This document shows, one piece after another, positions 1-64,000 of a DNA stretch of 64,000 bases; the stretch's first letter is position 1, and every line of letters begins with the position of its first letter. Location of the stretch: assembly GCA_964617815.1 (NCBI GenBank), contig CAZTXY010000001.1, forward strand, positions 128 to 64,127. The letters are read 5' to 3'. The translations under genes and the position numbers were made by a program. The notes beneath the pieces are model-generated. The model saw only the letters and a program-made list of their open reading frames with translations. It did no database searches and was not told where the DNA came from. Source of the stretch: an uncultured Candidatus Saccharibacteria bacterium. Its GTDB lineage: Bacteria > Patescibacteriota > Doudnabacteria > UBA920.

Positions 1-124
1 CACTTTTCTTGATCACTTTAATTTAAAATTGAAAAACCGGCATAACGCTTTAGAAAAAGCGAGGCTGTCAGGTGACATTCTCCGCCGCATGATAAAAAGT
101 GCTTAACTAATTAGAAAGGCCTCC

Positions 125-688
125 ATGTTTAATAAAGATATTCTATTAATTGACCTAGAATTTACCGGGCTAGATCCAAAGCGACACGATATCATTCAGA
201 TAGCGGCAGTTTTGTTGGACAAAAAAACTCTTAAGGAAAAAAAGTTTTTTAACGCCTATATTAAACCCAAGCACTGGGCCAGGCGTGACCCCCAGTCAAT
301 GGAAATAAATGGTATCCAGTGGGAAACCTTGAAATATGCTCCAACTTTACGAACTGTAATCAACGCTTTTAATAAAAAGTTCAGCAAAAATATAATGCTC
401 GCCTATTACGGCGGTAGTCTTGATATTGAATTTTTAAAAGCGGCTTATAGCCAAGTTGGCAAGAAATTTGAGTTTAATTACCACTACATTAATCTTTGGG
501 TTATTTTTTACACTTACTTAGTCGTAAAAAATAAATTTGCAACACCAAAAGGGCCCAAAAAATTCTCTCTTTCAAACCTAGCGAAATATTTTAAAATCCC
601 AGCAATAGACCTTCATGATGCGCTTAGCGATTGTAGAGTTGAGGCTGAGATTCTTCGTACAGTAATTAAAGAAATGAAAAAGCGATAA
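125..688 (+). CDS. DEDDh 3'-5' exonuclease (DnaQ/epsilon-like)
   Basis: Exo motifs DLEFTG, YYGGSLDIEF and HDALSDCRVEAE match the DEDDh family; 187 aa. Confidence 0.6.
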   Translation: MFNKDILLIDLEFTGLDPKRHDIIQIAAVLLDKKTLKEKKFFNAYIKPKHWARRDPQSMEINGIQWETLKYAPTLRTVINAFNKKFSKNIMLAYYGGSLDIEFLKAAYSQVGKKFEFNYHYINLWVIFYTYLVVKNKFATPKGPKKFSLSNLAKYFKIPAIDLHDALSDCRVEAEILRTVIKEMKKR

Positions 689-690
689 CT

Positions 691-1608
691 ATGAAACTAG
701 TTTTTTTCGGAACCAGTGAATTTGCTGTGCCAATTCTACAAAACCTAATTGAGCAAAAATTTGAAGTTGTGGTAGTCACCAGTCCAGATGCACTAGTTGG
801 ACGCAAACAACTTTTGACTCCATCCCCTATTGGAGCTTTTGCACAAAATAATAACCTTGCAGTCCACAAACCAGAATTTTTAAAAAACAATTTAGATTTT
901 TTAGACACTTTAAAAAACTCTAAGGCGGAGCTGTTTGTAGTTGCCGCCTACGGCAAAATTATTCCAAATAATATTCTATCCCTACCTCTACTGGGAAGCC
1001 TGAATGTTCATCCGTCTTTATTGCCAAAATATCGAGGACCATCCCCTATTCAATATGCCCTATTAAATGGCGACAGCGAAACTGGAACAACTATTATGCA
1101 AATGGATTCGGAAGTTGACCATGGTCCAATTTTTGCGCAAACCATCTTACCTATAGACTCAAATGATAATTTTAAAACGTTAGCAGATAAATTAGCAAAA
1201 TCCTCAAGCATGCTTCTTGAGGACACTATAGAAAAAATAAAGAAAGGTTCAATTAAACCACAAGAGCAAGATCATACTAAAGCTACTTTTACTAAAATTA
1301 TCACGAAAGAAGATGGAAAGATTAACTGGAATAGTAGCTCAACTAAAATTTACAATCAATTCAGAGCATACTCCAATTGGCCAGGGGTTTGGACCACTCT
1401 TGACGGAACAGTTCTAAAAATAACAAATTGTCTTGCTCAATCTACGAAAAGCGAGGCCTTACCCGGCACAATACTCCCAGACGGACATGTCCAATGCCTA
1501 GACGGCCAACTAGAAATTATTAGCCTTCAGCTTGCTGGAAAAACAGAAACAGATATAAAAAGTTTTTTAAATGGCCACCCTAAAATTGTTGGGCAACAGT
1601 TAAACTAA
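691..1608 (+). CDS. fmt: methionyl-tRNA formyltransferase
   Basis: N-terminal FGTSEFAVP, SLLPKYRGPSPIQ and C-terminal Fmt domain; 305 aa. Confidence 0.85.
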   Translation: MKLVFFGTSEFAVPILQNLIEQKFEVVVVTSPDALVGRKQLLTPSPIGAFAQNNNLAVHKPEFLKNNLDFLDTLKNSKAELFVVAAYGKIIPNNILSLPLLGSLNVHPSLLPKYRGPSPIQYALLNGDSETGTTIMQMDSEVDHGPIFAQTILPIDSNDNFKTLADKLAKSSSMLLEDTIEKIKKGSIKPQEQDHTKATFTKIITKEDGKINWNSSSTKIYNQFRAYSNWPGVWTTLDGTVLKITNCLAQSTKSEALPGTILPDGHVQCLDGQLEIISLQLAGKTETDIKSFLNGHPKIVGQQLN

Positions 1609-1615
1609 AAAATTC

Positions 1616-2542
1616 TTATTTTAAAAATTTATTTTTATTTTTTACATGCTCTGCAAAAGTCTTGCTATATACAACCTCTCCTGATGGTTGTTTATGCAAA
1701 AAATAATAGTAATCAGTTTTTGTAGGAGCCAAAACAGCTTGTAAACTTGAAAGTGAAGGGTTAGCAATTGGCCCAGGTGGAAGCCCTCTATTTATATAAG
1801 TATTATATGCTGACTTAATTCGTGTATCACTCAAAAGCGGACTAGGATCATTTTTACCGCTTACATAGTTTATAGTCGCATCGCTCTCTAGTCCTTGACC
1901 AATTAAAAGCCTGTTATAAAATATTCCCGCTACAATTGAGCGTTCTTCTTGAAGCGCCAATTTAGCTTCCTGGCCCAGACCTGCAATATTTCTCCCTGTC
2001 TCTTTTTCTAAAATAGAAGCAAGGGTGACTAGCTCGTGAATTGTTAAGCCCCGCGCGTCAGAGTTTAAACTTAAATTATTATACCCTGGTATAATAAATG
2101 TTTGATCTGCAGTTTGTGTTACATCGCGTTTTGCAATATTCCATTTTACTAAAAAATTATTAAGAAATTTTCTAACTACTTCATCTGCGGTTGCTGGTTT
2201 ATTAACTAGATAAGTATCAGGAAATAAATACCCCTCCAAAGACTGTTCTAGTGCTAACTTCGATAAATACTCATACTCTTGTAATAACTGCGGGTTTCCA
2301 AGGGTATTTTTTAAATCTGTTTCCGAAACAACATTTTTTTCAGACAAATATTTTTTAATTTGAAAAGTGTCCCAACCTTCAATAATAGTAATCTTCTGTT
2401 GCTCTTTTGCTGATATTGACTGAACTTTAGACTGCGATTGTTTATGCTGATACCAAACGAGGCCACCAAAAGTAGCAGTAATAGCAGCTAATATAATCGC
2501 AATAATAAAAACTCTAGTATACATATAACTAGTATACCACAA
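1616..2542 (-). CDS. mltG: endolytic murein transglycosylase MltG (YceG-like)
   Basis: N-terminal TM segment, then YceG-like motifs (IAGIFYNRL, GLPPGPIANP, YYYF). Confidence 0.75.
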   Translation of the reverse strand: MWYTSYMYTRVFIIAIILAAITATFGGLVWYQHKQSQSKVQSISAKEQQKITIIEGWDTFQIKKYLSEKNVVSETDLKNTLGNPQLLQEYEYLSKLALEQSLEGYLFPDTYLVNKPATADEVVRKFLNNFLVKWNIAKRDVTQTADQTFIIPGYNNLSLNSDARGLTIHELVTLASILEKETGRNIAGLGQEAKLALQEERSIVAGIFYNRLLIGQGLESDATINYVSGKNDPSPLLSDTRIKSAYNTYINRGLPPGPIANPSLSSLQAVLAPTKTDYYYFLHKQPSGEVVYSKTFAEHVKNKNKFLK

Positions 2543-2567
2543 GGCTATTTTTTAACACTAGCTTAAT

Positions 2568-3008
2568 TTAATCACCAATAATTTTAACGAAAAAATTACG
2601 CGCTCTTCCTCCATCAAACTCAATAAAAAATAGGCTTTGTTTCTCGCCCATAAGTAATTTGCCGTTGTCTAAAGAAAGCGTTTCTGAGGAGCCAAGCAAA
2701 AATGACTTCACGTGAGCATGCCCATTACTTCGCTCATTTAGGGCTACCTTTTGTCGGACCTCAAACAAGTCATGTCCATAACTCATTTCAAGAGGCACAA
2801 GCCGATATAACATTTTCATTATATCCTGCAAAAGTAAAGGCTCATTGTGGTTAAGCCGAATACTTGCTGTTGTATGTGGACTGTAAACAACAACGATGCC
2901 ATTTGTAATATTAGAAGCTGTGACAGCAGAAAGCACCTGCTCTGTTACTACCACCAGCTCAAATTGTCGTTTTGTTTCTAATTCTACTTTTTGTAAAAAA
3001 GTTTTCAT
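2568..3008 (-). CDS. YjbQ/UPF0047 family protein (secondary thiamine-phosphate synthase-like)
   Basis: 146 aa; conserved HTTASI, HxxEP and HGHAHVK motifs of the YjbQ family. Confidence 0.7.
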   Translation of the reverse strand: MKTFLQKVELETKRQFELVVVTEQVLSAVTASNITNGIVVVYSPHTTASIRLNHNEPLLLQDIMKMLYRLVPLEMSYGHDLFEVRQKVALNERSNGHAHVKSFLLGSSETLSLDNGKLLMGEKQSLFFIEFDGGRARNFFVKIIGD

Positions 3009-3010
3009 GA

Positions 3011-4288
3011 TTAATTTGGCTGATTTTTAGTTAGATCCAAAAAGCTACTATCCTGTAAGCCATTATGGATTGGTAGTGTCATTACAAAATTAGATCCTTT
3101 ATTTAGACCGTCACTCTCTGCCCAAATTTTTCCTTTGTGCTGAGTGACAATAATTTTTGCTAAATATAATCCAAGCCCCATGCCAGTAGCTCTAGTCAAG
3201 AGGTCTTTTCCTTGGCTAAATTTTTGGAAAACGGCTTTCATTTGATCTTTGGTAATTCCTTTACCAGTGTCAGAGACTTTAACCGTAATATTTTTGTCGT
3301 CAAAACTTAAAGTCACAACAATTGAACCTTCTTTTGTATATTTAATCGCATTGTCAATCAAGTTACTAATAACCTGTCGAAATTTTTGTCTGTCAGCCAT
3401 AACAATAGGAGCTGGTGTATTAGGCTTTACAAACTTTAACGACAATTTTTTTAGGTTTGCTAGTGGCAAAAGCTGATCTATTGAAGATTGTATCAATTCT
3501 GCTAAAGACGTATCTTCAAAGAAAAATTCCATAGTCCCTCGCTCAATCCGAGAGACATTTAGCAATTCGTCGCTTAGTGCGATAAGACTATTATTGGTAA
3601 TTTCAGACTTCTTAAGCGCGTCACGCACTTCAGGGTTTACCTCACCGTAGTCACCGGCCAAAATTGTTTCCAAATACCATTTAATGGTTGAGGGTGGCGT
3701 TCTAAGTTGGTGACTTGCCATAGCCACGAATTCAGACCTTGCCAAGTCTAAATTTTGGAGCTTTCGGTTGGCCTCGTTTAAAGTAATGTTCAAAGCTGAA
3801 AGCTTTTCCTGCTGTTCAACATCCCGTCTTGCATTCCACATTAATAAAATACCAAATAAGACAACTGCAGTGAGTACTAATAACGGGACTAGATTTTCAT
3901 CTAGGCTCTTGGTAACCAAAGTTAAACCAATTAACAAGACCCATAAAATTATAATTACTGGCTCGCTAGTTATAATTTTAATATCAAACAACTTACGTTT
4001 GACAATAGCAAACACCGTTAAAGCCAAAAAAACCAAGGTATAAAGAGGAACAAGTCCAAAAAATAAATTAACTTTAAAAAATACGGCGGGAATAAAAACC
4101 GTAGTTATCATTAATGCCAGCAATATGAAAACTGCTGTTTTAACCAAATGAGACTGCGGGCGGGCAGCAACAGGTGGCACAAAACTAGGATTATCAATAA
4201 CATCCATTTTTTGTGGCTGAACATTCTTTCCAGCTATAGCAATTTTCGATTTTGCTACTTTTATTTTTGAATTTTTCTTAACAACCAT
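3011..4288 (-). CDS. sensor histidine kinase
   Basis: Several TM helices, HisKA H-box (ASHQLRTP), HATPase N/G boxes (NLIDNAIKYT, DTGKGI, GLGL). Confidence 0.8.
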   Translation of the reverse strand: MVVKKNSKIKVAKSKIAIAGKNVQPQKMDVIDNPSFVPPVAARPQSHLVKTAVFILLALMITTVFIPAVFFKVNLFFGLVPLYTLVFLALTVFAIVKRKLFDIKIITSEPVIIILWVLLIGLTLVTKSLDENLVPLLVLTAVVLFGILLMWNARRDVEQQEKLSALNITLNEANRKLQNLDLARSEFVAMASHQLRTPPSTIKWYLETILAGDYGEVNPEVRDALKKSEITNNSLIALSDELLNVSRIERGTMEFFFEDTSLAELIQSSIDQLLPLANLKKLSLKFVKPNTPAPIVMADRQKFRQVISNLIDNAIKYTKEGSIVVTLSFDDKNITVKVSDTGKGITKDQMKAVFQKFSQGKDLLTRATGMGLGLYLAKIIVTQHKGKIWAESDGLNKGSNFVMTLPIHNGLQDSSFLDLTKNQPN

Positions 4289-4447
4289 TTTGTTTCATAT
4301 TTCTAAACTTTTTATTAGTATACTAGAAATTAGATCAAATGACAAATTTTTGTTATACTGCGGATATAGAATATTTGGCAAATTCCCAACTTATTGCATT
4401 TTTTGTCTTTTGGAGTACAATAAAATTAGATTAAGTAACTAGCTTGT

Positions 4448-4843
4448 ATGGATAAACCAAAAAAAATCCTTGTAGTTGAAGATGATCTTGATATGCGCGA
4501 AATTATCATTCATAAGCTGAAAAGTCATGGTTTTGAATGTGTTGGCGCCGAAGATGGACGCAAAGGAATAGACCTCACCCTTTCTGAAAAACCAAATTTA
4601 ATTCTGTTAGACTTAATGCTTCCAGAAGTAGATGGTTTTAAGGTTCTAGAAACAATCAGAACAAACCCAGATAAACAAATTGCTGACACACCTATAATTA
4701 TTCTCAGTAACCTCTGGAGCAATAAGGACATTTTGAGAACTAAAGCTTTAAAAATACAAGCTTACATGGTTAAGGCTTACTTTACCACCGAAGAAATTCT
4801 CAGCAAAATTAATGAGATTTTGAAAATTAATAAAGTTGCTTAA
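4448..4843 (+). CDS. response regulator receiver domain protein (stand-alone REC)
   Basis: ILVVEDD and LLDLMLPEVDG CheY-like receiver motifs; 131 aa with no output domain. Confidence 0.8.
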   Translation: MDKPKKILVVEDDLDMREIIIHKLKSHGFECVGAEDGRKGIDLTLSEKPNLILLDLMLPEVDGFKVLETIRTNPDKQIADTPIIILSNLWSNKDILRTKALKIQAYMVKAYFTTEEILSKINEILKINKVA

Positions 4844-4873
4844 TTCTCAAAATTAAACTTTTAAAAATAATAA

Positions 4874-4902
4874 AACCCCTTCGCCAGAGCGAAGGGGTTT
4901 TA
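4874..4902. terminator. bidirectional rho-independent terminator
   Basis: Perfect stem CCCCTTCGC/GCGAAGGGG with A-run before and T-run after; lies between the convergent REC gene and hup. Confidence 0.6.
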
Positions 4903-4917
4903 TATATACAACAAGAT

Positions 4918-5190
4918 TTATAGAATAGCGTCCTTAGCTGCCTTGGCTAAGCGAAACTTAACCACAGTCTTTGCAGGAATTTGAATTGAAGCGCCTGTGG
5001 CAGGGTTACGACCCATGCGAGCAAGACGAGCTTTCTTTTGTAATTTTCCTAAACCAGGAATAGTAAATTCTCCACTTTTCTTGGTTTCTTGGTATGCCAA
5101 TGCTACCATAGCATCCATCATTTCACTTACTTCTTTACGGGTCTTGCCGAGCGTTTCAGCTAAGGCTTGTAAGACTTCTGATTTAGTCAT
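4918..5190 (-). CDS. hup: DNA-binding protein HU
   Basis: MTKSEV...GLGKLQKKARLARMGRNPATG is the HU/IHF signature; start moved to the internal Met, which has an AAGGAA-like RBS. Confidence 0.85.
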   Translation of the reverse strand: MTKSEVLQALAETLGKTRKEVSEMMDAMVALAYQETKKSGEFTIPGLGKLQKKARLARMGRNPATGASIQIPAKTVVKFRLAKAAKDAIL

Positions 5191-5406
5191 CCTATTTGTT
5201 TCCTTATCCGTAACCAGCAATGTGGATACGGGGTTACCTAATTAATAATTTTCTTATACAGAAGGCTGGTAAGCCCTATTTATATAAGACTAATAACATT
5301 CTAAGTATAAACAGAAAAAGCTAATAAAATCAAGGTTTTTTTAAATTTCTGTCAATAGTTTAGTGGTAAAAAACTAAAAATATTTCATTGCATGCAAAAT
5401 TCTCTT

Positions 5407-5880
5407 TTATTTAAGCCTTTTTTTACTAAACGGTAAGTGTCTTTGGATAAAAGCTAACCCTGGATGAAATGTTAACAATACTACGAAAACTGAAGCTACA
5501 ATTAAAAATCCATCGTAGTCCCAGCGAAGTGGATTATCATCTCTCAAATTTAACCACATCGCAAATTCATCAAAAGCCAATCCTAAACCAAAGCCAAATA
5601 ATCCAGCAATCCAAAACTTTGCTCTAGGGCCTTCAAAAATTAAAGCCAAATAAGAAGTAAGGGCTAAAATAAAGACACCGTAAGTAAAGTGATGCACATG
5701 TAAACCAGGACCAATCTCTAAATATAGCCATGGCATTAAGTACCCAATTATTCTAGAGCCAATAAAAGTTAACAAGAAGGTCGTTGCTATGGGAAAAAGC
5801 AAATCCAAATACAACCCCGGCTTGTGAGTCACAATCTTCTGCCGAATTAAATTCTCTACTTTACTAATTGGATGCCACAT
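5407..5880 (-). CDS. hypothetical polytopic membrane protein
   Basis: 157 aa, about 4 hydrophobic helices; no recognisable motif. Confidence 0.35.
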   Translation of the reverse strand: MWHPISKVENLIRQKIVTHKPGLYLDLLFPIATTFLLTFIGSRIIGYLMPWLYLEIGPGLHVHHFTYGVFILALTSYLALIFEGPRAKFWIAGLFGFGLGLAFDEFAMWLNLRDDNPLRWDYDGFLIVASVFVVLLTFHPGLAFIQRHLPFSKKRLK

Positions 5881-6019
5881 AGAATGTTAGCAGGGCTTAC
5901 GGGATTGAATTGAGTACGAGGCATTTTGCAAGGATTTTTGGAGGCGTAGTCAGACTACGACGACAAAGACCACAGCAAAATAACAAAGTAATCAACCAAA
6001 CCCGTAAGTCCTATTTATT

Positions 6020-6781
6020 TTATTTTACTTCAAACACAACTGTCATTGTTGCTGTAATGTCTTGATTTCCAGGTTCAATATTTGGCGAAGCAGCCTTATC
6101 GTAAAGGGGCATCGCTCCACCTGAGCCTTCACCATAAGCGACAGGAGGGCTATAAAAGCCTCCCGACTCAGAAACATTCACAACCTTACCCAATCGAAGT
6201 CCAGAAGCCTTTGCTAATTCTTCAGCTTTGGCTTTAGCTTTTTCAATTGCCAACTTTCGAGCTTCTTGACGTTTTTCATCTGGATCATCAAAACCAAGCG
6301 AAACACCATTAATTTGATTTGCTCCATTACTGGTCACACCAGAAAGAACTTCTCCTAATTTTTCTGTAGACTTATCCACACCCCTAATTTTAATTGTAAT
6401 TGTCTGGTTAGCTTGATACCCAGTAATTGTAGCTTTGCCATCTCTGTAATCCTGATTAGGATAGATATTAAACTGTGAGGTGGAAATATCATCACGCTCT
6501 ATCCCCTTTTGTTTTACAAAGTCAATAATTTTATTAACTTTTTGGCTATTTTCACTTTGTACCCGCTCTGCTGTGTCCCCTTGTGTCAACACCCCTAAAT
6601 TGACCGTAGCGAGGTCTGGGATACTAGAGACCTTACCTTCTGCACTGACAGAAATTGTATTTTTGGGATTCTTATTTTGTAAAGTTTGGGTAAGACTTAT
6701 AGCCTTATCCGCGATAAGAATAGCGACAAAAGCCACAAGAAGACCGCCTAGGCCTTCAACTAACCATTTGGGTAGATTCAT
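6020..6781 (-). CDS. SIMPL domain (DUF541, BP26/YggE-like) protein
   Basis: N-terminal TM anchor; size (253 aa) and periodic beta/alpha pattern typical of SIMPL proteins. Confidence 0.6.
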   Translation of the reverse strand: MNLPKWLVEGLGGLLVAFVAILIADKAISLTQTLQNKNPKNTISVSAEGKVSSIPDLATVNLGVLTQGDTAERVQSENSQKVNKIIDFVKQKGIERDDISTSQFNIYPNQDYRDGKATITGYQANQTITIKIRGVDKSTEKLGEVLSGVTSNGANQINGVSLGFDDPDEKRQEARKLAIEKAKAKAEELAKASGLRLGKVVNVSESGGFYSPPVAYGEGSGGAMPLYDKAASPNIEPGNQDITATMTVVFEVK

Positions 6782-6903
6782 AAATTTAGTTGGGCCGTCT
6801 GCAACTTTCGCAGAAGCCGATAATAATTTAGTTATTTATATATAGTAGTATAGCAAAAGATCCCGCTCTTTAATAATAAAGGGCGGGATCTTTAAAATTT
6901 TGT

Positions 6904-7479
6904 TTAACGCTTGGCCCACTGTGGAGACCTGCGAGCGCCACGAAGACCTGGCTTCTTACGTTCTTTCTTACGGTCATCACGAGTTAGCATACCATTCTTT
7001 TTTAAGACTTTGCGTATATCTTCACCAAGGCTCGCTAAAGCCTGAGCAATGCCATGCTGGACTGCCTGAGCCTGGGCGTTAATACCACCACCATTAACTG
7101 TCGCTGTAAAATAGAAGTCACCAGCAAGACCAGTTAACTGAAGAGCCCTAATAGCTCGGTCCTGATTCATACTTTGAGAAAAATACTTTTCCAATGGCTT
7201 TTTATTAATTTGATTCTGGCTTGAGCCTGAAAGCAAACGAATATTAGCAACAGCCGTTTTGCGACGGCCAGTTGCAAAGACATATCTACCACTTGCAAGT
7301 TCTGGTTTACCTAAGCTAACAACAACAGGAGCAGGTGCTTGTTCAATAACGACATCGGAAGCAACAACTTTAGGAGCTTCTTCAGTCGCAACTTTCTTTT
7401 TTATGACGCGCTTTTTAGCAACCGCTTTTGGAGCCGCTTTAACTTTCTTTACATCTTTAGTTGTAGTATCTTTTACCAT
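6904..7479 (-). CDS. rpsI: 30S ribosomal protein S9 with a K/A/V-rich N-terminal extension of about 60 aa
   Basis: C-terminal ...GLRGARRSPQWAKR S9 signature. Confidence 0.85.
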   Translation of the reverse strand: MVKDTTTKDVKKVKAAPKAVAKKRVIKKKVATEEAPKVVASDVVIEQAPAPVVVSLGKPELASGRYVFATGRRKTAVANIRLLSGSSQNQINKKPLEKYFSQSMNQDRAIRALQLTGLAGDFYFTATVNGGGINAQAQAVQHGIAQALASLGEDIRKVLKKNGMLTRDDRKKERKKPGLRGARRSPQWAKR

Positions 7480-7485
7480 AATTGT

Positions 7486-7905
7486 TTATATCTTCTTTTC
7501 AATAGTATATGAATGCTCTGTCCCTTTGACTAATTTCAATCTGGAAAGTATCTTTTTGCGGAATTTAATATCATCTATCATGCTAAATACAGCTTTTTGT
7601 AAGACTGTTTCTGGGCTTCGGACAATTTCATCTTTCAAAGTTTTAACTTTCAGTCCACCCAAATAACCAGAGTGGTGGTAGTATTTCTTTTGATCAATCT
7701 TTCTTCCAGTGAATTTCAGTTTATCGACATTAATAGCTACTACAAAATCGCCCATATCCATATGAGGAGTAAAGGAACGCTTGTGCTTACCACGTAAAAT
7801 ATTTGCAATCTTTGTGGCAACACGGCCCATACTTTGGCCTGAGGCATCAACCTCGTACCAATTGCGAGCAACAGTTTTAGGTAATGTGATTTTCTGAGTT
7901 TTCAT
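7486..7905 (-). CDS. rplM: 50S ribosomal protein L13
   Basis: WYEVDASGQSMGRVATKIANILRGKHK L13 signature. Confidence 0.9.
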   Translation of the reverse strand: MKTQKITLPKTVARNWYEVDASGQSMGRVATKIANILRGKHKRSFTPHMDMGDFVVAINVDKLKFTGRKIDQKKYYHHSGYLGGLKVKTLKDEIVRSPETVLQKAVFSMIDDIKFRKKILSRLKLVKGTEHSYTIEKKI

Positions 7906-7933
7906 ATAATCGTTCTTAGTACTTAACGCAAAT

Positions 7934-8278
7934 TTAGTCTACAAATTCTAGGAGAACTTTACTCTGTCCCGCAGTTGGGTCATTTAACTTTGTGAGTCTA
8001 GTATAACCACCATGGCGCTCTTTGTACTTAGGCCCCATAACTTCCAAAGCTTTCTTGGCAGCATTACGGGTAAGACCTGAAAGTAATAGCCGTCTGACAT
8101 GTAAAGAATCTACTTTAGACTTGGTAATAAGTTTCTCAACGTAAGGTTTTACAGCTCGGGCATTAGCATAACTTGTTTCAATGCGTTCGTACAAAATAGC
8201 CGAAGACGCTAAAGTCCGGAGCAGTTTTCTGCGGTGATCGGGACCTTTACCAAATTTTCGCTTCTTTAAATGTCTCAT
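7934..8278 (-). CDS. rplQ: 50S ribosomal protein L17
   Basis: MRHLKKRKFGKGPDHRRKLLRTL L17 N-terminus. Confidence 0.9.
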   Translation of the reverse strand: MRHLKKRKFGKGPDHRRKLLRTLASSAILYERIETSYANARAVKPYVEKLITKSKVDSLHVRRLLLSGLTRNAAKKALEVMGPKYKERHGGYTRLTKLNDPTAGQSKVLLEFVD

Positions 8279-8306
8279 ATAATAGTTCTTAGATCTGAGT
8301 AATTAG

Positions 8307-9245
8307 TTAACGTCCAAGGGCTTCCTTAATTTCTGTAATAGTTTTTTCCCCAAGTCCTGCAATATTATTAATATCATCGTCAGACAATGCTTTAAGTGCT
8401 TCTACTGAAATAATTCCATTTTTAATCAAAGCATTTTTAGCTCGATTTGATAACTGTAAATTATCTAAATCTTCTGTGCCTTGTGGAACTTCGGTAGGAG
8501 CCTCTGCTGTTTCCTCAGCTACAACTTCCTCTTCGGAAACAGATTCTTCTGCCAATGTAGCACTTCCACCAAATAACATTGCAAAATGGTCTACAAGAAT
8601 GTGAGAAGCAATCTCAATGGCTTCACTACCAGTAATAGTCCCGTCGGTTTCCATGTTCAAAATTAACTTATCATAGTTGGTAATTTGACCAACACGAACA
8701 TTGGTTACATCAAAATAGACAGACTTAACAGGGCTGTAAATAGCGTCAATTGAAAGCATTCCAACTTCAAGCTTCTGGTTTTCTCGAGCTTCAACTGGAA
8801 CATAACCGCGGCCCTGTTCAACTATTAGCTCTAAATCAAAATCACTGGTTTTGTTATCTAAAGTTGCAATGTGCAAGTCTTTGTTTATAACTTGAACCTG
8901 GTCGGTTTCAGAAATATCAGCGGCAGTAACTATACCTTCGCCTTTTTTCTTTAACATTAGTCGCACGGGTTCAGTGCTCACGCTTTTTAAACGAAGCTGT
9001 TTTAAACTCAAAATAATCTGAATCACATCTTCTTTAACATTTGGTATTGTTGAAAATTCATGATCAACATACTTAATCTTAACTGCAGTAACTGCAGCTC
9101 CAGGCATTGAGGACAAGAGCACTCTACGCATTGCATTAGCAATGGTTACACCATAACCAGGATACAATGGCTCTAAGGTCACTGTATACTTATTGCCTTC
9201 AACGTGCTCGATGTGAGCTTGATTTGGTAATGGAATCGCTTCCAT
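8307..9245 (-). CDS. rpoA: DNA-directed RNA polymerase alpha subunit
   Basis: N-terminal domain plus C-terminal domain (LSNRAKNAL...G) architecture; sits between rpsD and rplQ. Confidence 0.9.
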   Translation of the reverse strand: MEAIPLPNQAHIEHVEGNKYTVTLEPLYPGYGVTIANAMRRVLLSSMPGAAVTAVKIKYVDHEFSTIPNVKEDVIQIILSLKQLRLKSVSTEPVRLMLKKKGEGIVTAADISETDQVQVINKDLHIATLDNKTSDFDLELIVEQGRGYVPVEARENQKLEVGMLSIDAIYSPVKSVYFDVTNVRVGQITNYDKLILNMETDGTITGSEAIEIASHILVDHFAMLFGGSATLAEESVSEEEVVAEETAEAPTEVPQGTEDLDNLQLSNRAKNALIKNGIISVEALKALSDDDINNIAGLGEKTITEIKEALGR

Positions 9246-9349
9246 AGTTTACCTCTCTAACGATTGACGTCAACCCGTAATCTTGCGTGATCAAACGTTA
9301 ATTAATGGATTATATCTAGTGACTAGGCACTAGTAGCTAGGGACTAGGT

Positions 9350-9958
9350 TTAAATACGACTGTAATGTTCAACAATTAACTGAGTGTTGATAATATTTTC
9401 AATCTGTTCTGGCGATGGAGCAGTTAGCACTTTTCCAGACAGATCTTTAGCTGTGAGTTCCAACCAATCCTGTGTAGATGTAGCTTTCATCTTGTCTTTC
9501 TGAGTAATCATATATTTAGAAGTCTGCTTACTCTCCCTGACACTCACAATATCACCAGGCTTTGTTGCGTAAGAAGGAATATCAACTTTTTTTCCATTAA
9601 CAGCAAAAAATCCATGATTCACTAATTGTCTGGCTTGAGCCCGAGTTTCTGCAAAACCTAATCGGTAGACTACATTATCAAGTCGGAATTCTAAAAGTTT
9701 AAGTAAATTATCACCAGTAACACCAGCTTGCTTCAAAGCTTTATTAAAATAACGCAAGAACTGTTTTTCCAAAACTCCATAATTAATTTTAGCTTTTTGC
9801 TTTTCACGTAGCTGCGTTCCATATTCTGAAAGACGACCTCGTCCTTGACCATGTTGACCAGGAGGGGTGCTACGTTTTTGCAAAATCCTAGCATCCTTAG
9901 CAGTAAATGCCATGCCTAGTCTTCTTGCTTTTCTAACTTTTGGGCCAGTATATCTCAT
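9350..9958 (-). CDS. rpsD: 30S ribosomal protein S4
   Basis: MRYTGPKVRKARRLG and the S4 domain. Confidence 0.9.
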   Translation of the reverse strand: MRYTGPKVRKARRLGMAFTAKDARILQKRSTPPGQHGQGRGRLSEYGTQLREKQKAKINYGVLEKQFLRYFNKALKQAGVTGDNLLKLLEFRLDNVVYRLGFAETRAQARQLVNHGFFAVNGKKVDIPSYATKPGDIVSVRESKQTSKYMITQKDKMKATSTQDWLELTAKDLSGKVLTAPSPEQIENIINTQLIVEHYSRI

Positions 9959-10020
9959 AGGGTAGTACTTAGTTCTTAGTGCTTAGTACTTAGTGAGTAC
10001 TAAATACAAAACTGTATAAA

Positions 10021-10485
10021 TTAAACGCGACGGACTTTCTTAGGGCGAACACCGCCGTGAGCGGTTGGAGTCTGATCTTTAATAGTTAAAACTGTTAAGC
10101 CAGAACCTTGTAATGCGCGAATGGCTTGTTCTCGGCCACTACCGATTCCTTTAATCAATACATCAACTTCAGCAAGCCCACGTTCCTTGATTCTAACAAG
10201 CGTGTCTTCCATTGTTTTACCACCAGCATAAGGAGTAGACTTTTTAGAACCTTTAAAACCAGCTTTTCCTGCGCTGCCCCAAGCTATAACATTTCCGCTT
10301 GGGTCAGTTGCCGTAACAATCGTGTTGTTATAAGTCGAGTTAATATAAATCTTGCCTTTAGTAACCTTAATCTTAGACTTTTTCTTTTTACTAGACTTAA
10401 TCTTTGAGGCAATATCAGCAGTAGCAGGAACAATAGCTTCAGCTTCGGTGGTTACTTCTTCAGTTGTTGTTGTTTCTTCAATCAT
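10021..10485 (-). CDS. rpsK: 30S ribosomal protein S11 with a T/E/K-rich N-terminal extension of about 45 aa
   Basis: GIAWGSAGKAGFKGSKKSTPYA...HGGVRPKKVRRV S11 core. Confidence 0.9.
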   Translation of the reverse strand: MIEETTTTEEVTTEAEAIVPATADIASKIKSSKKKKSKIKVTKGKIYINSTYNNTIVTATDPSGNVIAWGSAGKAGFKGSKKSTPYAGGKTMEDTLVRIKERGLAEVDVLIKGIGSGREQAIRALQGSGLTVLTIKDQTPTAHGGVRPKKVRRV

Positions 10486-10576
10486 AAAAAAAGTTCTTAG
10501 TGCTTAGTTCGTAGTGCTTAGTGTGTAACCCAAATGCAGATCTGAGGACTGAGCACTTAGGACTTGGGACTCCTGA

Positions 10577-10966
10577 TTAGGTCTTTTCTGAAGACTTCTT
10601 ACGGCCACTACCTGCTGTTTTTCTAATGTTACCGTGTCTAGTTCGGGAGTTAGTTTTAGTTCTTTGTCCTCGTACTGGCAATCCACGCATATGTCTGATC
10701 CCGCGATATGAGCCAATTTCTTTAAGTCGCTTTATATTAAGGACAATTTGTTGGCGTAAGTCTCCTTCAATTTTATAATTCTTTTCAATAAAATCTCGGA
10801 GCTTGTTAACATCTTCATCACTAAGATCTTTGGTACGAATATTTGGATCAATTTTGGTCGCAGCTAAAATTTTCTTAGATAATGTCAAACCAACACCAAA
10901 AATATAAGGCAATGCTGCTTCAATTCTTTTTTCGTTTGGAATGTTTACTCCTGCGATACGGGCCAT
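10577..10966 (-). CDS. rpsM: 30S ribosomal protein S13
   Basis: [10 protein letters not shown]...[16 protein letters not shown]. Confidence 0.9.
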
Positions 10967-11019
10967 AAAATAGATGAAAAGTTAAAAAGTAATAATTTGA
11001 TAATTTTGGGGTTGAGTAC

Positions 11020-11133
11020 TTAACCCTGACGTTGTTTGTGCTTCGGTGTTGTGCAAATAACGTAAACTCGGCCAAACCGTTTTACGATTTTACAATTTTT
11101 GCACATTGGTTTTACACTTGCTCGGACTTTCAT
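11020..11133 (-). CDS. rpmJ: 50S ribosomal protein L36; not in the ORF track, found by manual translation
   Basis: Minus strand translates to [37 protein letters not shown], 37 aa; canonical position between infA and rpsM. Confidence 0.8.
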
Positions 11134-11187
11134 AAAAATAAATTCAAATTGATCTGATAAATAAGTAGTATTTGGTGACTAAGGTTT

Positions 11188-11424
11188 TTAAATCTGACGA
11201 AGTCTTCGAGTAATTCGCCCTTTTTTTAGATCATAAGGGGTCATCTCAATTAAAACTTTGTCTCCTGGTAAAACCCTAATTCTATTCAAACGCATCTTTC
11301 CGGCTAAATGTCCTGTAATAATTTGGCCAGAATCTAATTCGACGCGAAAAACAGCATTAGGCAAGCTTTCTAAAACCTTGCCTTCGAGTTCAATTGTTTG
11401 CTTATTTTGGTCTAAACTTCCCAA
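11188..11424 (-). CDS. infA: translation initiation factor IF-1
   Basis: S1-like fold sequence [16 protein letters not shown]...[10 protein letters not shown]...[14 protein letters not shown]. Confidence 0.9.
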
Positions 11425-11473
11425 ATTCGTGTGTGCGGAGATAAATAACCAATAAAATACATAAATCTAAATA

Positions 11474-11501
11474 ATTGTAGCACAAATAGGCAAAATGTCA
11501 A
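11474..11501 (-). promoter_or_regulatory. putative sigma70 promoter upstream of infA (TTGACA-16-TACAAT)
   Basis: Hexamers read on the minus strand about 45 nt upstream of the infA start. Confidence 0.4.
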
Positions 11502-11603
11502 GAATTTTAAAACTATTGCCAAATGAGTTGACAAAAACAAAAATTTATTGTCAAATTAAGAATTTTTATCAACAAAACTGTCTAAAAATCTCAAAAACAA
11601 ACT

Positions 11604-13289
11604 CTACCGTTTAATCTCAATATCTACCCGCTGACTAAATCTTGGAAGAGTGCTTTGCCAGCTTGGTTTCAGCAAAACCTCAACTCGGTCAACGTCATCA
11701 GCTGACAACAAAATCTCCCCTGCTTCCTGTTTCGTTTTTCCTAACAATTGTGGCATCAGTCCTTCTAAATCAAGCTCTGCGATGGCTTGAGACTCGTAGT
11801 GCACAGACAAAGTTGCAGTCCCAGCTGCAATATCCATTACTTTAACTTCATATTTTATATTGTCCAGCGATGGATCTTGCAGTGTTCGATTGCCTGATAA
11901 ATTAGTGACAATTCGGTCACGCATTAACTGACTTAATTGAGAAGAATCAAATGCTAAACCTTTAATGTCTACTTTTGCTGTTGCAGTAAAGTTTGGACTT
12001 TCTGTGCCGGCAAGCTTATCGGGCACAAAAGAATTAAAAGTGACAGCGTAGCCTTTGTCTGGAATTATCAAATTACTATCTTTTAATTTTGTTCGCAACT
12101 CCTCGATAATTTTATTTTCTAACGCAGTCTTGGCTTTAACCAAATCTTCTTCGCTAATAATAGAAATAAACCGAGAAGTTCCGCCAACAATTGGAGTTTC
12201 AGTTTTCGCGTACAAAAATTGAGGATTACTCCCAAAAACTTGATTTGTAATTTCAATTCGCGTACCAGCAGGTAAATTATAATCTTCCCCGCCACTACTT
12301 GCTATAATTTCTGCAGAAACTGAGCCTTCTTCTTTATTACTAGAGGGTTTAATCCCAGCTTGGTCTAAAGTAAAAGTATAATTTTTGTTACCGAGCGTTA
12401 AAGTGGTGGTAGCAGCTTTTAAATTAAGAGGATTTGAGGTTAAATTAAAAATTTTAACGGTCCCATGAGCTTTCGTTCCTACTTCTTTTTTCCCTGTAGT
12501 AGCAAAAGACTCCTCGGCCGTCATTGTCTCTTGGACCCGCTCTGCTTGCAAAAATGGCGATCTGACATCGGAATTAGTCGTGGCAGAATTTAATAGTACG
12601 TCAATGTCTCTGGTAATCGGCTGACTTTTGGCATATACCAAAATTTGTGCTCTTGGCAAGATTACAAAGACTACCAACAAAACAATAATTAAAAACACGC
12701 TGATAATTCCAATCGCAAACTTTCTGTATCCTCGCGCTTTTTTTCGAGTTAACTCTTGCTCAAAGGCGGGAGCCTCATCAAATAACGCCTGAACCAAGTC
12801 ATCTTGTTGGGCATTCTCTTTATTGCCTTGATGGACTGAAATATTAGGAACAGCAACTCGGCGAAGAGGAGCCTTGCCAACCCTTTCCATTCTTACTGCA
12901 ACTGGACGCGGAATTTTTCTTGAAAGTTTTTTCTCAACAACTGGTGCTTCGGCAACTTCTAATGGCAGTGCTTGACTTGGGCTATGGGAGAATTCTATTC
13001 CTGGACGGATATCTGAAAAGTTTTTGTTAACAATTCTTTTGGGTAAAAATTTCAAATCAAAACCAGCCTCTTTAGCGTACATCTGACCCATTTCATCCAT
13101 TGTCAAAATTGAGAGTTTTTTCCCTAAAATGTCAGCCTGTTTTTTTAAAAGTCGCAGATTAATACTGTCGGCAAATAAAAAACTTTTTTTGGGGAAAACT
13201 AAAACTAACTCACTGCTGACCTCTTTTTTGAGGCGAGCAGTAATCTTAGTAATATCATCCTCTAAATTTAGATAGAGGGTTTTTATCAT
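11604..13289 (-). CDS. hypothetical bitopic membrane protein (cytoplasmic N-domain of about 190 aa, one TM, large extracytoplasmic domain)
   Basis: 561 aa; single hydrophobic stretch IGIISVFLIIVLLVVFVIL; no recognised motif. Confidence 0.35.
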   Translation of the reverse strand: MIKTLYLNLEDDITKITARLKKEVSSELVLVFPKKSFLFADSINLRLLKKQADILGKKLSILTMDEMGQMYAKEAGFDLKFLPKRIVNKNFSDIRPGIEFSHSPSQALPLEVAEAPVVEKKLSRKIPRPVAVRMERVGKAPLRRVAVPNISVHQGNKENAQQDDLVQALFDEAPAFEQELTRKKARGYRKFAIGIISVFLIIVLLVVFVILPRAQILVYAKSQPITRDIDVLLNSATTNSDVRSPFLQAERVQETMTAEESFATTGKKEVGTKAHGTVKIFNLTSNPLNLKAATTTLTLGNKNYTFTLDQAGIKPSSNKEEGSVSAEIIASSGGEDYNLPAGTRIEITNQVFGSNPQFLYAKTETPIVGGTSRFISIISEEDLVKAKTALENKIIEELRTKLKDSNLIIPDKGYAVTFNSFVPDKLAGTESPNFTATAKVDIKGLAFDSSQLSQLMRDRIVTNLSGNRTLQDPSLDNIKYEVKVMDIAAGTATLSVHYESQAIAELDLEGLMPQLLGKTKQEAGEILLSADDVDRVEVLLKPSWQSTLPRFSQRVDIEIKR

Positions 13290-13353
13290 ACTGGAAATTT
13301 AGCTAATATTTGTCTTTATTCTAAGGCAATTCTAGGGGCTTTGGCAAATCAAC

Positions 13354-14523
13354 CTATAATAAACCCTTATAACCTAAGCGTTTGTTAAAACTAATATTCT
13401 TACTATTTTCAACAGCAGGCTGGTCAAAAGCGTTTACATCTCGCAAAATCGCACTATAAATAGCATACATTTGCCAAAAAGCGATAAGCTCACCGATAAC
13501 TAAAGGGTCGCGATCTGGTAAGGACATGTGAATTACGGGGATGCTTTTAATCTTTGCATCCTCGAGCGTACCTTCAAGCTCAAATTGCATCGCAGCCCCA
13601 AGCGGGACCTTATTGAGCATATGCAAATGTTGATTTTTTATCGGCACGCTATGCAAGCTAGGAGGAACTATTGTTTCAGTTTGATGACGATAACTATCTT
13701 GGCTAATAAAACAACCAATAATATTTTTTCTACCTCCTAAGAAACGTTGGTTGGTGTGATGCTGTGACTCTGGTGCTTCATGCACAAAATATGTTTGCCC
13801 CAGACCACCTTTGCCAAATGTTTCGTGACAAAGCTGAACAATTAAAGTACTCAAAGCAAATAAATAATGCGAATAGATTGGAATAAAAACATTGCTATAA
13901 CCTTTGCTCTCGAGTTGGTAAATCACACTAGCTAATTTCCATGCTAAATTATCGCCAGCAAACTGTTTATACAAAGGCTGGCCACCAGCAAAAAACTCTT
14001 GGACGGGCAAGCCTGCAATTGCAGCAGGAAGTAGCGCTACTTCTGTTAAGCCTGTAAACCTGCCGCCTATTGGTGGATAGTTTATGATACTGGCTTTAAG
14101 ACGCTTCCCAATTTCATAAAGTGGTGTGTCTTGCCCTGCCACCACAAGCAATGGATAGTTTATAAAATGCATCATGGCTTCTAACTGAGTGACAGTTTCA
14201 CCAGATTTACTTATGGCAACTACCAAAGTTGTTTTTGAATCTAATTTTGCTTTTAATTCCGCAATATCGTCTGGATCTAGTGTGCTTAAAAAATATATTT
14301 TCTTTTTTGTGCGATCATGCATGGCATAGTAAAGCCCATAGAGGCTGGTGATACTGCCTCCATGGCCTATAACTAAAATGTGTTGATAGTCTTTAAATTG
14401 TTCTGCTGCTAAACTTACCAACTCCCAATTTGGTTCATAGGTAATAAAGTTTGGCGGTTCGGCCAAACTTAATTCCTGGGGAAAACTAGCAGGCTTGGGA
14501 CAATTAAAAAAATCTAATTTCAT
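13354..14523 (-). CDS. SIS-domain sugar-phosphate isomerase, probably bifunctional phosphoglucose/phosphomannose isomerase
   Basis: ILVIGHGGS...VVAISKSGETVTQ is a SIS phosphosugar-binding motif; size 389 aa. Confidence 0.55.
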   Translation of the reverse strand: MKLDFFNCPKPASFPQELSLAEPPNFITYEPNWELVSLAAEQFKDYQHILVIGHGGSITSLYGLYYAMHDRTKKKIYFLSTLDPDDIAELKAKLDSKTTLVVAISKSGETVTQLEAMMHFINYPLLVVAGQDTPLYEIGKRLKASIINYPPIGGRFTGLTEVALLPAAIAGLPVQEFFAGGQPLYKQFAGDNLAWKLASVIYQLESKGYSNVFIPIYSHYLFALSTLIVQLCHETFGKGGLGQTYFVHEAPESQHHTNQRFLGGRKNIIGCFISQDSYRHQTETIVPPSLHSVPIKNQHLHMLNKVPLGAAMQFELEGTLEDAKIKSIPVIHMSLPDRDPLVIGELIAFWQMYAIYSAILRDVNAFDQPAVENSKNISFNKRLGYKGLL

Positions 14524-14570
14524 TTTTTTGTTTCGTATAAACTTTTTATCTTTTTTGTCTGAAATTTAAA

Positions 14571-16352
14571 CTATTCTTCAATAACTGCTTTAATGCGGCG
14601 CATTCCAGCTGAGACCGCTTCTTCTTTTGCAATTCTAACTTTACCAATCTGGCCTGTGTGCTCAACATGGGGACCACCACAAAATTCTCTGGAAATAACT
14701 TCGTTTGTTTTGGAATCTATAATTGTGTAAACAGAAACAACGTCATCGTATTTTTCACCAAACAGTCCAATCGCGCCAAGTTCACGCGCTTTTGCAAGAG
14801 GCATCATTTCACGTGTCACAGTCGCATCTCTCACAATCCAGTCATTCACTAAATCTTCAACTTCTTTTTTTTGTTCATCGGTCATCTTTTGCGGATAGGT
14901 AAAGTCAAATCTTGTTCGCTCTTCGGTAATATTACTGCCTTTTTGCCAAACATCTTCGCCAAGAACTTGCCGTAAAGCCTTATGCATTAAGTGAGTGGCG
15001 GTGTGGTAACGCACAACTTTGTCGCTAGTATTTGCTAAGCCGCCTTTAAATTCTCCGGCGCTGGCAGTTCGAGATAAGTCTTGATGTTTTTTAAATTCAT
15101 CTTTAAATTCTTGCTCGTCTACATGCTGACCTGAGGCTTCTGCTAATTCTTTTGTAAGTTCCCACGGGAAACCAAAAGTTTGATATAAGTTAAAGGCGTC
15201 TGTCCCAGTAATTTTATTTTGGGAAGCAAACTGTTTCTCAAATTCTTTCAAACCTTTTTCCAAGGTTTTAACAAACTTAGATTGTTCTCCTTCAATGATG
15301 GCAAAAATGTGCTCAGATCGTTCAACCAATTCAGGATAACTTTCAGCATAAATGGTTACAACTTTACCGACTAAACTTTCAAGCCAATGCGGCTGTAAAT
15401 TAAGTAACTTGGCGAAGACCATGGCGCGACGAAGAAGTCTTCGGACAATATAGCCACGATCTTTATTTGAAGGCTCAACGCCATCCCCCACAATGAAAAC
15501 GCTAGCTCGGATGTGATCGACAATAATACGAGCTCGCCTAACTTCAGTGTTAGTCATAATATCTTGCGACAATGCAATAACTTCAAATAATGGCGCAAAA
15601 AGTTCAGTATCATAAACAGAAGTTTGACCATTAAGCACAGTCAGTGTGCGATCTAAGCCCATACCTGTATCAACGTTTGTTTTTGCCAAAGGAATTAGTG
15701 CTCCATCGGCTTTCTTTTCATACTGCATGAAGACATTATTCCAAATTTCTACCCAACGCTTATCGTCTTTGGTTTCTTGAAAATTTGCCGGAGTTGGAGT
15801 GCCGTCATCTATCCAGTAAAACATCTCTGTGTCTGGTCCACATGGTCCTGTGGTCCCCGCAATCCACCAGTTATCTTCTTTTGGCAAAAATGCAACGCGT
15901 GAATCCGGTACCCCTAGAGATTTCCAAATCGAAGCAGATTCATCATCACGAGGGGCGTCTTCGTCACCTGCAAACACTGAAAAAGCTAAACGATCTAAAG
16001 GAATATTTAACCACTCTGGTGAAGTTAAAAATTCAAAGCTCCATTTTATAGAGTCTTCTTTGAAATAATCTCCCAAACTCCAGTTGCCGAGCATTTCAAA
16101 AAAAGTTAGATGAGTGTCATCACCCACTTCATCAATATCGCCAGTGCGAATACATTTTTGCGAATTTGCTAAACGCTTTCCTTTTGGGTGATCTTGGCCA
16201 AGCAAAAAAGGCACCAAAGGATGCATGCCGGCCATGGTATATAAAACGGAAGCGTCATTCTCTGGAACTAAAGAAGCTGATGGAATAATTACATGGCCTT
16301 TGGAAGCAAAAAAATCAAACCATTTCTGTCTTAGCTCATTTCCTGTAATCAT
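14571..16352 (-). CDS. alaS: alanine--tRNA ligase, short form lacking the C-terminal C-Ala/DHHA1-like domain
   Basis: Class II catalytic motifs (FFASKGH, CIRTGDIDEVGDDTHLTFFEMLGNWS) plus editing-domain HxxxH (HTATHLMH) and CGGPHVEHTG motifs; only 593 aa. Confidence 0.8.
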   Translation of the reverse strand: MITGNELRQKWFDFFASKGHVIIPSASLVPENDASVLYTMAGMHPLVPFLLGQDHPKGKRLANSQKCIRTGDIDEVGDDTHLTFFEMLGNWSLGDYFKEDSIKWSFEFLTSPEWLNIPLDRLAFSVFAGDEDAPRDDESASIWKSLGVPDSRVAFLPKEDNWWIAGTTGPCGPDTEMFYWIDDGTPTPANFQETKDDKRWVEIWNNVFMQYEKKADGALIPLAKTNVDTGMGLDRTLTVLNGQTSVYDTELFAPLFEVIALSQDIMTNTEVRRARIIVDHIRASVFIVGDGVEPSNKDRGYIVRRLLRRAMVFAKLLNLQPHWLESLVGKVVTIYAESYPELVERSEHIFAIIEGEQSKFVKTLEKGLKEFEKQFASQNKITGTDAFNLYQTFGFPWELTKELAEASGQHVDEQEFKDEFKKHQDLSRTASAGEFKGGLANTSDKVVRYHTATHLMHKALRQVLGEDVWQKGSNITEERTRFDFTYPQKMTDEQKKEVEDLVNDWIVRDATVTREMMPLAKARELGAIGLFGEKYDDVVSVYTIIDSKTNEVISREFCGGPHVEHTGQIGKVRIAKEEAVSAGMRRIKAVIEE

Positions 16353-16389
16353 ATTGGTATTATATCTAAATTTTGAAGATAAAAGAAGA

Positions 16390-16415
16390 GCCGGCGTCCC
16401 TCGTGGAACGCCGGC
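16390..16415 (-). terminator. hairpin terminator downstream of the island-A gene
   Basis: Stem GCCGGCGT/ACGCCGGC followed by a T-rich run on the minus strand. Confidence 0.5.
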
Positions 16416-16438
16416 ATACTCGAACCTACTAACAATGA

Positions 16439-17479
16439 TTACCGCGCCGGAATACGTCCGGCAGAAACAAGCAATCGCTTGAGCAGTTTGTTCGTCTGAG
16501 CGCCAATCTTATTGGATCTCCGAACCTCAGCCAGGATCTCCTTGAGAATCACGTCTTGGCTGATGAACTCTTCGAGCTCAGGAGGCTCCACTGCCAAGTT
16601 GCGACTGGTCGGAGCAGAATCTGCAGACAACACCCCAGTGGCAGTGTCGATGATCCTCTGGGCGTCCGAACCTGCCGGCACTTCGAGTTCACTTGTGCTG
16701 AAACGTAAGTCAACTCGCTCATTGAAAAATGCCTTAGCCAAATCTGCGAAGAGCAAGCGCCTTTCGATCAGCGTATTAATCATCATCACTTCAATGGCCG
16801 TCCGATGAACAGGATCCATATCCCATCCATTGTTTACCAGTAGTTGCATAAACAGCTGACCCCTCTCCAAGTCAATGCCCACGATGTACATGGTCGGCTC
16901 GATGAATCCCCGGTCTCGAGTTTGCTTGGTAAGCTCTTCGCACACCTCATCATAGAGACGCGGAAAACTTATATACCGGAGAGTTCCTTGATACCCTCCG
17001 AAGTCAAGGGGTTTATCTAGCGGCTTATACTGGGGATACTCCGCGAAGTTATGCACGAACTGAAACAGCATGCTCAGTTGTGGGAGACTAGTCATCTGAC
17101 TTTTGATCTTGTTGACCTCCACGATCCAGTCTGGATCATTAGTCGATGACCCCTCTGGTACTGGAGGTAAAGTATAGATCATGCCGCGGACTTTGCCCTT
17201 AGCCTTATGACCATCACCACAACAATACCCAATGTTCCCTGACGTAGCCCCCACAACATGGCAAAACCTTGTCAGCATGGCATTCCCGTGTGTTAAGACA
17301 TTGAGGTGATCTGGATCGCTCTTCTCCTGAGCACGAAAATCAGACTCAAAATCGTCTAGAGCTATTCCAATTTCAGGCGCAAACTTCGCAGTTAGCGCGT
17401 TGATGTTTGAATTCCCCCCTTTCAGATTTTCCCCCAAAATCTGCGTCGCCGCCAAGACTATTCCGGATTTATTGCTCAC
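16439..17479 (-). CDS. hypothetical protein in GC-rich island A
   Basis: 346 aa ORF at about 50% GC versus under 40% for flanking genes; GGGAGG RBS 6 nt upstream; Cys-rich patch CHVVGATSGNIGYCCGDGH; no family recognised. Confidence 0.5.
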   Translation of the reverse strand: MSNKSGIVLAATQILGENLKGGNSNINALTAKFAPEIGIALDDFESDFRAQEKSDPDHLNVLTHGNAMLTRFCHVVGATSGNIGYCCGDGHKAKGKVRGMIYTLPPVPEGSSTNDPDWIVEVNKIKSQMTSLPQLSMLFQFVHNFAEYPQYKPLDKPLDFGGYQGTLRYISFPRLYDEVCEELTKQTRDRGFIEPTMYIVGIDLERGQLFMQLLVNNGWDMDPVHRTAIEVMMINTLIERRLLFADLAKAFFNERVDLRFSTSELEVPAGSDAQRIIDTATGVLSADSAPTSRNLAVEPPELEEFISQDVILKEILAEVRRSNKIGAQTNKLLKRLLVSAGRIPAR

Positions 17480-17544
17480 GGTCTTCCTCCCTTTGGTGCG
17501 CTAGTAGCGCAAAAATGTCGGCGTCTGTTGTGCGCGAACATCCT

Positions 17545-17573
17545 AATATATAACAAAAACCGGCTTTAGTCAA
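17545..17573 (-). promoter_or_regulatory. sigma70-like promoter for the island-A gene (TTGACT-17-TATATT)
   Basis: Hexamers read on the minus strand; the -35 overlaps the terminator hairpin (17558-17580) of the upstream cyclase gene. Confidence 0.5.
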
Positions 17574-17592
17574 GCCGGTTTAGTAATTCTTC

Positions 17593-19359
17593 TTAAATTT
17601 TCTCTAAATCAAGTGTGTAAATTTTAATTGGCTCTACTCGCCCCTTCACCGTAGCGTCGTCTACATAAACTAATGGATATTCTTTTTTTAACAAATCTTT
17701 GGTGGACTGACTAATAAGAATTTTAGTATTGTACTGCTTATTAGAACTTTCTAAGCGTGATGCGGCGTTAACAGTGTCACCCATCGCAGTGTAATCAAAA
17801 CGCTGATCAGAACCAACATTTCCTACAACTGCAGGACCGCTGAACAAACCAATCCCTATATTTATTTCTGGATCCCCGGCTGCAACTAATTCTTCATTCA
17901 AAATTTTCAACGCTTTTAACATTGCGATAGAAGTTTGCAAAGCTTTATCTGCCTGATCATCATCAACCAGTGGTGCACCCCAAAAAGCCATAATCGCATC
18001 CCCAATGTATTTATCTACCACTCCATCGCGCTCCAAAATAATTCCAGTCATTACGGTAAAATATCTGTTCAGCACGCGGACCAGTTCTGTTGGTGAAAGT
18101 TTTTCTGAAATTGTAGTAAAGCCACGAATGTCAGAGAAAAATAAGGTAACTTGTTTTTCTTCTCCACCCAATTTTACTTGAGCTGGGTTACTCATAATAT
18201 GATTGAGCACTTCTTTCGAAACATACTTACTAAAAATATCTTTCATTTCATGGCGTTCACGTTCCGCGCTAACATACCGAAAAACTATCAAACCGACCAA
18301 AGAAAGTATCCACGACAGCTGAACATGAATCAATGGCAAAACTATACCGCTGTCAAACAATATAACCGAAGCAGTAATCGCAACGATTCCAGAAACTAAG
18401 CTGACAATAAGCACAAGCCATGTGCGTCGAAATAGAATAAACCAAAGTAGCGGCAAAAAGCTTGCAATAAAAATGAATAGCAACATCTGCCACGGAGAAA
18501 CTTCATGCAAAGACCAATTTTGCAAAATCATGTTGGCAATATTGGCTTGTATTTCTACGCCCGGCATTTTTGTTCCAAAACTAACTGGCGTACTTTGAGT
18601 ATCCTGCAGATCCGCTGCCGTAGCGCCAATTAAAACTTTTTTTCCTGCTAATTCACTTAGTCGTTCTCCATTGGCGACCTGCCAAAAAGGAATGCGCGTA
18701 ACACTGCCTGGCGCACCTGCGTAGACAATTGACCGAACAAGTAATTCATTTTCATCAATCTCACGGCCTGCCATCAGTCTGCCAAAACTTGGAATACTGT
18801 TACCCGAAGAATCAAAAATAATATGTGGGTATAACCGAACCACGTTGTCAGGATCGGTAATTAAATTAATGTGCCCAAGGACAACAGGCTTATTGGTAAA
18901 CTGTAACTTTGTTTTAGTTAAGCTAGTTGCAGTCGGAGTTCCATTGGATAATTTTAAGTCCAAGGCTTCAACAGGCAAAACTACCGGGTAATTAGCTTGG
19001 CTGAGAGCAGTTTCCAAAGACAAGTCATCAGCTTGCCCCAAGCGACTGTCTTCAGCAAACATAACATCAATGCCAAGCCTTGCTGGAGCAACTTGATTTA
19101 ACGCACTAATAACTTTAGCAAACTCGAGTCTTGGCCATGGCCACTGACCAATTTTTTGCAAAGACTCGTCGTCAATTGCCACAATTACTAAGCTGGAATC
19201 AGCCTCTCTTCCCCCTTGCAAGCGATCTTGCAAAATTCTGTCCATCCCCGCAAACAAACCAATAGAATGCGAAGCATAAACAACTACAAAAATAACAAAA
19301 CACACTCCTAGTTGGCTAAGTATTTTTCTGTTAGATTTTACCCAAGCATTCTTTATCAT
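17593..19359 (-). CDS. CHASE2 sensor-domain adenylate/guanylate cyclase (class III)
   Basis: N-terminal CHASE2-like periplasmic region, TM helices, C-terminal cyclase motifs FSDIRGFT and YIGDAIMAFWGAP. Confidence 0.8.
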   Translation of the reverse strand: MIKNAWVKSNRKILSQLGVCFVIFVVVYASHSIGLFAGMDRILQDRLQGGREADSSLVIVAIDDESLQKIGQWPWPRLEFAKVISALNQVAPARLGIDVMFAEDSRLGQADDLSLETALSQANYPVVLPVEALDLKLSNGTPTATSLTKTKLQFTNKPVVLGHINLITDPDNVVRLYPHIIFDSSGNSIPSFGRLMAGREIDENELLVRSIVYAGAPGSVTRIPFWQVANGERLSELAGKKVLIGATAADLQDTQSTPVSFGTKMPGVEIQANIANMILQNWSLHEVSPWQMLLFIFIASFLPLLWFILFRRTWLVLIVSLVSGIVAITASVILFDSGIVLPLIHVQLSWILSLVGLIVFRYVSAERERHEMKDIFSKYVSKEVLNHIMSNPAQVKLGGEEKQVTLFFSDIRGFTTISEKLSPTELVRVLNRYFTVMTGIILERDGVVDKYIGDAIMAFWGAPLVDDDQADKALQTSIAMLKALKILNEELVAAGDPEINIGIGLFSGPAVVGNVGSDQRFDYTAMGDTVNAASRLESSNKQYNTKILISQSTKDLLKKEYPLVYVDDATVKGRVEPIKIYTLDLEKI

Positions 19360-20678
19360 TATGGTTTATCGTTTGGAGATGGTGGTCGTTGAAAGATAAT
19401 TTGCACTAAACTCTTGCCAGAAAGTTGGACTCCTGTTTCTGGGCTAGTCCATTTTGCGGAAATATACCCGCTGACACTTGGACTTTGATTATATGTTGGA
19501 GCGGTAAGCACTCCAGGACTACTAATTGCTCCTATATTACTGTCCGCTGACCAACTACTACTTGAAGTTACGTCTTGCTGAGATCCATCTGAATAGCTAA
19601 CTAAAGCTTTAAAAATTAAAGTTGCACCGGATTTAATATTAGCAGTGTCAGAAAAACTATAAACTGCTAAGCGCTGTGGCACAGCTTGGGGGGAAGGAGT
19701 GCTTACTTGTGGTGTACCAGTATTGGTGCCACCACCTGTTGTTGGCTTTGGCGTTGGTTTTGTAGCTCCAGTCGTTTCTAAAACACCATCTTCAGTCCTT
19801 AGTTCCTCTTGCAACTCCATAACAAACCGATAAACTGGATTGCGACCAATTCTACGTTGTCTTTTAATATCATCGCGGAACCTATCTTGAAAATGCTTAG
19901 CAACAGCTTTTCGATAAGCTCCCTGTTCAGAGTTTTTATCCTTAATGTCTTTTAAAATCAAATTTCGGTTATCGTCTTGACTACGATTATTATTCCACCA
20001 CTCAGAATTTTTTAGATCTTCAGGAACATCAACCACAGCTTCAATTAAAGCTTTAGGATTATCTTTTAAGCGAGCCAAGAGCCCTTCGTCAATCACAATA
20101 TATTTCTTTTCACCAATTAAAGCTGGATCCCCGATTGGGCTTGATGTTTGTGAATCTCTTATCTGCAGGCTAATTTCATGCTCTGAGCCTGCAATAATAG
20201 TTCGATTACCTTCAGCGCTGACACCAAAGGCAGTTCCGCGCACTGTCGCTACAGTATTACTTGTTTTTACGTCCCAAGAAGAACTAGGAGTAGCCAATTC
20301 AAAAACCTTAGACCAAATTCTCCCTGCCTCCAATTTTAGCCCAGTACTTTGCTGGCCTGTACTACTATTATAATTATGATTGTCTATAGTAAAAGTAGTA
20401 TTAGGATCAATACGTGCGACAGAGCCATCTGGATAGTGAATTGTGGCAATGCCTGCGTTATTAGTTTGAAGTACATCACCAATTTCCAACTCATCACCAC
20501 TGGCGATAGTAGCTTTTGGCTCTCGGGTAGTTGCATCAAGCTCAAAGAGACTGTCAGATAAAACTTCTGCCCAAGGCTGGGTAATTGGCTGAGCCTGAGT
20601 CTTACGAGATGACCAAATTCCAAAACTTACAGCCAATAACACTAAGACAACGACACCAATAACTATTTTGAATTTCAT
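19359..20678 (-). CDS. FecR-domain protein with Pro/Thr-rich linker and C-terminal beta domain
   Basis: Signal anchor plus FecR-like segment (TVATVRGTAFGVSAEGNRTIIAGSEHEISL); start overlaps the cyclase stop by 1 nt. Confidence 0.55.
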   Translation of the reverse strand: MKFKIVIGVVVLVLLAVSFGIWSSRKTQAQPITQPWAEVLSDSLFELDATTREPKATIASGDELEIGDVLQTNNAGIATIHYPDGSVARIDPNTTFTIDNHNYNSSTGQQSTGLKLEAGRIWSKVFELATPSSSWDVKTSNTVATVRGTAFGVSAEGNRTIIAGSEHEISLQIRDSQTSSPIGDPALIGEKKYIVIDEGLLARLKDNPKALIEAVVDVPEDLKNSEWWNNNRSQDDNRNLILKDIKDKNSEQGAYRKAVAKHFQDRFRDDIKRQRRIGRNPVYRFVMELQEELRTEDGVLETTGATKPTPKPTTGGGTNTGTPQVSTPSPQAVPQRLAVYSFSDTANIKSGATLIFKALVSYSDGSQQDVTSSSSWSADSNIGAISSPGVLTAPTYNQSPSVSGYISAKWTSPETGVQLSGKSLVQIIFQRPPSPNDKP

Positions 20679-20682
20679 ATAA

Positions 20683-21933
20683 TTATTTAGTTACTTCTTC
20701 TAACGCTTTTTCTAATTGAGGATCTTTTTGTCCAGCAATGTCTTCTTCTGACAAAACAACTTCGATATCAGGAACAAGGCCATCTTTGTGCAAATTTCGG
20801 CCACCTGGAGTAATCCATTTCGCAATGGTCACTTTAACTGCACTACCACCTGGTAAATCTATAAGTTCTTGCACACTACCTTTACCAAAACTTTTTTCAC
20901 CAACTAAAGTCGCTAGCTTGTTGTCTTGCAAAGCTCCAGCCAAAATTTCTGAAGCAGATGCAGATCCGCCATTAATTAAGACAACTGTTTTCATAGAAGT
21001 TAAGCGTCCATAACCAAAAGATTTGTAAGGAGTTTTGTCGCTATCACTTCTAGCTTCACTAACAATTAATCCGTCTTTTGGAACCCAGTTAGAAGCAATA
21101 TCAACTGCTGTTTGTAAATATCCACCAGGATCATTTCGCAAATCCAGCACCAAACCTTGCGCGCCTGAAGCAAGCGCGTCTGTAACAGACCTGTCAAACA
21201 AAGCTTTGGTGTCATCTCCAAAACGAGATAATTTAATTATCGCAATTTTTTTGTTGTTGATAGTTTTAATTTCTGACTTAACACTTTTAACTTCAATGGT
21301 CTGCCGTTTAATTTTAACATCAAAAGTTTTTGTACGACCTTCGCGATAAATAGTTAGCGTGACTTCTGAACCCTTTGGTCCACGAATTTTTTGCACCGCT
21401 TGTTCGACAGACCACTCAGCTGATTGCTGTCCATCTACTGCTACAATGACATCTTTTGCCAAAAGGCCTGCCTTAGCTGAAGGACTGTCATCCAGTGGAG
21501 CAATAATAACTAAATTGTTATTTCGTTTCCCAATCTCTGCGCCAATCCCATCGAAACTGCCTTTAAGGTCAACTTTAAAACTTTCTAACTCTTTGGGGTC
21601 AAAAAACTGTGTGTACTGATCCCCGCTAGCGGCTACCGCTCCGCGAATCGCCCCATAAAGGACTTGTTCTTGATTAATTGGCCTATCAATATAATTATTA
21701 TTGACAACATCAATTGCTTTCCACAGTAAACTGTAGTCAACAGTTTTTGGTTGATCGGCTTGATTGATAATTTTAAAATCTTTAGGTTCAAAAGTATAAC
21801 CTTTGTTACCTGAAACATAACCGGCCCTGAAAGATCCGGCAATTAGAATAAACAAAATAATTGCCACAAGCAAGCGGTGTCTTTTTGGCTTGCTTAACTC
21901 ACCTGACGACTGGTAATTTTCTAAATTTTCCAT
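20683..21933 (-). CDS. ctpA: carboxyl-terminal processing protease (S41 family, with PDZ domain)
   Basis: GLVLDLRNDPGGY, GGSASASEILAGALQD and KSFGKGSVQ S41 motifs. Confidence 0.85.
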   Translation of the reverse strand: MENLENYQSSGELSKPKRHRLLVAIILFILIAGSFRAGYVSGNKGYTFEPKDFKIINQADQPKTVDYSLLWKAIDVVNNNYIDRPINQEQVLYGAIRGAVAASGDQYTQFFDPKELESFKVDLKGSFDGIGAEIGKRNNNLVIIAPLDDSPSAKAGLLAKDVIVAVDGQQSAEWSVEQAVQKIRGPKGSEVTLTIYREGRTKTFDVKIKRQTIEVKSVKSEIKTINNKKIAIIKLSRFGDDTKALFDRSVTDALASGAQGLVLDLRNDPGGYLQTAVDIASNWVPKDGLIVSEARSDSDKTPYKSFGYGRLTSMKTVVLINGGSASASEILAGALQDNKLATLVGEKSFGKGSVQELIDLPGGSAVKVTIAKWITPGGRNLHKDGLVPDIEVVLSEEDIAGQKDPQLEKALEEVTK

Positions 21934-22036
21934 AAAGTAAAATTTTAATAACTATAGATATAATAGCACATTTGCCATGGATTTGAGATAAGACTTTATT
22001 ACTTCCAAGATGGTAATAAAATTATTTTAAAATTTG

Positions 22037-22933
22037 TCATTTACTAACAATCTTTTCAGTTTTGAAAAAATTTATAAACCGCTTTAAATAATACCTTCCC
22101 CAAATGCCGACATAAACTAACCAAGAAAAAGGCTTTGGATATTTGTGATATAAATGTTTTTTGTAGAAAATCCACATAGCGTCGTGAAATGCATACAAAG
22201 CATAGGGATTTTGCCTAGAGGACTGTCCTTTATAATGAATAGTAGTTGTTTTTGGATAATACCAAACTTTAAAACCAGCCTCTTTGGCCCTAAAACACCA
22301 GTCCAAATCCTCTCCATACATATAGAAACCTTCATCGAGCAGGCCTATCTTCTCATAGCAAGCTGGGCTTACAAATAAAAACGCTCCCGAGCCAGAATCT
22401 GTTTCAGTTTCTTCATCAATGGATTTATAAGTTAAATTATACGCGGCAAGTTTCTTATTCTTAGGAAACAATTTTGAAAGTCCAGACAATCTAAAAAATG
22501 ACACCCAAGGATCAGGAAAACTGCGGCGACAAGCTAAATCCAAAGTGCCATCTCCTTTGACCATCTTGCAAGTGCTAATACCTACATCTGGTCTGGAGTC
22601 CATAAAATCTACCATGGCTTGCAGAGTATCAGGAGAAACTTTAGTGTCAGGGTTTAACAATAACTTGTATTTACCAACGGATAATTTTAGACCTTGATTA
22701 TTGGCTTTGGGAAAACCAACATTTTCAGTATTAGGAACATACGTTGTCTTAGATGCAAGCTCAGGTTTAGATAAATATTTTGTCCTGATTAAATCTTCGG
22801 TCCCACTGCTCGGCAAATTATCAACAACTATAACTTCATAGTCAAAATTAACCACTGAAGCATAAACAGCGTCGAGCGTTACTTCAACTTTTTCTTTAGC
22901 CTTATAAGGGACAATGATTATTGATAATTTCAT
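22037..22933 (-). CDS. glycosyltransferase family 2
   Basis: N-terminal SIIIVPYKAKEKV...YEVIVVDN GT2 (GT-A) fold. Confidence 0.75.
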   Translation of the reverse strand: MKLSIIIVPYKAKEKVEVTLDAVYASVVNFDYEVIVVDNLPSSGTEDLIRTKYLSKPELASKTTYVPNTENVGFPKANNQGLKLSVGKYKLLLNPDTKVSPDTLQAMVDFMDSRPDVGISTCKMVKGDGTLDLACRRSFPDPWVSFFRLSGLSKLFPKNKKLAAYNLTYKSIDEETETDSGSGAFLFVSPACYEKIGLLDEGFYMYGEDLDWCFRAKEAGFKVWYYPKTTTIHYKGQSSRQNPYALYAFHDAMWIFYKKHLYHKYPKPFSWLVYVGIWGRYYLKRFINFFKTEKIVSK

Positions 22934-22937
22934 AAAA

Positions 22938-23936
22938 TTAACTTAATAGTTTTTCAAATTCTTCAATAGCAATCTTTCGGTTAGCTTGAATATATTTTCT
23001 TTTTTTCCAAATTAATGGAAGTTGCTTAAAAAATGTTGGTAAAATTGACAATGTTTTAATCTCGAAAATTAAAATAAATCCTAGCATAAACAATTCACGA
23101 ATAAAAAACTGTGTGTACCATTTTGGTGAATTTTTTATAAATAAGAAAATATGGTTTTTAAAATTGTTTTTTCGAATCCACGGAGCCAGTTTATTATGAT
23201 GTTTAACAAATGCAAAAATCTTTTTATATCCTCCAACGCTCGAGCTCGCTGTTCTGCCATGGTAGCAAATTGCGCTTGGAACAAATTGACATTTATAGCC
23301 TGCGTTTATAAAACGCATTGAAATATCACTGTCATCCCAGTACATATCAAAATCTTCATCAAAATACTCGAAACTGCCATCAGCCCTTTTATATTTTATG
23401 TCCTCAAGGGCCGTCTTGCGAAACATCGGAGATGCCCCATCTACCGCCAGCAAATTAACCTGATCATCAAATTGACCAGTATCCACTTGATGTTGTCCCC
23501 GACTACGGCCACTACCACTCTTGCTATATATAATTCCAGTACTGTCTAAACGTTTCGTTCTTTCATCTGTAGCAAAGTTGTATTGATAAATTTTTCCCTG
23601 AGAAGCCGCAACTTTTGGATCTGCAAAAACCTTTACCATTTCTTCGACATAATTTGGCTCAAGCCATAAGTCGTTATTAACCAGCTGAAAAAAGTCTGCT
23701 TCAATAGTTCGGAAAACCATATTACAACCGCGGACAAACTTTAAATTTTCTCCAGGATCAATAACTTTTACCGTTGGGAAATGTTTTTGAATATACTCTT
23801 TACTTCCATCATTATCTCCATTAATTACAACCACCACTTCAGTATCTGGATAAGTTTGATTAACCATGCTCCCAATAGACTTGGGAATATAGCGCATTGC
23901 GTTATAAACCATTTGAACTAAAACAACCTTAGGCAT
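22938..23936 (-). CDS. glycosyltransferase family 2
   Basis: GT2 N-terminal DxD-type motifs (VVVVINGDNDGS). Confidence 0.7.
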   Translation of the reverse strand: MPKVVLVQMVYNAMRYIPKSIGSMVNQTYPDTEVVVVINGDNDGSKEYIQKHFPTVKVIDPGENLKFVRGCNMVFRTIEADFFQLVNNDLWLEPNYVEEMVKVFADPKVAASQGKIYQYNFATDERTKRLDSTGIIYSKSGSGRSRGQHQVDTGQFDDQVNLLAVDGASPMFRKTALEDIKYKRADGSFEYFDEDFDMYWDDSDISMRFINAGYKCQFVPSAICYHGRTASSSVGGYKKIFAFVKHHNKLAPWIRKNNFKNHIFLFIKNSPKWYTQFFIRELFMLGFILIFEIKTLSILPTFFKQLPLIWKKRKYIQANRKIAIEEFEKLLS

Positions 23937-25548
23937 CTGGAGTCCTTTCCGAGACTAAATTTTGATAGTTACGCATAATTATTCCTTGAAGAGCTAAACC
24001 AATTAAAAAGTAGCTAAATACTCTGTCATTAAAAATAGTTACATCAAAAAAACTATAACCTGCAATCCAAATATTTGTAAAGAGTATGCTAGCAATAAAA
24101 AATAGATAAAAGTTATTATCAAACCGATGTTTCCATAAAAATTTTCCAACGAATATCAAATAATGACTAAGTCCGACCAATAAAATTAGCAACCCTACAA
24201 AACCAAGTTCAACTAAAATACTCAGATATAAACTATGTGCGCTCACAAATTTCTGCGGTAAATTATAACGTAAGTTTTTTTGGCTTGCAACGTCTTCAAA
24301 ACTCATTTCAGAACTCACATCCTTTACCAGTGTTACCACAAAATTCCCATACCCTACACCTAACGGATGTATTAACGAATATTTTAAACTATCACGCCAA
24401 ATAATTAATCGTCCAACATTTGAGTGCTCTTCCAGGTCGTAAATTGACCGTGCACGGTCAAGAAAATTTTCTTCAAAACTGCTAACTCGAAGCCAGTTCA
24501 GTCCTTGGTTAATAAGTGGAGAAGCTGCAAAAAATAATATAATCATTAAAAATGACAGTATTAATTTACGCATTACAGGTCTCATTACATTTGCAAAATA
24601 TGCCACAACTGAAAGTCCCATCGCTGGCAACATTCCCACCCAAAGCCCACGTGTACCGGACAAAATAATTGCCAAACCAGAAAAACGGACCAAATCCCAA
24701 ACATACATATTTTTGGAAGTCAATATTTCGCGCCAACTTTTCCCTTGTCTCCATAGCGAAGGGTATAAATACAAAAATGGCAATAAAAAAGCGATAAAAA
24801 ATACAGCGACCAAACCAAAAGAATGAGAATCAGGCATAATGCTAAACATGCGCAAGCTTTGAGTGTCGCCTGTATAAGTAAACCACGAGTTAGAGTACGC
24901 TAAAATATTCGAAAGCCCTAAACCGTAGTAAGCCTTAGAAATTAAAAGCGACCAGTATTGCCAAAAATAATATGGTGTCGTAAAAAAAGTAGCCGCAAAT
25001 TGAACATAACCAAGCAAAACAATTATCCCAGTTGAAATTGCAGCATATTTTACCAAGTTTACTATCTGCGCTTTGGTTTTAAGACTGTGTGATACAACAA
25101 CATAGAGCAAATATAAGTTTACTAAAAACAAAGTTTGCTTGATTGACTGTATTGGAAATCTGGCAAACAATCCTGAAAATCCTGCTAAAAGTAAACATGC
25201 TACTATATATGCGTCCCAAACAAAAAATGTCTCACGCCATTTTGACCAAAAACTTTTGTAATTTTTTAATAAAAAAACTACAAATAACCAGGCATAAAGA
25301 ACTCGCAAACTTGTTAGTGTCTCGAAATATGGATTTGGAACAATAATATAAAAAGGTAATGACGCTACCAAAAGCAAAGTACTTTCAAAACTATCAAAAT
25401 TAATAATAAAAATTGCGCATAAAGCCACAGAAATAAAAACCACAGATCCAGGCCAGACCCCAATTGAAATTAAATAAACAGAAATTATCTGCCACAAAAC
25501 TAACAGCCAAATAATTGTTTTAGGTTTTGAGTTTAACAAATACTGCAT
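23929..25548 (-). CDS. O-antigen ligase/polymerase-like (Wzy/WaaL family) polytopic membrane protein
   Basis: 539 aa, at least 10 TM helices with a large loop; 8-nt overlap with the upstream GT2 gene. Confidence 0.5.
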   Translation of the reverse strand: MQYLLNSKPKTIIWLLVLWQIISVYLISIGVWPGSVVFISVALCAIFIINFDSFESTLLLVASLPFYIIVPNPYFETLTSLRVLYAWLFVVFLLKNYKSFWSKWRETFFVWDAYIVACLLLAGFSGLFARFPIQSIKQTLFLVNLYLLYVVVSHSLKTKAQIVNLVKYAAISTGIIVLLGYVQFAATFFTTPYYFWQYWSLLISKAYYGLGLSNILAYSNSWFTYTGDTQSLRMFSIMPDSHSFGLVAVFFIAFLLPFLYLYPSLWRQGKSWREILTSKNMYVWDLVRFSGLAIILSGTRGLWVGMLPAMGLSVVAYFANVMRPVMRKLILSFLMIILFFAASPLINQGLNWLRVSSFEENFLDRARSIYDLEEHSNVGRLIIWRDSLKYSLIHPLGVGYGNFVVTLVKDVSSEMSFEDVASQKNLRYNLPQKFVSAHSLYLSILVELGFVGLLILLVGLSHYLIFVGKFLWKHRFDNNFYLFFIASILFTNIWIAGYSFFDVTIFNDRVFSYFLIGLALQGIIMRNYQNLVSERTPDA

Positions 25549-25557
25549 TGATAAAAA

Positions 25558-26637
25558 TTAAGATTGAAAAACGGACAAAGTCTCTTTGGCGCACTTATCC
25601 CAACCAAAAAGAGATAGTCGTGCTGTCCCCTGACTAATTAGTCTATCGGACAAGGACTTATCGAATAAAATTTTAGAAATTGCTGATTTGATTTCTGAAA
25701 CTCTTACAGGGTTAAAATATACTGCGGCCTCTCCAGCAACTTCTGGCATGCTCGAAATATTCGAGGTGGCCACCGGCACACCAGAGGCAAATGCTTCGAG
25801 GATAGGAATGCCAAATCCTTCATACAAACTTGGAAAGACAAACAGCCTAGCTTTTTTCATAACCATATACCGCTCATCATCTGAAACATGGTTTAAATAA
25901 ATAACAAAATTTTTGTTATTTTCAATTTGTTTTAATATTGATTCAAATTTCCAACCCGGCTTACCTACTACCACCAATTTATAGTGAGCTAACTCTGGAT
26001 ATTCTAAAACTAACTCCTTCATCGCCTGAATCAAAGTTGATAAATTCTTTCGCGGCTGAAGCGTTGATAAAAACAACACATATTGATCAGGGAGCTCTAA
26101 CTGACTGAGCGCATTCATTTGTAGCGGCGGCTGATCAAAACCATGGTGCACAACAATAATCCGTTCTGGGGGGACATTCCAAAATTTCAGGAAATCTTGC
26201 TTAGTACTTTCTGAAACTGCAATAATTTTCCACGCAAATTTGGCAACCAACCAATCTTCAAATTTATGAAAAGTTCGCGCAAACAAAGTGTAAGTTTCAG
26301 GAAAATGCATAAAGGCAAGGTCATGAACCGTCACAACGGTTTTTTTGGGGTGAATTATGGGCATAGAAGAAGCAGGAATAAACAGTAAGTCTACTGGACT
26401 AAATAACATTTCTACTGACAGTCTTACTTGTGTCCAAAAAATTGGAAAAGGCATAACTTTGAGGCGAAAGTTTTTAGGCAAATTCAATAACCAAGCCTCT
26501 GGTTTGGTCCGAAGATACAATATGTATTGATTTTGTAAATCTATTGTGGATAAATGCAAGATTAACTGCTTTGCATAATGCTCCACACCAGTTTTTTGAG
26601 TGCTATTTGCACGTTCAGCCTCTATCCCAATAACCAT
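25558..26637 (-). CDS. glycosyltransferase family 4 (GT-B)
   Basis: C-terminal EGFGIPILEAFASGVPV motif. Confidence 0.8.
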   Translation of the reverse strand: MVIGIEAERANSTQKTGVEHYAKQLILHLSTIDLQNQYILYLRTKPEAWLLNLPKNFRLKVMPFPIFWTQVRLSVEMLFSPVDLLFIPASSMPIIHPKKTVVTVHDLAFMHFPETYTLFARTFHKFEDWLVAKFAWKIIAVSESTKQDFLKFWNVPPERIIVVHHGFDQPPLQMNALSQLELPDQYVLFLSTLQPRKNLSTLIQAMKELVLEYPELAHYKLVVVGKPGWKFESILKQIENNKNFVIYLNHVSDDERYMVMKKARLFVFPSLYEGFGIPILEAFASGVPVATSNISSMPEVAGEAAVYFNPVRVSEIKSAISKILFDKSLSDRLISQGTARLSLFGWDKCAKETLSVFQS

Positions 26638-26706
26638 ATATTCATTGTAACATAGCAGAGCCCGTCGTGCATTTTGCCATATAAACCAAATTAGTTTCTA
26701 TTTCTA

Positions 26707-27234
26707 CTACTCAATAATACCTAATGCATAGGCTCTCATTTGCTGTTCCATTTTTTTTATATCCAAAAATTCAGCGCCCATTAATTGCTTAAATTGCTTT
26801 CCATGACCAGCTACTTTTAAATGACATAGTTCATGGTACAAAATATACCAAATCAAACCTTCTGGTAAATTCTGAATGTGGGCATTAAGAGTAACCACAC
26901 CACCGCTCGTACAACTCCCCCAACGTGAGCGCATTTTTCTAAAACGAATCTGCTTTGGTTTTACTCCTAATTTTTCAAAACCTTTTTCTAAAAAACCTTT
27001 TATTAATTCATGCAACTCCACTTGAGTTCTTTGATACTTCACTCCAGCATTATAAATGCTCTTTAGTATTTCTAAATGTTTCTGTTTTTTTTCAATCCAC
27101 GCCTTGTGACGCTCAATAAATGAAGGGATATCGAAGCTTCGCTTAAGTGGAACAACTATAAATAAAGAATCGCGCCTGAATTCCAGACGCGCCCTTTTAA
27201 CATTTCTTTTCTCAATTGTATATTCCAAAGCCAT
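26707..27234 (-). CDS. YgjP-like metal-dependent hydrolase (DUF45, SprT-like HExxH)
   Basis: HELCHL zinc motif; 175 aa. Confidence 0.6.
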   Translation of the reverse strand: MALEYTIEKRNVKRARLEFRRDSLFIVVPLKRSFDIPSFIERHKAWIEKKQKHLEILKSIYNAGVKYQRTQVELHELIKGFLEKGFEKLGVKPKQIRFRKMRSRWGSCTSGGVVTLNAHIQNLPEGLIWYILYHELCHLKVAGHGKQFKQLMGAEFLDIKKMEQQMRAYALGIIE

Positions 27235-27240
27235 TGGCGC

Positions 27241-27591
27241 CTAAGCTTTTTTAAACCTCACGCTAAAAACTGGTTGGTATCGATTATTATCGCCATCAAC
27301 AATTTCCACAGTCTCACCACTAACTAATTTATTAAAAGCCACGTCACTGAGTAATTCCATGTCAGTTTTTACATGCATTTTATATGCATCAAGCGCTTTA
27401 AAATTTCCAGCATTGTTATCTTTGATATCTGTTTCAATTTGTTTCTTACGCAATTTTAACTCCTCCAGTTTTTCTAGTAAATTCTGATACTCGGAGGAGC
27501 TTTCAAGCTCATCTTTATACATTTTTCTTAATTCTTTTTGTTTTTGTTTTGTCTCACGGATTCGATCAAAAATTTCTTTAATATCTTGCAT
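27241..27591 (-). CDS. hypothetical coiled-coil protein
   Basis: 116 aa, K/E-rich heptad region then a small C-terminal domain. Confidence 0.3.
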   Translation of the reverse strand: MQDIKEIFDRIRETKQKQKELRKMYKDELESSSEYQNLLEKLEELKLRKKQIETDIKDNNAGNFKALDAYKMHVKTDMELLSDVAFNKLVSGETVEIVDGDNNRYQPVFSVRFKKA

Positions 27592-27633
27592 GAACTATAT
27601 TTAAGGCTTATAAGATCTTTAAATTATACCATA

Positions 27634-27912
27634 TTAAATTTCACTCTCTTTTTTCCAGCGCTTTAAATTAGGAATTAAAGCATAGCTAAACTCTCGAGAC
27701 TTTTCATCATCAATCTTCATTTTTTTTGTCATAAACTCAAAATTGCGAGCAATCATAAGTTCAACAGTTAATTCTGGCTCAACAAACACTCCATCAGCAT
27801 AACAAAACCGGCAATAATCTCGATTAGTGCTTCCGTCCTGCTCAGTACCCCAAAACCAATCTTCTAAGGGGACACCGCAACTTTGACATCTAATTTTTTG
27901 TGGTTGTTCCAT
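27634..27912 (-). CDS. zinc-ribbon domain protein
   Basis: CQSCG ... CRFC four-Cys arrangement; 92 aa. Confidence 0.4.
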   Translation of the reverse strand: MEQPQKIRCQSCGVPLEDWFWGTEQDGSTNRDYCRFCYADGVFVEPELTVELMIARNFEFMTKKMKIDDEKSREFSYALIPNLKRWKKESEI

Positions 27913-27932
27913 AATTTAAATCTCAATAATTA

Positions 27933-28253
27933 CTATCTTAGTTTGACTAATTTCTGCTTAATGTCAAGCGCCCAAGCACGCCCCTCGTCTCCTCCCCACA
28001 ACAACCAAGCAATATAACCATTTGAGGGATGCAAATCATTTCCAAAATCTTTAGCGCGCTTATCCACTTCATGGCGCGCAAAATATGAAACCATGCGCAT
28101 AATTATTTCTGGACTTAAAGTTTTTCTGTTTTTTAATTGCTGACCACGACCAAAACCAATCTCGGTTCCCCCACGATTATATTTTGCCCGAAATACAAGC
28201 CCTTTTGCTGCAGCTTTAGCCACAGCTATTGGAGGTTTTAAATTTATTTTCAT
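27933..28253 (-). CDS. hypothetical protein
   Basis: 106 aa ORF in an operon-like array with the neighbouring small genes. Confidence 0.3.
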   Translation of the reverse strand: MKINLKPPIAVAKAAAKGLVFRAKYNRGGTEIGFGRGQQLKNRKTLSPEIIMRMVSYFARHEVDKRAKDFGNDLHPSNGYIAWLLWGGDEGRAWALDIKQKLVKLR

Positions 28254-28793
28254 TTATATTAATAAACTTGCAAACTTTTTTCTAAACTTTTCTAACTTCG
28301 GATTAATTATAACCTGACAATATGGTTTATCGCCATTTCTGTTGAAATAATTTTGATGATAATCCTCAGCTGGATAAAACTTTACCAGTGGTTCAATAGT
28401 CGTGACAACTTTCGCTTCAAAAATTTTATCATTATTGAGTTTTTGCAAAAACTTTTGAGCTTCCTGCTTTTGAATATCACTGCCATAAAAAATTACCGAG
28501 CGATACTGTGTACCCACATCATTACCCTGCCTATTTAGCGTAGTCGGGTCGTGGGTTGCAAAAAAAACTTCAAGCAAATCCTGAAACGAAATTTGCTCTG
28601 GATCATATTCAAACTTAATTACTTCAGCATGTCCCGTATTACCCAAGCTAACTTGTTCGTAAGTTGGATTATCTAGTTGGCCCCCAGCATAGCCAGAAGT
28701 CACGCTTAACACTCCCCGCAATTGCTGGAATACGGCCTCCGTACACCAAAAGCATCCTCCACCAAATATCGCTGTGTCTAATTTGATTTCCAT
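28254..28793 (-). CDS. msrA: peptide methionine sulfoxide reductase A
   Basis: GGGCFWCTEAVF active-site motif. Confidence 0.9.
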   Translation of the reverse strand: MEIKLDTAIFGGGCFWCTEAVFQQLRGVLSVTSGYAGGQLDNPTYEQVSLGNTGHAEVIKFEYDPEQISFQDLLEVFFATHDPTTLNRQGNDVGTQYRSVIFYGSDIQKQEAQKFLQKLNNDKIFEAKVVTTIEPLVKFYPAEDYHQNYFNRNGDKPYCQVIINPKLEKFRKKFASLLI

Positions 28794-28797
28794 ATTC

Positions 28798-29112
28798 TTA
28801 TTTTAGCTTATATCTGTACTTTTCGATATCCACAAGAAAGTCTGCCCCCACAAAGACCCCATCTTTCTGGAGTAACTCTCTTTGTAACTCTTTTGTAACT
28901 TCCCAATTTCCTTTAATACTAATTTGCCCTTTATTATTAATCACGCGCCACCAAGGAACGTTTGAGCCTTGCCCAAGAGCGCGTAATATCCCTCCAACCT
29001 GCCTGCTAGCTCTAGGACTGCCGGCATTTGCTGCGACCTGGCCATAACTAACCACAGCACCCTTTGGCACCGACTTTACAAATACTATGACTCTATCCTT
29101 AAAATCACTCAC
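28798..29112 (-). CDS. alkyltransferase-like (ATL) protein: MGMT DNA-binding domain without the active-site Cys
   Basis: VVSYGQVA...PWWRVIN, where Trp replaces the Cys of the PCHRV motif. Confidence 0.65.
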   Translation of the reverse strand: MSDFKDRVIVFVKSVPKGAVVSYGQVAANAGSPRASRQVGGILRALGQGSNVPWWRVINNKGQISIKGNWEVTKELQRELLQKDGVFVGADFLVDIEKYRYKLK

Positions 29113-30733
29113 TGGTTTTTGTTTTAAAATTATTTAAAAAAGTCACCACACGCTCGTCTAATTTTATATCATTTACATGGATAGGGCGTTGAAGTGTAAT
29201 ACCCTGCAACGTGCGACAACGCGAAAGTGCTACATATAATTGCCCATGCGCAAATGTTCCCGTCCCTAAATCAATATGAACTTTACTAAAAGTTTTTCCT
29301 TGACCTTTGTGAATTGTCACAGCCCAAGCCAGCTTTATTGGATATTGCGTAAATGATCCGATTACTTCGCTTTCTATTTTATTTGTTTCTGAATCAAAGA
29401 CATACTTAAAAAATTCCCAAGTGTACGGCTCAATCTGCTGTGTCGTGCCGTCTTCCAACTCTACTATTATATTATCTGCCTTATCTTCCTGTTTTTGAAA
29501 ACTTAAAATTTTTCCCATGGTCCCGTTAACCCACCGGCTTTCCATGTCATTATTAAGCAACATAACCTGTGCACCCTCGCGCAACGTTACTATCTCTTCT
29601 GTAGGCAGACGACTACCTGAAAAAGTTCCGTGAAGACGCCCGCGATATTTTTTTGCCTCTCCAAAAAGTTTGTTTAAATGTGTCTGATTAATAGCTGAGG
29701 CACGGCTATTAGTCGTAGTCAAACTGATAATAAAATCCCCTTCCTCATATTGAAAATCTGGGTTAACCTGATTGTTTAAATGTGCCAAATCCTCATCTGT
29801 CGTGCAATTATCACGAACCGCATTTAATAAATTAATAAAGACTTCATCTTTTTGACGATAGACAGTTTCCAGTTCAATTAAACGGCAATCAATTTGGTTA
29901 AACACGTGAGCATCAAAAAAATATGGCGTAGCGTATTCTCCAAATAAATTAGCACCAGAATCCTCCGAAACGGCCTCCACAGGTGGAAGCTGGTAAAGGT
30001 CGCCAATAAAAACAAGCTGGTAACCCCCAAATGGGGCGTGCGAACTGCGACCATTAAGACGCAAAAATTTATCCAAACAATCCAAAAGGTCAGAGCGCAC
30101 CATAGAAATTTCGTCTATTATTATAGTGTTTAACTTTTGCAATAATTTTCTTTTTGGCTGATATGGCTTTAGCTGTTTTACTCGTCCAACAGTAATGTCT
30201 GCCGGAAAACCGCAAAACGAATGAATTGTTTGGCCTTCGACATTTAGCGCAGCCACTCCTGTTGGCGCTAACACCACAACCTGCTTTTCTGTGGTTGCCC
30301 GAAAATAATTTAGTAACGTAGATTTTCCCGTACCAGCACGTCCAGTAATAAAAACATTGCTATTGCTGTTATTTAAAATCTGCAGTGCATTTTTTATTTG
30401 TGGATTCTGGTCCATGACTGGAATTTCATGAATAGAGCCATGGGCGATACCAGATTTCTTTTTTTTGCTAAGTGTTCGAGCTGGATTTTTGGCACCTATT
30501 TTACTAAGCCGCGAAGTAATAGCCCCCGGGTTGCGTCCGTAATGACCAACGGCCCATTCGACAAAGCCCCCGTAATCTTCGGGCATGCCTTGTTCTTTTT
30601 GCATAAACTTTTCCCAATCCTGTTTTAATTCATCCAACTCTGAATCTTTCCAAGGCTCATAAGCACGCGGAAAAGTCTTGCGAATTTCCAAAAGTTCTTC
30701 TGGTGGTGGAATGCTATGTGCCATGATATTCAA
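29105..30733 (-). CDS. Pif1/RecD-like SF1 DNA helicase
   Basis: Walker A GRAGTGKST, DEISMV and the C-terminal TIHKGQGKTF motif. Confidence 0.75.
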   Translation of the reverse strand: MNIMAHSIPPPEELLEIRKTFPRAYEPWKDSELDELKQDWEKFMQKEQGMPEDYGGFVEWAVGHYGRNPGAITSRLSKIGAKNPARTLSKKKKSGIAHGSIHEIPVMDQNPQIKNALQILNNSNSNVFITGRAGTGKSTLLNYFRATTEKQVVVLAPTGVAALNVEGQTIHSFCGFPADITVGRVKQLKPYQPKRKLLQKLNTIIIDEISMVRSDLLDCLDKFLRLNGRSSHAPFGGYQLVFIGDLYQLPPVEAVSEDSGANLFGEYATPYFFDAHVFNQIDCRLIELETVYRQKDEVFINLLNAVRDNCTTDEDLAHLNNQVNPDFQYEEGDFIISLTTTNSRASAINQTHLNKLFGEAKKYRGRLHGTFSGSRLPTEEIVTLREGAQVMLLNNDMESRWVNGTMGKILSFQKQEDKADNIIVELEDGTTQQIEPYTWEFFKYVFDSETNKIESEVIGSFTQYPIKLAWAVTIHKGQGKTFSKVHIDLGTGTFAHGQLYVALSRCRTLQGITLQRPIHVNDIKLDERVVTFLNNFKTKTSE

Positions 30734-30817
30734 TAAAAATAAATAAGACTGCTATATATTACACTATATCAGATAAAGAAATTCTAAAGACTTTTAAATA
30801 AAATTTCTTTACATTTC

Positions 30818-30846
30818 TTGCGTATTTAAGCTAATAATTTTATACT
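30818..30846 (+). promoter_or_regulatory. sigma70-like promoter for the island-B gene (TTGCGT-17-TATACT)
   Basis: Hexamers with 17-nt spacer about 50 nt upstream of the ATG at 30897. Confidence 0.5.
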
Positions 30847-30896
30847 GTCGCTACTCGCACACCTCGAGACACTTGGAAAATCCTGTAGGAGGGAAG

Positions 30897-31445
30897 ATGA
30901 ACACAAGCCATCAAGAAGGCGTTGTGCGGTTGCAGAGCAGGCTGGGATTGCTTGGATTTAACTACTTTCCCCCGAAAAGCGGAAGGGATGACAAGAAGCA
31001 CTGCTTTTCAAAATCTGTCGGGCCTGCCCGCCACAAGACTGCAGTCCGAATTTGGCTGAAGCTTTTCAACGAAGGCTTCGGCAGCAAAGAACGGTATGCC
31101 GCTTCTATCATTCTGGTCGGCAATGGCTGGGGAGAACTCTGGAAGTTTAAATCCTTGGCCTGGAGCAAAAATCCTGAGGGAAATCTCAAACGCTTGTTTG
31201 CTAAAGCAAAGCTAGCAAGCAAATTTCTAGGCTCCCAGATTTACTGCCCCACTTTGGGGCACGGCTTGGGAAAAGGGATGAAACCCATTCTCGTCGCAGA
31301 CAGACGGCGACACATGACCATTGCCTGGCGCTGTTGCCACGCTGGATGTCAGTCGACTTTCAGGCTTGAAAGCAAACTCTCCAATGCAATCATGGTTCAG
31401 ACCGACAAGGCCTTTCTGCTTGAACTAGCGACCACTGGCGTCTAA
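30897..31445 (+). CDS. hypothetical Cys/His/Trp-rich protein in GC-rich island B
   Basis: 182 aa from the ATG at 30897, preceded by AGGAGG at 30887-30892; the ORF-track start at 30873 is TTG. About 50% GC; contains WRCCHAGC and YCPTLGHG. A stop-free 190-codon frame is improbable by chance. Confidence 0.5.
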   Translation: MNTSHQEGVVRLQSRLGLLGFNYFPPKSGRDDKKHCFSKSVGPARHKTAVRIWLKLFNEGFGSKERYAASIILVGNGWGELWKFKSLAWSKNPEGNLKRLFAKAKLASKFLGSQIYCPTLGHGLGKGMKPILVADRRRHMTIAWRCCHAGCQSTFRLESKLSNAIMVQTDKAFLLELATTGV

Positions 31446-31451
31446 CGCAAA

Positions 31452-31485
31452 GCGCCACAGCCTACCAACTGGTAGGTTGTGGCGC
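31452..31485. terminator. bidirectional terminator
   Basis: 15-bp stem GCGCCACAGCCTACC/GGTAGGTTGTGGCGC with one G-U pair, 4-nt loop, immediately after the island-B stop. Confidence 0.6.
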
Positions 31486-31497
31486 TAAAATTTTATA

Positions 31498-32211
31498 CTA
31501 ATACTTAATAAAGGTGTTTACTTTAGCCTTTGCTCTCAAATCGGCTAATAACTGATTGGAATGCTCAGATAATTTTTCTTGCTTTAAGCCTTCTTTTATC
31601 TGCTCTTTTGCTTCCTGTTCCTTACCTGCTTCTGGCGTAATGGAGTTGTCTTTCATATATTGCACGATCTCTTCGTCGGTAATGTTTACTTTATCACCGA
31701 GTATTTTTTCTACCTTCTTTTGAATTTCAATCTGATCACGTAAATCTTGGCGAGTCATCCCTTGAACCGCTAAGCTTTCGTCTAAGGTTCCCCCATTCGC
31801 CGAGAATTGATCTTCATATCGTTTTATATCTGGATCAATATCTGAATCGGTAATCACAATATTCATGTCACTTGCCGCCTTATTAACAAGCTGTTTGTTT
31901 ATCAACAATTCCAAAGCATCTTTTCCACCTTGCTTTTCAAGCTCTGAAATTACCGAAAAACGAGTAATTACATGGCCATCAACCGAAGCCACTACAACTA
32001 AATTACCGAACTTGTAAATTAATCCTGCCAAAATTAACAAGCAGCCAAGCACAATGGCGCCATTTAAAAATTTCTTTTTGTGCTTATCCCAAAAACTTCG
32101 ACTATTTAATTCCCCATTTTCTGAAACTAGAGAATTCCCCGTAACTGTTGCTAACTCACTGTCTTTTAAATTTTGTGTCTCAATTTGAGACTCATTTTGT
32201 TGTGTATCCAT
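31498..32211 (-). CDS. membrane-anchored SurA-N/PpiD-like chaperone domain protein
   Basis: N-terminal TM helix, then a SurA N-terminal-like helical domain (LINKQLVNKAASDMNIVITDSDID); no clear PPIase motif. Confidence 0.45.
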   Translation of the reverse strand: MDTQQNESQIETQNLKDSELATVTGNSLVSENGELNSRSFWDKHKKKFLNGAIVLGCLLILAGLIYKFGNLVVVASVDGHVITRFSVISELEKQGGKDALELLINKQLVNKAASDMNIVITDSDIDPDIKRYEDQFSANGGTLDESLAVQGMTRQDLRDQIEIQKKVEKILGDKVNITDEEIVQYMKDNSITPEAGKEQEAKEQIKEGLKQEKLSEHSNQLLADLRAKAKVNTFIKY

Positions 32212-32258
32212 TTATAAATAATATCATATAGGCAAAAAAATGCCAAAATAATGAAAAT

Positions 32259-32283
32259 GCAGGGAGCTTATTCAGCTCCCTGC
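32259..32283 (-). terminator. terminator after the island-C operon
   Basis: Perfect stem GCAGGGAGC/GCTCCCTGC followed by a T-run on the minus strand. Confidence 0.55.
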
Positions 32284-32313
32284 ATTAAGCGCGCGTAGTT
32301 TGCGCAAAAAAAT

Positions 32314-32562
32314 CTAGTGCGTTTCGCCCCGAAGGCGGACGACCCGAATGACGTGTGGCTTCACGTAATTCGGGTGACGATGACAGCCTGGGCAACCGAG
32401 CTGTAGTTCATACATCATGCCCATTTCTCGCTTTAGGCCTTCGGCCAAAGTAATGACTTCCTGTCTGGAGAACTCCTCAGGATCTAGCCTGGCGGTGAAC
32501 TCTCGTCCTGGCTGAAGCGCGATACTAACCCGCAAAATATCGCAAGGTGTTGCAAGTGACAT
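32314..32562 (-). CDS. small CPGC/His-motif protein, island-C paralogue 1
   Basis: 82 aa; AGGAGG RBS 5 nt upstream; C-terminal GCPGCHRHPNYVKPHVIRV; paralogous to the upstream gene. Confidence 0.5.
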   Translation of the reverse strand: MSLATPCDILRVSIALQPGREFTARLDPEEFSRQEVITLAEGLKREMGMMYELQLGCPGCHRHPNYVKPHVIRVVRLRGETH

Positions 32563-32576
32563 GGTTTCCTCCTGGC

Positions 32577-32855
32577 TTAACAGACATAGTCTGTGCCGGA
32601 TATGCTTGTGGCCACAGCCAGGTTTAAAACTTCCCGCCTGACCACCAGTACGTGATTAATCGGCTGGCCCTCATGACAACTACACCCAGGGCAACCGCCG
32701 CCGTGTTCCGTGACGCAGAACTCACGAGCAAGTTCTGCTTGCAAGCGCGCAATACGTTCAGCCGTAAACTGGTACCGCAACTCTGCGGCAAAGCTTTGGC
32801 CTTCGCGCAAAGTCCGAGCAAGAGCCATAACCCTTGCTGGCGTCATCAATTCCAT
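32577..32855 (-). CDS. small CPGC/His-motif protein, island-C paralogue 2
   Basis: 92 aa; GGGAGG RBS; C-terminal GGGCPGCSCHEGQPINHVLVV aligns with paralogue 1 (TP...L, GCPGC, HV..V.R). Confidence 0.5.
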   Translation of the reverse strand: MELMTPARVMALARTLREGQSFAAELRYQFTAERIARLQAELAREFCVTEHGGGCPGCSCHEGQPINHVLVVRREVLNLAVATSISGTDYVC

Positions 32856-32903
32856 GAGCCAACCTCCCTTCTCTCAAATGTCCTCCGTCAAAATCGATCC
32901 CAA

Positions 32904-32932
32904 AGTCTAGCACACTTACGTTAGTTAATCAA
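32904..32932 (-). promoter_or_regulatory. putative promoter for the island-C operon (TTGATT-17-TAGACT)
   Basis: Read on the minus strand between the terminator hairpin and the paralogue-2 start. Confidence 0.4.
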
Positions 32933-32940
32933 GGCAAACT

Positions 32941-32968
32941 AAAACGCCTTGGCAAGCCAAGGCGTTTT
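32941..32968. terminator. bidirectional terminator
   Basis: Perfect 12-bp stem AAAACGCCTTGG/CCAAGGCGTTTT; serves the pilin gene above it. Confidence 0.6.
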
Positions 32969-32982
32969 AGACTAACTATAAT

Positions 32983-33444
32983 TTATCTAGTTACTGAAAT
33001 AGTTTCCGACAACTCTGCGCTCGGCGCAGAGACTGTGATTCTGTTAGTAGTACTATCTTTTACAATACTATACCCAGTACTGTAGTCACTACTGCTGGCA
33101 AAGTGTGCACCACTACTTGATGGATCAAACGGTAAAGTAGATAAATAATTTGGAGAAAGGCAATTTGCAATATCATACCCGCCAGAACTTGCCATATTAC
33201 TAGCAGTTGTGGGAATGTCACCGCTACTGCAAGTAAAGACACCTTTATTATCAACCATATTTTGACCAACTGCATTTAAGATTGCATTAACATTACTAAC
33301 TCGCTGTGTATTGCGACTTTGTGCAAACTGTCGCCCTGGATTTATAGCGACTAAAACTATAGTTGCTAAGATTGCGATTATGCCAATTGCGACCAAGATT
33401 TCAATCAAAGTAAATCCCTTTTGGGGAAATTTATGTGAGTTCAT
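32983..33444 (-). CDS. pilA: type IV pilin (major pilin-like)
   Basis: Prepilin leader plus KGFTLIEILVAIGIIAILA N-methylation/cleavage motif. Confidence 0.8.
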   Translation of the reverse strand: MNSHKFPQKGFTLIEILVAIGIIAILATIVLVAINPGRQFAQSRNTQRVSNVNAILNAVGQNMVDNKGVFTCSSGDIPTTASNMASSGGYDIANCLSPNYLSTLPFDPSSSGAHFASSSDYSTGYSIVKDSTTNRITVSAPSAELSETISVTR

Positions 33445-33483
33445 ATTCTTAGCTATTAATTAGTAAATACTCAGCAACTAAGA

Positions 33484-33891
33484 TTAAGGCGGCTCCGATA
33501 ATTCTTGCAAAGAAAGAATTGAGCGCTCGGCCAATAATAATTCTGTTTTTAGAACTGTGGTACTTCCTCCAACGACTGCTTTAGTAATAATATTTGTACT
33601 TTCTGGGCTTGCATTAATAGAGAGTATCGAACAAAACTCTTCTGAACCTGTATTAACATCGCAAGGTAACTGTGGCCTAAAATAATTAACTGCTAATTTT
33701 AAAGCTAGTTTTTGACAAGACAATGCCAAATTATAACTTAGATCTTTATTTTCCAAAGCAATCTGACTTGATTGTGATAAACGCAAATGCGAACTAATGC
33801 TAACAACCGCCAAAGTCAGCAAGGCTGATAAAATAATACTAGTCGTTAAGGCAATATACCCTGACTCAGACGTAAAATTATTTGAATTCAT
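33484..33891 (-). CDS. pilin-like/pseudopilin protein with a degenerate N-terminus
   Basis: Hydrophobic N-terminal helix SGYIALTTSIILSALLTLAVV; sits in the pilus operon. Confidence 0.4.
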   Translation of the reverse strand: MNSNNFTSESGYIALTTSIILSALLTLAVVSISSHLRLSQSSQIALENKDLSYNLALSCQKLALKLAVNYFRPQLPCDVNTGSEEFCSILSINASPESTNIITKAVVGGSTTVLKTELLLAERSILSLQELSEPP

Positions 33892-33894
33892 ATA

Positions 33895-34359
33895 TTAATA
33901 GTAATAATCAGACTCAACCAATCTTCCATTTAATCTGTATGTAGCTCTAATATATCCAGGAGATAAAATTGTCGCTGAGTAATTAGTAAACTGCGCTTCC
34001 GAAACACTAACAAGTTGTCCGACTAGAACTACTGGCTCTTCTGTCTCGCACCAAGTTTGCATATTTCCTAAACTAAAAATACATACCCTCCCATCAAATA
34101 ACTTAATTTCTAATATGTCATCACTTTGCGCCTGTACTGGAAGTAAGATTTCATCTGCCGAATCCACGAACAAATTTAATCTGTAGTTGATAAATCTTTG
34201 TTCCTGCATAACAATAAAATTTTGCTCAATCTGATTTCCTCCAAGCACTAAACTGTAACCACTAATTACCGCAACTGACATAAGTGTAGAAAAAAGTGCT
34301 GTATACATAACAGTTTCGATTAAAGTAAAACCTTGGATAAATTGCATATTTTTCTTCAT
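33895..34359 (-). CDS. minor type IV pilin (prepilin-type N-terminal domain)
   Basis: QGFTLIETVMYTALF motif. Confidence 0.7.
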   Translation of the reverse strand: MKKNMQFIQGFTLIETVMYTALFSTLMSVAVISGYSLVLGGNQIEQNFIVMQEQRFINYRLNLFVDSADEILLPVQAQSDDILEIKLFDGRVCIFSLGNMQTWCETEEPVVLVGQLVSVSEAQFTNYSATILSPGYIRATYRLNGRLVESDYYY

Positions 34360-35762
34360 GGCTGACCCCTTATAACTACAAAACTCGGAGTTCCTTCATT
34401 AACTCCATATAGATTTGAATTTTCGCAATCCATATCAACTAAAGTCCCAGGCAAGTCTAGACTTGATAATAAACTTGGATTATTTGAATTAGTTATATCC
34501 CATACCTGATACTCTTTATTAACATCGGACGTTCCTATAAATAAGAATTGGTGATGAGCAATCATTGCTTTTATGCTAGATCCTGTGTCTTTAGAAAAAT
34601 TAGTAAAAAAGCTTTGATCTATAACAACACTTAAACCAAATAATTCATGCTCTAAAACATTATTAAAACCCCCGACCGATCGACCAAAAAAGATACTAGT
34701 TCCTAAAACAGACAAACTCTCACCATCTTGCCTTTGCCAGCCTGGGGCTGAAAAGTTAGAAACTATAACTACTTGACTTGGATTGCTTACATTTAAGGTA
34801 CGGAGTTGTTGTTCTGTGCTTGTGGCAATAAAGGCCAAGTTGTTACTTAAAAAAATATCATTTACCACTGTGTTTGTTTCAAAACTTCCTAAAAGATTCG
34901 GATTTTGTGGATCGCTAACATCAATAACATTAAATTCTGGCCCATTGGCTTTGGTTAGTCCTAAATAAATTTTGTTCTCTGAAAACCACAAACTCCGCCC
35001 AACCCCAGCACCATTACTTACAATTACTCCTGGAATTTTATAACTACTTATTAATTGTGGTTGTGTGGGATCACTAATATTGATAATTTGAAGTTGGCTA
35101 TTTGTACTAGTATTAGCCACGTATGCAAAATTTCCTGCAACATGAACAGCCACTAACCCTGGACCCGTATTTAAAGCTGCACTAATAACAGGACTCCCCT
35201 GTATAGAAAGATCAAAAATATAAAAATCTGGCTCACTTGGTAAGTTTGAGTCTGTAGTGATATAAGCAAAACCATTTAATACATCAATGCCTGTTGGCTT
35301 ATTATTTTGAGCAAGACTTGTGCTACTAATAATTTGGGGTTGAGACCAGTCACCATTTAAAAATAAATCACACGTACTACTTCCCAAACCTGACTGCCAA
35401 TTTGTAACTACTGTTTTTCTTTCCAACTCACTCTGATTTTGCTTTAAATCTGTCCAAATCACCGTAAGTATTACTAACTTTGTCCAAGGATCAACGTCCT
35501 CTACTTTTTGTTTTACAATAAAACCATCTTTTGAATACTCTGTACTATAAACATCATAAAAATTATTGTTAGATAAAATTTGTATTTCACGGATTTTTTG
35601 AGAAATTAATTCCTGAGCAGAAGCACGGATTTGTAAATCTACAAGATTGCTGTGTATCTCTAAAATTGGAACTGTTGTTGCTGAAATACAAAATACAACT
35701 ACAGAAAATGCAATTAAAATTTCTAAAGTACTAAAACCACTCTCTGGTTTTTTCACTACCAT
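34356..35762 (-). CDS. pilin-like protein fused to an LVIVD-repeat (beta-propeller-like) domain; candidate pilus tip or adhesin
   Basis: N-terminal SGFSTLEILIAFSVV pilin-like helix; repeated NxSxPxQPxLxSS modules (INISDPTQPQLISS, IDVSDPQNPNLLGS, LNVSNPSQVVIVS, DITNSNNPSLLSS). Confidence 0.55.
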   Translation of the reverse strand: MVVKKPESGFSTLEILIAFSVVVFCISATTVPILEIHSNLVDLQIRASAQELISQKIREIQILSNNNFYDVYSTEYSKDGFIVKQKVEDVDPWTKLVILTVIWTDLKQNQSELERKTVVTNWQSGLGSSTCDLFLNGDWSQPQIISSTSLAQNNKPTGIDVLNGFAYITTDSNLPSEPDFYIFDLSIQGSPVISAALNTGPGLVAVHVAGNFAYVANTSTNSQLQIINISDPTQPQLISSYKIPGVIVSNGAGVGRSLWFSENKIYLGLTKANGPEFNVIDVSDPQNPNLLGSFETNTVVNDIFLSNNLAFIATSTEQQLRTLNVSNPSQVVIVSNFSAPGWQRQDGESLSVLGTSIFFGRSVGGFNNVLEHELFGLSVVIDQSFFTNFSKDTGSSIKAMIAHHQFLFIGTSDVNKEYQVWDITNSNNPSLLSSLDLPGTLVDMDCENSNLYGVNEGTPSFVVIRGQP

Positions 35763-36253
35763 AAAATTCCTCCTTTGCTGTTGACTCTTAGTTCTTTTTG
35801 CCTCTGCCCTAAACTCAAATTAAAAATCACTGGCGAAACCGTCTGTCCAGTCAGCGGCAAAAAAGCTACAACCTGTGGCTCACCAGTGCTTCCAATTGTA
35901 ACGAAATCTTCCATAACTATAGTACTAGATTGATTTTGATTATACTTATTACCGGCAAAAAGAATAATTTTAGAACTTGTTAATTGCACGCCATAACCAC
36001 TCCCATTCAAATTTGCCATCGACAACGCCCTAGCATAATACAAATAATTTAAAACTAACTGAGTTTGATTCGAAAAAAGATGTCCCCGATAACCATCAAA
36101 ACTAATGACTAAACCAAGCCCAAGTAAACTTGACCACAAAGCCATTACAAAGATTATTTCAATTAAAGTAAATCCATTAGGGACGGAAGCTTTGAGTAAT
36201 GCCATAGATAGGAGTAATAATAGAAACAGCAATAAAACCGACAAGAAGTCCAA
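35756..36253 (-). CDS. minor pilin (GspH/FimT-like)
   Basis: NGFTLIEIIFVMALW motif; the true start is probably the internal Met near 36205. Confidence 0.6.
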   Translation of the reverse strand: MDFLSVLLLFLLLLLSMALLKASVPNGFTLIEIIFVMALWSSLLGLGLVISFDGYRGHLFSNQTQLVLNYLYYARALSMANLNGSGYGVQLTSSKIILFAGNKYNQNQSSTIVMEDFVTIGSTGEPQVVAFLPLTGQTVSPVIFNLSLGQRQKELRVNSKGGILW

Positions 36254-37226
36254 GACCTATTAACAACGCCGGCTCCATAAGAGTATTTACACGCTTAACC
36301 AAAGCGTCTAACTCTTGTTCATAGTAATCGGCTAAAAATAAAAATGTCTGAGAGAATTGCCCAGAAGATTCTGCAGCCTCTACCATTTGACTAAAGGTTA
36401 AAGGCCACAAACTTTTTTCTAGATACAAAGAACCTGCAACCGGTCTCCCTTCTTTAATTTCTGCTGATATTTTAAAAAGATTACTTTTATACCGGCTTGG
36501 TATTTTACTGTTTGCAACTGTTTGAAGGGCAAAAAAAATATCAGAGCTATAAATTAAACTAATACCTAACATTCGTGCTATATAACTTGTGTAATAAAAA
36601 CGGAGACAGTCACCGGCAATCCATAGATGTAATATAAAATTAAAAATAACTTTAACAGCGGGTGTTTTAATTAAAATAAATATTGCGACACCGATTAAAG
36701 CTACCAAACTCACAATTAACACTAGCCAATGTTCCGAAATTAAGTTTGTAACAAAGATAAGCATCCTTGTCGTCCAGGGTAGAGTGACATGCAAACTCGC
36801 AAACACAGGCATAATTTTGGGAAAAAGGTATCCAAGCAATAAACCACCTAACACAATAGTTGCAAAACAAATCACTGCTGGATATAAAAATATCCCGACA
36901 ATTTTTTGTTGTAAAATTTTTTGTTTTTCCAACAATCCTGCAGCATAATCTAAACACTCGACTAAATGGCCAGAGTTTTCACCAACTTCCAAAATTGCAA
37001 ACACTGTGGGGTTTACTCTCGTGCTTACTTTTTCTAAAGTTACAGATAAAAGCTCACCTCTCGCCACTGCCTTAGTTAATCTGTCAAAACTATTTTTTTG
37101 TTTGGGCTCGCTGCTTTTTGCTAAAAACTCAAGAGCCAAACCAAGGGGTAACCCAGACTTAAGCAATAACGCCAAGCGTTTGCATAAAATTACTACATGA
37201 CTTCCCCGTAACTTACCGTTGTTCAT
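36177..37226 (-). CDS. pilC: type IV pilus assembly platform protein PilC (GspF family)
   Basis: GspF-domain motifs and 3 TM helices; 349 aa. Confidence 0.75.
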   Translation of the reverse strand: MNNGKLRGSHVVILCKRLALLLKSGLPLGLALEFLAKSSEPKQKNSFDRLTKAVARGELLSVTLEKVSTRVNPTVFAILEVGENSGHLVECLDYAAGLLEKQKILQQKIVGIFLYPAVICFATIVLGGLLLGYLFPKIMPVFASLHVTLPWTTRMLIFVTNLISEHWLVLIVSLVALIGVAIFILIKTPAVKVIFNFILHLWIAGDCLRFYYTSYIARMLGISLIYSSDIFFALQTVANSKIPSRYKSNLFKISAEIKEGRPVAGSLYLEKSLWPLTFSQMVEAAESSGQFSQTFLFLADYYEQELDALVKRVNTLMEPALLIGLGLLVGFIAVSIITPIYGITQSFRP

Positions 37227-38328
37227 ACAAAACCCTTTCCAGTTCCATTGTCGTAGTTAGGCCATCTCTAATTTTTTGTTGCCCATCACTTTGCATTGTG
37301 GTCATCCCAAAGCGTAGCGCTAATTCTTCAACCACCCCAAAAGATTGTTTTTTGGCAATGGCTTCCGCAAGTAAACCGTCAACAGCTAAAGTTTCATAGA
37401 TTCCTACTCGACCAGAAAAACCACTCAGAGAACAAATACTGCATGTATCTACTAAGCCTTGCCCAAAACAATACGAACACAACTTTCTTACTAAACGTTG
37501 GCCAACAACAAGCTTCAAAGTTGCAGCAATTAAATACGGAGCTATTCCCATATCTGCCAAACGTACAATACTACTTAGAGCATCAGTCGTATGAAGTGTC
37601 GAAAGTACTAAATGCCCTGTTAGGGCAGCCTGTATAGCCAAACTTGCAGTCTCACTATCGCGTATCTCACCGACCATAATAATATCCGGGTCCTGTCTAA
37701 GCACACTTCTTAAACCGCCAGCGAAACCAAAACCTCTGGCTGGAGAGACTGGAATTTGGCGCACTCCGCCAATTGCATATTCAACAGGGTCTTCTATAGT
37801 TATAATCGAAGACTCCGCAGTGTTTAACATTTGGAGTAGAGCGTAAAGTGTTGTGGTCTTACCGCTTCCAGTTGGTCCAGTTGCAATAATAAGTCCTGAG
37901 CGCATGTCCAGCGCAGACAAAACTCGCCGCTGATCAGACTCAGACATTCCCAACTCAAAAAGGCTTAAAGCAGTATTATCGGTACGCAAAACTCTGAGCA
38001 CAGCGTTCTCTCCATAATGTGTTGGCATGATTGATACTCGCACATCAAATTCATAATTTGGAGCAACAGAGTATCGGAAACGCCCGTCCTGAGGAAGACG
38101 ATGTTCGTCTATTCGAAGACCGGCTAAATTCTTAATCCGATTAATTACTTCTGTATGAGTGTATGTAGCTAGTGGCTCGACATCCCGAAGTAACCCATCC
38201 ACGCGCAAGCGAATACGCACACACGTATTTGTGGGATCAATATGTATGTCTGAGGCCTTATACTCCTTGGCAGTTGTGAGTAATTCTTTAACGATATCAG
38301 TTTCTTGCATGGCTAAACTATAAACCAC
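37213..38328 (-). CDS. pilB: type IV pilus ATPase (GspE/PilB family, short form)
   Basis: Walker A GPTGSGKTTTLY, Asp and His boxes, C-terminal tetracysteine CSYC...CSIC. Confidence 0.8.
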   Translation of the reverse strand: MVYSLAMQETDIVKELLTTAKEYKASDIHIDPTNTCVRIRLRVDGLLRDVEPLATYTHTEVINRIKNLAGLRIDEHRLPQDGRFRYSVAPNYEFDVRVSIMPTHYGENAVLRVLRTDNTALSLFELGMSESDQRRVLSALDMRSGLIIATGPTGSGKTTTLYALLQMLNTAESSIITIEDPVEYAIGGVRQIPVSPARGFGFAGGLRSVLRQDPDIIMVGEIRDSETASLAIQAALTGHLVLSTLHTTDALSSIVRLADMGIAPYLIAATLKLVVGQRLVRKLCSYCFGQGLVDTCSICSLSGFSGRVGIYETLAVDGLLAEAIAKKQSFGVVEELALRFGMTTMQSDGQQKIRDGLTTTMELERVLYEQR

Positions 38329-38382
38329 AAGAGTTCAAATAAAGTTAAAGAAATTATCAATTTTTTCTAAAGATTTAAACAA

Positions 38383-38419
38383 AGACCCCCAACGGAAGGG
38401 AGTCTTCCGTTGGGGGTCT
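38383..38419. terminator. bidirectional rho-independent terminator
   Basis: Perfect 16-bp stem AGACCCCCAACGGAAG/CTTCCGTTGGGGGTCT with AT-rich flanks. Confidence 0.65.
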
Positions 38420-38444
38420 TAGCAAATTTTTAGTTTAAATTCCT

Positions 38445-38879
38445 TTATTTATGGGCTTTTTTCATTTTCAAAATTGAGGATTTATACAAATGTGGTTTAT
38501 GAGCTTTAAGTCGCACAATTTTGACACGCAGTCCCAAGGCCTTCAAATCTTGTTTCAACGTTTTTGTGTAAGCAGACTGGTCATAGCCGAGTGCTATAAT
38601 TTGCGGTTTTTCTTTGACAATATGAGTCAGATAGTTACGAAGTCCTCCAAGTAATGCACGATCAACTAATTTACAGCCTGCCACAGTGACCAATCGTTGT
38701 TTCTCATTGTAAAGCGGAAAACTGCCCTTAATTTTTTTGACATTAACATCACGCGCAATTGAAACAACTAAAAAAGGTTCTTGGGCTAGGCTTCGCGCTT
38801 GCCTAAAAAAATCCAAATGTCCTTTATGTAAAAAGTCGAATGTTCCAAAGACCATTATTTTTGATTGCTGTGATTCCAT
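38445..38879 (-). CDS. cytidylyltransferase-like nucleotidyltransferase (HxGH family)
   Basis: FGTFDFLHKGH motif; 144 aa. Confidence 0.6.
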   Translation of the reverse strand: MESQQSKIMVFGTFDFLHKGHLDFFRQARSLAQEPFLVVSIARDVNVKKIKGSFPLYNEKQRLVTVAGCKLVDRALLGGLRNYLTHIVKEKPQIIALGYDQSAYTKTLKQDLKALGLRVKIVRLKAHKPHLYKSSILKMKKAHK

Positions 38880-38881
38880 AC

Positions 38882-40381
38882 TTAAACAGATTGGCGAAAT
38901 GGTAACATTTTTTTTATCATTACCAAATCATTTTTTTGCCAAAAATTTAAAAGTACCAAGACAACAAAGTACACAGTTACTCCAATAACTCCCATTCCAA
39001 TTAGATTTGCCAATTCACGAACAAAGCTCTGTGCAACTTGATCAAGCCAATTTTGCCAAATACTTGAGTCTTGCACAAAATATACCACGACACCCATAAC
39101 AGCGGCCGCTAAAGCTGGTCGCCACACAAAACGAGCAAAGGAAAAATTAGTTAATTTTGTTTTAACAAAATAAAAATACAATGCGCCCTGAATAAACTCT
39201 GAGGCTACTGTCACACTTGCGGCTGCCACAATTCCATAGCGCGGTAAAAGAATTAAATTAGCGGCAATGTTAATGACTACATTTATCACGGTCACTACCA
39301 CGGCCCATTTAGTTAGTTGGGAAATAACCAAGGCATTGGCCACAATATAAGTTAACAGTATGGCGGGAGCCCAAATTAAAACCGACAAAACCGAACTTGC
39401 GCCCAAAAATTCTTCGCCTGCCAAAATAAATATAATCGATTTTGCCAGCAACATACCACCAACAGCCAACGGCAAAGCTAAGGCCAACAATAAACGCAAA
39501 TATTTTTCAACTATGGCTCTGACCTCAGAAATCTGCCCCTTGGCCACCAAACCCGCAAACACAGGATATAAAGTAAATGAAACTATCGATGGAAAAAAAG
39601 CAACAAGGTCAAAAAATCGGTACGCACTAGCATAGAGTCCAGTAGCTTCCGCCCCTAACATTTTATAAATAATAACCATATCAATTCGGTTATAGATAGT
39701 ACTAAAACCAACAAGCAACGCAAAGGGAAGAGCTGCGCGCATAATTTGTTTGGCAAAACCAAAGTCAAAATATCTAAATGCATTCCAAATTTCCGCACGC
39801 GGGATGTAAACACGCACAAACCGGCGGTATAAAAACAATCCAATAATTCCAAAAATTAACTGGTTGCTGACTAAAAACACAATGTATTTACCCAACACAA
39901 TGGTCAATGTGATAATGACCACGTTAACCATGGAATTCATAAAGTTTATCAGCGCAACTTTTTTTAAATCCTGATGTGCGCTCATCACGGCCAAATACGG
40001 ATAAGTTAACCCGGCAAAAACAAAACCTAAACCAGAAACAGCAATCGCGCCCATCACCACTGGCTCATACCCATTCCCAAAGGCAATCGCCATCATTAGA
40101 GCATAGACCACAGTTGCCAACACAACTTCAACGGCAAAAAAGTTTTGTAAATAATATTTAGCGCGAGTTGGCTCTTCGCTAATTTTTTTGATAATAAACT
40201 GCTGAAGACCAAAGTCAATTATTACTCCAAAGATAGTTGTGAACGATAAAACAAACTGATGCTGTCCGGTACCATGCGGGCCTAAATATCTAAGCAAAAA
40301 AATATACGCTACGGCAAGTAACGCAATAGCGATGGTGCGCGAAAGCGACAACCAGAAAATATTTTGTGAGGGTGTAGCCAT
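38882..40381 (-). CDS. oligosaccharide flippase (MOP/Wzx family)
   Basis: 499 aa, about 12-14 TM helices typical of polysaccharide-biosynthesis flippases. Confidence 0.65.
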   Translation of the reverse strand: MATPSQNIFWLSLSRTIAIALLAVAYIFLLRYLGPHGTGQHQFVLSFTTIFGVIIDFGLQQFIIKKISEEPTRAKYYLQNFFAVEVVLATVVYALMMAIAFGNGYEPVVMGAIAVSGLGFVFAGLTYPYLAVMSAHQDLKKVALINFMNSMVNVVIITLTIVLGKYIVFLVSNQLIFGIIGLFLYRRFVRVYIPRAEIWNAFRYFDFGFAKQIMRAALPFALLVGFSTIYNRIDMVIIYKMLGAEATGLYASAYRFFDLVAFFPSIVSFTLYPVFAGLVAKGQISEVRAIVEKYLRLLLALALPLAVGGMLLAKSIIFILAGEEFLGASSVLSVLIWAPAILLTYIVANALVISQLTKWAVVVTVINVVINIAANLILLPRYGIVAAASVTVASEFIQGALYFYFVKTKLTNFSFARFVWRPALAAAVMGVVVYFVQDSSIWQNWLDQVAQSFVRELANLIGMGVIGVTVYFVVLVLLNFWQKNDLVMIKKMLPFRQSV

Positions 40382-40411
40382 GAGCCTTTATTATAGCAAA
40401 ATTAGCCCTAT

Positions 40412-40440
40412 TTGACCAAAATCAAGATATGTGGTAGAAT
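40412..40440 (+). promoter_or_regulatory. near-consensus sigma70 promoter for the island-D gene (TTGACC-17-TAGAAT)
   Basis: Hexamers seen directly; leaves a 5' UTR of about 100 nt before the ATG at 40548. Confidence 0.55.
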
Positions 40441-40547
40441 TGGAACTATGAATTCGTCGCCTGTTTTGGGGCTTTAGCATGCCTACGCTAAACCTTGAAA
40501 CAGCCGAAATCTGAAATGTAGTTACAACCAAATAGGAGCGATAGACT

Positions 40548-40862
40548 ATGAATGGTCTGAGCACTGTCGAAATCGATGGCCGAAGGGTCATCGAAATCAC
40601 TGACTTCAACAAGTCCAAGGCGATCGCCGCCCCGATCCATCTCGCCATCACGGCGGCCAAGATGGGCATCGAGACCCAGAGCGAGAGCCATCATCCGGCC
40701 CACCCGGAAGCAAAGGTCATTTCGTACCCGGTGTGGATGGCAGGATGGGGGGGCAACATGAAGGTTTTCCCGATGACGGCCCCGCAGTTGATCGACTATC
40801 TGCGTCGTGGCCGTGGCGAGCACTCGCCCGACCACACGACCGTCGTCGCCGCGACGGTCTAG
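40548..40862 (+). CDS. hypothetical protein in GC-rich island D
   Basis: 104 aa, about 58% GC; AGGAG RBS 7 nt upstream; no family recognised; minus-strand ORFs here are composition artefacts. Confidence 0.5.
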   Translation: MNGLSTVEIDGRRVIEITDFNKSKAIAAPIHLAITAAKMGIETQSESHHPAHPEAKVISYPVWMAGWGGNMKVFPMTAPQLIDYLRRGRGEHSPDHTTVVAATV

Positions 40863-40888
40863 ACCGAAACCGCGCAACCCGCGCACAC

Positions 40889-40920
40889 AGGCCACCCCGA
40901 CACTTTGTCTGGGGTGGCCT
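40889..40920 (+). terminator. terminator of the island-D gene
   Basis: GC-rich stem AGGCCACCCCGACA/TGTC(T)GGGGTGGCCT followed by TTCTCATTT. Confidence 0.55.
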
Positions 40921-40940
40921 TTCTCATTTATAATCAAAAA

Positions 40941-40973
40941 AAGCGGCACCCTTTGTTGCAAAGGGTGCCGCTT
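40941..40973. terminator. bidirectional terminator
   Basis: Perfect 15-bp stem AAGCGGCACCCTTTG/CAAAGGGTGCCGCTT, A-run before, T-rich after. Confidence 0.6.
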
Positions 40974-40988
40974 CTATAATTTCTCAAT

Positions 40989-42833
40989 TTACTTTAACAA
41001 TACTTCACCTTGGCTATAACCATCAACTTCAACTTGTGGCAAGGTTACAACATTTTTGAAACTATATTTACGAGCCTTAAATGCTGCAGCTGAAAGCAGT
41101 CGCAACTGACTTTTCAAAACAACATACACAGCGCCACTACCGTCACCTTTTACTAAAGTATTATCACGTGGAGTAATACCAGGACCAACAGGCCAAGCAT
41201 CGTGTTCAGATTGACTAAATGTAAAATCTGGAGTAATTTTGCGTTGGCCTTTTACAAAATTAGAAATAGAATGCTTTGAGCCGTCTTTGAATAACCACAA
41301 TTGCCCAGTACTACCAACTGTGTAAAAACTTTGCTCTTTTGGCGTAGCCCAAACACCAAGACTAATGCCGTCAACTTCCTCACTGCTTAGTACTGCGATT
41401 TGTTTTGGGACGATATTACGACTGCGGAAAACTTCGCCGCTCATTGGACGCTTCTGTCCTTTATCTGTGACATAAACCGCTTGGCTATTTGACGCCTTGA
41501 TAATGGTACCATCAAGTGGTGCTACAAACCCTTTTTTTGGATAACTTTCAAGCTCACTGTCATCTATAATTTGCATTCTTTTACTGGCTCCGTGCTGAGC
41601 AAAAGTATAACCACTAAAAAGTTGTAAAAAACCACCACTGACTAAATAGACAGCATGATTAGTCTTACCACGAAGAACTGTACCATCATTTGGTGTAAGC
41701 TGTGGGCCTTTTTCAAACAAAGCTGCATCAAGTGCTGAGACATTCAAAGCATTTGCAACATTTAGCCCACGCTGGGCAATTACCACACTTGTTGCAGGAA
41801 GTTTCAAATTATTTTGAAATACATAATAACCATTCTCACCTTCTACTTTGATAACCGTATTATCAACAGGACCGAGAAGTTTGTCCGTTACATAACTCTC
41901 AAATTCCGTTTGAGAAACTGTAATTGCGGAGGAAGGATTTAGACCTCGCGCAATAATAACAAACTGAGGGACAGGCTGTTTTACCCCATTTAAGATAATG
42001 TAAATTTTCGTGTCGTTGGCTAACTTAAAAAGCGTATTGTTTGGATATCTAAACCATTCGTTAAAATATTTCCAAAAATTATAATTACCGTTAAAAATAT
42101 GTGGCGTATAGTTGTAAAGTGCCGCAGTAGCTGAATTTCCAAGCGTAATGCTTTGCTGACGCATAATGCCGTCATAAGCGCCTTCGGTATTGTCCAAAGT
42201 AATTACACTTCCCACCCGCGAAACTGACCCGTTAAACATGGGGCCACGACCACCAGGAGTATTAAAAGACTTCATTAATGAGCGAGCAGCGCCTAAATAA
42301 CGACTGCCCTCACTGTCAAAGTTTCCAAAAAGTTGGTGATAAAAACCGGTAAAGACTGCACCACATCCGCCACTATCAGGACAACCAAAACCAAGTGAGA
42401 AGTCCAAAGCGCGCTGAAGCTGTTCTGGAGTTGATGTTTGCCTTCCAGTAATCAAGCTCTGTTCTTTTTGCAACGTAACAATAATCACTTGTGGGTTCAG
42501 ACCGCTCTGCACGCTAGCGTCCCAAATAAGTTCTGCAGCTGTGCGCAGGCGAGGCAAGTTTGGCTGTGGATCCTCTAAACCTTGTTTTAACAAACTAATT
42601 TGAGGTTCTTTTAGCTTAGCTAAAAAATCTGGGTTTGCATTGGCTAATATACTGCCTTTGCTTTCCAAAAACTTTTGAATACCACTTGCTCCACCAAAAG
42701 TTTTCGTATCAGAGAAAACGGCGTCATCTATAATTTTATCTGGGTTAAAAGCAGGATTAACCGGAAGCCCTGCCGAAACAAGACTTGGAGATAATAAGAA
42801 AATAGAAAATAAAATTGCGCTAATGTATTTCAT
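40989..42833 (-). CDS. secreted protein with about five C-terminal repeat modules of about 57 aa
   Basis: Signal peptide; repeats G(T/S)L(I/V)K...AVY(V/L)V..G.K... shared with the neighbouring S8 protease. Confidence 0.45.
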   Translation of the reverse strand: MKYISAILFSIFLLSPSLVSAGLPVNPAFNPDKIIDDAVFSDTKTFGGASGIQKFLESKGSILANANPDFLAKLKEPQISLLKQGLEDPQPNLPRLRTAAELIWDASVQSGLNPQVIIVTLQKEQSLITGRQTSTPEQLQRALDFSLGFGCPDSGGCGAVFTGFYHQLFGNFDSEGSRYLGAARSLMKSFNTPGGRGPMFNGSVSRVGSVITLDNTEGAYDGIMRQQSITLGNSATAALYNYTPHIFNGNYNFWKYFNEWFRYPNNTLFKLANDTKIYIILNGVKQPVPQFVIIARGLNPSSAITVSQTEFESYVTDKLLGPVDNTVIKVEGENGYYVFQNNLKLPATSVVIAQRGLNVANALNVSALDAALFEKGPQLTPNDGTVLRGKTNHAVYLVSGGFLQLFSGYTFAQHGASKRMQIIDDSELESYPKKGFVAPLDGTIIKASNSQAVYVTDKGQKRPMSGEVFRSRNIVPKQIAVLSSEEVDGISLGVWATPKEQSFYTVGSTGQLWLFKDGSKHSISNFVKGQRKITPDFTFSQSEHDAWPVGPGITPRDNTLVKGDGSGAVYVVLKSQLRLLSAAAFKARKYSFKNVVTLPQVEVDGYSQGEVLLK

Positions 42834-42879
42834 ATGATTGTCTTTCTATAATAACATAATTAAAGCTTGGTACTAAGTA

Positions 42880-44718
42880 CTAGAGAATATACGCGTCCCC
42901 TTTTGAAAAACTTTTTAAATCATTGTCTGATACGTAAACCACTGGAAATATTGTAAGACCACGGGCTTGATAAAAGTTAAAGTTTATGGGATGAAGCACC
43001 CCTTCTACGGCCCAATAAACAGTTGTGTCTTTAGCCGTCCGAACTAAGCTTCCATCGGGAGGAGCCAGAAAATTTCCCGTCAGCCAAGAATTCACTTCAG
43101 AATAACTAAGCGATATAATGTTTGTGAATTTAAAACCTCTCAGATTAAAAATTTGTCCGGTTATCGGTAACTTTAAGTCTTTGGAAATATAATAAACTGT
43201 TGGGTCTGTTGTTAGCTTTATTAAAGTCCCCTCAAGTGGCGCTGCAAAATTACTTTCTGGATAGCGACTAAGATCGTCTAGTGTAACTATTTTAATAACT
43301 GCCCCGCCGAAGCGCTGGCTTTTTACAAAAGGGCTAATGTATTGTCTTTTTCCGCCATTAATATAATAAAAATTTCCAGTATTTTGAATCTGCACAACAT
43401 CTCCATCTTTTAAATTTGGCGTAACTATTTCTTGTGCCAAACTTTTCACAACATTAATGCGTCCAGTCCCAAGTAAACCTGCACAAGAACTGCCATTGCA
43501 TTGGCTTAAATTTAAATTATCAATTGGATCTGCAGACGCGAGTATCCGGTCACGAATTTGTTTATTAGTCGCTCCGGGAAATTTACTTTTAAGTAACGCG
43601 GCCTGCCCAACTACAAACGGGACAGCCATGGAAGTTCCCGACGCATAAGCATAGTCGTCTGGACGAATTGCTCCACTAAGCGGATCATGATTAATAGTAG
43701 AAAGAATACGCCTGCCAGGGGCTGCAACATCAATACAAGCTTTACCGAAATTGGAAAAAGAAGGTTTTTGATCGTTGAAGTCTGTGGCCAGCACTCCAAT
43801 GATCATATTTTCACCATTATCATCACAAATTGGGAAAACTGGCTCTTGGTCTAAGTTCCCTCCGGTAATTGCAACGTCATTGCCTGCTGCTGCCACAATT
43901 ACTACGTCTTTGCGAAAAGCATAAGTAATTGCGTTAGCTAAAGTTGTGTCATGGCCAAAGCCAATGCCACCCAAACTTAAATTTATAATATGCGCACCTT
44001 GATCGGCTGCCCAAACAATTGCTTCAGATACGCTGGAGGAACTACCACTCCCAAGAGCGTCGAGTGCTTTTACTGGCATCAAACTAATTTGCCAATTAGT
44101 GCCAGCAACTCCAATCCCATTGTTGGGCGAGGCTCCAATAATTCCAGTGACTAAAGTTCCGTGCCCATTGTCATCAGAATTAGTTCCTGAAACAATAATA
44201 TTTCTTGTCAAAGTATTAAAACCTGTAACAAACTTCACACCAGCAAAGTCTTCATGGGTTTGATCTATTCCAGTATCAATAACAGCAACAATGGTTTTAA
44301 TAGAGCCCTTCTCTTTGTCCCAGACTTCTGGAAAACCAGTTTTTGCCAGTCCCCATTGTTTGTCTATATTTAAAGGATTTAAAGTAAAGCCTGGATCGTT
44401 TGGCGTAATTTGTGCGTGAGTTTGCAAAATTTGATCTTGCTCTACATAATCAAAACTGCCTGCAAGTTTCTCTTTAATTTTATTGAGACTAAGACTTGAA
44501 GAAAAACTATAGACATTTTGGAATTGAGGATTTGAGGAAAAAGTAAATTTTTGCTCTATTTTGTCTGAGAAAGAAGACAATGCTGATAACTCGTTACTCT
44601 TGAGTTTAATGATAAAATTACTACTGGTTTGCTGCTCTGCAAAAACAGGACTTGGCAGAACCAAGCCTGAAATTAAAAGAGTGAGTAGTGATTTTAAAAA
44701 GAAATGTTTTAATTTCAT
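42880..44718 (-). CDS. subtilisin-like serine protease (S8) with three C-terminal repeat modules of about 57 aa
   Basis: Catalytic triad motifs VAVIDTGID (Asp), HGTLVTGI (His), GTSMAVPFV (Ser); signal peptide. Confidence 0.85.
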   Translation of the reverse strand: MKLKHFFLKSLLTLLISGLVLPSPVFAEQQTSSNFIIKLKSNELSALSSFSDKIEQKFTFSSNPQFQNVYSFSSSLSLNKIKEKLAGSFDYVEQDQILQTHAQITPNDPGFTLNPLNIDKQWGLAKTGFPEVWDKEKGSIKTIVAVIDTGIDQTHEDFAGVKFVTGFNTLTRNIIVSGTNSDDNGHGTLVTGIIGASPNNGIGVAGTNWQISLMPVKALDALGSGSSSSVSEAIVWAADQGAHIINLSLGGIGFGHDTTLANAITYAFRKDVVIVAAAGNDVAITGGNLDQEPVFPICDDNGENMIIGVLATDFNDQKPSFSNFGKACIDVAAPGRRILSTINHDPLSGAIRPDDYAYASGTSMAVPFVVGQAALLKSKFPGATNKQIRDRILASADPIDNLNLSQCNGSSCAGLLGTGRINVVKSLAQEIVTPNLKDGDVVQIQNTGNFYYINGGKRQYISPFVKSQRFGGAVIKIVTLDDLSRYPESNFAAPLEGTLIKLTTDPTVYYISKDLKLPITGQIFNLRGFKFTNIISLSYSEVNSWLTGNFLAPPDGSLVRTAKDTTVYWAVEGVLHPINFNFYQARGLTIFPVVYVSDNDLKSFSKGDAYIL

Positions 44719-44846
44719 CTAACCTACGATGACTGTCATCCTGAGCGGAGCGAAGGATCTCTGCAGAGATTCCTCGACAAGCTCGGAATGACAATACTTA
44801 TTTAGTTTCATTGTTTTCCTAAGTACCAAGTACTTAGTACTAAGTA

Positions 44847-45566
44847 CTACTTTGTGTACTTTCCTGTCATCAAATTCAATCTAGTTTGCATAATTTCCAA
44901 AAGCATTTTTATCATTCCTGAAAGCTTCACGTGACTCTCTGCGTCATTGACCCAAACAATTGGCAACTCTTTAATTTTAAAACCAAACTTGCGAGCTAAA
45001 GCTAAAATTTCAACATCAAACGCCCAGCGCATAATTCTCTGTTGAGGAAAAATTTTACTCGCAGCTTTGGCGGAGACTGCTTTAAACCCACACTGTGAAT
45101 CTGTAACACCCAAAGGTACCAAGGTATGAACTATCAAACGAAACACACCGCCCAAAAAATCACGCAAAAGTGGCTGATGTGCCGCAATGTTGCTTCCTGC
45201 AATCCGGCGAGAACCAATCACTAAGTCATAGCCCTGCTCAAAATAAGGCAAAAATGGTAAAACCTGATCTACGGTTGTGGAGTTATCCGCATCCATAAAC
45301 AAGCGGACATCGCCATTAGCTTCAAGCATACCTTGGCGCACTACCCAGCCTTTGCCATGATTATCCTTGTTATCTATAAGACGTAAGTTTTTGACAGTTG
45401 TTTCTAAATTTTTTACAACTTCTCCTGTATTATCTGTTGAACCATCACTAACTACCAGTATTTCATAGTCAAATGACTGTTTAGTTAAAAACTCATTAAC
45501 TGAATAGAGAGTTTTTTCAATGCGCTTACCTTCGTTATAAGCCGGGATAACTACGGATAGTTTCAT
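44847..45566 (-). CDS. GT2 polyprenyl-phosphate glycosyltransferase (DPM1-like)
   Basis: KLSVVIPAYNEGKRI...VVSDGSTDNT...DADNS motifs; 239 aa. Confidence 0.8.
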   Translation of the reverse strand: MKLSVVIPAYNEGKRIEKTLYSVNEFLTKQSFDYEILVVSDGSTDNTGEVVKNLETTVKNLRLIDNKDNHGKGWVVRQGMLEANGDVRLFMDADNSTTVDQVLPFLPYFEQGYDLVIGSRRIAGSNIAAHQPLLRDFLGGVFRLIVHTLVPLGVTDSQCGFKAVSAKAASKIFPQQRIMRWAFDVEILALARKFGFKIKELPIVWVNDAESHVKLSGMIKMLLEIMQTRLNLMTGKYTK

Positions 45567-45652
45567 ATTTTTTGTGTTAATTTCGCCAAATTTTTTACAA
45601 CTAATATATTTGTATTATAGCAAAAAAATGTCATCTATGCGACTTGAATTCT

Positions 45653-45692
45653 ATATTTTCTCTTTTTCACAAATGTGAAAAAGAGAAAATAT
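45653..45692. repeat. perfect 18-bp inverted repeat (40-nt AT-rich palindrome)
   Basis: ATATTTTCTCTTTTTCAC-AAAT-GTGAAAAAGAGAAAATAT in the spacer between the DPM1-like gene and island E. Confidence 0.6.
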
Positions 45693-45734
45693 AAACACTA
45701 ATTTATGAATTTAAAAAAATAGATAAAATGAAAA

Positions 45735-45783
45735 CGCGGCACTTGTGCTTTCCGTCCGAAGACAGGAAAGACACGAGTACCGC
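45735..45783 (-). terminator. terminator of the island-E operon (UUCG-type tetraloop hairpin)
   Basis: Imperfect long stem with a TTCG loop on the minus strand followed by a T-rich run, just after the 45800 stop. Confidence 0.45.
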
Positions 45784-45799
45784 GCATCGCGACTAGCGA

Positions 45800-46990
45800 T
45801 TAGTTGTTGGGCTTCATAGCCCTGTTCCAGCGGCTGCCGCTGGAGTTGTTCCGAACCTGCCCACCACCGTCGGTGGGAGCAAGAGCGCGTTGTCCTCCGT
45901 TGTTACGCCGATCCCCGCGGCGCTCATCCGGAGCGACCACAGGATCGTCCTGATGCTTGATCGGCTTGGTGTCAGGACTTTGCCCATTGTTACGGATGAT
46001 CACCGGAACGAGAACCCAATTTCGGGTTACTCGCGGCTCAAAAGTTGCACACTCCCTCTCCCCAAAGGAGACTGTGATCACGCCATCTTCCCAGACAGCC
46101 GATCCGTTTCGATCCAGCGCAGTTGTCTTGTTGCGCTTGACCTCAACGGTTTGAGTGTGATTGTCAGGCCAGCTGACCTTGAGTTGGCCTTTGTCGTGCG
46201 AAGGATTTGTCGCATTCGCGACACGATCGCCAGCAGCTGTGCTGGTGGTCGAAAGCAGTACTGCCTTCCCACGCTCACCCTTCGAGCTACCGGCGTACGA
46301 AATCACGCCGGCGATGACCGTCTTCACCACAGTGCCCACGATCCCACCGACAGCCTTTTCGCGGCCAGAAGCCTCGCCCTTATATGAAATCTCAGGGCAA
46401 TCCGGACACGGAACGGTCACTGTTGTGGTCACCGGTTTTGGAGTCTCCGGTGTCGGCGGCAATGGTACCTCGGTAGTCCAAGTGTTCTCACACTTGTCCT
46501 CCCAATAGTAAATCCTCTTGCCGTCCCGATCCTCGAACTTGATGAGGGTCGGCGGTTCGTCCACGACACAGGGTGTCGCTTCCGGCTCAGGCGGGGTTGT
46601 AACCCACTTGAGCCGATTGAACGTCACACCGCCAGTGGAAGTTCGACATCCCTCCAAGTAACCAAGGGTCCAAGAACCTGGATCAAGGTAGACCCAGGCT
46701 TCGGGGTTGTCGCCCAGGTAGATCACCCGAGCGATTTTTCCGAATTCGTTCCAGGCCGGGAGCTTCCGGTATTTCTCCGGAATCTCCTTGACCTGGACAC
46801 GCTTGTACCCCTCGAACACCGACTTATCACCGGTGTACTTGGGGTGCGAGAAGACCTCGCTGGAGAGCTTCGTCATCTCATAGCGATCGCTACGGATGAG
46901 AGCCTTGCGATTCTGCGCATGCGCTGCCTGGGCCGTGAGGCCCAGGAGAAGCGCCGTGAGAAGAACGAGGGAAAAGATCACCTTGTTCAT
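45800..46990 (-). CDS. hypothetical secreted protein in GC-rich island E
   Basis: 396 aa, about 58% GC; signal peptide MNKVIFSLVLLTALLLGLTAQAAHA; Pro/Thr-rich linker; CPDCPE; C-terminal low-complexity R/N/G-rich tail. Confidence 0.45.
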   Translation of the reverse strand: MNKVIFSLVLLTALLLGLTAQAAHAQNRKALIRSDRYEMTKLSSEVFSHPKYTGDKSVFEGYKRVQVKEIPEKYRKLPAWNEFGKIARVIYLGDNPEAWVYLDPGSWTLGYLEGCRTSTGGVTFNRLKWVTTPPEPEATPCVVDEPPTLIKFEDRDGKRIYYWEDKCENTWTTEVPLPPTPETPKPVTTTVTVPCPDCPEISYKGEASGREKAVGGIVGTVVKTVIAGVISYAGSSKGERGKAVLLSTTSTAAGDRVANATNPSHDKGQLKVSWPDNHTQTVEVKRNKTTALDRNGSAVWEDGVITVSFGERECATFEPRVTRNWVLVPVIIRNNGQSPDTKPIKHQDDPVVAPDERRGDRRNNGGQRALAPTDGGGQVRNNSSGSRWNRAMKPNN

Positions 46991-47005
46991 TTCGTCTCCT
47001 TGGGC

Positions 47006-47734
47006 TCAGCGGCCCTCAACCAAATTTGCATCGTTCGCCGCCTCCAAAATCATGCGGAGGCTAGCGAAGAGAGTTTCTTGCCCATAGTAGTTCCGGGTCT
47101 TTGGCAGACGCACACCCAGTTGGGCCAGCGCGCCAATTGCCGGACCTCCTGTCTGCGCCGAAAAGGTGGAGCTCTGAGAGCCCCCCCACGGAATCCTCAA
47201 CTGTCCTGACCCCGTGGTAAATTCAAACACCTCGGCGTCAGATAGTGACTTTCCCGTGATCTCACCGCGCTGATTGCGCAGTGTGATTTCGACGTAAACT
47301 CGGTATGCGACCTTACGCGAGTTCTGCCCGCGCAAAGAGAAACTCTCCTGCACCGGCACCGAACTGACGTTCGGCTGAATACGCATAATGAGCTCGGCGT
47401 ACTTACGCTCCGCAACTGGTCGGCTGTCACCGAAAGCCCCCGCTTCGATCAAGCGGTTCACCAGTTTCTCGGCCATTGCCGAGTTCTGGAAACCACTAAC
47501 CTCTACGAAGACCGGAGTGAGCTGCTGAGGCGCGGATTGCGCCGGAGCATTAGGAACCGGCTGAGATGCCGGAACCGGCGCTGGCTGCGACGTCGCATTC
47601 GGGTCACCCTGCGCGGGACCCCAACGACGAGCCGCTTCTTCGCGGGTCATCAACTTGCGGCCCGACTGGGCCAAAGCGATCGGTGCCAACACGGCAACGA
47701 TCAGGAACGCGACAAAAATCTTGGTGGTGCTCAT
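47006..47734 (-). CDS. hypothetical secreted protein in GC-rich island E
   Basis: Start moved to the internal ATG (MSTTKIFVAFLIVAVLAPIALAQ signal peptide), which has an AAGGAG RBS 7 nt upstream; Pro/Gln-rich linker; about 58% GC. Confidence 0.45.
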   Translation of the reverse strand: MSTTKIFVAFLIVAVLAPIALAQSGRKLMTREEAARRWGPAQGDPNATSQPAPVPASQPVPNAPAQSAPQQLTPVFVEVSGFQNSAMAEKLVNRLIEAGAFGDSRPVAERKYAELIMRIQPNVSSVPVQESFSLRGQNSRKVAYRVYVEITLRNQRGEITGKSLSDAEVFEFTTGSGQLRIPWGGSQSSTFSAQTGGPAIGALAQLGVRLPKTRNYYGQETLFASLRMILEAANDANLVEGR

Positions 47735-47963
47735 GGATCTTTCTCCTTGTGTATCTGCGTGATGTATGGCCATGAACAGCCATGGGGACGACTAAATATT
47801 AACTAATCGCTTAGTTATCATTAGCCCTCCTCAGAGCTGTCAATGAACTTTCCAACTGATTGTGCTTTTAGGCACATTCCTGCCCCGCCCTCGCGGCGGG
47901 ACAAGATCTGCATGAAAGCTGTAACTTAATAGTATACTCTTCTACTTACATTCCTGTCGAGGC

Positions 47964-49409
47964 TTAATTTAAGTTCTCTGTTTGGCTTAATTTTCCGAAA
48001 ACTACAAGGCGACGGGCAGTAGTATTTAGTGGCCAGCAAGTTGAGAGAGCCACGACTGAATCTGCGGTGCTGGCGAACTGAGCTTGGTCATTGGCTTTGT
48101 ACTCACCACGGCGAGTAACCACATAATTATAACGAACTTGTTTGCCGTTTTTCAAAATTACTGTAACAGAGAAGGAAGAACCATCTGCTAGATTGCCAAG
48201 CTTGCTAAAGACTGTTTTGTACTTATTATTACTCCAAGCATAACCACTGCTGTGTCCAGAAATATAGGCAGTACCGACTTGTCCTGGAAGAGAAGTGCCA
48301 GGATAATGCGCAACACCTTGGCTTAAGTCTTTGTCAAAACTTGCTACGTTCTTTGTCCATACAACTGGCACTGTAACGTTTAAGGATGGGATATTCAGGC
48401 TTCCAAAACTATTTAAATTTATATCAGTACTTGTAACGCCGGTGACTGGAGCAGTGGAACGAGTCTGCCCATTTGTTGATGGTTGAGTTTGTGTGGTCTG
48501 AGATGGTGACTGTTCTGTAGTGATGCCTGCAACACTTCCCGACTCTGAACTAAAACCTTGGCTACCTCTGAAGTCTGTACTGTTTGAAGTTTGCTCAATA
48601 ACTGAAGGTGTACTGATACTACCCAGAGCGATACGGTTAGAGATAACTTCTAGATCAAAATAATTATCAACCAAGTCTTTACGGTTACCGACAAATGGCT
48701 GGAGTGTTACCGGGTCGATGCCTTCAACGACAAGCTGGCCGTCTGCAGTACCATTTCCACTTGTGCTATATTCTTTTGGATTGAGGTTCAATAAATACTT
48801 TTGAAAGTTTGATAGTCCATTCTGTGAATTATCAGCTTCGGGATCAATAACTGAATTATCACTAACATCAAAGTAGAACTGAGAAATCCAAGCACTATAA
48901 TTTTTTGATTGAGCCTTTATCAACTCTTCCATAGCAGATGCCTTTTTGGTATTGCTGGAACTAGAAATAGAAACGCGGTTCTTCAAAAAATTATTTAGTG
49001 AAAAGTCGTTAAAATAATAATTATAGAGGAATATTCCGATAGCGAAGACTAAGACGTATGGCCCAACCATGCGCACAAATGGAGGAATGCGTGGTTTTGT
49101 AGCTTTGGCCACATCAGCCTCTAAAGCAGAGTCAATTTCCACGACAGTCTTGTTTGGCTCTGGGAATGTTTCTGGAGTTTCAATTTCTTCAGTGCTAACA
49201 TCAAAAGGCTGATTGCTTTCTACAGCAACAGCATCAATAACTGGCAACTGACCTGGAAAATGACTTGGTACTTCCTTCAGACCAGCGTTCAGTTGTGTTC
49301 CTGTACCGAACCCCAATAAATCAGCTACGCTGTCGGTTGCAGGAGGATAAATTTTGCTAGATTCGGCCATAAAACTAGGTTTATTTGTTAATAGATTATA
49401 ATACCACAA
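47964..49409 (-). CDS. membrane-anchored protein with C-terminal sortase-like transpeptidase domain
   Basis: TM helix near residue 110; C-terminal His (YISGHSS), Cys (VALSTCWP) and Arg (TARRLVVFG) in sortase order. Confidence 0.55.
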   Translation of the reverse strand: MWYYNLLTNKPSFMAESSKIYPPATDSVADLLGFGTGTQLNAGLKEVPSHFPGQLPVIDAVAVESNQPFDVSTEEIETPETFPEPNKTVVEIDSALEADVAKATKPRIPPFVRMVGPYVLVFAIGIFLYNYYFNDFSLNNFLKNRVSISSSSNTKKASAMEELIKAQSKNYSAWISQFYFDVSDNSVIDPEADNSQNGLSNFQKYLLNLNPKEYSTSGNGTADGQLVVEGIDPVTLQPFVGNRKDLVDNYFDLEVISNRIALGSISTPSVIEQTSNSTDFRGSQGFSSESGSVAGITTEQSPSQTTQTQPSTNGQTRSTAPVTGVTSTDINLNSFGSLNIPSLNVTVPVVWTKNVASFDKDLSQGVAHYPGTSLPGQVGTAYISGHSSGYAWSNNKYKTVFSKLGNLADGSSFSVTVILKNGKQVRYNYVVTRRGEYKANDQAQFASTADSVVALSTCWPLNTTARRLVVFGKLSQTENLN

Positions 49410-49566
49410 TTTTGGGTTTTTGTCAATAGTATTCAGTCCACAATTTTTTGTCTAAAATCGCCTGTTTATATAGTGATTCAAGCTATTTAGAAGTTTTAGG
49501 CCTTTTGACAAAGTGGTCCCCCACTTGTACCATAAATGTACGACTAATGCTTTAGAAATACAAATT

Positions 49567-50580
49567 ATGTCTCAAAATATTTTAATTACTGGAGGAGCTG
49601 GATTTATTGGTAGTAATTTTGTACATTATTGGACTAAAAATTACCCAGAAGACAAAATTACAGTATTTGACGCTCTAACTTATGCTGGCAATCTTGAGAA
49701 CCTGGAATCCATAAAAGATAAAATTACTTTTGTTAAAGGAGATATTACAAATGATGCTGATGTTAACGCCGCAGTTGCAGGACAAGACGTTGTTGTGCAT
49801 TTTGCAGCCGAAAGTCATAACGACCGAGCGATTTTAGACCCAGATATTTTTATTAAAACTAATGTAGCTGGCACACACGCACTACTCCGCGCCAGCCGTA
49901 AACACAACATCAAACGTTTTCATCATATCTCGACAGATGAAGTTTTTGGCCACATTGAATTGTCATCAAATGATAAATGGACGGAGGACTCCCCTTACGC
50001 ACCACGTAGCCCTTATTCAGCCAGCAAAGCCGGCAGTGACCATATTGTTCGAGCATACTTTCACACTTTTGGTTTACCAATAACCATTACAAACTGCACC
50101 AACAATTTTGGCCCGTACATGTTTCCAGAAAAACTAATGCCACTTGCCATTACTAACGCTTTGGAAGATAAAAAAATTCCTGTGTATGGTCAAGGCGATC
50201 AGATTCGCGACTGGCTTTATGTTAACGATCATTGTCGCGCTATAGATCTAGTACTGAGCAAGGGCATGGTTGGCGAAACTTATTTAGTTGGTAGTCAGCA
50301 CCGCGAGTATACAAATTTAGAGATTATCAAAATTATTTTAAAACTGCTGGGTAAAGATGAAAGCCTCATTGAATTTGTGGCAGACCGCCCAGGCCATGAT
50401 GCTAAATACGCTATAGACGCTAGTAAAATTAGTCGTGAACTTGGTTGGCAACCAGAACATAATGTTGAGGACTGGCTAGAGGTTATGGTCAATTGGTATA
50501 AAGACAACGAAGCTTGGTGGAAAAAAGTTAAAAGCGGTGAATATCAAAAATATTACGAACAAAACTATTTAAATCGTTAA
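49567..50580 (+). CDS. rfbB: dTDP-glucose 4,6-dehydratase
   Basis: ILITGGAGFIGSN Rossmann motif, YSASKAGSD catalytic YxxxK; start placed at MSQNIL. Confidence 0.9.
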   Translation: MSQNILITGGAGFIGSNFVHYWTKNYPEDKITVFDALTYAGNLENLESIKDKITFVKGDITNDADVNAAVAGQDVVVHFAAESHNDRAILDPDIFIKTNVAGTHALLRASRKHNIKRFHHISTDEVFGHIELSSNDKWTEDSPYAPRSPYSASKAGSDHIVRAYFHTFGLPITITNCTNNFGPYMFPEKLMPLAITNALEDKKIPVYGQGDQIRDWLYVNDHCRAIDLVLSKGMVGETYLVGSQHREYTNLEIIKIILKLLGKDESLIEFVADRPGHDAKYAIDASKISRELGWQPEHNVEDWLEVMVNWYKDNEAWWKKVKSGEYQKYYEQNYLNR

Positions 50581-50581
50581 C

Positions 50582-51208
50582 ATGAACATTCCATCAATTA
50601 ATTTTATAAGTCTCGACAATTACAAGGATCAAAAACTTATCGACGGCGTCGTAATACATCCCCTCATCCGTGCACGCCGTGGTGAGGTTGATCCCCGTGG
50701 TTATTTGGTAGAAATGTTTCGCAGTGACTGGTCCGATATGCAATACGACAATATCCAACCAGCAATGACCTATAGTTCTTTTACATATAAAGGTATAGCT
50801 CGAGATGAAGACCAATGGCATGTCCATCCTCATGAAAACACAGAGGGGGGTATTGAACAGTACGATCGATGGGCTTTTATTGGCAAGGCTATTGCAGTCA
50901 TAGCCGATCCAAAAACACATGAACTAAATTTATTTAAAATTGGTACTGGGTGGGGAAATCAAGGATTCTATACATTACTCATCCCACCTCATAAGTATCA
51001 TGGTTTCCTCTCTGCTGGTGGAGTAACTGATGACGAAAACAAGGAAGGAGTATGGATACTTAACTGGCCAAACCATTTATACGATTACGGCAATCCTGGA
51101 CTCATTGAAGGTCGAGTCCCTTATGCGGGGTCGCAGATTCTTTTGCCAGATAACGCAGAATTTAATTGGAACTCTGTTCGTTCAGAATTAGGACTTTCCA
51201 TATCATGA
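50582..51208 (+). CDS. rfbC: cupin-fold dTDP-4-dehydrorhamnose 3,5-epimerase-like protein
   Basis: DPRGYLVEMFR resembles the RmlC N-terminal motif; position between rfbB and rfbD. Confidence 0.55.
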   Translation: MNIPSINFISLDNYKDQKLIDGVVIHPLIRARRGEVDPRGYLVEMFRSDWSDMQYDNIQPAMTYSSFTYKGIARDEDQWHVHPHENTEGGIEQYDRWAFIGKAIAVIADPKTHELNLFKIGTGWGNQGFYTLLIPPHKYHGFLSAGGVTDDENKEGVWILNWPNHLYDYGNPGLIEGRVPYAGSQILLPDNAEFNWNSVRSELGLSIS

Positions 51209-52041
51209 AAAAAATCTTAATTCTTGGAAAAAATGGCAACTTAGGCAGTGAGCTGATGAACCTCTACTCCGGTGAAGGTGTTACTGGCTGGGACAGAAAT
51301 GATATCGATGTAACGAGTCAAGAAATGGTTACAAAAAAAATTACAGCTCTACATCCAGATATTGTTTTTAATTGCACAGCCTATAACAATGTAGATGGCG
51401 CAGAAGAAGATTTTACCGCTGCTAAACAAGTCAACGGTGACGCACCAGGTTTTCTGGCCACAGCCTGCAAAAATATAAATGCTGTACTTATACACTTTAG
51501 CTCTGGGCAAATTTTCGCCGGGGATAATCCTCACGGCAACAACGAAGACGATACACCACTGCCGGTTAATGCTTACGGACAGTCAAAGCTTATTGGGGAA
51601 AAATTCGTGCAAGAGAAAACCGAAGCCTACTATATTATCCGCACCGAATGGCTTTACGGCAAAGGCTCTGGCAAAAAAAGTTTTATTGACATCATGCTAG
51701 AGAAAGCAACTGAGGGCAAACCCATGCAAGGCGTAGATGATGAAATTGGCAAACCCACTTGGGCTCAGGACTTAGCAGAGTTTAGCCGAATGATTGTTGA
51801 ACAAAAACATCCTTATGGGATATACCATGGGATTAATGAAGGGCAAGCTTCCAGACATGACTGGGCCCAAGAAATATTTAAAATCAAGGAATTAAATCCG
51901 CAACTCTCGGCCGTCTCTAGCTCAACTTTTCCTCCTCGCAAAGCCAAACGTCCAAAATATGAACTGCTAAATAATACAAAGCTCATTAAAATGCGTCCAT
52001 GGCAAGAAGCATTGGCCGAATATCTAACTACTAATAACTAA
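51205..52041 (+). CDS. rfbD: dTDP-4-dehydrorhamnose reductase
   Basis: MKKILILGKNGNLGSEL Rossmann N-terminus; start placed at the internal Met, overlapping rfbC by 4 nt. Confidence 0.8.
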   Translation: MKKILILGKNGNLGSELMNLYSGEGVTGWDRNDIDVTSQEMVTKKITALHPDIVFNCTAYNNVDGAEEDFTAAKQVNGDAPGFLATACKNINAVLIHFSSGQIFAGDNPHGNNEDDTPLPVNAYGQSKLIGEKFVQEKTEAYYIIRTEWLYGKGSGKKSFIDIMLEKATEGKPMQGVDDEIGKPTWAQDLAEFSRMIVEQKHPYGIYHGINEGQASRHDWAQEIFKIKELNPQLSAVSSSTFPPRKAKRPKYELLNNTKLIKMRPWQEALAEYLTTNN

Positions 52042-52058
52042 TTACTTATACAAATTTT

Positions 52059-52784
52059 ATGAAAGGTATTATCCTCTCCGGCGGCGCAGGTACGCGACTC
52101 ATGCCACTAACAAAAGTCACCAGCAAACAACTCTTACCTATCTATAATAAACCAATGGTGTTTTATCCTTTGGAAAAATTATTGCAGGCCGGGATTAAGG
52201 AAATTCTAATTATTGTAGCTCCTGACCACTGCGGAGACTATATGAAAGTTTTGGGAAGCGGCAAAGAATTTGGCGAAGGAGTTCGCTTTACTTATGAAAT
52301 TCAAGACAAGCCATTGGGTTTAGCCCATGCCTATATTATGGCCGAAAATTTTCTTGATGATGGCGAGAGCTCAGCTATGATTTTGGGTGATAACATGTTT
52401 GACGCGGATTTTTCCGAAGCCATCCAAAATTTTAAAAGTGGGGGCAAAGTCTTTGCTAAAGAAGTTCCGGATCCAGAACGGTTTGGAGTAGTGAAATTCG
52501 ACCAACAACAAAAAGCTGTGGAGATTATTGAAAAGCCAAAAACTTTTCTCTCAAACCACGCGCTCACTGGCATGTATATTTTTGACAACCGAGTTGTAGA
52601 AATTGCGAAAAACGTAAAACCTTCAGACCGTGGTGAAATTGAGATTACAGAAATAATGAACTGGTACTTACAAAAAGAAGAGCTTGATGTAGAAATTATA
52701 AATGGCCAATGGATAGACGCTGGCACATTTGAAAGCTACTACAAAGCTAATCAGTGGGCTTACGAAAAATCTCAAAAAGAATAA
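52059..52784 (+). CDS. rfbA: glucose-1-phosphate thymidylyltransferase (short form)
   Basis: MKGIILSGGAGTRLMPLT nucleotidyltransferase motif. Confidence 0.85.
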   Translation: MKGIILSGGAGTRLMPLTKVTSKQLLPIYNKPMVFYPLEKLLQAGIKEILIIVAPDHCGDYMKVLGSGKEFGEGVRFTYEIQDKPLGLAHAYIMAENFLDDGESSAMILGDNMFDADFSEAIQNFKSGGKVFAKEVPDPERFGVVKFDQQQKAVEIIEKPKTFLSNHALTGMYIFDNRVVEIAKNVKPSDRGEIEITEIMNWYLQKEELDVEIINGQWIDAGTFESYYKANQWAYEKSQKE

Positions 52785-53057
52785 CTTGCCTTAAGTTTAA
52801 CTACTTAATACTGTGTTCGTTGCAACACAGAAGGATAAGCTGCATCAGATTCTACTCCGTGAAGACGTGGCCCAAACACAGCCAATAGCGATAAGAAAAG
52901 TGCGACTAATGCTATTATCCATAATAACAATTGTTTTTGTTTCATAATTTTTTTGATTATCTAATCTATCATAAGCATACTAACAACAAAGAAAAAGGCA
53001 AGCGAGTTATCCACAAAAGGCTGTTTTCGCAACTTGAATCAAAATTTAGACAAAAAA

Positions 53058-53088
53058 AATCCCCCAGCTAAAAGCTCGGGGGATTTTT
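53058..53088. terminator. bidirectional rho-independent terminator
   Basis: AAAAAAAATCCCCCAGC-TAAAA-GCTCGGGGGATTTTTTT, abutting the rplU stop. Confidence 0.65.
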
Positions 53089-53394
53089 TTAGATTTTTGT
53101 AATTTCTATTTCAGTGTAATGTTGTCTGTGACCAGCACTTCTGCGATACTTACTTTTAGCTTTATACTTCAAGATGTGAATCTTCCTATCACGACCCTGC
53201 TTAGTAACTTTAGCCTCAACAACAACACCGGAAACATAAGGCTTACCAACATTGTAAGTCTTGTCATCACCAGTAAATAAAACTTTATCAAACTTTAAGT
53301 CACTACCAACTTCTGCTTCCAATTTTTCAATTTGAAGACTGTCTCCTTTAGCAACAAGGTATTGCTTGCCACCTGTTTCAATAATTGCGTACAT
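53089..53394 (-). CDS. rplU: 50S ribosomal protein L21
   Basis: MYAIIETGGKQY... L21 signature. Confidence 0.9.
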   Translation of the reverse strand: MYAIIETGGKQYLVAKGDSLQIEKLEAEVGSDLKFDKVLFTGDDKTYNVGKPYVSGVVVEAKVTKQGRDRKIHILKYKAKSKYRRSAGHRQHYTEIEITKI

Positions 53395-53467
53395 GATTTT
53401 AATCAGAAATTAAGAATTTATAGGAAAGTTTTTAACCTTCGTAGTATACCAAAACTACCCAAAAAAA

Positions 53468-54520
53468 TCAAGTGTTCACCTTTGAGCTAGATTTTCGACT
53501 CACCGCGGTGATTAGCAAAATCATTATAATAATTAAGGCTAATAGCGCGATGGCTTTTCCAAAAGTTTGAGAAAAAATAGCAATTAAGCCAAAAAGGACT
53601 GAAACGCCGTACAAAATAAGAACAGTCTGCCTTTGAGAAAACCCTCGATCAAGAAATCTAAAGTGTAAATGCAGACGATCTCCTCGAAAAACACTTCGAC
53701 GTTGCCACAAGCGCTGAAGCAAAACCCAAGCCACATCGAGGATAGGAATACCCATAACTAAAAGTGCTGTGGCAATTTTCCCGCCTAAAATTATGGACAA
53801 AACGCCTAGCAAAAATCCAACTAACAGACTTCCGCCATCTCCCAAAAAAATTGAGGCTGGATGAAAAGCATAGACCAAATAGCCTGCTAAACTGGCAGCT
53901 AAAATAATTGAAATTGCAGCGGTCATGGGTTGGTTAATGTGTGGCAAAAGTGACAGCGCAAATAAAGTTAAGCTGGCAATAGTTCCAATACCACTTACTA
54001 AACCATCGATGCCGTCAAGAAATTTTGTTGTAAACATCATTCCCATCATCCACAACCACACAAAAACTGCAGATGCAGGAATTCCAATAATTAAAAACTT
54101 CAAGCTAATTGCATCCCCAAATGGATTACCAATCTCAGTAATACCTACGCCAACCCCGGCACTAACCATAATCAAAGCGCTAATAGCTGGAAACAACCAC
54201 AAAACTTTTGGTGGTAAATTATAACGATCATCTAAATATCCCTCTACCATTAAAAGAGCCCCGCCTGCTAGCATGGCCAGAAAAAACTTAAACGGTATCA
54301 CCGCATAATTTATATCCCCATAAATTAAATAAAGAGCAACGCTAATTCCAAATGACAAAAATACCGCAAGTCCTCCGAGCTTAGCTGTGGGTCGTGAATG
54401 TAAATTGCGTGGAGGCCTCGGGATATCGACGCACCCCAACCTAAAAGCTAATTTTCGAACCAATGGAGTTAAAATAAGCGACAAAGCAAAAGCTAAACCA
54501 CTTAAAATTAGGTAGTGCAT
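53468..54520 (-). CDS. polyprenyl-phosphate N-acetylhexosamine-1-phosphate transferase (WecA/MraY family)
   Basis: About 10 TM helices, DDxxN-like motif (LDDRYNL), 350 aa. Confidence 0.7.
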   Translation of the reverse strand: MHYLILSGLAFALSLILTPLVRKLAFRLGCVDIPRPPRNLHSRPTAKLGGLAVFLSFGISVALYLIYGDINYAVIPFKFFLAMLAGGALLMVEGYLDDRYNLPPKVLWLFPAISALIMVSAGVGVGITEIGNPFGDAISLKFLIIGIPASAVFVWLWMMGMMFTTKFLDGIDGLVSGIGTIASLTLFALSLLPHINQPMTAAISIILAASLAGYLVYAFHPASIFLGDGGSLLVGFLLGVLSIILGGKIATALLVMGIPILDVAWVLLQRLWQRRSVFRGDRLHLHFRFLDRGFSQRQTVLILYGVSVLFGLIAIFSQTFGKAIALLALIIIMILLITAVSRKSSSKVNT

Positions 54521-54523
54521 AAA

Positions 54524-56197
54524 TTATAAATTATTTGGCTTAGTCGTAACGTCTTGCATTTCTTGCATGTGCAAACCAGTGTTCTCACCCTTACGGGCTT
54601 TGGGAGTAACCCAAAATTCTAAATATCTTCCAAACATTAAACGCGTTTGAGCTTCAATAGCAGGCAGGCTCCCAAAAATAACTGAAGTTGCCGGAACCAA
54701 AAACCACTGTAAGTACATCATAATACTGCTCATTTTACCATATTTTTTAGGGCGTGGGGGTAATAAAATCAAATTAATATAAACACTAAAAACTAAAAAG
54801 AAAGTGGCTATTGTCATTAAAGCTTTCGTCGTTTTTGGTAAATTATATGCTACGACCGACTCAGTAAATTGGGTTCCCCCAATGAATAATGGCAACCACC
54901 CGAGCAAAGAAATTAATATACTTGCGGTAGCCCAATTAAAATTTCCTTCAATGTATTGATATAACTTATACATCCTATCCCAAAAGGGTGCCGGACTTCG
55001 AAGTAACGCAGGAACCAAATGTGGATAATATTCAACATTATAAGCCCAGCGTTTCTTTTGTGAATACTGATTCTTCATGGTTTTCCAAATAGTTGTGTCT
55101 AAACAAGTATCTAATGATACCGGGATAAACAACGGGACAACTTCATAATCGCCTTTGTAATGCAAATAGCACTGCCAAAAAATAAAGCCATCTTCATTTA
55201 CGATATCCTTTTTCCAAAATCCTACATCGACTAATGCTTGCAAGGTCATGCTATGTGCAGCAAAAGTGCGCAGCCTATCTGGCCGCGAACTTTCAGTAAA
55301 TTGCCAAAAAGAATTAGACACAGACACGACACGAATGAATGCAGGGCTGTCCCAAATATTATTATTGTAGATGGCAATTGGCTGATAACTTTTTTGATAC
55401 GGCTTTTCCGCGGTTAAAAACTCATACAAGACTCGAGCAAAATACTGCGGATGAACTATAGTGTCACTATCTAAATTTGACACAATAACTTGAGGGATTT
55501 GTATGCCTAACTCTTTTATCTTTGGTAAAAGACTTTGCATGGCAAAACTAGCATTTGAGCTCTTGCCTTTTATCTCACCTTCCAACCCATCTGGATGAAC
55601 TGTCACAAAAAATGCATAGAAGTCTTTGGCGTATTTTTCTCTAACTTGTTCTGCAGTCTCGCTAGCAGGTTTTCCAGCCCGTTCTTCGCTAGCCATTACT
55701 ACTATCATCCGTTCTTTTGGATACCGCGAGGTTTTAATAGCAGATAAGGTGCTATCTAAAACTTCAAAGCTTTCATTAACAAACGGAATGATGACAACTT
55801 GATAAAAATCTAAGTGGGAAGTTCCTAGTAATGTCTTGCCTTTGCCAGAGTTAAGTCTCAAGATTTCTTCTTGATAATATTTTTTTTCTAACTTTTTCTT
55901 TGTGCTAGGAATTTGAGCTTCCAAGAATTTAATAAATTCATCTGGGTGATTAAGCCTTTGCACAAAATCCATCCAATCAATGGTAACAAGCACGCGAAAC
56001 TTTCGGTAACTCCAAATTAAATGCATTGACACATTTAAAGCCTTAAGGACCCAATATAAATCAAAACAAATAATAAAAAGCGCAGCCCACACCGGTTTAT
56101 AGTAGGAAGCAGCAATGGCACCAAAAAAAACAAGCCAAAACTGTAAGCCTGGCAATATTTCCCAAAAACGATCTGCTGGAGTGCGTTTACGAAACAT
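54524..56197 (-). CDS. membrane-embedded processive GT2 glycosyltransferase (cellulose/chitin-synthase-like)
   Basis: D, DxD (NLDSDT) and QxxRW (QKKRWAYN) motifs in order, flanked by TM helices. Confidence 0.6.
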   Translation of the reverse strand: MFRKRTPADRFWEILPGLQFWLVFFGAIAASYYKPVWAALFIICFDLYWVLKALNVSMHLIWSYRKFRVLVTIDWMDFVQRLNHPDEFIKFLEAQIPSTKKKLEKKYYQEEILRLNSGKGKTLLGTSHLDFYQVVIIPFVNESFEVLDSTLSAIKTSRYPKERMIVVMASEERAGKPASETAEQVREKYAKDFYAFFVTVHPDGLEGEIKGKSSNASFAMQSLLPKIKELGIQIPQVIVSNLDSDTIVHPQYFARVLYEFLTAEKPYQKSYQPIAIYNNNIWDSPAFIRVVSVSNSFWQFTESSRPDRLRTFAAHSMTLQALVDVGFWKKDIVNEDGFIFWQCYLHYKGDYEVVPLFIPVSLDTCLDTTIWKTMKNQYSQKKRWAYNVEYYPHLVPALLRSPAPFWDRMYKLYQYIEGNFNWATASILISLLGWLPLFIGGTQFTESVVAYNLPKTTKALMTIATFFLVFSVYINLILLPPRPKKYGKMSSIMMYLQWFLVPATSVIFGSLPAIEAQTRLMFGRYLEFWVTPKARKGENTGLHMQEMQDVTTKPNNL

Positions 56198-56199
56198 AT

Positions 56200-56565
56200 T
56201 TAGTTAACTTGAAACAAAAATATTACTGAAAGAAAAATAATTAGCGAAACTAACAAACTAATCCAAGCTGCCATATACGATAAAAAGTTTCGATCTATCT
56301 TTAAGGCTCGAGTGATTCCAAAATTCAAAGTAGCAATAAAAAAACTAATTAGTGGGAGTTTATATAACTCGCGGTAGGAGCCAAAAGTGTCTACTCCAAA
56401 GACAACGTTATAGTGAAGAGCTAAGTTATTTTGAGCAGGGCTAATTTTGAAGTAGATTAACAATAATGTTATAATAGAAACAATAATCGAAGCGACCCAC
56501 AGAAACAAAATCTTGTTTGTAGCCCAAGCGGAAAATAGCTTAATTCGAATAGACATAACATTCAT
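56200..56565 (-). CDS. small membrane protein (hypothetical)
   Basis: 121 aa, 3 TM helices; immediately upstream of the processive GT2. Confidence 0.3.
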   Translation of the reverse strand: MNVMSIRIKLFSAWATNKILFLWVASIIVSIITLLLIYFKISPAQNNLALHYNVVFGVDTFGSYRELYKLPLISFFIATLNFGITRALKIDRNFLSYMAAWISLLVSLIIFLSVIFLFQVN

Positions 56566-56646
56566 ATTGCCTCCTTATTATAACAAATTACCATTAAACA
56601 CGATAGGTGCTCCAAATTAGAATCTTTAACCAAAACCAAATAGCCA

Positions 56647-58332
56647 ATGAATAAAAAAACAGCTTTTTTACTTGCCGGAATAATTATTTTAGCCATATTC
56701 TTTAGATTCTATCAAATTGCTGTTCTACCTGGCGGGCTTTTTCCGGATGAAGCGGCCAACGGCTTAGATATCAACTCAATGCAACAGGGTGATCTCCAGC
56801 CTTTTTATGAACGTGGCAACGGAAGAGAAGCCTTATTTTTTTACATGCTCTGGGGTAGCGTAGAAAGTTTTGGCAAAGGACCATGGCAACATCATGTTGT
56901 ATCAAGCTTTGTAGGACTACTTTCTGTTATTCTTTGTTTCTTTGTAACTAGAAAATTACTTGGTCTCGCTACTGGTTTTACTGAAAAACATGCAACAATG
57001 GCCGCTTTATTAGCGTCTTTTTTTATGGCCACGTCAACTTGGCATACAACTCTCTCACGTACAGCTTTTCGAGCCAATCTTATTCCTCTTTTTACTACCG
57101 CTACTATCTATTTACTACTTCTTGCGTATAAATCAAGTACAAAAGTTAAACAATATATCTTTTCAATTCTAGCTGGGGCGTGCTTTGCCCTTGGCTTTTA
57201 TAGTTATATCGCCTACCGAATTATGGCGCCACTTCTAATTTTGATTATTTTATGGCCACTGCTTGCCGAAATTTTCAAAACTAAATCCTTTTTAATTATA
57301 AAAAAATGGTTTTTAGCTTTCGTGCTATTTTGTATTGCTTTTGCAATAGCCATTGCTCCACTAGCCCATTATTTTTACACTCATCCTGGCTCTTTTGTCG
57401 GACGTAGTGGTCAAGTTAGCGTCTTTAATCCAGAATTAAACAATGGAAATCTCATCGGTACAATTGGTGAAGTCACCAAGCAAAGCCTGTTAGGATTTGT
57501 AACTGTGGGTGACTTAAACTGGCGTCATAATATTTCAGGAATGCCTTTTTTAAGCCCACTTTACTCCGTATTTTTTGTGCTTGGTTTAGTTAGCATGACT
57601 CTTTTAGCAGCACGCTATACCTTTGCTCCACGTAAACGCTCTGGGGACTGGCCGTATTTTGTACTTGCTGGATGGTTTTGGTCCATGCTTATTCCTGTTA
57701 TTACAACTGCCGAAGGTATCCCGCATGGCCTACGAAGCATTGGCGCAATCCCTGTCGTATTTATAATGTCAAGCTGGGGCTTAGTCCAAATCTATAAATT
57801 TGCAGCCAAATTAATTGAATTTCGCCACACAATGCAAAAAGACTGGCAATTAAACTTAGTAAAAAATGCGGCTAAAGTTATGGTTGTAGTTTTTATAATT
57901 GCGGTGACTTTGCATGGATACACTAGCTATTTTGTTTATGCAGCAAACAGCCCTGAAAATTACTACGCTTTTCGCTCAGACCTCACTGTTGTCAGTAACT
58001 ATATCAATAATAAGTTTGATAACAGTAACGCAAACGGCAAAAAAGACAACACCTTTTTAGTACTTGATAAATTTTCAGTCCAAACTGTTGACTACCTTAC
58101 AAGCTTAGATGGTAAGCATCCACAAAACCCCATTAATCAACCTTACACTCAAGTTGATCCTGAAGATTCTTGGAAACTTTCAGGACTTAAAGGCGGCGAC
58201 CAAATTATTTTCTGCCAATCTAGCATATTCGATATTCCTAAATTTAAAAATTTTCATCCTAACGCAAAATTAGAACGAGAAGCTCGTAATAAATTTGGCC
58301 AAACAGTAATGGCTATATATAGAATCTACTAA
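56647..58332 (+). CDS. GT-C glycosyltransferase (ArnT/PMT-like, GT39/GT83 family)
   Basis: N-terminal TM plus FPDEAANGLD-type DE loop motif; 561 aa polytopic. Confidence 0.6.
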   Translation: MNKKTAFLLAGIIILAIFFRFYQIAVLPGGLFPDEAANGLDINSMQQGDLQPFYERGNGREALFFYMLWGSVESFGKGPWQHHVVSSFVGLLSVILCFFVTRKLLGLATGFTEKHATMAALLASFFMATSTWHTTLSRTAFRANLIPLFTTATIYLLLLAYKSSTKVKQYIFSILAGACFALGFYSYIAYRIMAPLLILIILWPLLAEIFKTKSFLIIKKWFLAFVLFCIAFAIAIAPLAHYFYTHPGSFVGRSGQVSVFNPELNNGNLIGTIGEVTKQSLLGFVTVGDLNWRHNISGMPFLSPLYSVFFVLGLVSMTLLAARYTFAPRKRSGDWPYFVLAGWFWSMLIPVITTAEGIPHGLRSIGAIPVVFIMSSWGLVQIYKFAAKLIEFRHTMQKDWQLNLVKNAAKVMVVVFIIAVTLHGYTSYFVYAANSPENYYAFRSDLTVVSNYINNKFDNSNANGKKDNTFLVLDKFSVQTVDYLTSLDGKHPQNPINQPYTQVDPEDSWKLSGLKGGDQIIFCQSSIFDIPKFKNFHPNAKLEREARNKFGQTVMAIYRIY

Positions 58333-58349
58333 GCACTCAAACATAAACA

Positions 58350-59933
58350 ATGAATAAAATAAAACACTACCTACCACTAATCGCTATTTTAATAATCGGC
58401 ACGATCTTACGTTTTTATCACAATACAGATATTTCTCTTTGGCACGACGAAGCTTTTTCCGCTTTGCTAATAAAATATTCTTGGGGTGAAATGTTTTATC
58501 GAATTGGCTTAGACGTTCATCCACCAGCATACTACATCCTCTTGCGTCTCTGGCATTATATTTTTAGTGACTCGCTTTTGGCGCTACGAAGCTTTTCCAT
58601 ATTTTTTGGCCTTGGTACGGTTTTGGCTGGATATGCTTTTGTTAAAACTGCTTTTAAAAATGAACGCACAGCGCTAATAGCAGCAATGCTTTTGGCCATC
58701 AACCCATTCGGGCTACATTATGTGACAGAAGCGCGCATGTACACCATGGGAGCCTGTTTTGCCCTCTTAGCAGCTTTTGCCATAACCAAGGCCCTGCATG
58801 CACAAAAAGACTATTTTCAAAGTCTGAAAAACAATATTCCCCACTCCCCAGAAAGCAGAAAACTTAAAAAAACAGCTGTCCTTTACTACAGCCTGTTTAC
58901 TCTTTTTTGCTCTTTAATAATGTACACCCATTACTATTTATTTTTTACAGTTGCGGCACTATGTCTTTACGGACTTGCGTACCATCTCTATCACTACAAA
59001 GATAACATTAAACGATATGCACTACTTGTTTCAAGTTACGTGTTGCTTGCTGTTCTGTTCTTGCCATGGTTAAAAACATTTCTCTTCCAATTCAAACAAG
59101 TCAGTGGCAATTATTGGATTCCACCTATGGATCGATGGAGCATTCCTTCAGCTATTTGGGAAATGTTTTTAGGTATTGGAATTGATATAGCAAAGTCCAG
59201 CACTCAAGCTATATTAGTAGCCGCAACAGCATTTACTATATTTTTTCTTTACCGCTTTATTAAAAAAACAACTAGCTGGGAAAAATGGTTAGTGCTTCTA
59301 AATGTTCTTGCTCCTTTTGCAGGCGCATTATTATTCCTAATTTTAGCAAAACTTCGAGGACAAGACTCGTCTGTATTCTTAGTTCGCTATTTTCTTTTTG
59401 CTTCCAGCTTCTATACTATTGCTCTTACAATTTGGCTAACTACCATTAAAAATATTAAGCTTCAAACAATTTTAATTTCGATTCTTCTTTTTGCAAATTT
59501 AGGAGCCTTTTTCCACTACTGGAACGAGCTTGATATCAAAACCAAACCAGGGATGGCTGCCGCTAGTAAATTTTTACAAGCTAACGTTGAGCCAACTCAT
59601 AAAATATATATTGGGAGCAGTTTTGAATTTTTTAACTTCAAATATTATAATCAAACTTCAGTAAGGCCACTTCTTTACAGTGGAGGCAACCGTGAAGTAC
59701 AAAATTTGCCACACTACGCTGGCACAGCAATTTTAACTAACCAAGACCTTTTGCCAAATTTTAGCGAGGGTGTAAAATCTGGCGATACAGTTTGGCTACT
59801 TTGGACAAATGGTTTTGGTGGAAGTAAACCTGACGTCCCTCTTAACTGGAAACAGATTGATGAAAAAGGCTACGCAGAAGTTCGGCCATACGTTGGCACA
59901 TGGGTTATTGTTACTGAGTATAAAGTCAATTAA
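58350..59933 (+). CDS. GT-C glycosyltransferase (ArnT/PMT-like), paralogue of the upstream gene
   Basis: LWHDEAFSAL DE-loop motif; 527 aa polytopic. Confidence 0.6.
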   Translation: MNKIKHYLPLIAILIIGTILRFYHNTDISLWHDEAFSALLIKYSWGEMFYRIGLDVHPPAYYILLRLWHYIFSDSLLALRSFSIFFGLGTVLAGYAFVKTAFKNERTALIAAMLLAINPFGLHYVTEARMYTMGACFALLAAFAITKALHAQKDYFQSLKNNIPHSPESRKLKKTAVLYYSLFTLFCSLIMYTHYYLFFTVAALCLYGLAYHLYHYKDNIKRYALLVSSYVLLAVLFLPWLKTFLFQFKQVSGNYWIPPMDRWSIPSAIWEMFLGIGIDIAKSSTQAILVAATAFTIFFLYRFIKKTTSWEKWLVLLNVLAPFAGALLFLILAKLRGQDSSVFLVRYFLFASSFYTIALTIWLTTIKNIKLQTILISILLFANLGAFFHYWNELDIKTKPGMAAASKFLQANVEPTHKIYIGSSFEFFNFKYYNQTSVRPLLYSGGNREVQNLPHYAGTAILTNQDLLPNFSEGVKSGDTVWLLWTNGFGGSKPDVPLNWKQIDEKGYAEVRPYVGTWVIVTEYKVN

Positions 59934-59953
59934 ACAAAGTTAAAAAAACTTTC

Positions 59954-59977
59954 CCCGCACGACACGCGTCGTGCGGG
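59954..59977. terminator. bidirectional terminator
   Basis: Perfect 10-bp GC stem CCCGCACGAC-ACGC-GTCGTGCGGG with A-run before. Confidence 0.55.
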
Positions 59978-59992
59978 AGTCTTTGAATCACT

Positions 59993-60421
59993 CTAGGTGA
60001 AAACAATCTCTTCGCGCCACTCGGACAAGCCGGCTTCAAAAATACTTGCCCGCTTCTCGATCTGCCAAAGAGGCACGCCATGAATATTGCGGCTTGCGGC
60101 CTCAAGTGGGTTACAAACCAAGCGAATGACTCGGCAGTGAGCCTGGCGAGATTTTGCTGCCTCCCAGTAACGCTCAGCCTCCCAGAGCATGACGTTGGTG
60201 TTGTCAACCACGATCAGCGGGGCACCTGCGTAAAGGATCTCCAAGAACTTGTCCCAGCAAGTCCCATGTGCATCGGGCAAGAGGCTCGAGCAGAACCTGA
60301 ACTCTCTGTTTTCATCATAGAAGTATTCGTCAGCAGAGCAAACGATTGCTTCCGGAAAATTCTGGGCCACATAGTGTGACTTCCCAGAACCTGAGATCCC
60401 GCGCATAATAACGATGGTCTG
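59993..60421 (-). CDS. P-loop kinase of the AAA_33 type (predicted nucleotide/polynucleotide kinase)
   Basis: Walker A GISGSGKS, LIVVDNTN Walker-B-like motif; about 52% GC; start moved to MQTIV, which has AGGAGG 7 nt upstream. Confidence 0.55.
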   Translation of the reverse strand, partial: QTIVIMRGISGSGKSHYVAQNFPEAIVCSADEYFYDENREFRFCSSLLPDAHGTCWDKFLEILYAGAPLIVVDNTNVMLWEAERYWEAAKSRQAHCRVIRLVCNPLEAASRNIHGVPLWQIEKRASIFEAGLSEWREEIVFT

Positions 60422-60457
60422 CATGACTATTCTCCTCCTCTTTGACATCCGACATCA

Positions 60458-60486
60458 TAGAATAGCAAAAACACAGCCTTGCGTCA
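60458..60486 (-). promoter_or_regulatory. putative promoter (TTGACG-17-TATTCT) for the AAA_33 kinase gene
   Basis: Hexamers read on the minus strand about 30 nt upstream of the start. Confidence 0.4.
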
Positions 60487-60578
60487 ATGTAGTGGACTGT
60501 GTTCATAACCTCATAATTTCAAGATTATCAAAAGTAAAACTCTGTGTCACGATAAGAAAATCTAAATGCAAAAACAAA

Positions 60579-60607
60579 AGAACTACTAACCCTCAATTAG
60601 TAGTTCT
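60579..60607 (-). terminator. terminator after the cmk-like gene
   Basis: Perfect 11-bp stem AGAACTACTAA/TTAGTAGTTCT, 7-nt loop, T-run on the minus strand. Confidence 0.55.
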
Positions 60608-60631
60608 TTAAGATTGCACAGCAGCCTAGGA

Positions 60632-61267
60632 TCAAACATGAGAGCCCATAGCAGCCACCACTTCAGCCACGGTCAACTTAGTAGTGTCTATGGTGATCGC
60701 GCCGTAAGGTTTTCGTGCCGGCGCAAATTCTCTATTTCTATCAACTGAGTCTCTCACTCGAAGTTGATAGCAGACTTCTGCAAAGGAGAGTTTCGGCTGA
60801 CTAGTGCGTAGTTCATTCCACCTCCTACTTGCTCGAGTGAAAAAATTACAGGCAAGGAAAAACTTGGCGTCTGCTTTGGGAAAAATGTCCAGCCCACAAC
60901 TTCTTCCATCACATATTAAATTTGCGTTTGTAAAACGCAAAGCAAAATCCTGGGCCCATTCTGCAACAGAAGTAAAAACAGCTGGATTACTGACGTAGTC
61001 AGCAGTTAATGCTGCCGCCTTTTCGCCCCTAAGATAGGCGGTTAAATCATTGCCGGACCAAAAAATCTTCTCAAAACCAACAGGTATCTCTAGGTGCTCT
61101 TTGTAAACAAAGCTGTCCAAAGACACGCAAAGTCGATTTTGCAAAGCGTAAACTGCAAACCGAAACAACAAGCCAAAATCCACGTAGCAAAAATCAAACT
61201 TTGCTGCAAAGAGCCTAGACACCGAACCTTTTCCCGAACCGGCCATACCACTTACTGCAACAATCAT
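60632..61267 (-). CDS. cmk: cytidylate kinase family protein (divergent NMP-binding site)
   Basis: AVSGMAGSGKGSVSRLFA P-loop, ICDGRSCGLDIFPKADAKFFL and C-terminal RDSVDRNREFAP align with the Cmk layout, but DFGLLFR replaces DSGAxYR; AGGAGG RBS. Confidence 0.65.
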   Translation of the reverse strand: MIVAVSGMAGSGKGSVSRLFAAKFDFCYVDFGLLFRFAVYALQNRLCVSLDSFVYKEHLEIPVGFEKIFWSGNDLTAYLRGEKAAALTADYVSNPAVFTSVAEWAQDFALRFTNANLICDGRSCGLDIFPKADAKFFLACNFFTRASRRWNELRTSQPKLSFAEVCYQLRVRDSVDRNREFAPARKPYGAITIDTTKLTVAEVVAAMGSHV

Positions 61268-61281
61268 GAAAACCTCCTGTG

Positions 61282-61626
61282 CTAGGTTTTGCTAGGACTT
61301 CGTTTCTTAGCAAAAGTCCCAGGGATTAAACGAAATGCCAAGCGGCCTTCCCAATGAAGCATAGGTATGCCAATTATAGTGCCGCACTTTTTGCACTCAA
61401 GCACACTAAAACTATGGGTCTCCTTTATTTCAGGATTATTTTGGAGACCAGCTAAATCTGGAGGGTCCAAAATTCGATTAAGGTAACAGCGCTTCAGTTC
61501 CCCATGTCCATCTTTTTGGTAAACCAAAATTTCAGACTGGCAAATTGCGCAAGAAAGGTAGAGCACCATAGCGCTTCCACCCCGACTTCTCCGAAACTTA
61601 TCGACCTTGAGTTTGTAAGCCATCAT
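61282..61626 (-). CDS. zinc-ribbon protein (hypothetical)
   Basis: CAIC ... CKKCG four-Cys ribbon; 114 aa; AGGAGG RBS lies inside the upstream gene's 3' end and start/stop overlap suggests translational coupling. Confidence 0.4.
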   Translation of the reverse strand: MMAYKLKVDKFRRSRGGSAMVLYLSCAICQSEILVYQKDGHGELKRCYLNRILDPPDLAGLQNNPEIKETHSFSVLECKKCGTIIGIPMLHWEGRLAFRLIPGTFAKKRSPSKT

Positions 61627-62501
61627 TATCCCTCCTTAAATTTTGTCGAAAAATTTTTTGACCAAAATTCTTTCTTTGCTCTTACATTCCTAATCAGTTG
61701 ATGATCTTTTGATTTGTAACCGTTTACAGACGACTTATTTGCTATTTCAAAACCCAATTTTGCAAATGCTTCTATTTTATATGGATTATCTGTATGAATA
61801 TTTAAACTATGTTTTGAGCTTAAACCTAGCGCTTTAATAATAATTGCAGCTTCTGTATAAGTCCGTTGATCAATAGATTTAGCATCGCCATAAAATAACT
61901 CCGCGGTTTCAATAGTGTCAAATCCTAACTCCTTCATAATTCGCTGGTTAGCCATTTTATATTCACCCCAGCCTCTACCATCTTGCCCAGGTATTTCCAC
62001 AATAATCCCAGATTTTAATTTAATTATCTCTTCTTGAGTTCTCCGAAGCTGATTTAAACAATCGCATGTTATATCCCCAAGTACCATTCCTGAAAAACAT
62101 CCCGAGTCAATTCTGATATTGACAATAGTATTATTAAAAACTTTTTGTAAGCTTGGATGAAGCAAAATATAATGTTGCCCCCATTGTCCGCCCACTACCT
62201 CAGCTGGAATAGATAAAAATTCACCCCGGTCCGTAATAATCGGGCCGGGGACTCCAAAGCAAACATATTTAGTCACACCTTGATGTTGAACCATGACAAA
62301 CTGATACTGCATTGACTCATGACGAAGTCGTAATATGTAATCAGAAACAGTTTCTGAAGATAGCCGAGCAGGTGATGGGATATAAACTTTATTTATAGCC
62401 GACCCTAAAATAGCTCTTTGCAGATGTTCATGCAAGTAGAGATTTTTTTTGGCTCTTAATTTGGAAAGCTGAGTATTCATACAAATTGAATTTATACTCA
62501 T
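61626..62501 (-). CDS. GTP cyclohydrolase II (RibA)-like protein with an N-terminal extension of about 90 aa
   Basis: Zinc-binding RIDSGCFSGMVLGDITCDCL and EIPGQDGRGWG...TIETAEL...TDNPYKIE align with RibA catalytic motifs. Confidence 0.6.
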   Translation of the reverse strand: MSINSICMNTQLSKLRAKKNLYLHEHLQRAILGSAINKVYIPSPARLSSETVSDYILRLRHESMQYQFVMVQHQGVTKYVCFGVPGPIITDRGEFLSIPAEVVGGQWGQHYILLHPSLQKVFNNTIVNIRIDSGCFSGMVLGDITCDCLNQLRRTQEEIIKLKSGIIVEIPGQDGRGWGEYKMANQRIMKELGFDTIETAELFYGDAKSIDQRTYTEAAIIIKALGLSSKHSLNIHTDNPYKIEAFAKLGFEIANKSSVNGYKSKDHQLIRNVRAKKEFWSKNFSTKFKEG

Positions 62502-62564
62502 ATCCTAAATAGTATTAGTATCTGTTGTCAAATATTAACAACAAAATTTGGAGAAATACATTTG

Positions 62565-62594
62565 TTGACAATAAATAATAACAAGCGCTATAAT
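62565..62594 (+). promoter_or_regulatory. consensus sigma70 promoter (TTGACA-18-TATAAT) about 120 nt upstream of the TrmB gene
   Basis: Hexamers seen directly; implies a long 5' UTR. Confidence 0.5.
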
Positions 62595-62719
62595 TAAGCT
62601 AACTAGCGTTAATACTGATTGTTTCTAAAGCAGGCCTTAATGTCAACAATTTTTATTAACAATGGTCAAATTTTAGGGCCTTTAATCTCTAAAATCATTA
62701 TTAATTAAGTTTTCCACAT

Positions 62720-63481
62720 ATGATAGACAAAATAACAAAATTTGGCCTTTCGCGCAAAGAAGCAAAAGTGTATTTATCTCTTCTTGAAATAGGTGCTTCT
62801 GTTGTCAGCGATATTGCCAAGAATACAAAAATGAATCGTAGTACTACTTATGTACTACTAGAATCTTTAACAAATCATGGTCTTGTCAGCATCTCTGAAG
62901 AAAATGGAGTTAAAGTTTATGCACCGTCCCCTCCTGAACGACTAGTTCACTACCTTGAAGATCGCGCTAAAGAATATACGCAACTTATTAGCACAGCTAA
63001 TTCAATTTTACCAGAACTAAAAGCTCTTTATGTTGGTGTTGGACCAAAACCTAAAGTGCAATTTTTTGAAGGCGTAGAAGGAATTAAAACAGCTTATGAA
63101 TATACACTAGCTTCCACTGAGACAATTCGAGCCTATGCTTCAATAGAAAATATGCATCAAGCTTTAGGCCATTATTTTCCAGATTACTATCAAAGACGAA
63201 CTGCAAAAGGTATCTCAATTAGAGCCATTTTTCCTGATACACCTGAATCAAGAGAACGCATAAAACATAATAAAGAAGAAGCCCGTGAGGCGTACTTGGT
63301 ACCAAAAGAAAAATTTGCTTTTTCTCAAGAAATAAATATTTTTGATAACAAAATAGTTTTTATGTCTCTTATAGAAAAATTTGCTTTGGTAGTAGAAAGT
63401 GAAGCACTGGCTGACGGACTAAAAAAAACTTTTGAACTAGCTTGGGAAGAAGCCAAGCGGCTACATAAAGAAATAATATAG
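62720..63481 (+). CDS. TrmB-family transcriptional regulator
   Basis: N-terminal wHTH FGLSRKEAKVYLSLLEIGASVVSDIAKNTKMNRSTTYVLLESL plus the C-terminal TrmB-type domain. Confidence 0.65.
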   Translation: MIDKITKFGLSRKEAKVYLSLLEIGASVVSDIAKNTKMNRSTTYVLLESLTNHGLVSISEENGVKVYAPSPPERLVHYLEDRAKEYTQLISTANSILPELKALYVGVGPKPKVQFFEGVEGIKTAYEYTLASTETIRAYASIENMHQALGHYFPDYYQRRTAKGISIRAIFPDTPESRERIKHNKEEAREAYLVPKEKFAFSQEINIFDNKIVFMSLIEKFALVVESEALADGLKKTFELAWEEAKRLHKEII

Positions 63482-63606
63482 ATTAAGTTATAAAAGCACG
63501 GACAAAAAGTTCACCTCTAGGATATTAAGTCCCTGAATAATTTCTATTTTCATAAAACTTTTTAAATTCCATGATTTTCTACCATCTGTGCTTAATCTCA
63601 ATAAAA

Positions 63607-64000
63607 TTATGATATAACTGTTCCTAAAAAATTCTGTCCTTCTAGTAATTTTTTCAAATTAGCTAATTTTTTTCCATTCACAATTATGACTTTTTGTTTA
63701 TGATGTGCCGCTGTACTAGAAGCAATGGGATCAAAAGGAACGTGCTTGCCTGGTGACCATTTCCCACCAATCATTTTTTTATAATCTTTCCAAGACATTT
63801 CTTTAATCGCCTTAGCATTTTTAAACTTACGTGGGTCTTTATTGTAAACGTAATCAATATTACTTAAATTGATAACTGTGCCGGCTCCATAAAGAAAAGC
63901 CATACGCACCGCAACATCGTCACTACTTCTTCCTGGCTTCCAACCTCCGGCAAGTAAAACTTTGCTAGAAAAATTTACTTTTTTACTGGGGTCTTCAACA
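63607..64000 (-). CDS. pyrH: UMP kinase (amino-acid-kinase family), 3' part; N-terminus lies beyond the window edge
   Basis: Frame is open to position 64000; LLAGGWKPGRSSDDVA...GTDGVY-like and C-terminal GTVIS match the PyrH layout. Confidence 0.55.
   Translation of the reverse strand, partial: VEDPSKKVNFSSKVLLAGGWKPGRSSDDVAVRMAFLYGAGTVINLSNIDYVYNKDPRKFKNAKAIKEMSWKDYKKMIGGKWSPGKHVPFDPIASSTAAHHKQKVIIVNGKKLANLKKLLEGQNFLGTVIS

Follow-up and report, generated by a model that had tools for sequence, protein, structure and literature searches.

Sequence comparison indicates that a RibA-like enzyme, a small zinc-ribbon protein (Znrib), an NMP kinase and a TrmB-family regulator form a conserved four-part unit, one copy of which lies in the 64-kb stretch of DNA analysed here (the window). 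The gene order RibA-like, Znrib, Cmk-like kinase is kept, at 40-56% identity, in some 20 independent loci from the ultra-small CPR bacteria; the three genes also occur in one archaeal-type contig and in one terminase-bearing phage, where they sit in the replication region next to a nucleotidyltransferase. The unit probably processes uridine-type nucleotides by a route of which we found no description. To the full proposal, a dedicated CPR module for such nucleotides that serves neither riboflavin synthesis nor as the housekeeping cmk, we give somewhat less than an even chance. CPR bacteria have no de novo nucleotide synthesis and must rework scavenged nucleotides, in a manner that is poorly known. 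Study of the module may bring to light an undescribed pyrimidine-nucleotide conversion or nucleotide, and its three or four small soluble proteins make a short, clonable and directly testable system.

The four minus-strand open reading frames named in the first-pass annotation are all present at the coordinates given for them, and the HMM searches it proposed place the RibA-like, Cmk-like and AAA_33 proteins in the expected Pfam families. The RibA-like frame (61626..62501, 291 aa) begins in public gene calls at Met8 (62480, 284 aa), a start favoured by the position of the promoter-like site of the module at 62502..62531 on the minus strand (TTGACA-18-TAGGAT, 10/12 matches in a consensus scan). 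Its stop overlaps the start of Znrib (61282..61626, minus, 114 aa; the NCBI start is the second ATG, 61623, giving 113 aa) in a shared TAATG at 61628..61624, and the ribosome-binding site said to be embedded in the RibA-like gene can be read there as AGGAGG (61636..61631). Another AGGAGG (61278..61273) stands 5 nt ahead of the Cmk-like gene (60632..61267, minus, 211 aa), and a terminator-like hairpin with a 15-pair stem and a T-run (60577..60609, minus) closes the three-gene operon. Beyond it lies the AAA_33 P-loop kinase-like gene (59993..60448, minus; likely start the second ATG, 60424, 143 aa), which has its own promoter-like site between the two kinase genes (60487..60459), as first proposed, a GAGGAGG ahead of it (60440..60434) and a further terminator-like hairpin past its end (59953..59978, minus; 11 pairs, 8 of them G-C). 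The elevated GC ascribed to the cluster was found in Znrib (0.438), the Cmk-like gene (0.448) and the AAA_33 gene (0.52); the RibA-like gene, at 0.353, is below the window mean of 0.392.

The cluster as first drawn has to be redrawn. The AAA_33 protein (Pfam AAA_33 1.2e-9, 39 bits; phrog_2071 'ATPase', 9e-18) is encoded beside the module in three loci only (L005, L008 and L022), all from the species of the window, and a terminator intervenes. It is a GC-rich, phage-related, species-specific addition outside the conserved module, so that just three of the flagged genes belong to the unit. The fourth member, lying beyond the cluster as first delimited, is instead a TrmB-family transcription regulator on the plus strand (62720..63481), divergent from the module, with a Pfam TrmB HTH match of 57 bits (cut-off 25.6) and no known C-terminal domain. 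Of 12 loci compared, 8 have it divergent on the upstream side of the RibA-like gene, and a further one (L016) has it on the opposite strand downstream; phmmer E values run from 1e-37 to 1e-122. A palindrome, TGTTGTTAA-TAT-TTGACAACA (62523..62543), overlaps the -35 box of the module and is a candidate TrmB operator. Further half-sites lie at 62563..62571 and 62640..62648, and the motif TGTTGTyAA..TTGACAACA recurs in the TrmB/RibA-like intergenic region of five loci (L001, L011, L013, L017 and L018). TrmB would bind the palindrome. The neighbouring pyrH of the first-pass annotation is a C-terminal fragment of an AA_kinase-family, pyrH-like gene, which runs off the window end (63607..64000, minus; context only), and it adjoins the module only in the window's own species.

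Strains that are otherwise about 97% identical share only 50-80% identity over a mosaic tract (60410..61470) that takes in the spacer, the Cmk-like gene from end to end and the second half of the Znrib gene, and their Cmk-like alleles are 54% identical in amino acids. Such strain-level variation would fit an anti-phage defence or counter-defence module depleting or modifying nucleotides, a reading raised at first pass, as would the phage-borne copy, the phage-related AAA_33 gene alongside and the metagenome contigs of the species, only 2.4-4 kb long here. We nevertheless consider it very improbable. PADLOC 2.0 returned no match for the RibA-like, Znrib and Cmk-like proteins and only generic HTH and P-loop matches for TrmB and AAA_33; the three-gene order, with a divergent TrmB in most of the loci analysed, recurs over CPR lineages amid varied, often housekeeping genes; and regulation through a TrmB repressor of its own, like the PyrF fusions described below, suggests metabolism.

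The RibA-like protein belongs to the GTP_cyclohydro2 family (PF00925, 6.5e-17, residues 109-255, 62 bits against a cut-off of 23.3), and its AF2 model (pLDDT 90.5) matches RibA 2bz0 (Foldseek E 1e-11, TM 0.86 on target). With the RibA enzymes of E. coli (2BZ0), H. pylori (4RL4) and M. tuberculosis (RibA2, 4I14) it has fold and Pfam domain in common. Its zinc triad, C135/C146/C148, noted as retained from the outset, corresponds to Cys54/Cys65/Cys67 of E. coli RibA, R213 to the nucleophile R128, and R130, R176 and K242 to the triphosphate ligands R49, R94 and K154. All are conserved across the aligned linked RibA-like proteins, except that R130 falls slightly short of invariance in A2 and that the R94 column holds Ala in a single fusion protein. 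Other features depart from RibA: RHSEC becomes RDSGC, and the aligned RibA-like proteins have no equivalent of Tyr105, the position being taken by Gln or varying in type A and being Leu in type B. In RibA this tyrosine is said to be hydrogen-bonded to the zinc-bound water, and S. coelicolor paralogues without an equivalent reportedly keep ring opening and lose deformylation. The extra N-terminal domain, put at about 90 aa in the first-pass annotation, comes to about 80-85 aa by comparison with E. coli RibA and has invariant residues of its own (Y40, E50, R58) that could stand in for Tyr105.

Scores against the RibA NCBIfam models, 60-74 bits, fall far below the cut-offs of 148-206 (TIGR00505, 60.5 bits against 205.85; NF001591, 67.7 against 148). 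No rib genes lie near the RibA-like gene in the window or in annotated flanks, with the exception of L028, which carries, besides its RibA-like gene, a separate canonical-like RibA whose neighbours are riboflavin synthase and riboflavin kinase; the 64-kb window has no RibH homologue. The sub-cut-off scores, the missing Tyr105 and the canonical RibA of L028 uphold the earlier suspicion that the lone gene does not serve riboflavin, and the enzyme appears not to be the first step of that pathway.

URC1/UrcA is described as the UTP cyclohydrolase of the URC uracil-catabolic pathway (7EEV/7EJ3; Zhang et al. ACS Catal 2021, as cited in PMC12507026). It belongs to the same superfamily, also carries an N-terminal addition and acts in a pyrimidine-nucleotide context, as we propose for the module. 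Zinc triad, Arg nucleophile, a Glu after GRxxG and an aromatic pair with a longer loop before the D-x-R motif are common to both, whereas the Tyr at the Tyr105 position is kept by URC1, as it is by the canonical-like RibA of L028. Foldseek aligned the RibA-like model to 7eev over 289 columns, nearly the whole model including the N-terminal extension (E 2.6e-6, TM 0.50, rmsd 6.2). The A2 profile matched 7eev/7ej3 only marginally in hmmsearch (E 0.057, 15.7 bits), against 1e-17 to 1e-18 for RibA, and since the profile is so much closer to RibA than to the UTP cyclohydrolase, GTP is still a live candidate substrate. URC4, UPRT and urea amidolyase partners are absent from the annotated neighbours of the module (some flanks are annotated), and we know of no need of URC1 for a zinc-ribbon partner or a dedicated kinase. 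By these comparisons the GTP-cyclohydrolase-II superfamily has, next to RibA and URC1, the RibA-like family as its third branch.

The Cmk-like protein matches Cytidylate_kin over profile positions 1-205 of 211 (PF02224, 2.9e-37, 128.9 bits) and stays under the TIGR00017 equivalog cut-off (117 bits against 135.55). It has the P-loop of bacterial Cmk (TIGR00017; E. coli 1KDO, Y. pseudotuberculosis), and the phosphate and ribose ligands K18, R41, R131, R157, R181, D185 and R188 are invariant in the aligned Cmk-like kinases. The side chains that hydrogen-bond cytosine in Cmk, S36, R110 and D132 (PMC3603445), are all replaced in the 22 linked homologues (22/22), none of the three being kept; in the window protein they are F, F and S. 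A38 and Y40 have become L and F, and the alignment contains the exchange of DSGAxYR for DFGLLFR noted at first pass, so that the non-canonical base pocket claimed from this one motif extends well past it. The Cmk-like kinase is, judging by these residues, not a housekeeping CMP kinase.

A second architecture replaces the Cmk-like kinase by a Gmk-like one, which it combines with Znrib, RibA-like and PyrF. The PyrF proteins exceed the TIGR02127 equivalog cut-off of 110.6 bits (167.6 in L019, 170.9 in L025 and 179 in L028) and appear to be genuine type 2 orotidine-5'-phosphate decarboxylases; the window's own module has no PyrF. In all 12 Gmk-like kinases (12/12) the Glu of the FLE motif, presumably the guanine-binding Glu of Gmk, is V or A. 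Two unrelated NMP-kinase families thus both seem to have shed canonical base recognition, and they look interchangeable because in L040 a type-B-like RibA-like protein is paired with a Cmk-like kinase. Fusions of Znrib::RibA-like (L023/L025, P0170, P0211, P0231), RibA-like::Znrib (L045), RibA-like::PyrF and Gmk-like::Znrib (both in L028, P0167, P0169, P0172 and P0183) and PyrF::Gmk-like (L019, L021) tie all the parts of the module together. This linkage supports the first-pass idea of a functional nucleotide unit; the GTP-derived product proposed for it fared less well, as the PyrF/Gmk-like architecture and the fusions point to uridine-type nucleotides instead.

These data also bear on whether a divergent riboflavin RibA and the organism's only cmk are here neighbours by chance. 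Their Pfam families would allow it, and neither the 64-kb window nor the fetched flanks yielded a second cmk. Yet both proteins miss their equivalog cut-offs, every linked Cmk-like kinase has lost the cytosine-binding residues, RibH is absent from the window, and a canonical RibA accompanies the RibA-like gene in L028. With the gene order kept around the zinc protein, the parts fused in other genomes, and a Gmk-like kinase and PyrF in alternative architectures, we regard chance adjacency as extremely unlikely. In CPR genomes, an annotation as 'GTP cyclohydrolase II' or 'cytidylate kinase' should not be equated with riboflavin synthesis or CMP salvage.

Znrib itself is a new small zinc protein family without a Pfam or NCBIfam model, counting 578 representatives at E <= 1e-3 and 50% clustering. 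The window protein has no Pfam match over threshold, only a weak one to Yippee-Mis18, and its four Cys form two CxxC knuckles about 50 residues apart. Two such knuckles likewise pin two beta-sheets in the beta-tent proteins (Yippee/Mis18, cereblon CULT, the RIG-I C-terminal domain, MsrB), which are also its top, though weak, Foldseek matches (E 0.055, TM 0.45-0.54); structural modelling suggests that Znrib probably has a beta-tent or Yippee-like fold. It differs from the named beta-tent proteins in its own invariant motifs, YQKDGxGxLxRCYLNRI and GRLAFRL, and in being bacterial and tied to nucleotide enzymes. In about 12 of the 52 Znrib loci no RibA-like gene was detected beside it.

The conservation, the fusions, the residue patterns and the operator motif are observations; from them we infer a uridine-type substrate, the order kinase then cyclohydrolase, complex formation and TrmB repression. 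The RibA-like protein, Znrib and the kinase would act as a complex in which the zinc protein bridges kinase and cyclohydrolase. The kinase, with phosphate and ribose ligands kept and cytosine- or guanine-specific side chains lost, would phosphorylate UMP or a close uracil-type NMP, delivered in the PyrF architecture by the fused or adjacent PyrF. Once a triphosphate has been formed, R213 of the RibA-like enzyme would attack the alpha-phosphate and release pyrophosphate, and the Cys3-Zn-bound water would hydrolyse the base ring, as URC1 does on UTP and RibA on GTP; with no Tyr105 equivalent, the enzyme may not go beyond the first product of ring opening. TrmB would repress the operon through the palindrome over the -35 box. 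We favour uridine-type nucleotides because of the PyrF and Gmk-like architecture and its fusions. Against this, the module lacks an NDP-to-NTP step, the pyrH-like gene two genes away makes it less than obvious why another UMP kinase should be required, and a UTP-consuming enzyme is hard to rationalise in a phage. A conserved downstream enzyme, URC4-like or other, was not found near the module, and the Znrib loci in which no RibA-like gene was detected also count against this reading.

A possible but doubtful alternative has the cyclohydrolase first: the RibA-like enzyme would turn an NTP (GTP by closest homology) into a non-canonical, ring-opened NMP, handed over by the zinc protein to a kinase that makes the modified NDP or NTP. 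Examples of such a product are a possibly labile formamidopyrimidine or DARP-type nucleotide, to which the kinase pocket would have been rebuilt. This pathway is contiguous, with no NDP kinase step missing; RibA is the closest profile to the family, the S. coelicolor paralogues reportedly open the ring without deformylation, the pyrH-like gene already adjoins the module, and the phage copy next to a nucleotidyltransferase fits the making of a special nucleotide. Loss of base recognition converged in two unrelated kinase families, which standard NMPs would not require. This alternative leaves the PyrF::kinase and RibA-like::PyrF fusions unexplained, however, as a carboxylate on which PyrF could act is absent from every known GCHII-type product. 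The Gmk-like kinases have also lost the Glu expected to contact the 2-amino-4-oxo face that a guanine-derived product would retain, and the surrounding genes include no conserved consumer enzyme.

A further scheme, in which the reactions converge on UMP, would account for PyrF, for the two kinases and for a pathway without gaps: the RibA-like enzyme would make UMP or dUMP, PPi and ammonia from CTP or dCTP, PyrF would convert OMP to UMP, and the kinase would go on to UDP. AT-rich genomes living on scavenged nucleotides could in this way balance their pools from C to U; the carriers are AT-rich (window 39% GC, phage 28% GC), and, going by the residue roles in PMC3603445, a switch from cytosine to uracil recognition would call for replacing D132 and R110. 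The idea is purely hypothetical and we think it improbable: deamination is not known for any GCHII superfamily member, and the known members attack the carbon beside the glycosidic nitrogen, not C4.

Stated more broadly, the remodelled kinase may form a channelled metabolon with the RibA-like enzyme and the zinc protein, making a non-canonical, ring-opened or otherwise base-modified nucleotide at the di- or triphosphate level, a reading to which we attach rather low confidence. If the metabolon exists, it would represent a previously unknown nucleotide pathway, shared by CPR bacteria with some DPANN-like archaea and one or more phages, and the zinc protein would be an adaptor of a new kind for handling nucleotides. 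The PyrF fusions and the regulator and operator dedicated to the module have now been defined. The module, should it make or use a modified nucleotide, can be likened, by analogy, to two known systems, viperin with CMPK2 and the phage T4 set of dCTPase gp56, hydroxymethylase gp42 and dNMP kinase gp1. Their modifying enzymes are not homologous to the RibA-like protein, but they too combine an NTP-to-NMP step releasing PPi with a specialised NMP kinase, and are likewise carried by phage as well as cells.

An ORF scan of the window places four consecutive ORFs on the minus strand at 59993..62501. The first (RibA-like, 61626..62501) matches GTP_cyclohydro2 in Pfam with E 6.5e-17, covering residues 109-255 of 291 only; the third (Cmk-like, 60632..61267) matches Cytidylate_kin over its full length (2.9e-37), and the fourth (59993..60448) matches AAA_33 (1.2e-9). 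For the 114-aa zinc protein encoded between RibA-like and Cmk-like (Znrib, 61282..61626) no Pfam family above threshold was found. The RibA-like stop and the Znrib start overlap as TAATG (61628..61624), with AGGAGG ahead, inside the RibA-like gene; AGGAGG also lies 5 nt upstream of the Cmk-like start, and GAGGAGG 9 nt upstream of the second ATG (60424) of the AAA_33 gene. Public gene calls start RibA-like at Met8 (62480) and Znrib at its second Met (61623). Consensus scans place a terminator-like hairpin with a T-run (60609..60577) downstream of Cmk-like, a promoter-like site at 60487..60459 and a second terminator at 59978..59953, all on the minus strand. The first-pass annotation had described these ORFs, families, ribosome-binding sites, terminators and promoter accurately, as judged by the ORF, Pfam and consensus scans. 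Its claim that the cluster has elevated GC holds for Znrib (0.438), Cmk-like (0.448) and AAA_33 (0.52), but not for RibA-like (0.353 vs 0.392 for the window). The flank adjoining the module (47964..59933) is a cell-envelope glycosylation block, with a sortase-domain protein, rhamnose-pathway-type NTP_transferase, GDP_Man_Dehyd/Epimerase and RmlD-type genes, GT4 and GT2 glycosyltransferases and two PMT-type mannosyltransferase-like membrane proteins. A high-GC island (0.55-0.57 vs 0.39) occupies 46000..48000, and PDB sequence relatives were found for neither of its ORFs (45800..46990 and 47006..47773). No tRNA or Rfam family was detected across the 64-kb window.

Homology searching with RibA-like returned 44 proteins, nearly all of 235-325 aa and sharing its domain. 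On their contigs the gene is followed by a small ORF and a Cytidylate_kin gene, and a TrmB-family gene usually lies upstream in divergent orientation. A scan with one genome per species gave eight loci, all from MAGs labelled Saccharibacteria, Staskawiczbacteria, Paceibacter or 'bacterium', and a metagenome scan seeded with Znrib added 52 more. Profile searches of ORFs found RibA-like, Znrib and Cmk-like in order at nine of 12 loci, and no Znrib between RibA-like and Cmk-like at two, both from one organism; TrmB is divergent upstream at 8 of the 12 and downstream in one further locus. The conserved unit is TrmB (62720..63481, plus strand, in the window) together with the three-gene operon. The AAA_33 gene is confined to the window's own species (contigs L005, L008 and L022), stands behind the terminator, has the highest GC (52% vs 39% for the window) and matches the phage family phrog_2071 (9e-18) and, weakly, polynucleotide-kinase models; it is probably a lineage-specific neighbour, horizontally acquired.

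Between TrmB and RibA-like, the palindrome TGTTGTTAA-TAT-TTGACAACA (62543..62523) overlaps the -35 TTGACA of the module's promoter-like site, which a consensus scan places on the minus strand at 62531..62502. The conserved form TGTTGTyAA-N3-TTGACAACA is found in the TrmB/RibA-like spacers of loci L001, L011, L013, L017 and L018, and the L001 copy is a perfect palindrome. This intergenic palindrome is a candidate operator, and the TrmB homologue would repress the module. Further half-sites in the window lie at 62563..62571 and 62640..62648.

Contigs L005-L010 and L022, from the window's own species, match it at ~97% identity on both sides of roughly 61470..60410, a tract comprising the second half of the Znrib gene, all of the Cmk-like gene and the spacer, in which identity falls to 50-80%. 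The Cmk alleles share 54% of their residues and the RibA-like proteins of the strains differ by one residue. Exact-sequence look-ups gave no record of the window's Cmk and Znrib alleles, the window's version of the tract was seen on its own NCBI contig only, and the next nearest Cmk-like protein to the window allele is 42% identical. The tract looks like imported recombination, replacing a co-adapted Znrib/kinase pair. The module also occurs in a 59.7-kb IMG/VR contig of 28% GC that encodes a large terminase (phrog_38, 4e-19). There, a block of RibA-like, Znrib, Cmk-like and nucleotidyltransferase (RlaP/phrog_388) genes lies between two SNF2 helicase gene halves and adjoins a DnaC-like loader and a Toprim-DnaB primase-helicase; it looks as if the block were a cassette inserted into the SNF2 gene. 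In locus L074 of this phage (2370..7814 of UViG_3300033143_004977; L077 and L078 are identical to it in sequence) the flanking ORFs match the N- and C-terminal halves of one SNF2 profile. Scans for further phage carriers gave one phage lineage only, in two samples, and PHROGs holds no family for RibA-like, Znrib or Cmk-like.

The AlphaFold model of RibA-like, built with 30 homologues, is confident (pLDDT 90.5, pTM 0.88). Foldseek against the PDB aligned it with E. coli and H. pylori RibA over 182 columns (E ~1e-11) and with the UTP cyclohydrolase structures 7EEV/7EJ3 over 289 columns, including the N-terminal extension (E ~3e-6). PMC12507026, citing Zhang et al. 2021, identifies UTP cyclohydrolase as URC1, an enzyme of the URC route of uracil catabolism. 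By family profile, RibA (1e-17 to 1e-18) is far nearer than URC1 (0.057). Isolated exceptions apart, the linked RibA-like proteins examined by alignment share with RibA the zinc triad, the triphosphate ligands R49, R94 and K154, and the Arg whose role in RibA is to attack the alpha-phosphate (PMC10366380). The RibA motif RHSEC has become RDSGC, and at the Tyr105 column type A loci (RibA-like, Znrib and Cmk-like) have Gln or a variable residue and type B loci (with a Gmk-like kinase and PyrF) have Leu, whereas both URC1 and a canonical-like RibA on the archaeal-type contig L028 keep the Tyr. Tyr105 is said, by Ren et al. in 2005, to hold the zinc-bound water, and the S. coelicolor paralogues without it, studied by Spoonamore and Bandarian in 2008, reportedly stop at the formylated ring-opened product. 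RibA-like falls below every RibA model cut-off. Because L028 has that separate canonical-like RibA (Pfam 151 bits) beside a RibA-like::PyrF fusion, as well as riboflavin synthase and riboflavin kinase, RibA-like is a paralogue with another job than RibA. The riboflavin reading was rejected on four grounds: RibA-like misses the model cut-offs, it lacks Tyr105, its gene context speaks against the pathway, and a canonical RibA coexists with it.

The altered substrate site that the first-pass annotation had seen in the Cmk homologue was confirmed and much strengthened by aligning 22 homologues linked to RibA-like or Znrib with E. coli Cmk. A word-index search with Cmk-like gave two proteins only, so this set was drawn from gene neighbourhoods. 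K18, R41, R131, R157, R181, D185 and R188 are identical wherever aligned. Ser36 is replaced by F, A, V, L or I and Asp132 by S, N, T or G in 22/22, Arg110 is never Arg (Phe in most), A38 is L in 21/22 and W in the other, and every homologue has F for Y40. The side chains of Arg110, Asp132 and Ser36 in Cmk hydrogen-bond cytosine, Tyr40 stacks on it, and the R110A mutant is inactive (PMC3603445). Gmk models give the Gmk-like kinase of type B higher scores (57-84 vs 29-42 bits), which is why a PhnN-like (PRPP-forming) identity is not preferred for it. This kinase retains the phosphate-site residues S-x-x-T-R, R and Y-x-T, and in 12/12 the glutamate of its FLE motif, presumably equivalent to guanine-binding Glu69 in yeast Guk1, has become V or A. 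Two unrelated NMP-kinase folds have thus lost canonical base recognition alongside the same gene partners. No second cmk or gmk was found within the window or any fetched flank, which together cover a small share of the genomes.

In the second architecture, Nomurabacteria-type and other contigs carry Znrib, RibA-like and a 469-aa PyrF::Guanylate_kin fusion in succession, with a second Znrib gene on the other side. Loci L023 and L025 have Znrib::RibA-like (410 aa) followed by PyrF and Gmk-like; L028 has RibA-like::PyrF (565 aa) with Gmk-like::Znrib (324 aa); L045 has RibA-like::Znrib with Cmk-like; and L040 pairs a Cmk-like kinase with a type-B-like RibA-like protein. The representative library holds four Gmk-like::Znrib and three Znrib::RibA-like fusions. 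The fusions offer the best evidence that the cyclohydrolase, Znrib and the kinase, with PyrF where present, belong to a single pathway and probably to a single complex, and the arrangements suggest that Cmk-like and Gmk-like kinases replace one another. In L028 (388..12561 of Ga0307374_10000001, 586,870 bp) flavin and pyrimidine genes are intermingled: riboflavin synthase, an archaeal-type CTP-dependent riboflavin kinase and the canonical-like RibA adjoin the two fusion genes, as do genes for an MFS transporter and a DHO_dh-family protein and one that matches amidohydrolase weakly.

The PyrF domains score above their curated equivalog cut-off (168-179 vs 110.6 bits), and the Gmk-like and RibA-like parts of the second architecture fall below theirs. 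Since PyrF passes this cut-off and occurs fused with either the kinase or the cyclohydrolase, UMP-type nucleotides would be the most economical shared currency of the module. From this currency comes the model that we prefer, if tentatively and at somewhat less than even confidence, in which a dedicated kinase would phosphorylate UMP-type NMPs and a URC1-like pyrimidine NTP cyclohydrolase would receive its output. The main rival, which we consider less likely, reverses the order: the cyclohydrolase would make an unusual NMP that the remodelled kinase then phosphorylates. This would account better for phage carriage and, given a pyrH-like gene two genes away (63607..64000, at the window end), for the special kinases, but it leaves PyrF unexplained. 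A conversion of CTP to UMP, with everything converging on UMP, is coherent yet without precedent in the superfamily, and we deem it improbable.

The Znrib family exceeds the RibA-like family, with at least 218 matches at ~50% identity; in a 50%-clustered library, 578 representatives reach E <= 1e-3. It has no model in Pfam, NCBIfam, PHROG or PADLOC, and its Yippee-Mis18 match in Pfam is sub-threshold. The motifs CxxC, YQKDGxGxLxRCYLNRI, CxxC and GRLAFRL are invariant, as are many Arg and Lys residues. The predicted structure is confident (pLDDT 91.9) and its best PDB matches (Mis18/Yippee, YPEL5, the cereblon CULT domain, the RIG-I C-terminal domain and MsrB) are all beta-tent folds, matched weakly (E 0.055, prob 0.96, TM 0.45-0.54). 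We infer that Znrib bridges kinase and cyclohydrolase, and it may hold nucleotide phosphates. About a dozen Znrib loci have no detectable RibA-like neighbour, GNAT, HD and CYTH genes adjoining in two, and its role may therefore be broader. In L070 (7516..11213) and L049, stand-alone Znrib genes with no RibA-like gene nearby are surrounded by genes for GNAT acetyltransferases and for HD-domain and CYTH (triphosphate tunnel) proteins, and no consistent partner emerged from these contexts. RNA 5'-end processing, with Znrib as a RIG-I-CTD-like binder of ppp-RNA, was dropped, since PyrF implies that the nucleotides are free.

The module is a conserved, portable and separately regulated nucleotide unit, serving neither riboflavin synthesis nor the ordinary salvage of CMP. 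Nor does it match known defence families: RibA-like, Znrib and Cmk-like are unmatched in PADLOC, and a known defence system was rejected. The literature searched held no description of the module. Its parts belong to known superfamilies, and we give it a modest but genuine chance of encoding new chemistry.
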